A program made the translations under genes and the position numbers. Below the pieces are notes generated by a model. It ran no database searches and was not told where the DNA came from. It saw only the letters and a list, made by a program, of their open reading frames with translations. From Heterodontus francisci (lineage: Eukaryota), in NCBI RefSeq assembly GCF_036365525.1, contig NC_090395.1, positions 33,661,229 through 33,725,228 on the forward strand: a stretch of 64,000 nt of DNA, in the 5' to 3' direction. Within the stretch, counting starts at the first letter, position 1, and each line of letters starts with the position of its first letter. Below are positions 1-64,000 of this stretch, piece after piece.

Positions 1-141
1 TTTAGGAATGCCTTAAAGGAGGAAAGAGAGTTAGAGCAACAGAGAGGTTTAGGGACGGAATTCCAGAGCTTAGGGCCTTGATAGCTGAAGGCGCAGCCCA
101 CACTGATGGAGCGATTTAAATTGGGAATGCTCACAAGACCA
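1..141 (-). mobile_element. L2 LINE, 3' portion, split by a CR1 insertion
   Basis: Similar to the L2 3' fragment at 30390-30735; continues at 13525 across the duplicated AGACCA. Confidence 0.75.
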
Positions 142-619
142 TAGGAGCAGGAGTAGGCCATTCAGCCCATCAAGCCTGCCCCGCCATTCAATGTGATCAC
201 GGCTGATCATCCACTTCAATGCCATTTTTTCATGCTATCCTCATATCCCCTTATGTCATTTGTATTTAGAAATCTGTCAACCTTTGCTTTAAACATACTC
301 AATGACTGAGCTTCCACAGCCCTCTGGGGTAGAGAATTCCTCTGAGTAAAGACATTTGTCCTCATCTCTCATAAGTGGCTTCCCCCTTATTTTGAAATTA
401 TGTCCCCTGGTTCTAGACTCCCCAACCAGGGGAAACATCTTAGCTGCATCTACCCTGTCTATCCCTTTAAGTATTTTGTAGGTTTCACTGAGATCACCTC
501 TCATTCTTCGAAACTCTGGAGAATACAGGCCCAGTTTCCCCAATCTCTCTTCATATGACAGTGGTGCCATCCCGGGAACAAGTCTGGTGAACCTTGGTTG
601 CACTCCCTCTATGGTAATA

Positions 620-1265
620 CTTCTTTCTTTCGTTGGCCCCTTTGTCTCAAGAGCCAATGGGTAAGTGCCTAGAGATGGTCAGTGGTTTGTGGAGCAGCGC
701 CTGGAGTAGCTATAAAGGCAAATTTTAGAGTGACAGACTTTTCCACAGGCTCTGCAGATAAAATTGGTTGTCGGGGCTGTTACACAGTTGGCTCTCTCCT
801 TGCACTTCTGTCTTTTTTCCTGCCAACTGCTAAGTCGCTTCGACTTGCCACTCTTTAGCCCCGCCTTTATGGCTGTCCGCCAGCTCTGGCGATCACTAGT
901 AACTGACTCCCACGATTTGTGGCCAATGTCACAGGACTTCATGTCGCATTTGCAGATGTCTTTAAAGCGGAGACATGGACGGCTGGTGGGTCTGATAGCA
1001 GTGACGAGCTCGCTGTACAATGCGTCCTTGGGGATCCTGCCATCTTCCATGCGGCCCACATGGCCAAGCCATCTCAGGCGCCGCTGGCTCAGTAGGTTGT
1101 ATATGCTGGGATGTGGGCTGCCTCTAGGACTTCTGCGTTGGAGATACAGTCCTGCCACCTGATACCAAGCATTCTCTGGAGGCAGCGAAGATGGAATGAG
1201 TTGAGACTTTGCTCCTGGCTGACATATGTTGTCCAGGCCTTGCTGCTGTAGAGCAAGGTACTGAG
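620..1265 (-). mobile_element. RTE-clade LINE, 5'-truncated
   Basis: SQRRLRWLGHVGRMEDGRIPKDALY and a C-terminal CxxC motif; TSD-like GGTAATA (613-619) / GGCAATA (1266-1272). Confidence 0.88.
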
Positions 1266-2499
1266 GGCAATAATATCCTTCCTAAGGTAAGTACACAGTA
1301 CTTACGCCAGGTGCAGTCTAACCAAGGTTCTATACTATTGAAGTAAGAATTCAGTACTTCTGTACTCAAATCGTCTTGCGATAAAGGCTAACATACCATT
1401 CGCCTTCCTAGTTGCTTGCTGCAACTGCATGTTAGCTTTCAGTGACTTATTGACAAGGACACCCAGGTCCCTTTGTACATCTACACTTTCTAATCTCTTA
1501 TCATTTAAAAAATACTCTGCACATCTATTCCTCCTACCAAAGTGGATAACCTCACATTTTTCCACATTATATTCCATCTGCCACATTCTTGCCCACTCAT
1601 GAAGACTGTCCAAATCCTCTTGAAGCCACTTTGCATCTTCCTCACAACTTATATTCCCACTTAGTTTTGTGTCATCCGCGATCTTGGAAATACTACATTT
1701 GGTCCCCACATCCAAATCATTGATATATATTGTGAACAGCTGGTGCCCAAGCACTGATCCCTGCAGTACCCCACTAGTCACAGCCTGCCAATGCAAGAAT
1801 GACCTGTTTATTCCTACGCTGTTTTCTGCCTGCTAACCAATCCTTAATCCACGCCAGTATATTACCTCCTATCCCATGTGCTTTAATTTTGCTAATCAAC
1901 CTCCTATGGGGACTTTATCAAAAGTCGTCTGAAAATCCAAGTATACCACATCCACCAACTCCCCTTTATCAATTCTGTTACTAATATCCTCAAAAAACTT
2001 CAACAGGTTCATCAAACATGATTTCCCCTTCATAAATCCATGTTGACTATGCCCAATCAGATCATTATTATCCAAGTGTCCAGTTATCACATCCTTTAGA
2101 ATAGATTCCAGCATTTTCCCAATGACTGATGTAAGGCTAACAGGTCTGTAATTCCCTGTTTTCCATCTTCCTCCCTTCTTAAAAAGTGAATGACATTTGC
2201 AATCTGCAGAAACCGCTCCAGAATCTGTAGAATTTTGGAAGATGATCACCAATGCTCCACTATCTCCATAGCTACTTCTTTCAACACTCTGGGATGTAGA
2301 ATATCAGGTCCTGGGGACATATTAACCTTCAGTCCCATTAATTTCTCCAATACAACCTTCTTACTAATACTAATTTCCTTCAATTCCTTATTCCCCCTAA
2401 TCCCTTGGATCTCCAATTCTGGGAGATTTCTTGTATCTTCCTCAGTGAAGACAGACACAAAGAATTCATTTAGGTTTTCTGCCATTTCTCTATTTCCCA

Positions 2500-3390
2500 T
2501 GTCACACAGACCCCCCAGCTGCCAAGAATAAGGCATATTAATTTTGTCATATGAACATTGATTTTAAACTGTCACTGGAGCGAGGAAATGACTTGTTGAA
2601 CAAATCAGCTGTGGCTGGAAAAAAACATTTACATACTAACAGACAGTGCATGTGGAGACAAAGGACCATTCCCTGACACATTCAACCCACAATGGACTTT
2701 GATCACCAGACATTGAAGGTGAGGAAGCTCACATTCCAGGATGACTGCTAAGATGGCCAAATTCACAAACAGATGTGGTGACATGACTATCCTACTGGGC
2801 AACCTGAGTTTTTTTGAATTGTACAGACAGTTTGAGAAAAAAAAGACTTTTTACTCCTGGACTGAGAAGACCTTTCTTGTTTGCCCCCATCTCTTTCTCA
2901 CGGAACTCCAAATACACTGAAGACGTGAACCTCGAGAGAAAAGTCTCCTACATCAAACAAGGTTCAAGAAGAATACTAGGCCCCAATGAAAAGCAAGATC
3001 TACCTACAATCAAGGACTCTACAGTGAGCTCGAAGAACAGTAAATGAAACCAACCTCAAATATTGCCTCAAACTTTTCCACTTTATTTTTTCTGCTCTTT
3101 TCTGTCTCTATCTGCACGTGTATCGCGTATACATGCTAGCTTGGGTGCATTGCGTATCCGTAGGCATTAACCGAATTAGAGTTTAAGTTGAATAAAGTTC
3201 AATCTTTCTTCTTTAATGCTAAGAAAACCTGTTTGGCTGGTTTCTTTGCCTTACAATTGGAAGGCAGTGAACAATGATTCACTAAGGGGAAGCTAAAAAA
3301 AATGGTGTGTTTAAAATAAAACCCTGCTATGGTAAAACTAGGTGAAGGCTGAGAGGGAATGCTAGATGCCTTTCTCACCGAGTCATAGTA
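2500..3390 (+). repeat. 5' LTR
   Basis: Direct repeat of 6716-7618; starts TGTCA; AATAAA near 3191. Confidence 0.92.
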
Positions 3391-3396
3391 GAAATT

Positions 3397-3416
3397 TGGG
3401 GGCTACCATCCTGGAT
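3397..3416 (+). promoter_or_regulatory. Primer-binding site, degenerate tRNA-Pro type
   Basis: TGGGGGCTACCATCCTGGAT versus canonical TGGGGGCTCGTCCGGGAT, just inside the 5' LTR. Confidence 0.7.
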
Positions 3417-3531
3417 TTTACCCATGGACAAATGAGAGAAATTGGAAGTGGGAAGCCAAATTGTTCCCAAACAAAAAAGAGCAAGATTTCAGTCCAGGTT
3501 TTCTTGTGGTTGTGTGTGCTTGAATACTAAT

Positions 3532-5890
3532 ATGTCTACAACTGAAGCTAGCCCAAGCCAGGGTGAAGTAACTTGTGATAAGTTAAAGCTAATGTCTATG
3601 GAGGAGTTGCAGAAAAATGGCTGAGCAGTGTGGGATCACTGTACATGAGGAAGTCTGAACTCATAAGACTAGTGGCCAACCATTTTTCCCTTGAATCTGA
3701 AGAAGCAGAAATAGGGTTAGAAGTAGACCCAGACAGGGTACTGCTAGAAAAGATACAATTGGAACAAAGGAAACTTGAATTTGAGAAGAGAGAGAAAGAA
3801 GGGGCCTACCTGAAAGAATGTGAGGAAAGAGAAAGACAGGAGAAAGAAAGAGAGATAGGAGAGAGAACCAGAAAGAACCATCCAGAAAGAATGGGAATAA
3901 AGACAGCTGAAACGACATGAGTTAACTAGGGGGCGACAGAGTAACCCCAATGAAAACATGGCCAATATGGAGGAGCGTACTTCATGGCTGGGTACAGAAT
4001 TGTTAAACTATCTCAACTAAGCCCAACATTCAATGAGGGAGACGTAGAAGCTTTTTTGTGTCTTCTGAGAAACTGGCAAGGCAGCTAAAATGGCCAGCTG
4101 AGACCTGGCCTCTTTTATTACAAAGCAAGCTAACCAGAAAAGCCCATGAGGTTTATTCCCTGTTGCCAGATGAAAGTTCATCAAATTATGAACTGACAAA
4201 AAATGCTATCCTTGGGGCATATGAATTAGTACCTGAAGCCTATCACCACAAGTTTAGTATCGTCAAGAAGCAAGCTAGTCAAACTTATCTGGAGTTTGAA
4301 AGAAGTAAGCAGCTGGCTTTTGACCAGTGGCTGAAGGCTCTTAAAGTACAGCTCCGCGATGAGAATCTCAGAGAAGTAATTCTGTTAGATGAATTTAAAC
4401 ACTTTCTCCCACTCTCCCTAATGACCCATGTAGAGGAGCAGTGGGTTCAGAGAACCCAGAAAGCAGCCATTCTGGCTGGTGAGTTTGCTGTAATTTATAA
4501 GTCAGTTTCCCAGGGGAAAAGCTTTCCTAGTCACCCCCACAAATCCAAAAAGGACAAGGGGTGGGAAGGTGATTGGAGCCCAAGCAGTCCTGGAAGAGAA
4601 AGAACAGCAGGAGATACGGGGGTCCTCCTCTGACCAAAAAGGAAGGTGCTGTGAGCAGAAGTGAGACCTATTGTAATAAGGCAGGTCATCTAAAAACTGA
4701 CTGCTGGAAATTCAAGGGAAAACCTGTAGGGTTAATCAGGGCACATCCGCTCAGTGAAGAAGGAATCCTGGAGGTGAGCACAACAGAGCAAGCTGTAGCT
4801 TTATTAACAGCAATAAGAGTGCAACCCAGGAAGAATACTACTGCAAGTGCAGGGAAAGTTAATAGGATTCCTGAAGGCTATCAGGGTTTTGTGTCTGAAG
4901 GGAATGTAACCCCATACCCCTCAAGTGGGGCAAGCAAGCCCATAGTAATTCTCAGGGACACAGGGGTCACTAGATCCCTTTTACTGCGAAAAGGCCTGAT
5001 CTTTCCCCCAGAGAGTGCAGTGAACACCAGAATGGTGGTGAATGGTATTGGAGGGCAGTGTATGTCTGTACCTGTACACCGGGTGCACCTGGAGTGCGAC
5101 CTAGTTTCCTGACCGGTGACCATAGGGATTGTCCCTAGTTTGCCTGTGGACGGGGTTGACCTGCTCCTAGGTAATGATCTGGCAGGGGTGAAGGTGGTAG
5201 CCTCCCTGTAGTAAAAGAGAGACCGCAGGAAGTCAGAAAGACAGTGCAGCGGCAGACCGTCCCCTGCAGTTTCCCTGAATGTGTAATGAGTGAGGCCATG
5301 ATCAAACCAGCTCCCCCGAGGAGACTGAATTGGCACTGCAGGCAGGTGACCATGAGGTCTGTCTGTCTGAGACTTTCTTTGGGAAGTTAGAAGACCCAGG
5401 GAGTGAATTAAATAAATTTTCCCCAGCTGAGGCTCAGCAAGCCGACCTAGTATTGCAAGTTAGCACAGGCTGCCCAGTCTGAAAGTGAAGCAGCGGGAGT
5501 CACTGATTGCTATTATTTAAAGAATGAGATACTGATGAGGAAATTGAATTCTCCTCACAGACCTGAGAGCAATGAATGGACAGTAGTTCAGCAGTTAGTG
5601 GTGCCACAGAGGTAGCGGAGAGAAATATTAAGAAGGGCCCACAAGACTACTGTGGCTGTACATGTCAGTATACGAAAGACCAAGCCCACATAAGACTACA
5701 GTTTGACTGGCCAAAACGCCACAAAGATGTGGTGGAATACTGCAGCAGTTGCCACATGTGCTAGGTTGAGGGGAAACCCCAACCTACAGTGAAACCTGCA
5801 CCCCTAAGTTCTGTACCGGTGTTAGAAAGACCCTCCAGCAGAGGGCTGGTGAACTATAAGGGACTCCCGCCGAGAACAAAAGTGGATAGG
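3532..5890 (+). pseudogene. Disrupted gag (SCAN-like, Zn knuckle) - protease - integrase Zn-binding region
   Basis: WPAETWPLLLQSKL...AYELVPEAYHHKF; YCNKAGHLKTDC; ILRDTG; FDWP..KDVVEYCSSCHMC..KPAPL; many frameshifts. Confidence 0.85.
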
Positions 5891-6715
5891 CAGGCACAAG
5901 GCTGGCATAGGGTTAGAAAGAGGAGAAGAAGCAACCAAGAGGGCAGGTTAAAGGAAGTCCAGGAGGATTCCGGAAGAAAACCCCAACTGTCAGCCAACCC
6001 CAAAAAATTTGAAACACTAGACCCCACATCCTCCTATATAAATGCAGACACTAGAAGCACCCCACCAGAGTTGCGAACAGCATTTACAGGAACCTGCAGA
6101 GACAAAGAAACACCTCTAGGGGGCAGAGAAACCATGAGGGTGATGCCTCACCCAGTCGAAGTGCCACAGGGGACTGCAGTAGTGTCTGCACAAATACCTG
6201 CAGGCAAGAGTGTCCCAGAGGACAAAGAGGAGATTAGCAAAGAATCCTTCCCCACAGTCCAAAAAAAAGAGAACCACCCATCCCTTGAAGTAAAAAGCCT
6301 TAGCATGACTCAGCAAAGCACTGAGTGAGAGTTCAGGATAGACCCGCCCACCACTGACATTCCTGAAAAAAATAATTCAACTTAGGGCTAAATAAATCTA
6401 ACCCTCTCCCCCACTTTGCAGACCTCAACAGGAACAAAGACCCTCGGCAATCATGGAAATAGGCAAACTGAAGAACAACTTCCCCAAAGAACCACATGTT
6501 TACTGGGATGCAAAAAAGGGGGTAGTTAAATCAGCAGTGCCACCAAGAAAAGACAGGCTGTAATAAGTTTTAGGATTTATGAATGAATGTGAATGAATGA
6601 GAGAGAGAGAGAGAGACGCATGCTTTTCTCCTGTATATTATATTTTCTCTCTTGACCCTTTTTTTAATGAAATGCGCTTTTCTCAAATTGCATTTCATTC
6701 CACTGGGTGCGGAGG

Positions 6716-7618
6716 TGTCATGCAGACCCCCCAGCTGCCAAGAATGAGGCATATTAATTTTATCATATGAACATCGATTTTAAATTGTTGCTGGAGCGAG
6801 GAAATTACTTGTTAAACAGATCAGCCATAGCTGGAAAAAACATTTACATACTAACAGACAGTGCGTGTGGAGGCAAAGGACCATTCCCTGACATATTCAG
6901 CCCACAATGGACTTTGATCACCAGACAATGAAGGTGAAGAAGCTTACATTCCAGGTTTTTTGCTGAGATGGCCGAATCCATAAACAGACATGGTCAAACC
7001 AGCTAGTCACATGACTAACCTGCTGGGCAACCTGAGTTTTTTTGAATTGTACAGACAGTTTGAGAAAAAAAGACTGTTTGCTCCTGGACTGAGAAGACAT
7101 CTCCTGTCTGCTCCCATCTCTTTCTCACGGAGCTCCAAATACACTGAAGATGTGAACCTCGAGAGAAAGGTCTCCTACATCAAACAAGGTTCAAGAATAA
7201 TACTGGGCCCCAACGAGAAGTAAGATCTACCAACAATCAAAGACTCTACAACGAGATCGAAGAACAGTAACCGAAACCATCTTCAGATATTGCTCAAACT
7301 TTTCCACTTTATTTTTTCTGCTCTTTTCTGTCTCTATCTGTACGCGTGCATCACATATACATGCTAGTGTGGGTGCATTGCATATCCGTAGGCATTAGCC
7401 AAATTACAGCTTACGTTTAATAAAGTTCAACCTTTCTTCTTTAAACTTAAGAAAACCTGTTTGGCTGGTTTCTTTGCCTTACAATTGGAAAGCAGTGAAC
7501 AAGGATTCACTAAGGGGAGCTAAAAAAAAACTGTATGTTTAAAATAAAACCCTGTTATGGTAAGACCAGGTGAAGGCTGAGAGGGAACTCTAGACCCCTT
7601 TCTCACCGGTTTGTAACA
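6716..7618 (+). repeat. 3' LTR
   Basis: Starts TGTCA, ends TGTAACA; direct repeat of 2500-3390. Confidence 0.92.
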
Positions 7619-8118
7619 CCCGTTATAAATTCTCCTGGCTCTGCCTGTATTAGACCCACATTTGTCTTAGCCAAATGTTTCCTTTTTATGTACCTGTAGA
7701 AGCTTTTACAGGCCGTTTTTATATTTTTTGCTAACTTACATTCATATTCTATTCTCCCTTTCTCTATCAGTTTCTTCATCCTCCTTTGCTATATTCTGAA
7801 ATCCTCCCAATCATCAGGTTTACTACTATTTCTGGCAACTTTATAGACCTTTTCTTTTAATCTTACACAATCCTTAACTTCATGGTTGACTGCCTTTACT
7901 TTTGGGGTTTTTGTGCCTTGAAGGAATGTATGGTTGCTGTAAACTATGTAATAATTCTTTAAAGACTATCCATTGCCTATGTACTGTCATACGTTTTAAT
8001 GTATTTTCCCAATCCACCTCAGCCAATTTGCCCCTCATACCTTCATAATTTCCTTTGTTCAAATTTAACACCCTGGCTTCAGATTGAACTACCTCACTTT
8101 CAAACATAATGTAAAATT

Positions 8119-11100
8119 AGAATCATAGAGTCGTACAGCATAGAAACAGGCCCTTCGGCCCACCGTGTCCATGCCGACCATAATGCCTATCTATACTAAT
8201 CCCACCTGCCTGCATTAATTCCATATCCCTCTATGCCTTGCTCATTCAAGTACCTGTCCAGATGCCTCTTACATGTTGCTACTGTTCCTGCCTCCACCAC
8301 CTCCTCTGGCAGCTCATTCCAGATACCCACTATTCTTTGTGTGAAAGATTTACCCCTTTGATCCCCTTTAAACCTCCTCCCTCTCACCTTAAATCTATGC
8401 CCTCTAGTTTTAGTCACTCCTACCATGGGAAACAGACTCTGACTATCTACCCTATCTATGCCTCTCATAATTTTATATACCTCTATCATGTCCCCTCTCA
8501 GCCTCCTTCGCTCCAGGGAAAACAGACCCAGCCTATCCAATCTCTCTTTATAACTCAAACCCTCCAAACCAGTCAACATCCTTGTGAATCTTTTCTGCAC
8601 CCTCTCTAGCTTAATCACATCTTTCCTGTATTGCGGTGACCAGAACTGCACACAGTACTCCAAATGCAGCCTAACCAACGTTATGCACAACTGTAACATG
8701 ACGTCCCAACTCTTGTACTCAATGCCTTGGCCAATGAAGGCAAGCATGCCATACGCCTTCTTCACCACCCTGTCTACCTGTGTTGCCACTGTACTTGCAC
8801 CCCAAGGTCTCTCTGCTCAACAACTCTGCCCAGGGCCCTGCCATTCACTGTATATGTCCTGCCCTGGTTTAACTTCCCAAAATGCATCACTTCGCACTTG
8901 TCTGCATTAAATTTCATTTGCCAATCCCTTGCCCACTTTCCCAGTTGATCTATATCCTGTTGTAACCTTAGACAATCTTCTTCACTGTCCACTATACCAC
9001 CAATTTTGGTGTCATCTGCATCTAATCATGCCCCCTACATTCACATCCAAGTCATTAATATATATGACAAACAACAGAGGGCCCAGCACCGATCCCTGCG
9101 GCACACCACTGGTCACCGGCCTCCAATCTGAAAAGCAACCCTCCACTACCACCCTCTGCCTCCTATCACCAAGCCAATTTTGTATCCAGTTGGCTAGCTC
9201 ACCCACGATCCCATATGTTCGAACCTTCCAGACCAGCCTACCATGCAGGACCTTGTCAAAGGCCTTGCTAAAGTCCATGTAGGCAACATACACAGCCCTG
9301 CCCTCGTCAATCCTCTTGGTCACCTCCTCAAAAAACTCAATCAAATTCGTAAGTCATGATTTCCCACGCACAAAGCCATGCTGACTATCCCTAATCAGAC
9401 CTTGCCTTTCCAAATGCATATAAATCCTGTCTCTCAGAATCCCTTCCAATAACTTCCCCACCACTGATGGAAGGCTCACCAGCCTGTAGTTCCCTGGCTT
9501 ATCCCTGCTGCCCTTCTTAAATAAAGGCACAACATTAGCTATCCTCCAGTCTTCCAGTACCTCACCCGTGGCTAACGATGATACAAAAATCTCTGCCAGG
9601 TCCCCAGCAATCTCTTCCCTTGCTTCCCATAGCATCCTAGGATACACCTGGTCAGGCCCTGGGGATCTATCCACCTTAATGCGCTTCAAAACCTCCAACA
9701 CCTCCTCTTTTGTAATGTTGATATGCTCCAGGATATCGCTGTTCCCTCCTTTGAACTCACTTACTTCCATGACCTTCTCCACTGTAAATACAGACGAGAA
9801 GTATTCATTTAAGACCTCGCCCATTTCCCGTGGCTCCACACATAGATTACCACACTGATCCTTAAGGGGACCTACTCTCTTCCTAGCTACCCTTTTACTC
9901 TTAATTTACTTATAGAATCTTTTAAGATTCTCCTTTATCTTATCTGCCAGGGAAATCTCATGGCCCCTTTTCGCCCTCCTAATTTCCTTGTTAAGTGTAC
10001 TCCTACATCCCCTATACTCCTCGAGGGACTCGCTTGATCCCAGCTGCCTATCCCTGACATATGCCTCCTTCTTTGTCCTGACCAGACCCTCAATATCCCT
10101 CGTCAACCAAAGTTCCCTAAACGTGCCAGCCTTGCCCTTCAATCTAACAGGAACATGCTGGCCCTGAACTCTTCCTATCTCACTTTTAAAAGCCTCCCAT
10201 TTGCCAGATGTCCCTTTACCTGTAAACAGCCTCTCCCATTCAACTTTTGAGAGTTCCTGTCTCATGCCATCAAAATTAGCCTTCCCCCAATTTAGGACTT
10301 CAACCTGAGGACCAGTCCTATCCTTTTCCATAACTATCTTGAAGCTAATAGAGTTATGGTTACTGGTCCCAAAGTGTTCCCCCACTGACACATCAACCAC
10401 CTGCCCAGCCTCATTTCCTAAGAGGAAGTCGAGTGTAGCCCCTTCTCTAGTAGGACCATCCATATACTGCTTCAGAAAACTATCCTGGACACACTTAACA
10501 AATTCTTCCCCATCTGATCCCTTAGCACTAAGGCAGTCCCAGTCAATATTAGAGAAGTTAAAATCACCTACTATTACAACCCTATAATTCCTACACCTAT
10601 CGTGATTTCCCTACATATATGCTCCTCCAATTCCCTCTGACTATTGGGGAGCCTATAGTATAATCCCATCAAAGTGATCACCCCTTTCTTATTTCTAAGT
10701 TCTACCCATATGTCCTCGCTGGACATTCCCCCCGGGATATCCTCTCTAAGTACTACCGTGATGTCCTCCCTAATCAATAATGCAACTCCCCCTCCTCTCT
10801 TACTTCCACCTCTGTCACGCCGGAAGCATCGGTACCCCGGAACATTGAGCTGCTGGTCCTGCCCATCCCTCAACCACGTTTCCATAATAGCTATAATATC
10901 ACAATCCCATGCACCGATCCATGCTCTGAGTTCATCTGCCTTACCTGTAAGGCTTCTTGCATTAAAGTAAATGCAGTTTAGCCTACCAGACCTTCCACAC
11001 TCCTAGTCCTGCCCCTGCCCGGCCTGCCTACTGGACTTGCTTGCTTTAATCTCTACATTTGCCTCAACTATCTCATCGGAGAGAATACTACTTTGGGTCC

Positions 11101-11373
11101 CACCCCCTTCCAGACTAGTTTAAACCCTTCCGAGTAGTACCAGCAAACCTCCCCACAAGGATATTGGTCCCCTTCCAGTTCAGATGCAACCCGTCCCTCT
11201 TGTACAGGTCACCTCTGCACCAGAAGAGATCCCATAGATCCAAGTAGCTGAAGCCCTCCCGCCTACACCAACTCTTCAACCACGCATTAATTTGCCTTAT
11301 CCTCCTATTCCTACCCTCACTAGCATGTGGCACAGGGAGTAATCCTGAGATTACAACCCTAGAGGTCCTGCTT
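8119..11373 (-). mobile_element. CR1 LINE (copy B), truncated within ORF1, inserted in copy A
   Basis: Complete EN-RT path in pieces (8196-10885) plus the esterase C terminus (11115-11333). The host frame SDHNMIE|FYIMFESE rejoins on removal. Confidence 0.9.
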
Positions 11374-12165
11374 CTATCATATTATGGTCACTCATCCCTA
11401 AAGGTTCTTTTGCAACAAGATTATTAATTAGCCTTTTCTCATTACATAAAATTAGATCTAAAATAGCCTGTTCTCTAGTCGGCTCCTCAACATACTGCTC
11501 TAGAAAACCATCCTTACCACACTCCAGAAACTCATCCTCCACAGCATTACTGCTCATTAGGTTTACTCACTCTATATGCAGATTGACATCACTCATGATT
11601 ACTGTATTACCCATGTTACATGCTTCTCTAATCTCCTGATTAATACCATGCCCCACACTACCACTACTGTTTGGTGGCCTATAAACAACTCCTACCAAAG
11701 TTTGCTGCCCCTTGCTGATTCTTAGCTCCACCCAAATAGATTCCACATTTTGTTCTTCCGATCTGAGATCCTCCCTTACTAATGTACTGATTCCATCCCT
11801 TATTATCAGTGCAACACCACCTCCTTTTCCTTTTGGCCTGTCCTTCCTAAATGTTGAATATCCTTGAATATTCAGTTCCCAGTCTTGGTCACACTGTAGC
11901 TATGTTCCCGATATGGAAATTAGATCATACCCATTTACCTCTATTTGGGCCTTTAAATCATCTACCTTGTTGTGAATGCTGTGTGCATTCAGGTAGAGTG
12001 CCTGTAATCTTGTCGTCTTGATATTATTCTGCATTCTAAGCCTAGTTGATGCTCGCCTTTGTTTCGCCTCCCTTCTAATCTCACTTACTACTTTTCTACC
12101 TCCTGTTACCAGCTTTACTTCCTTCCAATTTGAGCGAACCCTCAGGCGCCCACCCCCCTGATAAG

Positions 12166-13050
12166 CTAGTTTAAATCCTCCCCAACAGCACGAGCAAATC
12201 TCCCTGCGAGGATATTAATTCTGGTCCTGTTAAGGTGTAGCCCATCCATCTTGTACAGGTCCCACCTGTCCAAGAACCGGTCCCAATGCCTCAGAAATCT
12301 GATGCCCTCCGTCCTACACCAATTTTCCAGCCACAGGTTAGCACGTGGCACTGGGAGTATTCCTGAGATTACTGCTTTGGAGGTCCTGCTTTTTAATTTC
12401 CTTCCTAACTCCCTAAAATCTGCTTTCAGGACCTCATCCTTCTTCCAACCTATGTCATTGTGGACCATGACCTCTGGCTGTTCACCCTCCCCCAGAAGGA
12501 TGCCCTGCAGCTGCTCCATGACATCCTTGACCCTGGAACCAGGGAGGTAACATACCATCCTGGAATCACGTTTACTGCTGCAGAAATGGCTGTCTGATCA
12601 CTTCACTATTGAATCCCCTATCATTATTGCTCTCCCACTCTTCTTCCTTCCTTCCTGTGCAGCTGAGCCATCCGTGGTGTCACAGACTTTGCTCTGGCTG
12701 TACTCCCCCGAGGAACCATCGCTCTTACCAGTATCCAAAATGGAAAACCGATTAGCAAGCAAGATAGACTCAGGGGACTCCTGCACTGCCTGCCCGGTTC
12801 TCTTAGACTGCCCGGTGGTCACCCATTCCCTCTCTGCCTGCATGCTCCTAACCTGCGGTGTAACCACCGCCCTTAATGCGTTATCCACGTAGTCCTCTGC
12901 CTCGCAGATGCACAACAGTGACTCCAGCCACCGCTCGAGTTCCGAAAACCGGAGCTCAAGCTTCTGCAGCTGGTGACACTTCCTGCAGATGTGTTCGTCT
13001 TCCCACAGACCACAGGACGTACATTCCACTTGGCCAAGCTGACCTGCCAT
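12166..13050 (-). pseudogene. CR1 ORF1 remnant (Cys-rich N terminus, coiled coil, SGNH/GDSL esterase)
   Basis: CTSCGLW..HICRKC, IGDSIVK and DGLHLN motifs; disrupted. Confidence 0.85.
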
Positions 13051-13524
13051 AACGTAACTTTAAAAACTTTTCATTACAATGAGAAGTAAAATAACTTACC
13101 AATTATTCACCAATCAACTTCCTCCCCTGTACTGAAGAGAGAGGCAGCTACTGGAGGCTGAAAAAAGGTAGAAGAAAGAAAGAAAGGATCCCCTCCCTCA
13201 CACACCAAACTCCCACTTTACACTCTGTGCACTCAAATGTATTTTATTCTTAATTTATGGTTCCCCTCCTGACCAAACTCCCTCAATTACCAAACTCCCT
13301 TCTTAACACTCTCTGCCCTCCAGCAGCACTCAGTGCAGAAAAGCAGCACTGAGAGTCCCCTCAATTTATACTCTGAAAACAATGCTGTGTCAGCTCTGCT
13401 AGAGCTCTGCTACAGCTCAGAACCCAGTTTAAGCTAGCTACCTAATTAACTAACAAAAATTGTCTTGAGAGATTAAACCTTAGAATTCATTCACTTGCCA
13501 AACCCCCTTCTTCACACTCAGTGC

Positions 13525-15480
13525 AGACCAGAATTAGAGAAGCTCAAATATTTTGGAGTTTTGAAGGGTTGGAGGAGATTACAGAGATGCGGAGGGGTGA
13601 GGCCATGGAGGGATTTGAAAACAAGAATGAAGATTTTAAAATCGAGGCATCGCTAAACCGGAAGCTAATGTCGACCAGCAAGCTCAGATGATGGGTGAAT
13701 GGATTTTGAGCAAGTTAGGACGCGGGCAACAGAATCTTGGATGATCTCAAATTTATGGAGATCTCAAATTTACCCAGCCAGGGCTGGGTTGGAATATCAA
13801 GTTTAAAGATAACAAAGGCATGGATGGGGATTTCAGCAGCTGATGAGCTGAGGCTGGAGCAGAGTCAGGTGATGTTACAGAGGTGGATATAGACAGTCTT
13901 AGTAATTAATGTCTGATTGGTAGCTTAGCTGGGGGTCAAATATGGCATGACATTTGCGAACAGTCTGGTTTAGCCTCAGACAATTTCCAGGGAGAGGGAT
14001 GAACATGGTGACTTGGAAATGGAGTTTGAGGTGATGACTAGACAATCACTTCGTCTTCCCAATATTTAGTTGTCGGAAATTTCTATTCATCCAGTTCTCG
14101 CTGTCAATTTAGAGACAGTGAATGGGTTGAGAGAGGTGATGATGAGTTAGAGCGACGTGTCATCAGCATATATGTGGAAACTGACACTGTTTTTGAATGA
14201 TGTTAGCAAGGGGCAGTATGTAGATGTGAAATAGGAAGGGGCCAAGGATAGATTCTTGGGGGACACCAAAGGTAACAGTGCAGGAGCAGGAAGAGAAGCC
14301 ATTGCAGGTGATTTTCTGAGTACATTTAAATACGAATTACACCAACAAGTGGAGTCCTACCCAGCTGGATGACGATGGAGAGGCATTGGTTGTGGTCAAC
14401 TATGTCAAAGGCTGTAGACAAATCAAGAAGGATGAGGAGGGATAGTTTACCCTTATTACAGTAACATAGGATGTTATTTGTGACTTTGGTAAGAGCTGTT
14501 TTGGTACTGTGGCAGGAGCGGAGACCTGATTGGAGGGATTCAAACATGGAGTTCGGAGAAAGATGGGCGCAGATTTGGGGAAGCAACAGCATGTTAATGA
14601 CTTTGGAGATAAAAGGGATGTTGGAGATGGGACAGTAGTTTTCAAAGACAAAGCAGCCAAGAGTTTTTTTTTGAGGAAAAGTGTGATGACAGCAGATTAG
14701 GACAGGCGTCAGTATCTGAGGTGAGCAAACTGTTAACAGTATTGGCCAACATGGGAGCCAAGAAAGAAATTTTGGGTGGTTAGCAGTTTAGTGGGATTAC
14801 GGTAGAGGGAGCAGGAAGTGGGTCTCATGAAAAAGGTAAGCTCAGCGAGGGCATGAGAGGAGATAGGAGAGAAACCGGACAAAAATGTGAGTTCAGGGTT
14901 GGGCAGGGATTAACCTTGGAGGAAGTTTGGAGGGTGGGCTAGGGAAGTGGCAGAAGGAGCTGTGAGGATAGTCTCAATCTTAGTGACAAAAAAAATCATG
15001 AGATCCTCGCACTTGTTGGAGGAGAGGAGTTTTAGAAGACAGCTTGCAGTAGAGAAAAGACGACATGTCAGGGAGGGTGGGGTCTTATCTTTGTGTTCCA
15101 GGATGATTCTGGAATAGTGAGTAGTTTTGGCAAATGAGAACAAGAACTGATAGTGCTTTATGTGATCCAGCCAGATCTGATGGGGAATGTCTGTCATATC
15201 TGTTCAAGTCTGTGTCCCTTGGAGATGAGGGCTGTACTTGGGGTAACAGCCAGAGTGAGAGAGAGTGGTGGTTTTAATGGGGACTAGGGCATCAAAGATC
15301 AACACCAGGTCGAGTTGCCTCTCGTATGCTTCTTCACGCCCTAGGTCAAAAAGTAGTCTATTATCGTGTCTGGAAAGCAACTTGCTTTGCTCCTGCTCCC
15401 AGTTATTTCTCAATAGATTAAAATATCTGATGACAATTATGTGTGTGCTCAAATAAACCTCCCTTATCTGTTTGCACAGT
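13525..15480 (-). mobile_element. L2 LINE ORF2 remnant
   Basis: ORF 14326-14592 FESLQSGLRSCHSTKTALTKVTNNIL...LILLDLSTAFDIVDH is typical L2 reverse transcriptase (RT); heavily frameshifted. Confidence 0.85.
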
Positions 15481-16149
15481 TCAGCAGATGTTGCCTCAAT
15501 CTAATCTGGTGATCTGTAACATATCCCAACAACTAGATACTAACACATTTTGATCTAATTTTGAACTTATCCAACAATGAGGCAATAAAATCAAGAACAG
15601 CCTGTTTCAAATCCCCAAGTCCATATCAATAAATAGCAAATATAAATGCAAATTAGACTCTTTTGTCATATTCTTGGATATCCTTGATATATGTAGTCAT
15701 AGAGTCATAGAGTTATACAGCACAGAAACAGGCCCTTCGGCCCATCGTGTAGTCATTGCTTTAAGATGACAACGATCCAGGTGTGGATAGTACAACCTGA
15801 GGTGAATTACATATTCAAACATGTAAGATTATCTCAGTCAAGCAAAAGCAATTACCATTGATTTAAATATATTGGAACACCGTTGGTTTCTGAGACCATG
15901 CCTGTGATAAAGAGAAAGTCCACTAACCCATTGCTGGGATCAACTATTTTTAGTGACATTGCTGATTATTTTTCAAGGTCCCACATAATGCATGTTTCTG
16001 TAATATCTTAACAAACATCTTTCCTTTGACTGTTGTTTCCTGTAACTTTTGCATGTGCTGGCTTCCATGTATTTTTTTTGCCAGCTGTACAACTGTGCAG
16101 CAAGAAACAGACAACTGATTCTCTTCACACGAAGACAATTTTCTTTACA

Positions 16150-16340
16150 AATCACTGGATAGTGATATCGACCGTGAACCTTGGTGATTTCCCTCTGCCC
16201 CATCCCTCTTGCTAGCACAGGAGTGTGGATACCAATTCTAGCACCTTTGCTGCTTACCCAGCAGAGATCAGCTAAAGTCAACACAAACCACACAACGAAC
16301 CTCAGACCTTGACGCACTACTCAGCTGCACATTGGACAGC
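16150..16340 (-). mobile_element. Old SINE-like repeat (related copies at about 36330-36590, 44820-45070, 45880-45990)
   Basis: Shared decayed motifs such as CACTATCCAG(T/A)GA and AATTGG(C/T)(C/A)TC between copies. Confidence 0.45.
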
Positions 16341-17464
16341 GCTTTGCAATGCTTCAGAAGACAGCCCCTCGCTAAATGAAAGTCCATGTCAGCCATAGCG
16401 ACATACTGAGAGGGAGTGACCTTTTCACTAATGAGGAAGTCTTAAACCATATATATCGTAACAAATGTATTGGTCTATTAGAGTGTTAGTTATGGCTGTT
16501 GTACGTGCTGTTTATTAATGTCATGGCTCTTTATTAGCACGAATTCCATTCTAATTGTTAAATAAGACAAAGTGTGAGTATAAAGGGGAATAAATTGCAA
16601 GTCTTGCTATTGAAAAAGAAAACATCAGCAAAAAGATAGTGACTGAAGAGATTTTTTTGTGAAAGGTTTGAAATTCTTGAGTTTGTGTAAGTTTTAGGAT
16701 TTCAGTTCTGTCCTAACAGGAATCTTATTGTCAGGACCTTTTTCTCAATTTCAGATGTAACACCCCCTAATGCTTATAGTGTATTATTCCTGGAGAAGAG
16801 GCATTTAAAGGCACTTTCATCTGTGCCTTATGAGGACAAATAGCTTCATCAGATGATGAAAGAATTGAGCAGCACAAAGGTATGCAGTCGATATTTTATT
16901 GTAAAACAAGTGTCAGTGATGACTGATATATTTTGAATATTAAGTATAATCCTATAATGGCAACTGTGATATTTGCTACATAACATAGGCATTCTATATG
17001 TCAAACAACATTTTATTACCATAATCTAAACCTATATGAACACAATTTTTACAGACTTAAGGTAGACCTATATTTGAAATAATATTGCATTATTAGGCAG
17101 AATTGAAATCCTTTCCTAAGATACAGGGACTACTTGCTAAGAACTGAAGTTGGAGACAAACAGAAAATGATAATGCAACAAACTTAAGATACATGGTAAG
17201 AGAAGTTGCAGAAAATCTTTCAGTTCATTCCAAGTGAAATAGAATAAATGAGTTTAGCTTCTTCCCAGATGTCCCACTGCATCGCGTAGAGCTATTGAAG
17301 TGATTGGCATACAGCACCCCATGCTCTATAATAAAGAAAAGTATACAATTACTGTTTATACATCACAGTGAGTGCAGAGCATTGGGAAGGTGTTAACTTT
17401 TGCTAGCTGATTTTTGGTTTATTAGAAACAAATGTGTTTTCTTTAGACTCAAAGTTCAGTAGTT

Positions 17465-17833
17465 GGGTACAGTAGTACAGTGGTTGAGTTACTGGACTAG
17501 TAATCAAAGGCTTAGACTGGTGATCTGACGTCATGAGTTCAAATCCCACCATGGTAGTTAGGGAATTAAAATCCAGTTAATGTGGAATAAAAAGCTAGTC
17601 TCAACAATGGTGACTATAAAACCACCAGATTATCATAAAACTCTAACTGGTTCACTAATGCCCTTTCGGGAAGGAAATCTGCTGGCCTTGGATGGTCTGG
17701 CTTATGTGTTGACTCCAGATCCACAGTGATATGGTTGATTCTTAAGTGCCCTCCAAAATAACCTAGCAAACTGCTCAGTTTTGTCACTATCACCTTCTCA
17801 AGGGCAGTTATTGATGGGTAATGAATGCTGGTC
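17465..17833 (+). mobile_element. tRNA-headed SINE made of the 5' leader and 3' tail of the Zenon-like LINE
   Basis: B box GAGTTCAAATC; body CTGGTTCACTAATG...GGAAGGAAATCTGC as at 51300-51420; tail CACCTTCTCAAGGGCA...AATGCTGG as at 48440-48490. Confidence 0.85.
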
Positions 17834-18014
17834 TTATATTAGGTACTATAATAGTCAATTAAGTATTCCTTTGTTCATCTAGTTTAAAAGGCATATGAAT
17901 ATACTCAATTTGAACTGTCCAGTTACCTACAGAATCGACTCAATCCCAACAAATTTTATTTGTAGGGATTTTTTTTCACTGCAGTTCAATATAGGATATT
18001 ATAAAAAATAAATA

Positions 18015-18415
18015 GAAAAAGCTTGAATTTATAAAATACCTGTCAGGATATCCCAAAGTGCTTTACAACCAATGAAGTACTTTTGAAATATAGTCAATGT
18101 TGTAATGTAGAATAACGCAGCAGGCAATTGTGCACAGTAAGGTCCCACAAACAGCAACGCAATAATTTGTTTTAGTGCTTATTGGTTGAGGGATAAATAT
18201 TAGCCAGGACACTGGGAGAACTGCTTCTCTTCTATGAAAAGTGTCATGAGTTATTTTACATCTCACCTGAAAGTCAACATTTTTGACAATGCAGCAACTC
18301 TGAGTACTGCGCTGTTGGATCAGCTGAGATTGTGTGCTGAAGTCTGTAGAGTGGGGTTTGAACATATGGCCTCTTAATTCAAAGAGCAAGAGTGCTATTA
18401 CTGAGCTAAGGCTGC
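18015..18415 (-). mobile_element. Deu-domain SINE (SacSINE1/AmnSINE1-like)
   Basis: Minus strand TTGCTGTTTGTGGGACCTTACTGTGCAC...AAGTACTTCATTGGTTGTAAAGCACTTTGGG, with a tRNA-like head and L2-like tail. Confidence 0.8.
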
Positions 18416-19484
18416 CACAAAGGATTATCAGGGTGGATTGCAGGGTGAATGGATCCAGTACTGGTTTGCAGCTTCGTTTATTTCAGGCTGCACCTATCAT
18501 AGGCACTCTAGCTTCAAGTTGATGCAGACCTGCATACACATTTGTAAAGCATTCCAAACCAGATACCTACATGTAGATGAAAAGATCACTATTAATGCTG
18601 ACTGCAACTAGCTATTAGTGCTGACTGCAACTAGTTCGTTGCTGCCACATAATTAGAAAGGTTTCCATCCTCATTGTACTCCTGATTGGATTACCCTGGT
18701 CTTTGGTGTACCTTCCCCTCGACTGGTTGATCTATAAATATTGGGACAGCTGAAATTGTACAAAGAAATATGAGACCCTCACATGTCATAAAACAATGCA
18801 ACAAAGAGTAAGGCAGTACGGGATATGGCAATGAGGTCTAAAGCTGTTACTCAGCTCCACTGCTTTAGCCTGGGTATTTCCCAATACTATCAAAATCTTT
18901 TAAATGGATATTTCTATTAAGTGCCTAGGACTTAAATATAATTTGCACCAATTAAATTAATTTCTGTTATCTGAACAAGTTTAGGATTTAAGTTCCCTGT
19001 AATATTTTGTTTGGGTTACTGGAACATTACGGAAATATGGTAATAAAAAGCTGGTGAATCGCAAGAATATTTGAATTGTGGCCAGTCTCAAAGGACAGTT
19101 CTATCTATGGTTTACCAGCTAACTTCATAGATTTTCAGTCACAGTCCTTCATTCAAAGATGTGTACTTATCTAGATTTAATATGTATGTCACCTTTGGCA
19201 ACACCTTTGGGAATGATCGCCTTTGGTGACGTCGTAAAATGTTGCAAAAATATTTCAACCAGTTGGTATTTCCAGCAGAAACTGTAAATGCATTAAAAAA
19301 ATAGCCGAAGAAATAATCCTCACTTGAACACAATGACTGCTGATACACTGCAGACTCCAGCTCCTGGAATCTCGAGCTTTCTCACCTATCACTGAGCACG
19401 TGCCACCCAATGAGATTATTTGTGACTTTGAGTGATAGTGTAAAATGGTAATATCGATTCAGCCATCTATTGTATATCTATTTC

Positions 19485-19590
19485 AAACAAAAACAAGAAA
19501 TGCTGGATTCACTCAGCAGGTCTGGCAGCATCTGTGGAAAGAGAAGCAGAGTTAACGTTTCGGGTCAGTGACCCTTCTTCGGAACCCGAA
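19485..19590 (-). mobile_element. Penelope-like pseudo-LTR fragment with hammerhead motif
   Basis: Elasmobranch-type repeat (TGCTGG..CACTCAGCAGGTCTGGCAGCATCTGTGG); hammerhead core at 19551-19585; decayed relatives near 23145-23245 and 45740-45795. Confidence 0.7.
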
Positions 19591-20011
19591 GATCTACGGA
19601 ACCCGTATATCTATTTCTGTTGATTTCACTGGAGATGAAAATAGGGGGAGCTGTATGATGATTTTATTAACCTTGAAAGCAAAACCTTTTCGGTGCTAAT
19701 TCATATTCTTGATTCTCTGACGAATAATAGGTACTCCAACTTGGGCCAATCAGACATAGGAAAGGTTTTAACCACTTGCAATGTTTCACAGACAAATGCA
19801 TTAGATCTGAAATGGCCGAACCATCAACAGGGGTTTGCTGTAGGAGTTGTTAAAAATGTATATTGTTCAATGGATTAACAAGTGTGGGCGAAGAACTGGG
19901 GTATGAACACTGACCATTCGTACAAAGTACAAGCATCCCTTACACTGGACCTTTGAACTCAGTTAAAAGGAAATCCTTTATTAAAGTCTTCTTGGTCGGG
20001 AATATATATAC

Positions 20012-20580
20012 TTGAGTGTTGCTGAAAATAGACACATTTTGTCAAAGCTTTTCGTCTTGCACTCATCAGGACAATTCGCAAGAATATCAATGTAAGGAAA
20101 AGCAACAAATTTATAGTGTATGAGAAGAATGTGCTGATTGGTTGGCAAGTGGACTCTGATTGGTAGAGGCATTGCCATGGAGCATGCACCAGTGTATGGT
20201 GACTGACAGTTAACTGCCAAGCTTTGTTTGAAATTTCAACCAGGCAGCTTAACTCCGATTGGTCAAGGCATTTTCCTAAGGAATGAACCAGAGAATGGCT
20301 GTCACTTATTTTGTTTAGCTGAAACAGGCACAATGTGTATACATGTTCTTTCTGTCTGCAAAGAACAGGGCCCTGTGTATTAATATATGTAGCTTCCAGT
20401 ATGTGCAAATGCGCCACACTGCGAGCCCTATTGATAATCTTAAATCAGCATAATTCTTAGCACACTGAGGGTTATTTAGTAAACGTTGTTCAATCGCGGA
20501 ATCACGTCACATCCAAGGTTGAACACTGTGTTTTGAATTTTGCAAGCACTACTGACTTTTTACAAATCTTACATTCAGTT
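20012..20580 (-). mobile_element. Penelope-like element 3' end (GIY-YIG C terminus plus pseudo-LTR)
   Basis: LHILEATYINTQGPVLCRQ resembles the Penelope GIY-YIG end (L..LEA..I....P.L); hammerhead motif downstream. Confidence 0.75.
20039..20074 (-). ncRNA. Minimal type I hammerhead ribozyme motif
   Basis: Minus strand TTGTC-CTGATGA-GT(GCAAG)AC-GAAA-AGCT-TT-GACAA: both core boxes, 5-bp stem I, palindromic stem III. Confidence 0.75.
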
Positions 20581-20829
20581 CAGTTTATTTTCTGGAATTA
20601 ACATTTAGACTCTGTGGCCTGATACAGGAATTATACTACACATGTACAATATTATATTGTCATAAGTCAATAAAAGGTGGTCTCACCCACAAATTCCATA
20701 GCCACTATAGAAAATGTATTTTCTAAAAAAGGACATTTTCTGTATATTATGAATCTATAAATTTTTTCAATGTTTGTATCATCAATGTATTTCAGTCTCT
20801 TATTGCTTTCATTCAGTTAACCTGAATAG

Positions 20830-21185
20830 TACATAGAACATAGAACAATACAGCACAGTACAGGCCCTTCGGCCCACGATGTTGTGCCGACCCTTTAACC
20901 TACTCTAAGATCAAACTACCTACATACCCTTCATTCTACTATCATCCATGTACCTATCCAAGAGTCGCTTAAATGCCCCTAATGTATCTGCTTCTACTAC
21001 CACCGCTGGCAGTGCATTCCACGCACCCACCACTCTCTGTGTAAAGAATCTACCTCTGACATCTCCCCTAAACCTTCCTCCAATCACCTTAAAATTATGC
21101 CCCCTGGTGACCGCCCTTTCAGCCCTGGGAAAAAGTCTCTGGCTATCCACTCTATCTATGCCTCTCATCATCTTGTACACTTGTA
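20830..21185 (-). mobile_element. CR1 3' fragment
   Basis: VYKMMRGIDRVDSQRLFP..TRGH..FFTQRVVGAWNALP plus GGCCCTTCGGCC and (CATAGAA)n tail. Confidence 0.9.
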
Positions 21186-21773
21186 CCATGTGATCTTTTT
21201 CAATAAATAAATCTGACTAATAATTTTAGCCTGAATGGAATGGTTTAACAGCATGGTATTGGGAGGAGGCACGATAAGGTGGTGAACAATGCACAAGGTC
21301 TCCAGTCCATTAAAATCTAATTAAGGGATAATAATCCTGTGGCAAGCTATCCTACTCACACATGCATAAGGGTGCAAGTTTAGATTCACAGAAGACTTGG
21401 TCTGCTTGTGGAAACGGTACCTTTTTCTGTGCACACAGGTAAATAAAGTTTTGGGAAAAGCTCAAACTGTATCAGAAGCATTAATTTGTTTATTTTAAAT
21501 AACTTAATGCCTCTTAAAATGATAATTAAAGAAATTTCACACTATGCATTTGTCATTTGTCTGCTCATCTTTGAAGAGTCAAGGCATCAAATTTTATGAA
21601 AATGTGTTGTCCAATGTCATTCACTGTTGGATTTAATTGGATTCATTGTACTAACGCCAAACATTTCATTATTAACTTATGTTTCTTTTTGTGCTTTCTA
21701 CAGTAACCATGAAGAATTGTGGCATTTATGTCAGTGGATTAATTAGACCATTATAAAGAAGCATAACACCCAT

Positions 21774-22615
21774 GGACTGAATTTTATCAGCGCGCTGTGC
21801 TCCGCGGTGGCACTCTGTGAAAGTGGCAGCCTTCTGACATGGAAGTGTCGCTGCACAGCCCCCACGATATTACGCGCAGGTGCTGATTTAAATGAAGGGG
21901 GCGGAGTGGCCACCCCCAATGATGCAGAGGGAACGACCGCCACATCCCCGGCAACGGCGTCTGGTGCCATCGCACAGACACTGGTGCCAGTTTTTTTTAA
22001 GGGCTCCAAACCCTTCAGGTAAATTTAAATATTTAAAGCGGTGTAGGAACATTTTTATTTCAAATAAAAAATTAAAACATGCAGGCCCTTTCCCAACCCC
22101 CACAATGGTATGTTTACTGTCTGTTGTGTTTGTAATGTATTTTACTCTCAGCACGATCTTCCCCCCCAACCAACCTCTCCACTTTTGCCCTTTAACCCCT
22201 TCCCACAATCCCCACAACCAGGAGGTATACGTTTCCCCGCTACCCCACCCCTCCCACCCTGATAATTTTATTCCTCACCCCTCCCCACCAGTTTCTCGCC
22301 TCGGAACTCCATACAGAGTTCCGAAGGTGCGCAGGTTGCGATCAGCGGTCATAAAATTGGCGTGGGACGGCCGCCGCCAGCAGGTAAGGTCATTTGAATC
22401 TTATTAATGTTGATTTAAGTATTTAGATGAAGGCCCTGCACCAAGCGGCGGGGGAGGGGGGGGGGGCGTGGGGGCCACACCGAGGTCCCCCCGCCACTAG
22501 TACTATGCGGCGGGCCCTTCTCGACGTCGGGAGTTGAAGCGGGCCTCTCCCAGCAGAATTTTACAGGCCCCCCTGCCGCGACCCACGGCGTTGAGGGGCT
22601 GGTAAAATTCAGCCC
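21774..22615. mobile_element. Non-autonomous DNA transposon, PIF/Harbinger-like MITE
   Basis: Terminal inverted repeats (TIRs) GGACTGAATTTTA / TAAAATTCAGCCC, 3-bp TSD CAT on both sides, GC/CpG-rich interior. Confidence 0.8.
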
Positions 22616-23394
22616 CATGTGAGGGAATCCAAATTCCTTGCTGTCCACCAATCTGGAATCCTTGAAATGGTGACTAATACCAGGTTTTAGACTATTGCTG
22701 GCTCTCTTTGCCTATCACTAACTCCATGGGTCAAAACAGCACTGGCCTGTGTATGTTTTAGTTGTTAATTTCGACATCTGAAAAGATAGAATTGGCTTAG
22801 TAACTACTGGACCCTACAATACTGCTGTGATCTGCTAGAACGCTTTCCAGCCTCTTTCTCAATATTTCTTGCCAAGGTGACTCAAGAAATATATAAGAGC
22901 AGTTGCAAACTGTCAAAGTGACAATCGCCACATTGGTCTGATGTCAGCCATCTCACAGAATTGGAACTACAAACCTTTTAAGATTAAAACAAAATAGAAA
23001 CAGCTGCTGTTGCTGGAGACACTGATGTAATGAAAAGTATACTTGAAATGAACAGCTGCTGTATAGGTTCTGGTATGTTCAACCCCATCTAACTGTGATC
23101 AGTTGCAGGCCAGAACATTATGAATCAGACCTGCAAATTATCTTGGTGCTGACAAAGGACTACACTAAATGTTAAGCTCTATTTTTTTTTCCTTTACAGA
23201 TACTGATGGATCTGCTGTGTATTTCCAGCATTCTCTGCATTTGGTTGCATGAATACCAAGAGCTTTCCGAGATTTGCTCAAGGTTTGAAGAATGTCCTGA
23301 ATATGAAGCCTTCATCCACCCAGTGGTTCGTCTTTATCACTTGAACGCGTCACAGAAGATGAATTTCTGTTTTCTATCACGTCTCATCTTCTTC

Positions 23395-25145
23395 ATAGCT
23401 AGGAACATAGGAACAGGAGCAAGCCATTTACCTCCTCGAACCTGTTCTGCCATTCATGAGATCATGGCTAAACTGCGACCTAACTCCATATAGCCACCTT
23501 TGCCTCGCATCCCTTAATATCCTTGGCAAACAAAAATCTATCAATCTCAGTTTTAAAATTGCAATTGATCTAGCATCAACTGGCATTTACGGAAGAAGTT
23601 CCAAACACCCTTTATGTGTAGGAGTGTTTCGTAACTTCAGTCCTGAAATTCCTAACTCTAACCTTTAGGCAATGTCCCCTAGTCTTGGAATCCCCAAACT
23701 CTGGAAATAGTTTCTCTCCATCTACCCTACCTTTTCCTCTTGATATCTTGATCAAATTTCCCCTTGACCTTCTAAATTCCAGGAAATACAACCCTGTTTT
23801 TTGTAATATCCCCTGATAATTTACACCTTGGAGTCCAGGTATCCTGATAAATCCTAACTGCATTCCCTCCAAGGTCAATATCTCCTTCCTAAGGTGAGGT
23901 GTCCAGAACTGCTTGCTGTACTCCAGGGTGTTGTCTAACCAGGGCTTTGTATAGCTGTAGCATGACTTCTACCGTCTTGTATTCTAGACCTCTAGATATA
24001 AAAGCCAACATTTCATTAGCCATTTTGATTATTTTCTGTATCTGTCCATGACATTTTCACAATCTATATACATGGACACCAAGTCTCTTTGGACCTCTAC
24101 TGTTGCTAGCTTTTCACCATTTAGAAAGCACTCTGATCTATCCTTTTAAGGGCCAAAATGGATGACCTCACATTTATCTATATTGAAATCCATTTACCAG
24201 AGTTTTGTCATTCACTTAATCTATGAATATCTCCTTTGCTTCCATCTACACTGCTTACAATGCTGTTTTTCTTTGTTTCATTGGCAAACTTGGATATGTG
24301 GCTTTCTACACTATTATCTAAATCGTTAATAAATATGGTCAATAGTTGAGGCCTCAACATAGATCCTCGTGGGATGCCACTAGTCATATCCTGATAATTA
24401 GAGTACCTGCCCATTATCCCTACTTTCTGTCTCCTGACGCTCAGCCAATTTCCTAACCAGGTCAATAAGTTGCCTTCAATTCCATAAGCTTGAACTTTAG
24501 CTAACTGTCTATTATGTGATATTTTCAAATGCCTTCTGTCAGTCATACAGTCATAGTCATAGAGTCATAGAGTTATACAACACAGAAACAGGCTCTTCGG
24601 CCCATCATGTCCATACCTGCCATCTAGCACCTATCTATTCTAATCCCATTTTCCAGCACTTGGCCCATAGCCTTGTATGCTATGGCGTTTCAAGTGTTCA
24701 TCTAAATACTTCTTAAATGTTATGAGGGTTCTTGAATCTACCGCCCCTTCAGGCAGTGTGTTCCAGATTCCAATCAACCTCTGGGTGAAATTTTTTTTCC
24801 TCAAATCCCCTCTAAGCCTCCTGCCCCTTACCTTAAATCTATGCCCTCTGGTTATTGACACCTCCGCTAAGGGAAAAAGTTTCTTCCTATCTACCCTATC
24901 TGTGCCCCTCATCATTTTGTGTATATAATTATTGTATATATAATCAATATAAATAACATCCACTGGCATTTTCATTATTTTAGTCACCTCTTCAAAAAAT
25001 TCAATCAGGTTCATCAGGCATGCCCTCTCCTTTACAAATCCATGCCTGCTGTCTCTGATCAGCTGAAAATTCTCAAGGGGTGTTAAGTCATTTTATCCTT
25101 AATTATAGATTCTAGTAATTTCCTGACAACTGATGGTAAGCTGTT
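23395..25145 (-). mobile_element. Old CR1 RT/3' fragment with a younger CR1 3' end nested at about 24541-24925
   Basis: RT motifs in ORFs 24208-24546 and 24640-25014; second tail (GTCATAGA)n at 24541-24575. Confidence 0.85.
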
Positions 25146-26453
25146 TTTGCCAAGTCCAAAGCCAATAAAAATGGGATTGGGACTGGACGGGTAAAGTTGA
25201 TCTCAGCCAGGTAGCAGTAGCCCACAGAAACCTTGACTAGCAAGACAAAATATTGGCCAGTGCTGGGTTTGTGAATACTGAGAAAGGACTGGATCAGCTC
25301 TTTTTCTGTTTACTTTATTTCAATACAAATTTTACCAAGACATCTTATAATCACACTTAATTAAATGTGAAGGGGATGGGAAAAGTTCGGAGACACAAAA
25401 TGTACAGTAGAAAAAATGGTGGAATGTCATTGAGGTATGTCAAATATTAAATGGTGTTGAAAGTTAGGTAAATCCAAAAAATTGCCTTCAAATATGCCAG
25501 GAAAGTAGACCCGAGGGCATAACTTTAAATGAATAAAAAGTAAATTGAAATTTATTCGAAGTGATAAAAATATCTAGAATAATCTGCATGGTAAGTTAGT
25601 TGAGGTAAACATTAGAGATATTCAAAGTGTAGTTGGACAGAGGACACGTTTACAGCACCAGAGGGATGAACTCCAGTGAGCAGAATAACCTTTCCCTGCC
25701 CGAGACTTTACTTGTAATTCAAAATGGTTGCCAAACAGTTCATCAATTAGAAGGCACCATTTTACAAGTTTAGAAAGCATTCTCAGTATGGAGAGGGGTG
25801 TTTGATATGTAAACTCTCCATGCCACTGTGTTCTGTTTCCATAGCAACTATCAGTAGTAAGAACCCAATACTAGACTGTAGCACCAAACACTTTCTTTAT
25901 ATTTCAAAAACTTTCACATCAGCCTAATTGTTTTGACGTAAAATGTTGTTTTCTTTTCTCATATAATATGTTAAGTTCTACTAACTTTCTATGGAGGATA
26001 TTTACCTCAGCAGAGAATGTGCATTCTCCCATCTCCCTGCCATACAAGTACTCAGCTTCTGCATCACTGAGCTGCAGGACAAGGCGAAGTGTCAGGAAGC
26101 TGCTTTCAATATAGTCATGAACACCTCTGAGCACAGTTATAAACTTATAATATCTCCTGCAAAATATGCACAGTGTTACTAGAGGTTTTCAGCATGCTGG
26201 AAAAAGAATCACACTTGAGTCAATGTATTTTAATGCTCTGCAGCATGTTTCTCATGTAATGCCTTTAATCCATCACCAGAAATTGCTCTCACACCCACCA
26301 GTGATAAACCTGAAAGCAACAATATTTCACACTGGCATTGTGCAACTCAAAATGTTTTGTCAGACAAATCTATAATTGTCTCATTGTGTTTTTCAGAATG
26401 TAAATGCATAACCATCTATCATACATTAAAAAAATTGTCTGTGTGCACACTTA

Positions 26454-27010
26454 GGGCTGAATTTTATGAGTGTGCCGCAGTTCGTGGCACCGGCGCCATT
26501 TTTAAAGGGTTTTAACCACTTACAAAGTAATTTAAAATTTTAAAGGTGCAGTCATGGGAAAGTTTTATTAGCAATGAATAAAAATGTTGAGGCCCTTCCC
26601 CAACCCCCCCCCCCCCAATGGTCACTTAAGTCGCATTTATTCTCAAAAAATAATTTGTCCCCTTCCCGAACTTTCTCCCCAAACCTTTGAGCATTTGGCC
26701 TCTAACCCCTTCCCACCATCCATCTAATAAAATGTGTTCTGCCCACTCCTCCACCCCTCCCGCCCTGACAATTTTATTATTCCCCCCTCCCCACCAGTGG
26801 TGATGCAGTAGCTTCTCAGATTTTCCGAGCTCATCAGTCTGTACGACAGAGAAATTGCTATTTTTTCCAAAGTGCCTTAAGTTTTGTGAATTAACTATAA
26901 ATGATGTAAAATCAGTGTATGTAAAAATAAAGATGTATAATTTAAAAATAGGAACTGAGCTCGCTGCACCCTGTTCCAATTATCCCTCGCCCGCTAATCC
27001 TATTTCACCT
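26454..27010. mobile_element. Harbinger-like MITE remnant
   Basis: Starts GGGCTGAATTTTA; interior similar to 21960-22300; right end unclear. Confidence 0.6.
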
Positions 27011-27489
27011 GGACTGCAATACCATAGGAAATTGATTAGCAACTACAAAAAAATTCTTCAGCCTTCCTGTCTGTGGTGCTTGTTTCCTGTTGTCATCATT
27101 TGGTAACGTATTTGTGACATTGGTAAGGTTGACAAGCAAAACTAAAGTATAAGGTTAATGCTTCCTTCAATTACATGCTAACCCTGTAATGTCTGCTATT
27201 CAGTCATTCCACCACTGGTGGCACTGTGGTGAAGGTGGTGCAGGTTTGCCTGCCAGTGTATTAATAATTAACCATCTGTTTTGACTAACCGAGAACAAGG
27301 CCACAGGAGAGTAATTTGTAGTACAAAATAGTCACACACACATCACAACACTAGTGAAACGACTGTAGGATGTGTTCCTTCGTATCTGGTTGTGACACTA
27401 ACAGCGTTGCTAATACTGGCATTTTCGTAAACAATTTATTGATTTTGTCCTGTTGTGTTAATGTACACAGTTCCCAAAAAAAAGGGAAA

Positions 27490-29310
27490 AAGTGGTTGCA
27501 CTGGTTATGATTTTCCAAAATTCCCTAGATTCTAGAACTGTCCCAGCAGATCGCTATTCAAGAAAGGAGGGAGAGAGAAACCAGGAAATTACAGGGCAGT
27601 TAGCCTGATATAAGTTGTCAGGAAAATGCTAGAATCTATTTTTAAGGAAGTCTTAACAATTTATTTAAAAATCATGGTATGATCAGACACAATCAACATT
27701 GCTTTATGAAATGGAATATCATGTTTGGCAAATTTATTAGAGTTCTTTGAAGAATGTAACTAGTAGGTTAGATAAAGAGAAGCCAGTAGGTGTAGCAAAT
27801 TTGGATTTCCAAAAGACATTTGATAAGATGCTACACAAAAGGTTAATATACAAGATAAAGGCTCATGGAGTTGGAGGTAATATATTAGCATGGATGGAGG
27901 ATTGGTTAACGGATAGGAAGCATAGAGTAGGGTTAAACGGGGCGGAGTCAAGTTGGCAGGCTGTAGCTAGTGGAGTGCCGCAAGGATTAGTTCCGGGGCC
28001 TCAGCTATTTACAAACTATATAAATGCCTTCGACAAAAGACTGAGAGTAACGCATCCAAATTTGTTGATGATACAATGCTTGGTAGGAGGTGGACACAAA
28101 GGCTGCAAAGAGATGTAAGCCAGAACTTTACGCCACCCCAATGAGTGGGATGATGACAGGGAGGTGGCGTAAAATGGAGCTGGAGGCTCCAGGAGGCTTT
28201 CCCGACCCGCTCCCACCTCCACCACCCTTTACATAGGGCGGGGAGGGGGGGCCGCGAAAAACAGATGGCCACTTAAGGGCCTTCGCCCGTCTCCACGCGG
28301 ATTTTACGCATGGCAAGTGGGCATCCTGGAGCCAGGAAAAGCCGCCAGGGAAAACCAGGCGGCTGATGATCATCCCAAGGGGGGGGGGGGCCCTGATGAT
28401 CGGGCACAGGGTGCCCGATGGAGGGCCGCCCCCACTACCCCAACCACCCCCAACACCCAACACATCCCCCTTCCCTCCAACCGACCACCCTAGCCTCGCC
28501 GGGGCCCGACCAATTACCCCCGGCAAGGCAACCAAAACTTACCTTAACTCCCGGCTCCATGTCTTTTTCTGCGGTTGGCTGGGCAGCAGTCCCAGCAATG
28601 GCCACCGCTCCCAGTGGAGCTGCTGGGACTAAAAGCTGCCAGCATGCTGATTGGCTGGCAGCTCAATGAAGTGGGACTTCCTCCCTCAAGCTGGTGGAAG
28701 TCCCGCCTCGGAACAATTAAAGCCTGTAAAATACGGAATGGATCCCTAGGCAAAGCGGATGCAGGTTCACCACCGACCTTTTAGTCGGTGGCCAGCTCCT
28801 GTCCGCCCAACGTAAAATCCCGGCCACAGACTCTTAAGTGACTGGGCAACAAGGTGGCAGGAGTTATAATGTGGGGAAGTGTGAGGTTATTCACTTTTGT
28901 AATAAGAATAGAAAAACAATATTTTTTAAAAGGCATGAAACTTCTAAATATGATGTTCAGATAAACTTGAGTGTACTTGTACAAGGAACACAGAAAGTTA
29001 ATATCCCGGTACAGCAAGCAATTAGGAAGGCAAATCTTGCTCTGCATATCTAAGAAAGGATATACTTGCATTGGAGGTGATACAGTGAAGATTCACTAGT
29101 TTGATTCCTGGGGTGAGAACGTTGTATGATGAGAGGCTGAGTAAATGAGGCCTGTACTCTTTGGGGTTTAGGAGAATGAGAGGTGATCTCATTGAAACAT
29201 ACGAGATTCTAAAGGGGCTTAACAGGATGGACTCAGAAGTTGTTTCTCCTTTCCAGGGAATCTAGAACACAGGGGCACAATCTCAGCATAAGGGGTCGAT
29301 CATTTAGGAG
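27490..29310 (+). mobile_element. Decayed CR1 RT fragment split by a MITE
   Basis: LDFQKTFDK...SGVPQG motifs; RLQRD|IDxLSDWA rejoins across 28118-28825. Confidence 0.85.
28118..28825. mobile_element. Harbinger-like MITE
   Basis: TIRs AGCCAGAACTTTACG / CGTAAAATCCCGGCC; flanks GTA and ACA are compatible with an ancestral ATA TSD. Confidence 0.75.
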
Positions 29311-29745
29311 TGAGACTTATACTTACAGTCCTCTATGGCGAGACAGTTTTACGGACTCGCACAACCCATTCAAGAAGGTAGGAAGAACTGCCTATAAGCA
29401 ATGGATGCAGTTCCAAGTTGGAACTCTGGTCTCCACTCATGGGCCTGTCCAGTTTCAAACCCTAAACCTTCTGACCCAGAGGCAGGGATGCTATCACTAA
29501 GCGAAAGGCTCAGTCCCTCTCTCTATTCCTTTGAATTCCAAATGTTGACACGATGGTACAAAATCAATAAAATGTTAACCAAACTGCCAGTGTTGGCAAA
29601 ACCACTCTCACCTTTTCTTACCTTTGGTAAATCAATGAAAACAAACAAGAGTTCCCACAGCAAAGAATGCTCTGTGGGAAACAAAAGTAACACCAACAGT
29701 GTGGCAACAACCAAAATTGGGAAAATGTCAGAATGTCTCACCTTT

Positions 29746-30280
29746 CTAACCATGATGTAGAATTTCATTTAGTTTTCCTTCGTAAAATGTGCTACTGTCT
29801 TGAAGATCCTCCCAAGGTACGAAAGCCTCTCCCTCATTTTCGACGTAGGTATTCCAGCAGTAATTATATTCTGGACCCTTCATCATCCTCAATCGGCAGC
29901 CAGCCGCCTGCAGCTGCTGCAGGCCCTGCTGGATCTCAGCCTCTTCCCACATGAACAAGCGGGCCATAAAGATGGTAAGTTGAACATTGGGACACTTGCT
30001 CAGGTACTCGGCGATTTTGGAAGCACATACTGCGCAAGGACTAGAGGACACGTACCAAATGATGGAGTAGCTCAGACTGCCATCGCACTCCTGGAGGACA
30101 TCTGTGAAGAAGGCATCTTCTGCATGTGTACCTGCATGCTCATCCTCCACGTATCCCTCCAAGCTCTCACAATCCGTGCCCTGTTTCTCCACGGAATAGC
30201 ACAAGAATGTTTTATGCCTTCCTGAAGAATATTCTACATTTTTGAACTGGAATTTGAAGAAAGGGGATGGCATGCGTTGT
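29746..30280 (-). CDS. APOBEC2: APOBEC2 coding exon 2, cytidine deaminase-fold domain
   Basis: Acceptor TCTTTTCCAG|A at 30281. Translation FFKFQFKNVEYSSGRHKTFLCY...EDEHAGTHAEDAFF...WYVSSSPCAVC...RLFMWEE...PWEDLQ is diagnostic of APOBEC2. TAG at 29748-29746; spliced CDS 669 nt = 222 aa. Confidence 0.97.
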
Positions 30281-30389
30281 CTGGAAAAGAAAGAAGCAGA
30301 TATTATTGGACATGGCAAGAAAATTAAGTATTTCTGTTTCACTAATACAGCGCTAATAAAAAAAAAATCAATTGTCAGAAAAACCCTAC

Positions 30390-30735
30390 AAAAACAATAA
30401 CTTGCATTTATGTAGTGCCTTTACCACAGTAAAGCATCACAAGGTGTTTCACAGGAGTGATTATCAAAAAAGAAATTGGCACTAAGTCACACAAGAAGGT
30501 ATTAGGGAAGGTGATCAACATCTTGGTCAGAGGTAAGTTTTAAGGAGCATTTTAAAAGGGGAGAGAGGCAGAAAGATTTAGGGAGGGAATTCCAGAGCTT
30601 AGGATGTCGGCAGCTGAAGGCATGACTGTCAATGATGGAGAGATGAAGATTGGGGATACGCAAGAGGCCAGAATTGGAGGAGCACAGAGGTCTCAAGAGG
30701 ATGTTAGCCCTAGAAGATATTACAGAAATAGGTAT
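30390..30735 (-). mobile_element. L2 LINE 3' end in APOBEC2 intron 1
   Basis: AFSC..PKLWNSLP motif and L2 tail GGCACTACATAAATGCAAG. Confidence 0.8.
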
Positions 30736-30819
30736 AATGATAATACCACTATGCAAAATGATTCACATCTAATATCTACCAGAGGACCTCTGTCATCTAA
30801 TTTTTGATCTAAGCTGTAT

Positions 30820-31690
30820 GTCAGCCTGGTTCAGATGGTAACACCCTGACCTTGGAATAAAAAAGTTGTGGGTTCAAGCTCCAAAACCTGAATGCATAAT
30901 CTAGGCTGACACTCCAATGTACAAATAAAGGAGTGCTATATTGTCAAGTGTCATCCTCCAGATGAGAGGCTAAACAGAGGCCACCAGTCTCTGTTCTGGT
31001 GGTTCCTTATGAATGTTGACTTGAATTTATCTAGTACCTAATCATATGTCAGAGAAAGAGCTTAATGCAGTTCACAAAAATTACTTTTGCTGTGTAATCA
31101 CTGTTGTTATCTAATAAATGCAAGAGTCAATTTACATGCTAGGCCCCACAAACAGCGATGAGAGAACGGCCAATTATTCTGCTTTTTGATGATGTTCGTT
31201 GAAAGATGAAACTTGGATAGGATCTTTACCTGAACAGGCAGACAGCGCCATGGTTAAATGCTTAATCTGAAAAACGGCACCTCTGACAATACAGCAGTCC
31301 ATTAGTACTGCACTGGAGTGCCTGTCTACATCACTTGCTGAAGGCCTAAAGTGGGACTTGAATCCATGACCTTCTGAACCCACAACCTTCTGAACCCAAA
31401 CCCTCCTACTCAGAAGCAAATGTGACTAACTAAACTGCAGCTCAAAGCCCCTTGGCATTATTCAAAGAAAAGCCTGGCCAAGATTCATCCTTCAATCAAT
31501 ACCACTGAAAACTGATCAACTAGCCATTGTCTAATTACTGGTTCTGAGATATTGTTATGTATAAGATGGCTGTCAACAAAATTACCTATGTACAGAACAG
31601 TAAGTACACTACAAAGCAATTTATTGTACATGAAGCACTTTGTGATGTTTCATAGAAAACTGATAAAAGTTCTAAATCAATGAAGGTTTT
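30820..31690. mobile_element. Two Deu-type SINEs, a minus copy (about 31010-31435) nested in a plus copy
   Basis: tRNA-like heads in opposite orientations; CCCACAAACAGC core as at 18145. Confidence 0.6.
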
Positions 31691-32269
31691 TCATTATATG
31701 TAATAAAATATTCTCACAATATGTGGTCAGAGTGCTCACGCTGCATTGTAATAGTAATTAATCAGTTTAAAAAGGAAGGTCATTCTCTGATAGATATTAT
31801 GTGCAATAAAACACCTCTCTAAAGGTGAAAGCTCTTTTCCAATATCACAGTATTAACAAGACAATTGAAATGTGCCCACCAATTCTGGTGTCATCTGAGG
31901 CTCTTAACTGAGTTTCTGCTTCTTTCAGATCTCCACTCTACCCCACATCATATTGTCCTGTGAAGCCTGGAACACACTTCTGTACTTTCAGCAGTATCTC
32001 AATGAATGGAATTTCAGACTTATTTTTAATTCTCCTTATCTCAATTGTGCTGGAAGGACGAGACACCAGAGGATCAGCACTGATATTTTCCATCACCACC
32101 TACCGACTAATCCAAGCACAGGGAGGGAAAGCAGAGTTAAAGGGGGAATCAGCCTAGACTATTCTTACACACAGAAGAATGATTCAAAGGAAGGAGACCT
32201 TTTGGTGTATTTGATCCCATCCTTTCAGAGTACCAGTCTCACGCAACACTGGTAGAGACCAGGTAATAG

Positions 32270-33750
32270 AATTATAGATCATAGAAACTTACAGCACAGA
32301 AGAAGGCCATTCAGCCCATTGTACCTGCACTGGCTCTTTGAAAGAACAGCCATGCCTGGTCCCAACTCCCACTTTTTGTCGATAACCCTGTAAGTTCCTG
32401 ACTGTTACGTACCTGTTCAACTCCGTTCTAAAATTATTTATGTAATCAACTTCTGCTACATTTTCATGTGGAGCTTTCCAGATCCCAAAAGCCCTGAGTG
32501 GAAAACTTCCCCTCATCTCTCCTCTAGATCTTTTGCCAATGATTTTGAATCTATGACCTTTGGTTATTGGCCAATTGCTAGAGTGGAAACATTTTCTCTA
32601 TCTACCCTATCAAAATCTCTCATCATCTTGAAAACCTCTATTAGGTCACATCTTAAACTTTTTTTTCCCAAGGAGAACAGTCCTAACTTTTCCAACCTTT
32701 CCATGTAACTGAAGTCCCTCATCCCTGGTAACATTCTGATAAATCTCTTCTGTACATTTTCCAAAGCCTTTACATTTTTCCTGAAGTGTGCTGCCTAGAA
32801 TTGTCCACAATACTCCAGTGATTTATAAAGTTCTATCATGATCTCTTTGCTTTTATATTCTATTCCTCTATTTATACAGTCAAGTAACCCATCTGCTTTT
32901 TTTAAACTATCTTATCTACTTGCCCTGCTACCTTTAAGGATTTGTATATATGAACACCAAGGTCTCTCTGCTCAGTTACACTTTGCAAAATTGTGCCATT
33001 TATAGTAAACTGTCTTTCCATATTAGGCCTTCCAAAGTGCATCATTTCACACTTCTTCACATTGATATCCTTCTGTCCATTTCACCATCCTCTCTATGTC
33101 ATCCTGAAGTCTCCAACTATCCTCATCACTACCTACCACTTTGCCAAGTTTTGTTTCATTTGCAAACCTTATGATGCTGCTCCCTACACTCAAGTTTAGA
33201 TGGTTTATCAAAATTCAAAAGAGTAACGGACGAAAAAATGATCCTAGGGAACACCACTGTGAACCACCTCCCAGTCTGAAAAACATTCATCCCATCACCA
33301 CCCTCTGCTTCCTGTCACTAAGGCAAGTCGACATCCATGTCGTCACTTTCCCCTTTATTCCATGGGCTTCCCTGTCCCTGATAATGGTTTCCAATAACTT
33401 TCCCATCACCAATGTGAGACTGACTGACCTGTTTCCAGTTTCCTAGTTTATCCCACAGTTCTTTCTTGAATATTGGTATAACATTAGCAACCCTCCAGTC
33501 CTCTGACATTATTCATGAATCCAATAAAAATTGAAAGATTGTGACTAATGTCTCCTACTATTTATACCTTTGCCTCTTTCAGCAACCCAGAGTGCATTTC
33601 ATCTGAACCAGGTGACTTACCAACTTTCAATAATGATATTTTTTTCGTATACGTCCTCTCTTACTATCCTGTCCATAACCTCCCTCTCCACTTTTAGTGT
33701 CACTTTCATATCATTCACTTCCTTTGTGAAAACAGATTCAATGTAATCAG
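32270..33750 (-). mobile_element. Decayed CR1 RT/3' fragment
   Basis: EDWRVANVIPIFKK and VQKRFIRMLPGM..Y.ERLEKLGLFSL motifs; CR1 tail at 32270-32320. Confidence 0.85.
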
Positions 33751-34669
33751 TGGGTAATATGTTGCCTTTTGCCTTTATGCTTTACCAAATTGAAGGAAGA
33801 CCATCAGCATAAGACAGATAAACAAAGATGGGAGAAAAATGTGGCTACGGAATGGGTAGGAACAGGGAGTCAGACTTTGTAGTGCAGCAGTACTGGGATT
33901 CACAGTATTCACATTTTTAAGTGAAACACACAAACTGGGGCAGTATTGAGTGACAGGTTAAAGGGCTGAAATAGCTCCATAATTGCAGGAAGGTGGTAAT
34001 CTGGGGTTATTTTGAGTACGAAATCTAAATTTCCACTGACCTATATTTAGTCTCTTTGGACTGATTGTGAAAAATCTGGGACTGGTTAGAACAAAGAATT
34101 CCATCTTTACCTCACAATGTATAAATTAGCTCATTTATCATCAGTTACTCAGCCTTCTTAACTCATCAGCTAAACAAGGTTTCTACCGTAACTCACCAAA
34201 CATCCTACCTTATTATAAACACTAAAATAATCCTTTTAAAAAAGATTATGATTTCATTAAATGTCTACAGATGGAACACTGCATATTAATATATTCCAAA
34301 AACTCACAGTCCCTCCAGCTGAATCTCTGCACCAGCCAGTACCTGTAGATAGTCTGTCTGTAACCCTATTTCAGCAAATTAAAGGAGACAATAATCCCTA
34401 TTAATAACAGGCAGAATGGCTGAATAGACTACAACTAGACCTTCTTAGTATGTGAGGTTTATTTGAACATCTGACCATACACACATAAACCCCTAAACAC
34501 ACAATGGAGAGCCTTGCTCAGAGAGATTGCGGGTCAGAGAAAGGACTACGAGATTGTAGGGCTGATTCCCTGACATGCATTTCCTTCAAGCAAGCCTGGG
34601 AGTGTGGGATCACTGAAATTCCTCTATGGTGTATGTATTTAGTCAAACACACATCGCATTACACATGGG

Positions 34670-34887
34670 TGTTATACTCCAGAAAGCCAGGTGGTGAAGG
34701 ATAGAAGTAGATCCAATTTTTACACACTTTTATAAGCATTTATTTACAGGGATGCACATCACAACCAGATAACTCCTCACCCAACAACCACTGTTTTAGT
34801 CTGTTCCTTTTTAAAGAGGCACAAGTGAATCCCCAATTAATGGCTACCACCTACATGCAATTCAATACAATTAATATATAATTAACA
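34670..34887 (-). mobile_element. Solo LTR (218 bp) related to the Copia-like element, in APOBEC2 intron 1
   Basis: TGTTA...TAACA ends, 5-bp TSD ATGGG/ATGTG; one end resembles 46816-46875 and 55694-55755. Confidence 0.7.
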
Positions 34888-35765
34888 ATGTGTAGTCTTC
34901 AGGTGGAATTTATATATCATATATATTTCATGTAAACTGCAATAGTACAGTGCACATAAAAAGAAGTTTTGTATCTATATAGCACCTTATCACACCTCTC
35001 AGAAGCACCTTTTCGTCTATATATCAAACACTGTACACATACTCATCCACGTTCATGTTTGCTTACATACAGCACTTTCACATTCCTACATACTTATTTG
35101 ACACAATAATTGAGGGTCACTTTTCCTTATTATGTGTTCCTGCAACAAGTCTCAACTGCCGGCAGCACCTGACAGAACACCGCAGGCATGTTGCCCGTAA
35201 AGATTGGTCAATTCTCGGGCAGCATGCCGTAATTTCCCGATATGAGCTCCTGCCAGGTGAGGCTCTGTGCCAGTGAGTGCATTCGTAAAACCAGCACATT
35301 GCTGTACTTGCAGCACAGACAATAATTTGTCCAAAAACTCTGACACAGACATATAAATCTAGAACTAGAACTTTTGGTGATATTAGTGAATGAATCCTTC
35401 ATACAGGCCACCAAAACAGCAAGGAAATTAATCCTTTGGAATGTGTTAAAAACTCATTCATTAATATCACTTAAATGCAGTACCTACCAGTGTTTTTAAC
35501 TTGGACGCCAGTTGAAATTCAATGTATTGCTTTCTTTCTGACAAAGATATTTCCTACTTTGCCTGTCAACATTAAACCTTGTCTAACACTTCTTGATTTA
35601 TGGTAAGAGCTCTTTCTATAGTGTGCACTAGCATGGTAGATAGCTCTGGTCATTTCATTTTACTCTGAGGTGAAATATGTTTAACAATAGTTTGTCAAAT
35701 TTCTATCTGACGTTTCCTTTTTTACTGACATGCCATCACTGTATAGAAAGAGCTTCAACACTCAC

Positions 35766-35899
35766 CCAGTAATTGTTTCAAAAGGCCCCAGGTCAGGGAG
35801 AGCTTCATTCTCTGTGCCAGCCTGTCCATCTGTTCCGCCCTCTGCACTTTCTCCACTGTCAACTTTCTTTTCTTCTTCTTTGATCTGCTTTTCAGCCAT
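35766..35899 (-). CDS. APOBEC2: APOBEC2 coding exon 1 (MAEKQIKEEE...DLGPFETITG)
   Basis: ATG at 35899, 134 nt (44 codons + 2 nt), donor GG|GTGAGT at 35765. The peptide end PFETITG matches the mammalian APOBEC2 exon-1 end PPFEIVTG, and the phase-2 junction joins exon 2 in frame. Confidence 0.93.
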
Positions 35900-35994
35900 T
35901 GCGGACAGAAACCTGACGGATCAGTGCAATGTGAACAGACCAAAAGCAACTCTGTACTGAGCAAATGAAAGGTCTCTGTCATATTACTGCCTCA

Positions 35995-36050
35995 CACACT
36001 AAATAAGGGAGCAATGCAGGGGGAGAGGTCTCCCAGCCCAAAATAAACTG
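35995..36050 (-). promoter_or_regulatory. Candidate APOBEC2 core promoter (A/T-rich TATA/MEF2/CArG-like boxes)
   Basis: Minus-strand CCTTATTTAG (35999-36008) and GTTTATTTTGG (about 36038-36048) lie 100-150 nt upstream of the ATG in repeat-free sequence. Motif match only. Confidence 0.35.
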
Positions 36051-36780
36051 CAACCAAGTCATCGTCATCAGCCTCGTCAATCAAAGTCAGCTCTCCCTAA
36101 TCCTCCCATTTTTCCAACTCGATTCACAATGTTTTCTTTCCAACACATTTCTTCCTTCCCTTCATTCTTTATTTTTTTTAGCCTTTGTTTGAATCTTTTA
36201 CCAAAAACAAATAGGATAAAAAGGAAAAAGAATAACGTAGCTGATGTTTAAGTTAGATTCTTAAGAAATTTATGTTTCTTAAAAGAACGGTCCTCTTTGC
36301 AACAAATCATTCCTTTAATTGGACTCTGCTGAGGGTACAGCTCTGTGGGGAGCAGTTGGCATTGTGCCCAAGTGACTGTTCTTCATATGCAAGTTTTGGC
36401 AATAAATGCGCGTAAAGCTATTCAATCATAAAAGGCATCACATCCCCAGACAGATCCTGCCCTGACTCAATGTCCATGCATACTATGCCCTCCAGGAGGT
36501 GTCTCTGGATAGTGATCAAGAGGAGGAACTCAAGTTGACTTTTTCCTCTCTTTAGTGCAGATGCTGAGGCCAATTGCAGCACTCTAACCCTTTCCCATTG
36601 ATAATTCCCATTAATACCTGAATATCAACTGGGATACAAACAATGTGAAGGGCACAGAAGGCACAAAATTCTTCAACTGCGTTCAAGAGAACTTTTTCAG
36701 CCAGCATGTAACAAGCCCAAAAAGAGGGGGCGCAATTCTAGATTTAGTCTTAGGAAATGAAGCTGGGCAAGCGGATGAAG

Positions 36781-39700
36781 TTTTTTTCCTTCGTTCCTGG
36801 GATGTGGGCATCGCTGGCAAGGCCAGAATTTATTGCCCATCCTTAATTGTCCTTGAAAAGGTAGAGGTGAGCTGCCTTCTTAAACCGCTGCAGTCCATGT
36901 GGGGTAGGTAACCTACGGTGCTGTTAGGATGGGAGTTCCAGGATTTTGACCCAGCGACAATGAAGGAATAGTAATATAGTTCCAAGTCAAGGTGGTGTGT
37001 GGCTTGGAGGGGAACATACAGGTGGTGGTGTTCCCATGCAACTGCTGCCCTTGTCCTTCTAGGCGGTAGAGCTCACGGGTTTGGAAGGTGCTGTCTAAGG
37101 AGCCTTGGTGCGTTGCTGCAGTGCATCTTGTAGATGGTACACACTGCTGCCACTGAGTGCCGGTGGTGGAGGAAGTGAATGTTTGTGGATCGGGTGCCAA
37201 TCAAGCAGGCCGCTTTGTCCTGGATGGTGTCGAGCTTCTTGAGTGTTGTTGGAGCTGCACCCATCCAGGCAAGTGGAGAGTATTCCATCACACTCCTGAC
37301 TTGTGCCTTGTAGATGGTGGACAGGCTTTGGGGAGTTAGGAGCTGAGTTACTCACTGCAGGATTCCTAGCTTCTGACCTGCTCTTGTAGCCACGGTATTT
37401 ATATGGCTACTCCAGTTCAGTTTTTGGTCAATGATAACCCCCCCAGGATGTTGATATTGGGGGATTCTATGTTCAACAAAGAACAAAGAACAGTACAGCA
37501 CAGGAACAGGCCATTCGGCCCTCCAAGCCTGCGCCGATCTTGATGCCTGCCTAAACTAACACCTTCTGCACTTCCGGGGCCCATATCCTTCTATTCCCTT
37601 CCTATTCATGTATTTGTCAAGATGTCTCTTAAAAGTCACTATCGTATCTGCTTCCACCGCCTCCCCTGGCAGCAAGTTCCAGGCACTCACCACCCTCTGT
37701 ATAAAAATCTTGCCTCGCACATCCCCTCTAAACTTTGCCCCTCGCATCTTAAACCTATGTCCCCTGGTAACTGACTCTTCCACCCTGGAAAAAAGCTTCT
37801 GTCTATCCACTCTGTCCATGCCGCTCATAACTTTGTAAACCTCTATCATGTCGCCCCTCCACCTCCGTCGTTCCAGTGAAAACAATCCGAGTTTTTCCAA
37901 CCTCTCCTCATAGCTAATGCCCTCCAGACCAGGCAACATCCTGGTAAACCTCCTCTGTACCCTCTCCAAAGCCTCCACGTCCTTCTGGTAGTGTGGCGAC
38001 CAGAATTGCACGCAATATTCTAAGTGTGGCCTAACTAAGGTTCTGTACAGCTGCAACATGACTTGACAATTTTTATACTCTATGCCCCGACCGATGAAGG
38101 CAAGCATGCCATATGCCTTCTTGACTACCTTACCCACCTGCGTTGCCACTTTCAGTGACCTGTGGACCTGTACGCCCAGCTCTCTCTGCCTGTCAATACT
38201 CCTAAGGGTTCTGCCATTTACTGTATACTTCCCACCTGCATTAGACCTTTCAAAATGCATTACCTCACATTTGTCCGGATTAAACTCCACCTGCCATTTC
38301 TCCGCCCAAGTCTCCAACCAATCTATATCCTGCTGTATCCTCTGACAATCCTCATCATTATCCGCAACTCCACCAACCTTTGTGTCGTCCGCAAACTTAC
38401 TAATCAGACCAGCTACATTTTCCTCCAAATCATTTATATATACTACAAACAGCAAAGGTCCCAGCACTGATCCCTGCGGAAAACCACTAGTCACATCCCT
38501 CCATTCAGAAAAACACCCATCCACTGATACCCTCTGTCTTCTATGACCGAGCCAGTTCTGTATCCATCTTGCCAGCTCACCTCTGATCCCGTATGACTTC
38601 ACCTTTTGTACCAGTCTGCCGTGCGGGACCTTGTCAAAGGCTTTACTAAAGTCCATATAGATAACATCCACTGCCCTTCCTTCATCAATCATCTTCGTCA
38701 CTTCCTCAAAGAACTCAATAAAATTAGTAAGACATGACCTCCCCTTCACAAAATCATGCTGTCTCTCACTAATAAGTTTGTTTGTTTCCAAATGGGAGTA
38801 GATCCTGTCCGAATAATCCTCTCTAATAATTTCCCTACCACTGACTTAAGGCTCACCGGCCAATAATTTCCTGGATTATCCTTACCACCCTTCTTAAACA
38901 AAATAACAACATTGGCTATTCTCCAGTCCTCTGGGACCTCACCTGTAGCCAACGAGGATGCAAAGATTTCTGTCAAGGCCCCAGCAATTTCTTCCCTTGC
39001 CTCCCTCAGTATTCTCGGGTAGATCCCATCAGGCCCTGGGGACTTATCTACCTTAATGCTTTGCAAGACACCCAACACCTCCTCCTTTTTGATAATGAGA
39101 TGACTGAGACTATCTGCACTCCCTTCCCTAGGCTCATCATCCACCAAGTCCTTCTCTTTGGTGAATACTGATGCAAAGTACTCATTTAGTACCTCGCCCA
39201 TTTCCTCTGGCTCCACACATAGATTCCCATCTCTGTCCTTGAGTGGGCCAACCCTTTCCCTGGTTATCCTCTTGCTTTTTATATATGTATAAAAAGCCTT
39301 GGGATTTTCCTTAATCCTGTTTGCCAATGACTTTTCATGACCCCTTTTAGCCCTCCTAACTCCTTCCTTCCTACTGTCTTTATATTCCTCAAGTGCTTTG
39401 TCTGTTCCTAGCCTTCCAGCCCTTACAAATGCTTCCTTTTTCTTTTTGACTAGGCTCACAATATCCCGCATTATCCAAGGTTCCCTAAACTTGCCAAACT
39501 TATCCTTCTTCCTCAGAGGAACATGCTGGTCCTGGATTCTAATCAGCTGACGTTTGAAAGACTCCCACATGTCAGATGTTGATTTACCCTCAAACAGCCG
39601 CCTCCAATCTAAATTCTTCAGTTCCTGCCTGATATTGTTATAATTAGCCTTCCCCCAATTTAGCACCTTCACCCGAGGACTACTCTTATCCTTATCCACA

Positions 39701-41575
39701 AGTACCTTAAAACTTATGGAATTATGGTCACTGCTCCCAAAATGCTCCCCCACTGAAACTTCGACCACCTGGCCGGGCTCATTCCCCAATACCAGGTCCA
39801 GAATGGCCCCATCCCTAGTTGGACTATCGACATGCTGTTTCAAGAAGCCCTCCTGGATGCTCCTCACAAATTCTGCCCCATCCAAGCCTCTAGTACTAAG
39901 TGAGTCCCAGTCAATATAGGGGAAGTTAAAATCACCCACCACCACAACCCTGTTATCTTTACACCTTTCCAAAATCTGTCTACATATCTGCTCCTCTACA
40001 TCCCGCTGGCTGTTGAGAGGCCTGTAGTAAACTCCCAACATCGTGACTGCACCCTTCTTATTCCTGAGCTCCACCCATATTGCCTCGCTGCATGACCCCT
40101 CTGAGTTGTCCTCCCGCAGTACAGCTGTGATATTCTCCTTAACCAGTAATGCAACTCCCCCACCCCTTTTACATCCCCCTCTATCCCGCCTGAAGCTGCT
40201 AAAGCCTGGAACATTTAGCTGCCAATCATGACCTTCCCTCAACCAAGTCTCTGTAATAGCAACAACATCATATTTCCAAGTACTAATCCAAGCTCTAAGT
40301 TCATCTGCCTTACCTGTTATACTTCTTGCATTGAAACAAATGCACTTCAGACCACCGTAATGCCATTGACTGTCAAGGGGAGATGGTTAAATTTTCTCTT
40401 GTTGGAGATGGTCATTGCCTGGCACTTGTGTGGCGCGAATGCTACTTGCCACTTATCAGCCCAAGCTTGGATATTGTCCAGGTCTTGCTGCATTTCCACA
40501 CAGACTGCTTCAGTATCTGAGCAGTCGCAAATGATGCTGAACATGGTGCAATCATCAGCGAACATCTCCACTTCTGATTTTATGATTGAAGGAAGGTCAT
40601 TGATGAAGCGGTTGAAGAGGGTTGGGCCTAGCACACTACCCTGATGAACTCCTGCAGTGATGTCCTGGAGCTGAGATGATTGACCTCCAACAACCACAAC
40701 CATCTTCCTTTGCGCTAGGTATGACTCCAACAGTGGAGAGTTTTCCCCCTGATTCCCATTGACTCCAGTTTTGCTCGGGCTCCTTGATGCCATACTCAGT
40801 CAAATGCTGCCTTGATGTCAAGGGCAGTCACTCTCACCTCACCTCTTGAGTTCAGCTCTTTTGTCCATGTTTGAACCAAGGCTGCAATGAGGTCTGGAGC
40901 TGGGTGGCCCTGGCAGAACCTAAACTGAGCGTCAGTGAGCAGGTTATTGCTAAGCAAGTGCCGCTTGATAGCATTGTCGATGACACCTCCCATCACTTTA
41001 CTGATGAATGAGAGTAGACTGATGGGGTGTTAATTGGCCAGGTTGGACTTGTCCTATTTTTTGTGTACAGGACATACCTGGACAATTTTCCAGATTGTTG
41101 GGTAGATGCCAGTCTTGTAGCTGTACTGGAACAGCTTGGCTAGGGACGTGGCACGTTCTGGAGCACAGGTCTTCAGTACTATTGCCAGAATGTTGTCAGG
41201 GACCATAGCCTTTGCAGTATCCAGTGCCTTCAGTCATTTCTTAATATCACGCGGAATGAATCGAATTGGCTGAAGTCTGGCATCTGTGATGCTGGGGACT
41301 TCAGGAGGAGGCCGAGATGGATCATCAACACGGCACTTCTGGCTGAAGATTGTTGCAAATGCTTCAGCCTTATCTTTTGCACTGATATGCTGGGCTCCCC
41401 CATCACTGAGGATGGGGATATTTGTGGAGCCACCTCCTCCAATTAGTTGTTTAATTGTCCACCATCATTCACAACTGGCAGAGTTTCGATCTGATCCGTT
41501 GGTTATGGGATCGCTTAGCTCTGTCTCTCACATGCTGCTTACGCTGTTTGGCACGCAAGTGGTCCTGGGTTGTAG
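36781..41575 (-). mobile_element. Zenon-like CR1-group LINE, 5'-truncated, split by CR1 copy C
   Basis: Pieces 36781-37469 and 40351-41575 are colinear with 48407-50250. Confidence 0.88.
37475..40350 (-). mobile_element. CR1 LINE (copy C), ORF2 nearly intact
   Basis: ORFs 38746-40242 (498 aa, EN) and 37556-38791 (411 aa, RT with FADD) are separated by one frameshift; (AACAAAG)n tail. Confidence 0.95.
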
Positions 41576-43813
41576 TGGGTGACCGGTGGTGACCATTTTG
41601 GAGACAGTGACAGTTAGATTTAGCATTATTATGGTAAAAGACAAAGGTAAAAGTTCTCAATTGGGGGAAGGCAAATTTTACAGAGAAATGATCTGGTGAA
41701 AGTGGACTGGATACAGCTACTTGAAGGAAAATCAGTAGCAAACCAGTGGGAGGCATTCAAAAGCAAGATTCTACGGCACAGTGTAGACATGTCCCCACAA
41801 AAAAAAAGAGTGGTACTGCCAAATCTAAAGCCCTCTGGTTATCTCGAAGCATACAGGTTAAGATAAAACAGAAAAAGAAAGCTTATGACAGTCTCAAAAA
41901 ACCTAATACTTTAGAAAGCCTAGAGGAGTTTAGAAAGTGCAGGGGTGAAGTAAAAAAGGAAATTAGGAAAGCAAAGAGAGGACATGAAAAAATATTGGCA
42001 GGTAAAATCAGGGAAAGCCCAAAGATGTTTTATCAATACATTCAGAGCAAGGGGATAACTAAGGAAAGGATAGGACCTATCAGAGATGTGCAGGCAACTT
42101 TTGTGAATGCAGAAGATGCGGGCAGGATTCTCAATGAGTACTTTGTCTCTGTCTTCACAACGGAGAGGGATGATGCAGACATTGTAGTTAAAGAGGAGGA
42201 GTGTGAAATATTAGATATGATAAGCATAATGAGAGAGGAAGTACTAGACGGTCTGACATCCTTAAAAGTGGATAAATCACCTGGGCCAGATGGATTGTAT
42301 CCCAACCTGTTAAGGGAAGTCAGGGACAAAATAGCAGATGCTCTGAGGATCAGTTTCAAATCCTTACTAGATACAGGCGAGGTACCAGAGGACTGGAGGT
42401 CTGCGAATGTTGTACCATTATTTAAAAGGGTGCGAGGGATAGGCCACATAATTATAGCCCAGTCAGTCTGACCTCGGTGGTGGGCAAATTATTAGAATCT
42501 ATTCTGAGAGATGGGATAAACTGTCACTTCAATAGCAAATTAATCAGGGATAGTCAGCATGGATTTGTTAAGGCAAGGTGGTGTCTTACTAACTTAATTG
42601 AATTTTTTGAGGAAGTAACAACAAGGATTGATGAGGGTAGTGCAGTGGATGTTGTCTATATGGATTTTAGTAAGGCATTTGAGAAGGTCCCACATGGCAG
42701 ACAGGTCAGAAAAGTAAAAGCCCATGGAATACAAGGGATAGTGGTGAGTTGGATCCAAAATTGACTCAGTGACAGGAAACAAAGGGTAATGGTCGGATGA
42801 TTTTGCGAATGGGAAGTGGTTGCCAGTGGCGTTCCACAGGACTCAGTGTTGGGTCCCTTACTGTTCGTGGTGTATATTAATGATTTTGACTTAAATGTGG
42901 GAAGCATGATTAGGAAGTTTGAAGATGACACAAAAATTGGCTGTGTAGTTGATAGTGAAGAGGATTGCTGTAGACTCCAGAATGATATCAATGGTTTGGT
43001 TGAGTGGGCAAAAAAGTGGCAAATGGAATTCAATCTGGAGAAGTGTGAGGTAATGCATTTGGGGAGGGCACAAAAAGCGAGGAAATACATAATAAACAGG
43101 AGGATATTGCAAGGGGTAGAGGAAGTGAAAGACCTTGGAGTGCATGTCCACAGGTCCCTGAAGGTGGCAGGACAGGTAGATAAAGTGGTGAAGAAGGCAT
43201 ATGGAATGCTTTCCTTTATTGTCCGAGGTATAGAATACAGAAGCAGGGATGTAATGCTGGAACTGTATAAAACACTGGTTAGACCACAGCTGCAGTATTG
43301 CGTACAGTTCTGGTCACCACATTACAGGAAGGACACAATTGCTCTGGAGAGAGTGCAGAGGAGATTTACAAGAATGTTTCCAGGGCTTGGAAATTGCAGC
43401 TATGAGGAAAGATTGGATAGGCTAGGGTTGTTTTTCTTGGAACAGAGGAGGCTGAGGGGTCACTTAATTGAGGTGTAAAAATTATGAGGGGCCTAGATAG
43501 TGTAGACAAGAAGAATCTGTTGCCCTCAACAGAGAGGTCAATTACCAGGGGGCACCAATTTAAGGTGATTGGTAGAAGGATTAGAGAGGGTATGAGGAAA
43601 ACCTTTTTCACCCAGAGGGTTGTGTGTGTCTGGAACTGACTGCCCAGATTGGTGGTGGAGGCAGAAAGCCTCAACTCATTTAAAAGGTACCTGGACCTAC
43701 ACCTGAAGTGTTGTAACCTACAAAGCTATGGTCCAGGAATAAGAAGGTTGGATTAGAATGGGCGGCTAGTTTTCTCAGCCTGTGCAGAATGGCTGAATGG
43801 CCTCTTTCCCTGC

Positions 43814-44803
43814 CGTAATGTTTTTAATATTTTATCTTTTGAGGACTTGTTTTAAAACTGAAAAGATTCCATGGATTTTTTTTTTTAACCAAGTTCACTG
43901 AAAGGACACTTGAGACGTTGTTTGAAAACCACCTGTGCTGGAAACCACATATGATTTGTGCTCAGTAAACAACAGAGCCTTTGGTGACTTGGGGAAAATA
44001 GTTACAGAGAAGCCATATGTCAAAGTTTATGGAGGTCAGGAAGGCGACTCTCTGTTTGGGGTTTGGACATTGTTTTCAGTTTAGTTGGGCTGTGAACTGT
44101 TTTGAAGACAGTTGGTGTTTTCCTGCCAAGGAAAAAGAAACCACCCAGCTCACCTCCTTCTCTACCTCTGAAGAAATCCTGCAAAAATCCAGTGTGGGAG
44201 AGCTAAACTCCCTACTGCTGCAGCTCTCCTGAGAAGCTGAGAAAAAGCCTGTGATTCAAGTGTGTGCAGGGGGAAAAACCCTGATGTCACATTTCTCCCG
44301 GAAAGCCTACTAGAATAATTCTCGACATCTCCAGAATGGACTGTTTCTGAAATGAGCCCAGTGACCCGTCTCCATTTACCCAGATGCCAGATTAAAAAAT
44401 GGACAACTGACTTCCTTCCATATTTTTTTTTGTCAAGAATTAGCAAGTATTTGGCCAAAGTAGTCTTTTTTTGTCTTTTTTGTAACAGACATCTGCAGAG
44501 AGAATTTCTGTATTTTTCCAGTGCGTGTATGTGAGTGTAATTGGGGAATTTAAAAAGGGAACTTTCATATTTCAATCTGTGTTTTAATGCTTTGTTTCGT
44601 TACTGGTTAAGTCTTGTTTTATAGTAAACTGATAATTTTGTTGTTTATTAAAGAAACCTGATTGGTGTATTTTATTCTGGGATAAAAAATAGAGTGTATG
44701 ATTGGCTATACTGGTAACCGGGTAAACATTTAGATATATGCTGTGACCTGTGGAGAAGTGAAACTAGAAAAGATAGTGCACTCCTCCCACCTCGGTTGTA
44801 ACA
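43814..44803 (+). mobile_element. Solo LTR (about 990 bp), Gypsy-type, distantly related to the LTRs at 2500/6716
   Basis: Ends TGTAACA; shares AAGAAACCTG.TTGG and 3' layout with those LTRs; its 5' part recurs inverted at 55760-55935. No clear TSD. Confidence 0.65.
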
Positions 44804-45084
44804 TAACCAAGGTGGTGGTAGTGACATTACAATCAGAGTCAGAGCCCCAGTGTCAGAGAATGATTCTTAATCCTGATTGTTATGCTACTGAAAGAGCATA
44901 TGTGTAGAACATGGATGAGGATAAACTCAAGCCTGTCAGAAGATGTCCTCCATAACAGATTGTGTATAGATACTGACCACTTGGGTGACAGCAACTGCTG
45001 ATGTACTTCACTTGTCTACTTGGGCCTATATGCAAATAGGGAAACACATCATCAAGAGATCATTCCTTTGTCACAGCACTTAGG

Positions 45085-45530
45085 GTGTCAGCATTGGCTC
45101 AGTTGATCGTATTCTCGCCCGCCTCTAAGTAAGAAAGTTGTGGGTTCATTGTCTCACTCCAGAGATTTGAGCACATAACCTAAGCTAACATGCCAGGGCA
45201 GTACTAAGGGAGCATTGCACTGTCAAAGTTGCTGTCTTTCAGATGTGACAGCATACCGAGACCCCATCTGTCCTCTCAGGTAGATCCCATGCTACTATTT
45301 TGAAGAAGAGCAGGGGAGTCCTCCTAGAGTCCTGGCCAACATTTTGTCCCTCAACTACCCATTACTACAACAGATTATCTGATAATTAGCTTGTTGTTTG
45401 TGTGTTATCTACCTTGCTGTGTATAAATTAGCTGCCGCATTTTCTAAATTACAACAGGGTCTTCAAAAAAGTACTTTTTTGATTGTAAAGAGCTTAGTGA
45501 TGTTTAAGGTTCAAAAAATTCTTTCTTTCC
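45085..45530 (+). mobile_element. Deu-domain SINE
   Basis: TGGCTCAGTTG A box, GGGTTCA B box, TTGCTGTGTATAAATTAGCTGCCGC core. Confidence 0.75.
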
Positions 45531-46815
45531 TTTCTGTGTCCAGGAGGGAATCTTTCTTCAGGAACTCCTGTTAAAAAAGCATCAAGATCCACCGTTAAAG
45601 AAAGAAGCATGCCCTCAAGACCAACATTTAGGAAACTTTCCCCTTCTGCACCTATATTAAAGAGGGAAGTTTCACTCTAAAGATCACTTGCTAAAGAGAG
45701 AGTGTCCCTGTTGGGAAAGTCCCGTAAACATCTACCAGGTCAGCCAGCATCTCAAAAACAGGTTAAAGTTAAAGGCGAGACCCTTCAGCAGAATGCACTA
45801 GACAATGAGCATCATCAGCTTATTTAAGCATAGAGGCAATTTAACCAAAACGCATCATGTTCTTAAACAACTTTCCAGTGGAGGCCAATGGATAGCAGAC
45901 AGGAACTAGAACCTGGGCTCCCCTGATGATCTTCCCTCTCCCAAGACGAAAGGTTTCAATAGCTATTGAAGCTCCTCTATTATTGGTCGCAACTAACTCG
46001 ATGTAAGGTGAAGACTGAATCTGAACTGTGCCCTTCCCAGTTAAATACGATATTAGGCAGTGTTTACCCTGTGAGTTATTCCGGAACCTCACTTTTTACT
46101 TTCTTTTTCTTTCCTCTTTTGATTTGTTCTTTTCCTTTGTACCTCCTTTCTCTCCCCATTCTGCACATTTTCTCTTGTATGTTGTCCACAGTAACAGCTG
46201 AGCAAACACATTTTCACTATCTACTCAACACACTTTTAATCCACCAACAGCTGCATTCTCTGTGCAAGACCCAACTGGCAAATCAAGATGGGTTTTTCAG
46301 CCAGTACTGAATAAATCCCAGCTTTATTGTGTAACCATTAAAACAGTTTCACTACATTGCAGTACGTCCAGTACCTGAATACTGGCATTCAAATCCACAC
46401 AATCTAATAGTCAGCTTACAGTGCTGAATATAGATACTTTCAGTAGCAGTTTTTAAATATTGGAGCTGTGACAAACAAGATGGGAAGCTGCCACAGCCCC
46501 ACAGGCCTGATGAGCCGAGCCTTCCCACTCACGTTCATGTCGGAGGTGGGGCAGTCTGACTCGCAGCGATGGAAAAGGTTCAGGACAAAATAAATTATTT
46601 CAAAACTAGAAATATGTGAGGTGACATACTAATATACACCCAAGAGGGAGTGGTAATTGCCATAAATTCATATGATGGCCCAAAAAGTAATTGAGAGTTG
46701 CAACTTTTCAGCTTGTCAAGTGAGCAGCAGTCATTTTTTATTTGTTCATGCGATGTGAGCATTGCTGACAAGGCCGGCGTTTATTGCCCATCCCTAATTG
46801 TCCTTGTGAAGGCAG

Positions 46816-47033
46816 GGTTAAATTCCAGAAAGCTTGTTGTGGAAGGATAATGCTGGAGCCTATCTTCACTCAGTTTCACATTTATTAAACAGAGTAAAAG
46901 GATTACAAACACGTATGTTTGGGTTAGAAATGCAATACTGTACTAATGTGCCTCCTGGCTTGCCATAGTCATGTGATCTCTACCATGAGGCACTCACGCA
47001 GGCAGCCATCACAAGGCCAGTTCAATAAAGACA
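46816..47033 (-). mobile_element. Solo LTR (218 bp) of the Copia-like family
   Basis: First 60 bp closely match 55694-55755, which adjoins the tRNA-iMet PBS; ends ACA; no flanking PBS or polypurine tract. Confidence 0.7.
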
Positions 47034-47072
47034 CAGTGCAAGCAAGACTGCTGTCTTGTTAGCTTGTAACAT

Positions 47073-48215
47073 GGGCCTGGATTTTATATAGCCGCCGATG
47101 TGGCCTGCACACGCAGGCCTTACTCCATTGAACCGCCATGATATTATACATGGTGGCTCATTTACATGGCTGGGGGAAACCGCCGCACCCCCCACCCCCC
47201 ACAACCTCCAATGACGTGGGAGTGAAGGGTGATCTGTCCCCGGCAATAGCACTGGCACCACTGCGGAGGTGCCGATGCCATTTTGACAGGGCTTCCAGCC
47301 CTAACACTGAATTTCAATATTGAAAGGAATAGGCATGTTAAACTTCATTTGAACAATGAAATAAATGTTTCCATCCCCTCGCCCACCACCTCCCCCCACC
47401 AATATCGAATTACTTCATTCCTTGCCCTCTCACCCCCCAAAATACTTACATTGAGTACCTGACCTTTCCCCTCTCTCAAAGTTCAGTAATCTTTACAAAC
47501 CCCTTCCCACCATCCCCTCCACCAATCAGAATGATTTTCACCCCCTCCTACACTGAAATAATTTCCATGGTCACCCCTCCCCACCAGTTAGAGTCCTGCC
47601 ACCCGACCCGAACCCAACGGGACCCGATGACATGTCTTGGGTTCGGGTCGGGTCGGGCCCATCTTCCGGGCCCGGCTTTCGGGCTCGGGTCGGGTCGGGC
47701 CGAGACTGGGTCGGGCTGGACACACATGGTAAGTGCTCTGCTGGTAAGTATTGAAAATAAAAAATACCTGAGTTGGGAGTCCGGGACGAAACTGAGTCTG
47801 CGCAATGAGCGAGTGACATCACTACAACGTCATCACACATGCACTGCAGCTTCCTGGAGGTTCCCAGTCGGAAGGTAAGTAAACGGATGGTCGGGTCGGG
47901 ACGGGTTTGGGTCGGGTCAGGCTCGGAGCAAAATCGGAGGGACTCGGGCCAGGTTGGGTTCAGGTCCGCTGTGGATCGGTCGGGTTCGGGTCGGGTTCTT
48001 TTTTCCCGACCTGAGCAGGCCTCTACCACCAGTGTCACACATCAGCTATCCGAACGGAGATCCAACGGCCCGGGAGTGACAGCCGCCAATATGGCAACGG
48101 AATGGAAAGCGGGAGCGGTTAAGTATTTAATTCAATCATTTTCATGCATTTAAATATTTAAGTTTCAGCCCGCTGAGCAGCGGGGGGTGGGGGTGTGGGG
48201 GGCACCACAAGGCAC
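47073..48215. mobile_element. Harbinger-like MITE, right end lost, hosting a hAT MITE
   Basis: Starts GGGCCTGGATTTTA; interior parallels 21774-22615. Confidence 0.65.
47589..48025. mobile_element. hAT-superfamily MITE (437 bp)
   Basis: TIRs TAGAGTCCTGC / GCAGGCCTCTA, perfect 8-bp TSD CCACCAGT (47581-47588, 48026-48033), dense CGGGT/ACCCG subterminal repeats. Confidence 0.9.
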
Positions 48216-48406
48216 CATTGACTGTAGAACACATCCTAGAGGAGTACAACGATGGTGCTTATAGGTTTAGGATGTCTTCCTGGAGAATATCATCTCAATC
48301 TCTGGCACTGTTGGTTGATCTGTGGTCTGTGCAGATGGTCAGTTCACATCTTTCTGATCAGCTGCCTGCATTGAAAGAACAGCTTCTCCAGTTGTGCGTA
48401 TGTTCA

Positions 48407-51400
48407 TTTTTTATTAATTCATGGGATGTGGGCATCGCTGGCCAGGCCAGCATTTATTGCCAATCCCTAATTTCCCTTGAGAAGGTGGTGATGAGCTGCC
48501 TTCTTGAACCACTGCAGTCCGTGTGGGGTAGGTACACCCACAGTGCTGCTAGGAAGGGAGTTCCGGGATTTTGACCCAGCGACAGTGAAGGAACAGCAAT
48601 ATAGTTCCAAGTCAGGATGGTGTGTGACTTGGAGGGGATCTTGCAGGTGGTGGTCTTCCCATGCATTTGCTGCCCTTGTCCTTCTAGTTGGTAGAGGTCG
48701 TGGGTTTGGAAGGTGCTGTCTAAGGAGCCTTGATGCGTTGCTGCAGTGCATCTTGTAGATGGTACACACTGCTGCCACTGAGTGCCGGTGGTGGAGGAAG
48801 TGAATGTTTGTAGATGGGGTGCCAATCATGCGGGTTGCTTTGTCCTGGATGGTGTCGAGCTTCTTGAGTGTTGTTGGAGCTGCACCCAACCAGGCAAGTG
48901 GAAAGTATTCCATCACGCTCCTGACTTGTGCCTTGCAGATGGTGGACAGGCTTTGGGGAGTCAGGAGGTGAGTTACTCGCCGCAGGATTCCTAGCCTCTG
49001 ACCTGCTCTTGTAGCCACGGTATTTATATGGCTACTCCAGTTCAATTTCTGGTCAATGGTAGCCCCTAGGATGTTGATTGTGGGGGATTCAGCAATGGTA
49101 ATGCCATTGAATGTCAAGGGGAGATGGTTAGATTCTCTCTTGTTGGAGATGGTCATTGCCTGGCACTTGTGCGGCGCGAATGTTTCTTGCCACTTATCAG
49201 CCCAAGCCTGGATATTGTCCAGGTCTTGCTGCATTTCTACACGGACTGCTTCAGTATCTGAGGAGTCACGAATGGTGCTGAACATTGTGCAATCATCAGC
49301 GAACATCCCCACTTCTGACCTTATGATTGAAGGAAGGTCAGTGATGAAGCAGCTGAAGATGGTTGGGCCTAGGACACTACCTGAGGAACTCCTGCAGTGA
49401 TGTCCTGGAGCTCAGATGATTGACCTCCAACAACCACAACCATCTTCTGTTGCGCTAGGTATGACTCCAACCACCGGAGAGTTTTCCCCCTGATTCCCAT
49501 TGACCTCAGTTTTGCTAGGGCTCCATGTCTGAACCAAGGCTGTAATGAGGTCAGGAGCTGAGTGACCCTGGCGGAACCCAAACTGAGCGTCACTGAGAAG
49601 GTTATTGCTCAGCAAGTGCCGCTTGATGGCACTGTTGATGACACCGTCCATCACTTTACTGATGATCGAGAGTAGGCTGATAGGGCGTTAATTGGCCAGG
49701 TTGGACTTGTCCTGCTTTTTGTGTACAGGAAATACCTGGGCAATTTTCCACATTTCCGGGTAGATGTCAGTGTTGTAGCTGTACTGGAACAGCTTGGCTA
49801 GGGGCACGGCAAATTCTGGAGCACAGGTCTTCATTACTATTGCCGGAATATTGTCAGGGCCCATAGCCTTTGCAGTATCCAGTGCCTTCAGTCGTTTCTT
49901 GATATCACGCAGAGTGAATCGAATTGGCTGAAGTCTGGCATCTGTGATGCTGGGGACTTCAGGAGGAGGCTGAGATGGATCATCAACTCGGCACTTCTGG
50001 CTGAAGATTGTTGCAAATGCTTCAGCCTTATCTTTTGCACTGATGTGCTGGGCTCCCCCATCATTGAGGATGGGGATATTTGTGGAGCCCCCTCCTCCAA
50101 TTAGTTGTTTAATTGTCCACCACCATTCACGGCTGGATGTGGCAGGACTGCAGCGCTTAGATCTGATTCGTTGGTTATGGGATCACTTAGCTCTGTCTAT
50201 CGCATGCTGCTTACGCAGTTTGGCATGCAGATAGTCCTGTGTTGTAGCTTCACCAGGTTGACACCTCATTTTGAGGTATGCCTGGTGCTGCTCCTGGCAT
50301 GCCCTCCTGCACTCTTCATTGAACCAGGGTTGGTCACCTGGCTTGATGGTAATGGTAGAGTGGGGGATATGACGGGCCATGAGGTTACAGATTGTGGTTG
50401 AGTACAATTCTGATGCTGCTGATGGCCCACAGCGCCTCATGGATGCCCAGTTTTTCATTGCTAGATCTGTTCGAAATCTATCCCATTTAGCACGGTGGTA
50501 GTGCCACACAACACGAAGGAGGGTATCCTCAATGTGAAGGCAGGACTTTGTCTCCACAATGACTGTGTGGTGGTCACTCCTACCATTACTGTCATGGACA
50601 GATGCATCTGCAGCAGGCAGATTGGTGAGGACGAGGTCAAGTATGTTTTCCCCTCTTGTTGGTTCCCTCACCACCTGCCGCATACCCAGTCTAGCAGATA
50701 TGTACTTTAGGACTCGGCCAGCTCGGTCAGTAGTGGTGCTACCGAGCCACTGTTGGTGATGGACATTGAAGTCCCCCACCCAGAGTAAATCCTGTACCCT
50801 TGCCACCCACAGTGCTTCCTCCAACATGGAGGAGTACTGATTCATCAGCTGAGGGAGGATGGTAGGTGGAAATCAGCAGGAGGTTTTCTTGTCCATGTTT
50901 GACCTAATGCCAAGAGACTTCATGGGGTCCAGAGTCGATGTTGAGGACTCCCAGGGCAACTCCGTCCCTACTGTATACCACTGTGCCGCCACCTGTGCTG
51001 GGTCTGTCCTGCTGGTGGGACACGACGTACCCGGGGATGGTGATGGCAGTGTCTGGCACATTGTCTGTCAGGTATGATTCCATGAGTATGATTATGTCAG
51101 GCTGTTGCTTGACTAGTCTGTGAGACAGCTCTCCCAACTTTGGCACAAGCCCCCAGATGTAAGGAGGACTTTGCAGGGTCAACAGGGCTGGGTTGCCGTT
51201 GTCGTTTCCGGTGCCTAGCTCGAAGCCAAGTGGTCCGTCCGGCTTCATTCCTTTTTATTGACTTCGTAGCTGTTAGATACAACTGAGTGGCTTGCTAGGC
51301 CATTTCAGAGGGCATGTAAGAGTTAACCACATTGCTGTGGATCTGGAGTCACACGTAGGCCAGGCCAGGTAAGGACAGCAGATTTCCTTCCCTAAAGGAC

Positions 51401-51601
51401 ATTAGTGAACCAGATGGGATTTTACAACAATCGACAAGGGTTTCATGGCCATCATTAGACTAGCTTTTTAATTCCAGATTTATTAACTGAATTCAAATTC
51501 CACCTTCTGCTGTGGTGAGATTCGAACCTATGTCCCCAGAGCAATACCCTGGGTCTCTGGGTTACTAGTCCAGTGACAATATCATTACGCCACCACCTCC
51601 C
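48407..51601 (-). mobile_element. Near full-length single-ORF CR1-group (Zenon-like) LINE with tRNA-derived 5' head
   Basis: EN (IWGLVPKLGEL, GDFNVHH, LDL, SDH) and RT (FADD, KAQVRSVMEY) from about 51248 to 48467; no ORF1; A box 51582-51592, B box 51519-51528; short A tail; small deletion near 49525. Confidence 0.88.
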
Positions 51602-51802
51602 CTGCGGTGGCAACAATGTGCCTGCGGTTGCGACGGTATATCTGGTTGTTCACTTCCACCGTGTACGATCACATTGACAACTGTTCTACGCGGTTCCAAG
51701 TTGCCACTTGGGCTGACCTTTGTTGAGACAGTTCAAGGTTTGTCCCCTTACTGGCTCTCCAATGTTCAATTCTGGCAATGGTTTGGCAGTTTTGTCAAAA
51801 TG

Positions 51803-51972
51803 AACAAAGAACAAAGAACAGTACAGCATAGGAACAGGCCATTCGGCCCTCCAAGCCTGCGCCGATCTTGATGCCTGTCTAAACTAAAACCTCTGCACTT
51901 CCAGGGTCCGTATCCCTCTATTCCCATCCTATTCATGTATTTGTCAAGATGCCTCTTAAACGTTGCTATCGT
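51803..51972 (-). mobile_element. Short CR1 3' end, same subfamily as copy C
   Basis: Closely matches 37475-37645. Confidence 0.9.
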
Positions 51973-53132
51973 AAAAAAAAAAATTAGCTTTCTGCCATTT
52001 CACCTTGATAATGTCACTCACACCTGTTACTAATTCTGGCTGCAGTGGCTTTTTTGCTATTGGAAGAGTAGTTTGGATCCAACGTAACATTAGTCTTTGT
52101 ACTGGACTACTTTCCATGCCTTCAATGGGTGTATTTCTCGATTTCTTTATGATTCCTTTGGCAATTTTCACTGGCGCCTCAGCCTTTCCATTGCACTGGG
52201 GATAGTGTGGAGATGATGTTTGGTGTTGAATTTCCCAGTCCTGTATGAAGCAGCTGAATTCTTCACTTGTGAACTGAGGGCCATTGTCGCCCATCACAAT
52301 GTCTAGAATGTCATAACGACCGATGTGTGCTTTCAGGCGTTCTACAGTCTAACCGATAGTTATTGAAGTCAGCAGGTCTACCTCCCAATAGTCAGAATGG
52401 TAGTCTACAGTGACAAGATAATCTGCTCCTGCGAGAGCGAAGAGGTCCACTCCCAGCTTCATCCATGTTCTGTCTGGGAAGTCATGTGTCATCAGCAGCT
52501 CTTTAGCTTGCTTAGCTTGGTACTTATTATACACACTGCACAGGCTGACGTGGTCCTTAATTTCATTGCTCATGTTTGGCCAGTTGAGCACTTCTCTTGC
52601 CTTCCTCAGACTCGACTCAATTCCTTGGTGTCAATTCCATGGATGCATTTTAGCATCTCTCCTCTCAACTCCTTAGGGAGAATGACTCTATTTCCTTTGT
52701 ACAGGATGCCACCTTGGGCTGTCAATTCATCTCTGTATGCCTAATACGCGAGTGAGTAACACTCTCTAAATAGGATTGTTGATTTAAAGTTATTCCAGAC
52801 TTAGTAGATTTTCCTGCCTGTTCCACAATTGTTACATCCTTCCATTTATTAGAGCCCTCTGGAATATATGTTACCCAAATACCTACTCGGGCAACTGTCC
52901 TTTGGATGCGATAGCTCTTTCTTGAACACCATTATCACTCACATTACTATCCAACCCTTGATCTGTCTCATTCTGTTCCTCAGGACCTTCATCACAAAAC
53001 ACGTGATCGTTTGTGGTAAAAGGTGCCTCATTTCCCTCTATCAGCTGCTCAGATTCTGAGATTTTGCAATCAACCCTGATTAATCATGAGCAATGATTCG
53101 TAACAGTTTGATTTCCATGCTTGATAGCTACT

Positions 53133-53244
53133 GGGCTGGATTTTCTGTGGCCGCTGCCAAGTATGCCCGCCACCACCAACCACCACCCCCCCCCACAACC
53201 CCCTCCACCATTCCCAACATCGAGGGCTCTGTAAAATTCAGCCC
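53133..53244. mobile_element. 112-bp Harbinger-like MITE inside the Copia-like element
   Basis: TIRs GGGCTGGATTTT / AAAATTCAGCCC, 3-bp TSD ACT. Confidence 0.85.
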
Positions 53245-55675
53245 ACTATCTTACCATCACAACCTATTGCCTTACCAGAGTTCTTCTATTCCCTATGATC
53301 CTCTTTTATAATATACCAAATCTCCAGAATTAAATTCCACCTCATATGGCCTTATACGATGCCTCAGAGCTCTCTGAATTTTCTCAGAGACCTCAGCCTT
53401 GATGAAAGCCCATCTCCCTGCATGTAAAGCATTCAAACGTGCAGAAAAAATTGAACTAATTGTAGTACTTTCTAGAGTAGGAGCACTGTCACACAATACC
53501 GAAGGCAATTTGGGATTCCACACATAGACAATTGATAGGGCCTATATCCGCCAACCATCTGAAACAAATTCTTTGCATGAACCACCCATGTCAGGGCAGT
53601 TGTCAACTTGCAGTTTGGTTGGTCAGCTAAGATTTTATGTAGCATTCATCAATCACTGTGTGATTCCTTTCACAGAGCCCATTGCTAAAATCACTTTCAG
53701 CTGCAGTGTTCATAACCATAATGTTTGTGTTTTCACACATGTCTCTGAACTCGTTATTGACAAATTCTGCTCCATTATCAGTCAGAAACTTAGCTGGTGC
53801 CTCAAGTCCAGTCCTTATCTATTTCTCCATGATCTATAATCACCATTTTGTCCTTGCTACCTATTATTGTAGAAAGACTAAGTCTAGTTTCTAGGCCTAT
53901 AAAATGTCATATGAAAATGTTCTTGCCTTTGTCCCACACCTTTAAATCCATGGCAACTACCTTATTAAAGTCACGTGCCAATGGAAGGCTTACAATAGGA
54001 TGTGACAGCGTCCTCCGATACTTTTTACAGATTTCACACTTTTTATTAATCTCTTCTATTATCCTTGTATACTCTTCATCAATCACACTTGCATCCTTTA
54101 GCAGGGTTTTTCATCTTTGACAAGATGGGTGAGCAAATTGTGTAACTTTAAGACAATTTGCTTTTTATCTCTCTGATTCTTATCGTCTGATGCCATTAAT
54201 AATTCTTTAACATTCTGGCCAGAAACATCATGTTGTGTTAAGGGGATACAATAATGCCTTAACTGGGTAAACTGCAAATTCACTAACTTTCCAAAAACAA
54301 TTGCCTTATCATGCTCCATATCAAGTTTCATTTGTACCTTTTTCATTGAAGGTTTACTCAACAGTAAAGGTATCTCACTAGAGACGACATCATTACTGAT
54401 AAAGTGGCTTACTCCAGCTATTTTACATGGAATTATTACTCCCCTCAGTGACTTCAATGTGTTGTCATCACCTAACATAAAGCTGGTAGTGCTTTTATGC
54501 TCTGTAACCTTGCATCGATCCTCACTACTGAGTGAATCTAGATAACATTGAAACAAATCTGTTCTACATACTGTTGATGTGCAAGCACTATCTAATACAG
54601 CACATTTGAATGAATCCACAACTAACACATTCATCACATGACTAAAACTCCTTGTGACTAGTACAATTTGTTCAGATTCATCAGTAGCTTCCTCTTCTGC
54701 CTCAGAATTCTCTGCATCATGTGGTATTTCAAGGACACTGCCTCTCTGCTTTGGGCAGTTCATTGCATAATGATACTTTGAGTCACACCTGAAGCACCTA
54801 TTAAGTATTCCTGGGGCATTCCTGGGATTTATTCGCCTATCATTACTGTTCCAATTCTGTCTTCCACTGTAATAGTCAGACCTGCTAAAGGTACTTTCCG
54901 CCTCATTCTCAGCCTGAGCCTCAGTCTTTAACTCTTCCATTGTACCTATGCCTGCATCCAGTATCTGGACCATTTCAAAATCCAGTAAACATTGAGTTCT
55001 CCATTCTTTGTGTCACCGCAGAATGCCCTGTTTGTTCGATCAGGGATGAAAGAAATGACTATTTCCCCAGGAATTCCTTTAAGGCAGCAGACATCTGATT
55101 TTACAGGGAGTTTTTTTATCTGAGAACCGAACCCTAGTTAGAACCAAGACCCTGTCCATATGCACCCTCGCACAATCTAGCAATTTAAATGCGAGCACTG
55201 AACCAGGGATTTCCAAATTGAATTTCTTCAATCTTCTATATAGTCCGTTAAAGTCCATGATATATTCCTCCATTGGATAATCATCTGTGTTCCAAAATCT
55301 ATCAAAGTCTCACCATGCCTCATATGCATTCAATAGGTCATCTTTCTTGTAAATTTCATCCAAGTGTTCTAACAGAAGATCCAACCCTTCATCAGTATCC
55401 AACTGACAAGCATCCAGTTCACAAAACACTTTACTTCTGATTTTCCTTTTGGTAGGAAGTGAAAACGCCAAGGCCTTACCTTGTTTCCTGTTTGACACAT
55501 AACCCGTGTCCACATATCCAGTTTATTCTTCCACCGGTCATATGGTTCAGAATCAGAGAACATCAGAAGGTAATCATACCCTGACAATTTATATTTGCTG
55601 TCTGCCATATTTTCCACAATAGCCAGTGAGATTTTAGTTTTAAAAAATCTCAGTTTCCAACCTTCAGCTTTCAGC

Positions 55676-55693
55676 AACCATCCTCTGCTACCA
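55676..55693 (-). promoter_or_regulatory. Primer-binding site complementary to initiator tRNA-Met
   Basis: Minus strand TGGTAGCAGAGGATGGTT, an 18-nt complement of the vertebrate tRNA-iMet 3' end, immediately after the LTR-terminal CA. Confidence 0.92.
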
Positions 55694-55759
55694 TGTCAAA
55701 TTCTAGAACACTTATTGTGGAAGGGAAATGCTGGAGCCTATCTTTACTCAGTTTCTTTC

Positions 55760-55935
55760 CCCAAGTCAAAAAAAGCCCCCTGCTGGGTATTTATTGGAAA
55801 ACAGGTGCCTTCCAGTAACTGGTTACAATACTGAGCTCTCAGTGACCCTTGTAAAAAAAAATCCATGGACTCCTTTTCAGTTTTAAAACACAAAATCACC
55901 AAAATGTAACAACAAAAAATTAAGCACTCATAACA
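55760..55935 (-). mobile_element. 5' fragment of the 43814-type LTR
   Basis: Minus strand TGTTATG...TTTTAAAACTGAAAAGGAGTCCATGGATTTTTTTT matches 43850-43885. Confidence 0.65.
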
Positions 55936-56506
55936 ATGGTGATGGAGAAGTCTGGGACATTGGCTGTAAGGTATGATTCAGTGAGTTTTACTATATTAAG
56001 CTGTTGCTTGACTAGTCTTTGGAACAGCTCTTCCAATTTTGGCACAAGTCCCCAGATGTTTGTGAGGAGTACTTTGCAGAGTCGACCAGGCAGGGTGTGC
56101 CTTTGCCACTTCCAGTGCCTTGGTCAATGCTGGGTGGTCCGTCTGGTTTTATTATGTTTTGACTTTTCTGTAGCGGTTACTGAGTAGCTTGCTAGGCCAT
56201 TTCAGAGGGTAGTTAAGAGTCAATCACATTGCAGTAGGACTGGAGTTGCATGTAGGTCAGACCTGGTAAGGACGGCAGATTTCCTTCCCTCAAGGACATT
56301 AGTGAACCAGATGGGTTTTTACAACAATCCGGTAGTTTCATGGTCACCACTACTGAGACTAGTATTTTCTTTAATCCCAGATTTATTAAACAATTGAATT
56401 TAAATTCCACCAGCTGCCATGGTGGGATTTGAACTCATATCGCCTGAGCATTAGTCCGGGCCTCTGGATTACTAATGCAGTAACATTACCTCTATGCCAC
56501 TGTTCC
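55936..56506 (-). mobile_element. Second 5' end of the tRNA-headed Zenon-like LINE
   Basis: Colinear with 51035-51600: head, body and EN start (NIWGLVPKLEEL). Confidence 0.88.
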
Positions 56507-57771
56507 ACATTTCCTGGCTGTCTCTGGCTTTGCTAACAGCTCTAAAATGCAATCTTTGGGGTAGCCATTGCACTTTGTCCTTGCGGAAATCCATTACCAT
56601 AATGGGCTTTTAAGAAGTCAGTGCAGAGATAGGTGTTGGTAGGACCAAAACAATTTGGAGCAAGTAAGGTACGACCAGTCAGGGTCCCCATTCCTGATTC
56701 CTCAGGCTTCAACTGAATTGCATTCATTTGGAAAAGGTACTGGAAGGGTGTTCAATACTTTGGAGCCGTCTCCCGGCAGGGAGTCAGAAGAGAGCAGGAG
56801 GTCAGATTGTGAACAATAATGCTGTTTATGGTAACAAACAGAAGTTTCCTTATGAGTTAACTGAGCTGCCGTTTTATTGCTGCAAATTAACATTGACAAG
56901 AGTGAGCTGACCCATCAGTGAACACTTTACTGTGCCTATACATCTGATTGTGTTCTCCTTTCCTATTTTAGGCTGGTGGCCCAATTCCATTTTTAGAAAT
57001 GCTGTCTGCGACTATCAGATCAGTGGCAGAGTTTGAGCCGTAAAGTTTCATTGCCAGTGAAACTCTATCAAGGACCAAGTCTGCTTTGCTTCATCATGGA
57101 AATGTGATTTCACTTTGGCAAGTCTAATCCAGGAATACTTCTCGAGCAAAGGGTTGGAAGAGTCCTTAAACTAATCGCTACAGAACTGGATCCATATCAT
57201 AATAAGGGTGATTATTTTAGTGAAAGGATAAAAACAGGTACTAAATGGGTGGTGTACTAATAAGATACACCTATTTGAAAGTCCAGTTTTAGCATGCAAT
57301 TTGCTGACTACCATAACTTGAACATGCCTGGAGGTGCTAAAACAGACACTTGCAGGTTTAGCATTCAAACACTGATTAGAAGCAATTTTGTGGAGCAGTG
57401 TATGTGGGCTCCACCTACCCACTTGCATTGATGGTATGGAGTGTGTTGGTTGACTCGCAGTGGCAGGTTGCAGGATGGTTCTGGGACCAAGTGAGAGGAT
57501 GCACAGGCTCTCAGACAAGGCACTGGAGTTCCTGCTTGAGAGGGTCCAGAGGAGGATGGATGTCCTATACCCGTAGTGGGAAAGGAGTCCACCTCACCCT
57601 CCTGGCCCTCTCTCCTGCAGCAGAGGGGCTGCTCTGCCTGGCCTCCCAACCTCCACCCACGCCTCCTGCAGACCAAGGGGGACCCCTAGCAAGATGCACA
57701 GGACCAAGCACTCTCTTTCTCCTGGTGACTCCCATAATGTATCCAATAAGATGGAATAGCACAGCACTTAC

Positions 57772-57859
57772 TCTTTTTCGATGAAGTCCCCAGAGAGAAA
57801 TGCCAAAATAAATTGCTGAAGTGTTGGTGAAGTCTTGACGAACTGTCCCAGCAAGTTTC
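57772..57859 (-). CDS. Putative 88-nt internal exon of an unidentified gene
   Basis: Strong acceptor CTTTCTCTCTTTCTCTCAG|G and donor AGA|GTAAGT in non-repetitive DNA; open in all three frames; product not recognised. Confidence 0.4.
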
Positions 57860-58417
57860 CTGAGAGAAAGAGAGAAAGCTCGGGGGAACATACTAGTGAC
57901 TCTGCACCATTGTGCTAATGTCGTGGGGGAATCACTGACTGGAGTTTCTTTTGTGCTTGGAGACCTGAGGTGGATAGGACTCCCAAATGAAAGAGTTTAT
58001 TTGTACCGTGTCAGAAACAAGAGCAAGTTGGGCAATCAAGTCCCAGTGGTTGCATCTCCTTTGAGATAAATCAATGAGTTAAGATATGTATCTTAGAGAC
58101 AGCTGTATCATTCATCACCCTCTCAGTCTTGCACTTACTGCCTTCGCTCTAGGAATTCCCTGCTTAACTATGAGAGAGCAATCTGACTCCATCATTGCTG
58201 TATGTCCACTGTGACATACCAATGGAGGCATTTCTTTCTAAAAGTGGCTGCAAGGAATAGTCAACTCTCAAACACAAATTAATGCCTCAAACTGTCTAAT
58301 TCCACCATAAATTTGAAGTTAAAAGAGGGCGTTGAAAACCAGACACCGATTTCCTGACTATAATTCCTGTAGGAACAACTACACCCACCTGACATAACAA
58401 CCACTGTGGATACATCC

Positions 58418-61349
58418 ACAAGGCTCCCCATGATATCAAGAAACTACTGAAGGCATTGGATACTGCAAAGGCTATGGGCCTTGACAATTTCCCAGCAATA
58501 GTACTGAAGACCTGTGCTCCAGAATTTGCCGCACCCCTAGCCAAGCTGTTCCAGTACAGCTACAACACTGGCACCTACCCGGCAATGTTGAAAATTGTCC
58601 AGTTATATCCTGTACACAAAAAGCAGGACAAGTCCAACCCATCCAATTACCGCCCCATCAGTCTACTCTCAATCATCAGTAAAGTGATGGAAGGTATCGT
58701 TAACAGTGCATTCAAGCAGCACTTGCTTAACAACATCCTGCTCAGTGATGCTCAGTTTGGGTTCCGCCAGGGCTACTCAGCTCTTGACCTCATTACTGCC
58801 TTGGTTCAAACATGGACAAAAGAGCTGAACTCAAGATGTGAGGTGAGAGTGACTGCCCTTGACATCAAGGCAGCATTTGACCGAGTATGGCATCAAGGAG
58901 CCCTAGCAAAACTGGAGTCAATGGGAATCAGGGGGAAAACTCTCCGCTGGTTGGAGTCATACTTAGCACAAAGGAAGATGGTTGTGGTTGTTGGAGGTCA
59001 ATCATCTCAGTTCCAGGACATCACTGCAGGAGTTCCTCAGGGTAATGTCCTGGGCCCAACCATCTTTAGCTGCTTCATCAATGACCTTCCTTCAATCATA
59101 AAACCAGAAGTGGGGATGTTCGCTGATGATTGCACCATGTTCAGCACCATTGGCGACTGCTCAGATACTGAAGCAGTCCGTGTGGAAATGCAGGAAGACC
59201 TAAAGGCAGACAAATTGCCAGGACCTGATAAAGGCAGATAAGTCGCCAGGACCTGATGGGTTACATCCAAGGGCTTTAAAGGAAGTTGAGATAGTGGAGG
59301 CATTGATCGAAATATTCCAGAACTCACTGGATTCCGGGAGGGTCTCAGCGGATTGGAAAACTGCTAATGTGAAGGGAGGGAGACAAAAAGCAGGAAACTA
59401 TAGGCCAGTCAGCCTAACATCGGTCATTGGGAAAATTCTAGGGTCCATTATTAAGGAAGAAATAGCAGGACATTTAGAAAAGCTTAACGCAATCAAACAG
59501 AGTCAACATGGTTTTGTGAAAGGGAAATCATGTTGACAAATTTGCTAGAGTTCTTTGAGGATATAACAAGCAGAGTTGATAATGGGGAACCGGTAGATGT
59601 AGTGTATTTGGATTTCCAGTTGGCATTCGATAAGATGCCACATAAAGGATTATTGCACAAGATAGGAGCTCACGGTATTGGGGGTAATGTATTAGCATGG
59701 ATTGAGGATTGGTTAACACACAGAAAACAGAGAGTCAGGATTAATGGGTCTTTTTCAGGTTGGAAAGACGTAACTAGTGGAGTGCCACAAGGATCAGTCC
59801 TAGGGCCTCAAATATTTACTATCTATATTAATGTCTCGGAGGAGGGCGCAGAGTGTAATATATCCAAATTTGCTGATGATACCAAAATAGGTGGGAGGGC
59901 ATGTTGTGATGAGGACATAAGGAATCTGCAAGGGGATATAGCTAGGTTGAGTGAATGGGCAAAAACTTTGCAGATGGAGTTTAATATAGGGAAGTGTGAG
60001 GTCATGCACTTTGGTAGGAAGAATCAAAAGGCAGACTACTATTTAAATGGAGGGAGACTTCAAAAAAGTGCAGCACAGAGGAATTTGGGTGTTCTTGTGC
60101 ATGAAACACAAAAGTTAGCATGCAGGTGCAGGAAGTAATTAAGAAGGCAAAAGGAATTTTGGCCTTTATTGCTAGGGAGTTGGAGTTTAAAAATAGGGAA
60201 GTCTTGTTACAACTGTACAGGATGTTGGTGAGGCCGCACTTGGAGTACAGTGTACAGTTTTGGTCCCCGTATTGAAGAAAGGATATACTGGCATTGGAGG
60301 CAGTTCAAAAGAGATTCACTAGGCTGATTCCTGGGATGAAGGGGTTGACTTATCAAGAACGACTTTATTCATTAGAGTTTAGAAGAATGAGTGATGATCA
60401 TATTGAAATGTACAAGATTCTGAGGGGGTTTGACAGGGTAGATGTTGAAAAGATGTTTCCACTAGTAGGGAATCTCGAACTGGGGGACATAGTTACATAA
60501 TAAGGGGACACTCATTTAAAACTAAGATGTGAAGGAATTTCTTCTCTCAGAGGGTAGTGAATGTCTGGAATTCTCTACCTCGGAGAGTTGTGGAGGCTAG
60601 ATCACTGAAAGTATTTAAAGAGAAGGTAGATAGATTTTTGAAATATTGTGGAGTTGAGGGCCATGAGGAGCTGGCACAAAAGAAGAGTTGAGGTCTGGGG
60701 CAGATCAGCCATGACCTTATTGAATGGTGGGCCAGGCTTGAGGGGCCGAATGGCCTATTCATGCTGCTATTTCATATGTTCTTATAATATCGAGACTTGG
60801 GCTGATAAGTGGCAAGTAACATTCATGCCACACACATGCCAGGCAATGACCATCTCCAACAAGAGAGAATCTAACCATTTCCCCTTGACATTCAACGGCA
60901 TTACAGTCGCTGAATTCCCCACCATCAACATCCTGGCGGTTACCATTGACCAGAAACTGAACTGGAATAGCCACATAAATACCGTGGCTACAAGAGCAGG
61001 TCAGAGGCTAGGAATCCTGCGGTGACTAACTCACCTTCTGACTCCCCAAAGCCTGTCCACCATCTACAAGGCACAAGTCAGGAGTGTGATGGAATACTCT
61101 CCACATACCTGGATGACTGCAGTTTCAACAACAATCAAGAAGCTCAACACCATCCAGGACAAAGCAGCCTGCTTGATTGGCATCCCATCGACAAACATTC
61201 ACTCCCTCCACCACCGACGCACAGTGGCAGCAGTGTGTTCCATCAACAAGATGCACTGCAGCAACACACCAAGGCTCCTTAGACAGCACCTTCCAAACCC
61301 GCGACCTCTACCACCTAGAAGGACAAGGGCAGCTGCTGCATGGGAACAC
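58418..61349 (+). mobile_element. Zenon-like LINE RT region split by CR1 copy G
   Basis: ORF 58456-59241 (RT) resumes at about 60786 (WADKWQVTF); cut at 61349 by copy H. Confidence 0.9.
59201..60785 (+). mobile_element. CR1 LINE (copy G), 5'-truncated
   Basis: RT ORFs at 59294-60500; 3' GGCCGAATGGCCTA..C tail. Confidence 0.9.
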
Positions 61350-64000
61350 AGAATAAGAAGAATCACAGAAGAATACAGTGCAGAAGAGGCCCTTCGGCCC
61401 ATCAAGTCTGCACCGATGCATTAAAAACACCTGACCTGTCTACCTAATCCCATTTGTCAGCACTTGGTCCATAGCCTTGAATGTTATGACGTGCCAAGTG
61501 GTCATCCAGGTACTTTTTAAAGGATGTGAGGCAACCCGCCTCTACAACCCTCTGGGTAAAAATGTTCTTCCTCAAATCCCTCTTAAACCTCCTGCCCCTC
61601 ACCTTAAACTTGTGACCCCTCGTAACTGACCCTTCAACTAAGGGGAACAGCTGCTCCCTATCCACCCTGTCCATGCCCCTCATAATCTTGTACACCTCGA
61701 TCAGGTCACCCCTCAGTCTTCTCTGCTCCAGCGAAAACAACCCAAGCCTATCCAACCTCTCTTCATAGCTTAAATGTTCCATCCCAGGCACCATCCTGGT
61801 GAATCGCCTCTGCACCCCCTCCAGTGCAATCACATCCTTCCTATAATGTGGCGACCAGAATTGCACACAGTACTCCAGCTGTGGCCTTACCAAAGATCTA
61901 TACAACTCCAACATGACCTCCCTGCTTTTGTAATCTATGCCTCAATTGCAAAAGGCAAGTGTCCCAATATGCCTTTTTCACCACCCTATTAACCTGCCCT
62001 TCTGCCTTCAGAGATCTATGGACAAACACGCCAAGGTCCCTTTGTTCCTCAGAACTTCCCAGTGTCAGGCCATTCATTGAATACTTCCGTGTCACATTAC
62101 TCCTTCCAAAGTGTATCACCTCACACTTTTCAGGGTTAAATTCCATCTGCCACTTTTCTGCCCATTTGACCATCCCGTCTATATCTTCCTGTAACCCAAG
62201 ACACTCAACCTCACTGTTAACCATTAGGCCAATCTTTGTGTCATCCGCGAACTTACTGATCCTACCCCCCCCCCCCCCCCCACATAGTCATCTATGTCGT
62301 TTATAGAAATGACAAACAAAAGGGGACCCAGCACAGATCCCTGTGGTATGCCACTGGACACTGGCTTCCAGTCACTAAAACAGCCGTCTGTCATCACTCT
62401 CTGTCTCCTACAGCTAAGCCAATTTTGAATCCACCTTATCAAGTTACCCTGTATCCCATGTGCATTTGCTTTCTTGATAAGTCTACCATGTGGGACCTTG
62501 TCAAAGGCTTTGCTGAAATCCATGTAAACTACATCAACTGCACTACCCTCATCTACACACCTGGTCACATGCTCAAAAAAATCAATCAAATTTGTTAGGC
62601 ATGACCTCCCTCTGACAAAGCCATGCTGACTATTCCTAATCAAATTTTGTCTCTCCAAGTGGAGATAGATTCTCTCCTTCAGAATTTTCCCCAATAGTTT
62701 CCCTACCACTGACATGAGACTCACTGGTCTGTAGTTCCCTGGCTTATCTCTACAACCTTTCTTAAATAGTGGGACCACATTAGCTGTTCTCCAGTCCTCT
62801 GGCACCTCCCCTGTGGCCAGAGAGGAATTAAAAATTAGGGTCAGAGCCCCTGCAATTTCCACCCTCACCTCCCACAGCATCCTGGGACACAAATTGTCCG
62901 GACCTGGAGATTTGTCCAATTTTAAGCCTGCCAAAGCCTCCAATACCTTGTCACTCCCTATGACAATTTGTTCAAGAACCTCAGTCTCTCTCTCTGAGTT
63001 CCATATCTACATCCTCATTCTCTTGGGTGAAGACAGATGTGAAGTATTCATTCAACACCCTACCAATGTCCTCTGGCTCCATCCACAGAGTTCCCCCTTG
63101 GTCCCTAATGGGTCCTACTCTTTCCCTGGTTATCCTCTTCCTATTGATATACTTATAGAATATCTTAGGATTTTCCCTACATTTACCAGCCAGAGCTTTC
63201 TCATATCCCCTCTTTGCTCTCCTAATTGCTTTCTTAAGCTCCATCCTACACTTTCTGTTCTCCACTAATGCTTCCGTTGATTTGCTCTCCTTGTATTTGC
63301 TAAAAGCTTCTCTTTTCCTTCTCATCATACCCTGAATATTTCTGGTCATCCATGGTTCTCTGGGCTTGTTGCTCCTACCTGTTACCCTAGAGGGAACATG
63401 TTGGGCCTGTACCCTCCCCATTTCCTTTTTGAATGTCCCCCACTGCTCTTCTGTAGATTTGCCGACAAGTAACTCTTTCCAGTCTACCTTGGCCAGATCC
63501 TGCCTTATTTTACTAAAATTCACTCTCCCCCAATCCAAAACCTTTTTTTGCAACTTGTCTATTTCTTTCTCCATAACAAGGTTAAATTGTACCATGTTGT
63601 GGTTGCTTACACCAAAATGCTCCCCCACCAACACATCAACCACCTGTCCGGCTTCATTCCCCAGAATTAGGTCGAGCACTGCACCCTCCCTTGTTGGATC
63701 CTCTACATATTGAGCTAAAAAGTTCTCCTGTATACATTTTAAGAACTCTACTCCATCTAAGCCCTTAACATGATGACTACCCCAATTAATGTTGGGAAAG
63801 TTGAAATCACCTAATATAATTACCCTATTATTATTTTTACATACCTCTGCAAATTGTGCACATATTTGCTCCTAAATTTCCTGCTGACTATCTAAGGGTC
63901 TATAATAAACACCTAGCAATGTGGCTGTCCCTTTTTTATTCCTAAACTCTACCCATAAAGCTTCATTTGATGCCCCCTCCTGAACATCATCTCTCCTTAC
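61350..64000 (-). mobile_element. CR1 LINE (copy H), runs off the window
   Basis: ORFs at 61444-63679 cover EN-RT; tail at 61350-61400. Confidence 0.92.

Follow-up and report, generated by a model that had tools for sequence, protein, structure and literature searches.

The analysed stretch of Heterodontus francisci DNA (the window, 64,000 nucleotides of contig NC_090395.1) carries on its minus strand a decayed full-length LINE of 3197 nt, copy 1, which runs from 51603 to 48407. Its parts follow one another in the order tRNA-Thr-like head, body of about 225 nt, 33-nt leader and one endonuclease-reverse transcriptase (RT) ORF, and ORF1 is absent between the head and the endonuclease. Copy 1 is full-length but dead, and represents a very abundant LINE of elasmobranchs, about 3.2 kb long, which is assigned to the CR1/L2 group on the published naming of the partner LINE of the SINE listed below (PMC5499810, PMC3747384). 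The features of copy 1 are:

48407 to 51603, minus strand: full-length dead copy 1, delimited by sequence and contig ends
51508 to 51599, minus strand: tRNA-Thr(AGT)-like head, called by ARAGORN at a relaxed threshold
51582 to 51592, minus strand: A box TGGCGTAATGA, read from the sequence, element positions 12-22
51518 to 51528, minus strand: B box GGTTCGAATCT, read from the sequence, element positions 76-86
51282 to 51507, minus strand: body common to the partner SINE, aligned with SINE 17465-17834 as far as ...GCCACTCAGTT
51249 to 51281, minus strand: LINE-specific leader from body to start codon, from the alignment
51246 to 51248, minus strand: ATG that opens the single ORF; an in-frame TAA lies two codons before it
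50561 to 51152, minus strand: apurinic-type endonuclease domain (Pfam), interrupted by a stop (TAG, 50904) and by a shift of frame near 50850
49058 to 49864, minus strand: RT domain in several frame pieces (Pfam RVT_1 and motifs in the ORF pieces)
48407 to 48505, minus strand: 3' tail common to the SINE, element positions 3117-3160 corresponding to SINE 17791-17834

Related elements in the window are:

55936 to 56500, minus strand: copy 2, comprising head, body and the start of the endonuclease, cut off at 55936 (alignment, ARAGORN -ps90)
17465 to 17834, plus strand: partner SINE, the same head and body fused directly to the LINE 3' tail
36783 to 41575, minus strand: 5'-truncated copy of the LINE in two parts, 41575 to 40357 and 37467 to 36783, 89-92% identity
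58431 to 61349, plus strand: 5'-truncated copy of the LINE in two parts, 58431-59201 and 60786-61349, 89-92% identity

A preliminary description of this DNA had proposed a minus-strand tRNA head with A and B boxes, a body and an endonuclease without ORF1, and all of these parts were found where it had placed them. The 3' end that it gave, 48407, was confirmed; its 5' end, 51601, falls two bases short of the family end at 51603.

The coding region was identified by profile searches and motifs. The endonuclease begins about 28 codons after the ATG at 51248, and its sequence matched Pfam Exo_endo_phos_2 above the cut-off (E=2e-10) and Exo_endo_phos below it (E=9e-4; 19.5 bits against a curated cut-off of 24.5). 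The last RT piece matched RVT_1 with E=4.7e-5 (23.6 bits, under the curated cut-off of 29.6), and the ORF pieces contain the RT motifs GPDNIP..., GVPQ(G)SVLGP and FADD. The element thus has the features of an APE-type LINE, namely an N-terminal endonuclease, an RT with the F/YADD box, and 5'-truncated copies with a fixed 3' end; with 3197 nt and an endonuclease-RT ORF, copy 1 is not a short (100-700 nt), non-coding SINE. Decay is evident from three stop codons (50904, 50183 and 49688), from one frameshift or more near 50850, and from the loss of 1 nt near 49380 and of 78 nt at about 49523 relative to two other copies and the family contigs. A search of protein representatives with the N-terminal piece returned short fragments only, none of them an intact full-length ORF. 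The whale-shark gene models P0007, P0009 and P0014 begin at the same ATG as the ORF of copy 1, and one model, P0001, fuses body-derived codons to the endonuclease. Within the 3' tail lie two AATAAA motifs, a terminal A run and a hairpin, GCTGGCC/GGCCAGC, whose fold was not significant against shuffled sequences (z = -0.6).

At the level of sequence, copy 1 has no LINE 5' UTR of its own: its 5' 320 nt are the head and body of the partner SINE, and only 33 nt before the ATG are specific to the LINE. The SINE itself is 370 nt long and non-coding, and by the alignment it is an internally deleted form of the LINE, lacking about 2.8 kb of coding sequence. The body is probably a Deu-type domain. The 5'-truncated copy at 36783 to 41575 is interrupted by a nested LINE from a different family, recognised by its Pfam matches to endonuclease and RT, and that at 58431 to 61349 by another RT-bearing insert (RVT_1).

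Copy 2 had also been reported in the preliminary description as a separately diverged copy with the same head-body-endonuclease junction. It is real, running from 56500 to 55936, and is 76% identical to copy 1 over 577 alignment columns (element positions 11-567). Its homology starts at the head, the flanks upstream of the two copies are unrelated, and copy 2 is assigned to an older or other subfamily.

Family-wide evidence was drawn from public runs in the form of Logan contigs, which give ends and depth, not start site, strand, RNA level or cap status. In contigs of four runs the family ended sharply, next to diverse flanks, at 51603 and at 48407: the 3' end at 48407 was seen in 1506 contigs with unlike flanks (run X1) and the 5' end at 51603 in 21 (run X15), and depth dropped about 50-fold beyond the element ends. 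Depth was 5.5M at the 3' end against 0.74M at the endonuclease start, the 3'-to-5' decay that 5' truncation would produce. Depth in the RNA-labelled runs X15-X17 is not proof of transcription, since carry-over of high-copy DNA would give an identical picture. SINE deletion joints linking 48461-48505 to 51277-51291 were present in contigs of X15, X16 and X1. The preliminary description would have been contradicted if most full-length copies extended upstream of the head into an ORF1 or a Pol II UTR; the family contigs contained no competing 5' extension, and a different 5' UTR or an ORF1 should have left a loose end at about 51281, where none was well supported. It had also proposed to examine whether full-length copies with target-site duplications start at the tRNA head. 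The contig ends at 51603 place the family start at the head; no target-site duplication of at least 6 nt was found. Two pattern scans of metagenomes gave 0 matches and then 4 chance matches without BLAST similarity to the element.

The head-LINE link could in principle stem from chance or recurrent events and not be a trait of the family, having been produced by a SINE landing upstream, by RT template switching from the 5' end of the LINE RNA onto SINE RNA or by local duplication. The two head-linked copies, the only ones in the window, do lie 4.3 kb apart on the same strand, and LINE/small-RNA template-switch chimeras are known (PMC4476161). Such an origin is nevertheless very improbable, given that the identical junction occurs in copies that are 24% diverged and have unrelated flanks, that the SINE part of the LINE is without a SINE tail of its own and the SINE deletion joint falls at that very point, that the family contigs lack a rival 5' extension, and that whale-shark models join body to endonuclease. 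Chance nesting and local duplication were rejected on the unrelated flanks and the 24% divergence. The tRNA head, body and single endonuclease-RT ORF without ORF1 are therefore, at the level of sequence, the architecture of the family and not a chance SINE landing, as had been proposed, because the junction is common to 24%-diverged copies in different flanks, the partner SINE is its deleted form, and the contig ends and the whale-shark ATG agree with it.

The head was then compared with known promoter and tRNA features. The consensus TRGCNNAGTGG is the A box of type 2 Pol III promoters. The A box of copy 1, TGGCGTAATGA, starts at element position 12 and agrees with this consensus at 7 of the 9 specified positions; the B box, GGTTCGAATCT, lies 53 nt after the A box and agrees with GGTTCGANNCC at 8 of the 9 specified positions. 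The 5' end of the element is 11 nt upstream of the A box, a SINE-like placement, and both this distance and the A/B spacing are workable for a type 2 Pol III unit, in which the start lies about 10-20 nt upstream of the A box. ARAGORN called a tRNA-Thr(AGT) at 51599-51508 in copy 1 with the -ps option and a tRNA-Thr-like head in copy 2 with -ps90; with default settings the head was not called as a tRNA. Rfam at the gathering score, and also at E<=10 on 51200-51700, did not call a tRNA, its sole match being a chance snoRNA (E=5). The minimum-energy fold of the head formed no cloverleaf and was no better than shuffles (z = -0.77). Copy 1 thus has a SINE-type head, with A and B boxes at its 5' end, at relaxed thresholds only.

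Runs of T are scarce on the sense strand of the family. Copy 1 contains no TTTT in 3195 nt, its runs of A, C and G being at expectation, and so has no terminator of four or more Ts before its functional 3' end, as in a Pol III unit. Across 6.4 kb of family sequence a single TTTT was found, a private C>T change, whereas four other LINE fragments in the window contain 35 in 7.66 kb (4.6 per kb; binomial P=1.3e-8 on 6.29 kb of family sequence). Phe codons make up 2.0% of the family LINE and 4.3% of the controls, with TTT:TTC ratios of 3:11 and 51:16, respectively. When the protein was recoded with control codon usage, 4.6 TTTT were predicted (P(0)=0.004). At codon junctions, a T extended a TT in 1/53 cases against 18% expected (P=4e-4), and in 62/265 cases in the controls. 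The absence of TTTT from copy 1 was not significant in a dinucleotide-preserving shuffle (P=0.087) or when synonymous codons were shuffled at the usage of the element itself (P=0.29), and the pattern is therefore a graded, family-wide depletion of T runs with no sharp cut at four. The case for it rests on the comparison with other LINEs and on the codon junctions.

These data are consistent with transcription of the LINE family by Pol III. That the head acts as an internal type 2 Pol III promoter transcribing the whole element is a tentative proposal, to which we give nearly even weight. TFIIIC would bind the A and B boxes of the head, and transcription would begin about 11 nt upstream of the A box, exactly where the copies begin. 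Pol III would then read through the T-run-free element to a terminator in the flank, and target-primed reverse transcription would copy this RNA by way of the 3' tail shared with the SINE. Against this, Pol III transcripts are normally shorter than about 0.5 kb and uncapped, and LINEs are held to use Pol II (PMC10886601, PMC5786205). The lack of a default tRNA call and of a significant fold for the head also counts against it, as do the AATAAA motifs near the 3' end, which would suit Pol II too.

It is rather unlikely, in our estimate, that the functional RNA is instead made by Pol II, the SINE head and body having been recruited to serve either as 5' UTR or as an internal promoter or enhancer for Pol II and the A and B boxes being a relic or giving short abortive RNAs. 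LINEs are regarded as being transcribed by Pol II from internal 5' promoters (PMC10886601, PMC5786205), translation of the one ORF favours a capped RNA, and the degenerate tRNA head and the position of the AATAAA motifs fit as well. Recruitment to Pol II would, however, leave unexplained the family-specific avoidance of T runs, which extends through 2.8 kb of coding sequence and to the codon junctions, and would require Pol II to start at the very nucleotide where the Pol III transcript of the SINE starts. Translation does not separate Pol II from Pol III: the leader, 353 nt in total counted from 51601, contains 8 upstream ATGs, so that plain cap-dependent scanning looks unlikely for either, and the ATGs are equally awkward for a capped mRNA. 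A part played by the body in translation initiation, as suggested in the preliminary description, is conjecture.

A division of labour would accommodate both the T-run avoidance and the difficulty of translating an uncapped RNA that contains 8 upstream ATGs. Transcripts made by Pol III from the head would be RT templates only, a 'long SINE' mobilised in trans, whereas the protein would be encoded by rare transcripts, made by Pol II or by read-through, from the same copy or from others. That the tail works in trans is evident from the partner SINE. The usual view that CR1/L2-type proteins favour their own RNA in cis counts against such an arrangement; it also posits two classes of RNA, to which nothing in the analysis points, and we consider it improbable. 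The stronger form of the Pol III reading, in which the family is an autonomous coding retrotransposon whose full 3.2-kb Pol III RNA would be translated by internal or otherwise cap-independent initiation and whose SINE would arise by internal deletion, is a possible account that we hold with some reserve.

Several described systems share parts of this organisation. The tRNA-headed DeuSINEs of cartilaginous fishes and the coelacanth (SacSINE1, SacSINE1-CM/-RT and LmeSINE1; PMC5499810, PMC3747384), whose partner LINE has been named L2-2_CM (PMC5499810) or 'CR1-4_DR-like' (PMC3747384), likewise combine a conserved body with a tRNA-like head that carries A and B boxes and with a 3' tail copied from a CR1/L2-type LINE. 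They occur in sharks including the whale shark, and the SINE at 17465-17834 agrees with their description. DeuSINEs are short and non-coding, and in published schemes their homology to the LINE is confined to the tail, whereas here head and body precede a 2.8-kb endonuclease-RT ORF. The eel UnaL2/UnaSINE1 type, a single-ORF L2/CR1 LINE with a stringent 3' tail, is similar in its length of about 3.2-3.6 kb and in its one endonuclease-RT ORF without ORF1 (PMC3747384), and also in a tail common to a tRNA-derived partner SINE, 5'-truncated copies and the lack of a clear target-site duplication. LINEs of that type differ in having their own 5' UTR and in being taken as Pol II-driven, and no member that has a tRNA-type head or avoids T runs has been described. 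Bipartite non-autonomous LINEs, and SINEs whose bodies come from the 5' part of a LINE, were found only for RTE and Vingi in a Repbase-wide screen (Kojima 2018, PMC5786205). There, too, the sequence common to SINE and LINE includes a 5' portion in addition to the 3' tail, and the SINE resembles an internal-deletion derivative, but the shared part is the LINE 5' UTR behind a separately acquired head, whereas here the small-RNA head sits on the autonomous element. The TRIMp3 LTR retrotransposons (Cassandra, Helenus and Ajax) resemble the family as members of a usually Pol II-transcribed class with a Pol III promoter derived from a small RNA, 5S or tRNA; they are non-coding and 0.3-1.3 kb long, in contrast to the coding, 3.2-kb LINE (PMC10886601). 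In their author's argument, length is constrained by the processivity of Pol III, and any autonomous partner has to rely on Pol II (PMC10886601). A literature search returned no description of a tRNA-headed autonomous LINE.

In the textbook division, LINEs are coding and transcribed by Pol II, and SINEs are non-coding, transcribed by Pol III and parasitic on LINEs. If the Pol III reading is true, this boundary could be crossed, here by a very successful LINE with the promoter module of a SINE, with Pol III terminators purged from its coding strand. At least some SINEs could then have been born from their own LINE by one internal deletion, and not by the addition of a head to a LINE fragment. 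In the stronger form of the reading, the family would offer a natural Pol III-made mRNA in a vertebrate. It would be a natural system for the limits of Pol III transcript length and translatability, and would also help to explain the LINE and SINE load of large shark genomes.

Copy 1, a tRNA-headed LINE on the minus strand, was found to have the layout that a preliminary description had assigned to it: a tRNA-like head with A and B boxes, a body, and a single endonuclease-reverse transcriptase ORF with no ORF1, confirmed at 51603 to 48407. Relatives were sought by self-comparison of the window, and four were found: a second head-linked copy (copy 2), a partner SINE, and two further LINE copies that are 5'-truncated and about 90% identical.

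Features of copy 1 and its head-bearing relatives (window positions)
51603 to 48407, minus: copy 1, single LINE of 3197 nt
51599-51508, minus: tRNA-like segment of copy 1, 92 nt
51592-51582, minus: A box of copy 1, TGGCGTAATGA
51528-51518, minus: B box of copy 1, GGTTCGAATCT
ending at about 51282, minus: body of copy 1, about 225 nt
after the body, minus: LINE-specific stretch of copy 1, 33 nt
51248, minus: ATG of the copy 1 ORF; an in-frame TAA stands two codons before it
56500 to 55936: copy 2, 76% identical to copy 1, running from the head through the body and 200 nt into the ORF
about 17465-17834, plus: partner SINE, same head and body followed immediately by the LINE's final 45-100 nt

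In copy 1, a single reading frame codes for both enzymes: the endonuclease is of the apurinic type (Pfam Exo_endo_phos_2, E=2e-10), and the reverse transcriptase matches RVT_1 in its last frame piece (E=4.7e-5) and has the motifs GPDNIP, GVPQ.SVLGP and FADD. Just about 28 codons separate the ORF start from the endonuclease, which leaves no space for an ORF1. This copy is dead: stop codons interrupt it at 50904, 50183 and 49688, the frame shifts near 50850, one nucleotide is missing near 49380, and 78 nt are deleted at about 49523 (judged against two other copies and family contigs). Copies 1 and 2 are separated by an LTR-retrotransposon remnant (51620-55935, minus; integrase core trace at 51959-52297, E=1e-4), and copy 1 appears to have landed within or beside it. 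Elsewhere, the window holds a SCAN-domain ORF at 4058-4630, plus strand (Pfam E=7e-9).

The copy 1 head was read as tRNA-Thr(AGT) by ARAGORN at the relaxed -ps setting, and the copy 2 head was also called, at -ps90. Default ARAGORN and Rfam gave no tRNA call for the copy 1 head, and its fold was no better than that of shuffled sequences. The head resembles a tRNA at relaxed settings only, as SINE heads commonly do, with neither default calls nor a better-than-shuffle fold.

Copy 2 had been described as sharing the head-body-endonuclease junction, and the arrangement as family architecture rather than a chance SINE landing. The junction is real: homology between the two copies starts at the head, with unrelated flanks upstream, and runs unbroken across ...GCCACTCAGTT (about 51281), where the SINE switches to the tail. 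Contigs from four public runs, placed on the element at a likeness of at least 85%, defined two sharp boundaries of the family, one at 48407 (where 1506 contigs of run X1 have unlike flanks) and the other at 51603. Depth falls from 5.5M to 0.74M in the 3' to 5' direction, the pattern that 5' truncation of copies predicts, and climbs over the body, the SINE's contribution; joints of 48461-48505 to 51277-51291 represent the SINE form. Upstream extension into an ORF1 or Pol II UTR, which the preliminary description had set against its own reading, was not seen: contigs of the four runs contained no well-supported loose end near 51281, the sign of another 5' UTR or ORF1. The closest proteins in a library of 1.8 billion were whale-shark gene models, three of which use the same ATG as start; one model, P0001, fuses body codons (51405 to 51364) to the endonuclease (51158 to 50895). 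Metagenome scans returned nothing related. Copies 1 and 2, the contig ends and the whale-shark models argue that the head-body-ORF architecture is very probably a family property, and a link produced by chance or by repeated chimeras is highly improbable.

From the ATG to the endonuclease, small indels make the frame differ from one subfamily to another. At sites 51158 / 51192, an insertion of 4 nt (TAAC in the element's orientation) occupies about 15-40% of family contig depth and a 1-nt insertion about 4-16%, and whale-shark gene models, too, use two different frames ahead of the endonuclease; neither the leader peptide nor the start codon used is therefore constant across subfamilies. Between 55 and 69% of the element's 31-letter words were present in DNA runs X1-X14, from four differently labelled organisms (A-D), so near-identical family copies are common to several related species or labels.

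Vertebrate Pol III is stopped by four or more T residues on the sense strand. Copy 1 contains no TTTT in 3195 nt, with A, C and G runs at the expected level, and the other family pieces contain one in 3239 nt, which stems from a private C>T change within the tail. Four endonuclease- or reverse transcriptase-bearing LINE fragments of other families in the window served as controls and contain 35 in 7.66 kb (binomial P=1.3e-8, on 6.29 kb of family sequence).

Control LINE fragments
37468-40356, minus: endonuclease and reverse transcriptase, open frames of 498 and 411 aa, nested within a headed-LINE copy that is 5'-truncated
59202-60785, plus: reverse transcriptase-bearing, nested in a second truncated headed-LINE copy
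41746-43478, plus: reverse transcriptase-bearing
62227-63679, minus: reverse transcriptase-bearing

The LINE nested at 37468-40356 has a normal T-run density (5.2 per kb), and one control is not old, because it retains long open frames. Depletion in the family is graded rather than cut sharply at four, TT and TTT being scarce too. Phe accounts for 2.0% of the element's codons versus 4.3% of those in the controls, with TTT:TTC at 3:11 versus 51:16, and recoding the element's protein with control-LINE codon usage predicted 4.6 TTTT (P(0)=0.004). At codon junctions, TT was extended by T in 1 of 53 cases, where the element's own positional T content gives an expectation of 18% (P=4e-4), and in 62 of 265 in the controls. 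The depletion is specific to the element despite weak shuffle tests of the absence of TTTT from copy 1 (dinucleotide, P=0.087; synonymous with the element's own usage, P=0.29).

Copies start 11 nt upstream of the A box. The head may serve as an internal type 2 Pol III promoter and fix the 5' end; Pol III would then transcribe the whole element into the flank, and the RNA would be reverse-transcribed through the tail common to LINE and SINE. Transcription by Pol II, with the SINE module serving as UTR or promoter, is a less likely possibility, leaving unexplained both the T-run avoidance and the start common to LINE and SINE. The RNA-labelled runs (X15-X17) were contigs only, whose depth may be DNA carry-over and so is no measure of transcription. 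Translation is the weak point of the Pol III reading, because RNA made by Pol III has no cap and eight upstream ATGs lie in the leader (353 nt when counted from 51601); an arrangement in which Pol III RNA is template only, with protein from other transcripts, is unlikely. Weak translation of Pol III transcripts was reportedly possible in work of about 1995, and a report of that year is said to have claimed that the human L1 promoter depends on Pol III, a claim later abandoned.

The tRNA-Deu SINEs of shark and coelacanth, SacSINE1 and LmeSINE1, have a tail in common with a CR1/L2-type LINE, and the partner SINE is like them by published description rather than by sequence comparison (PMC5499810, PMC3747384). 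A Repbase-wide screen by Kojima recorded SINE bodies with LINE 5' parts for RTE and Vingi only (PMC5786205), and the TRIMp3 paper by the same author assigns non-LTR elements to Pol II and puts the length limit that Pol III processivity sets on such elements at about 1 kb (PMC10886601). No autonomous LINE bearing a small-RNA head turned up in full-text literature searches. The present family is a coding LINE that carries a SINE's 5' module and whose sense strand has been purged of oligo-T; on this sequence evidence its transcription by Pol III, while unproven and put forward tentatively, is plausible.
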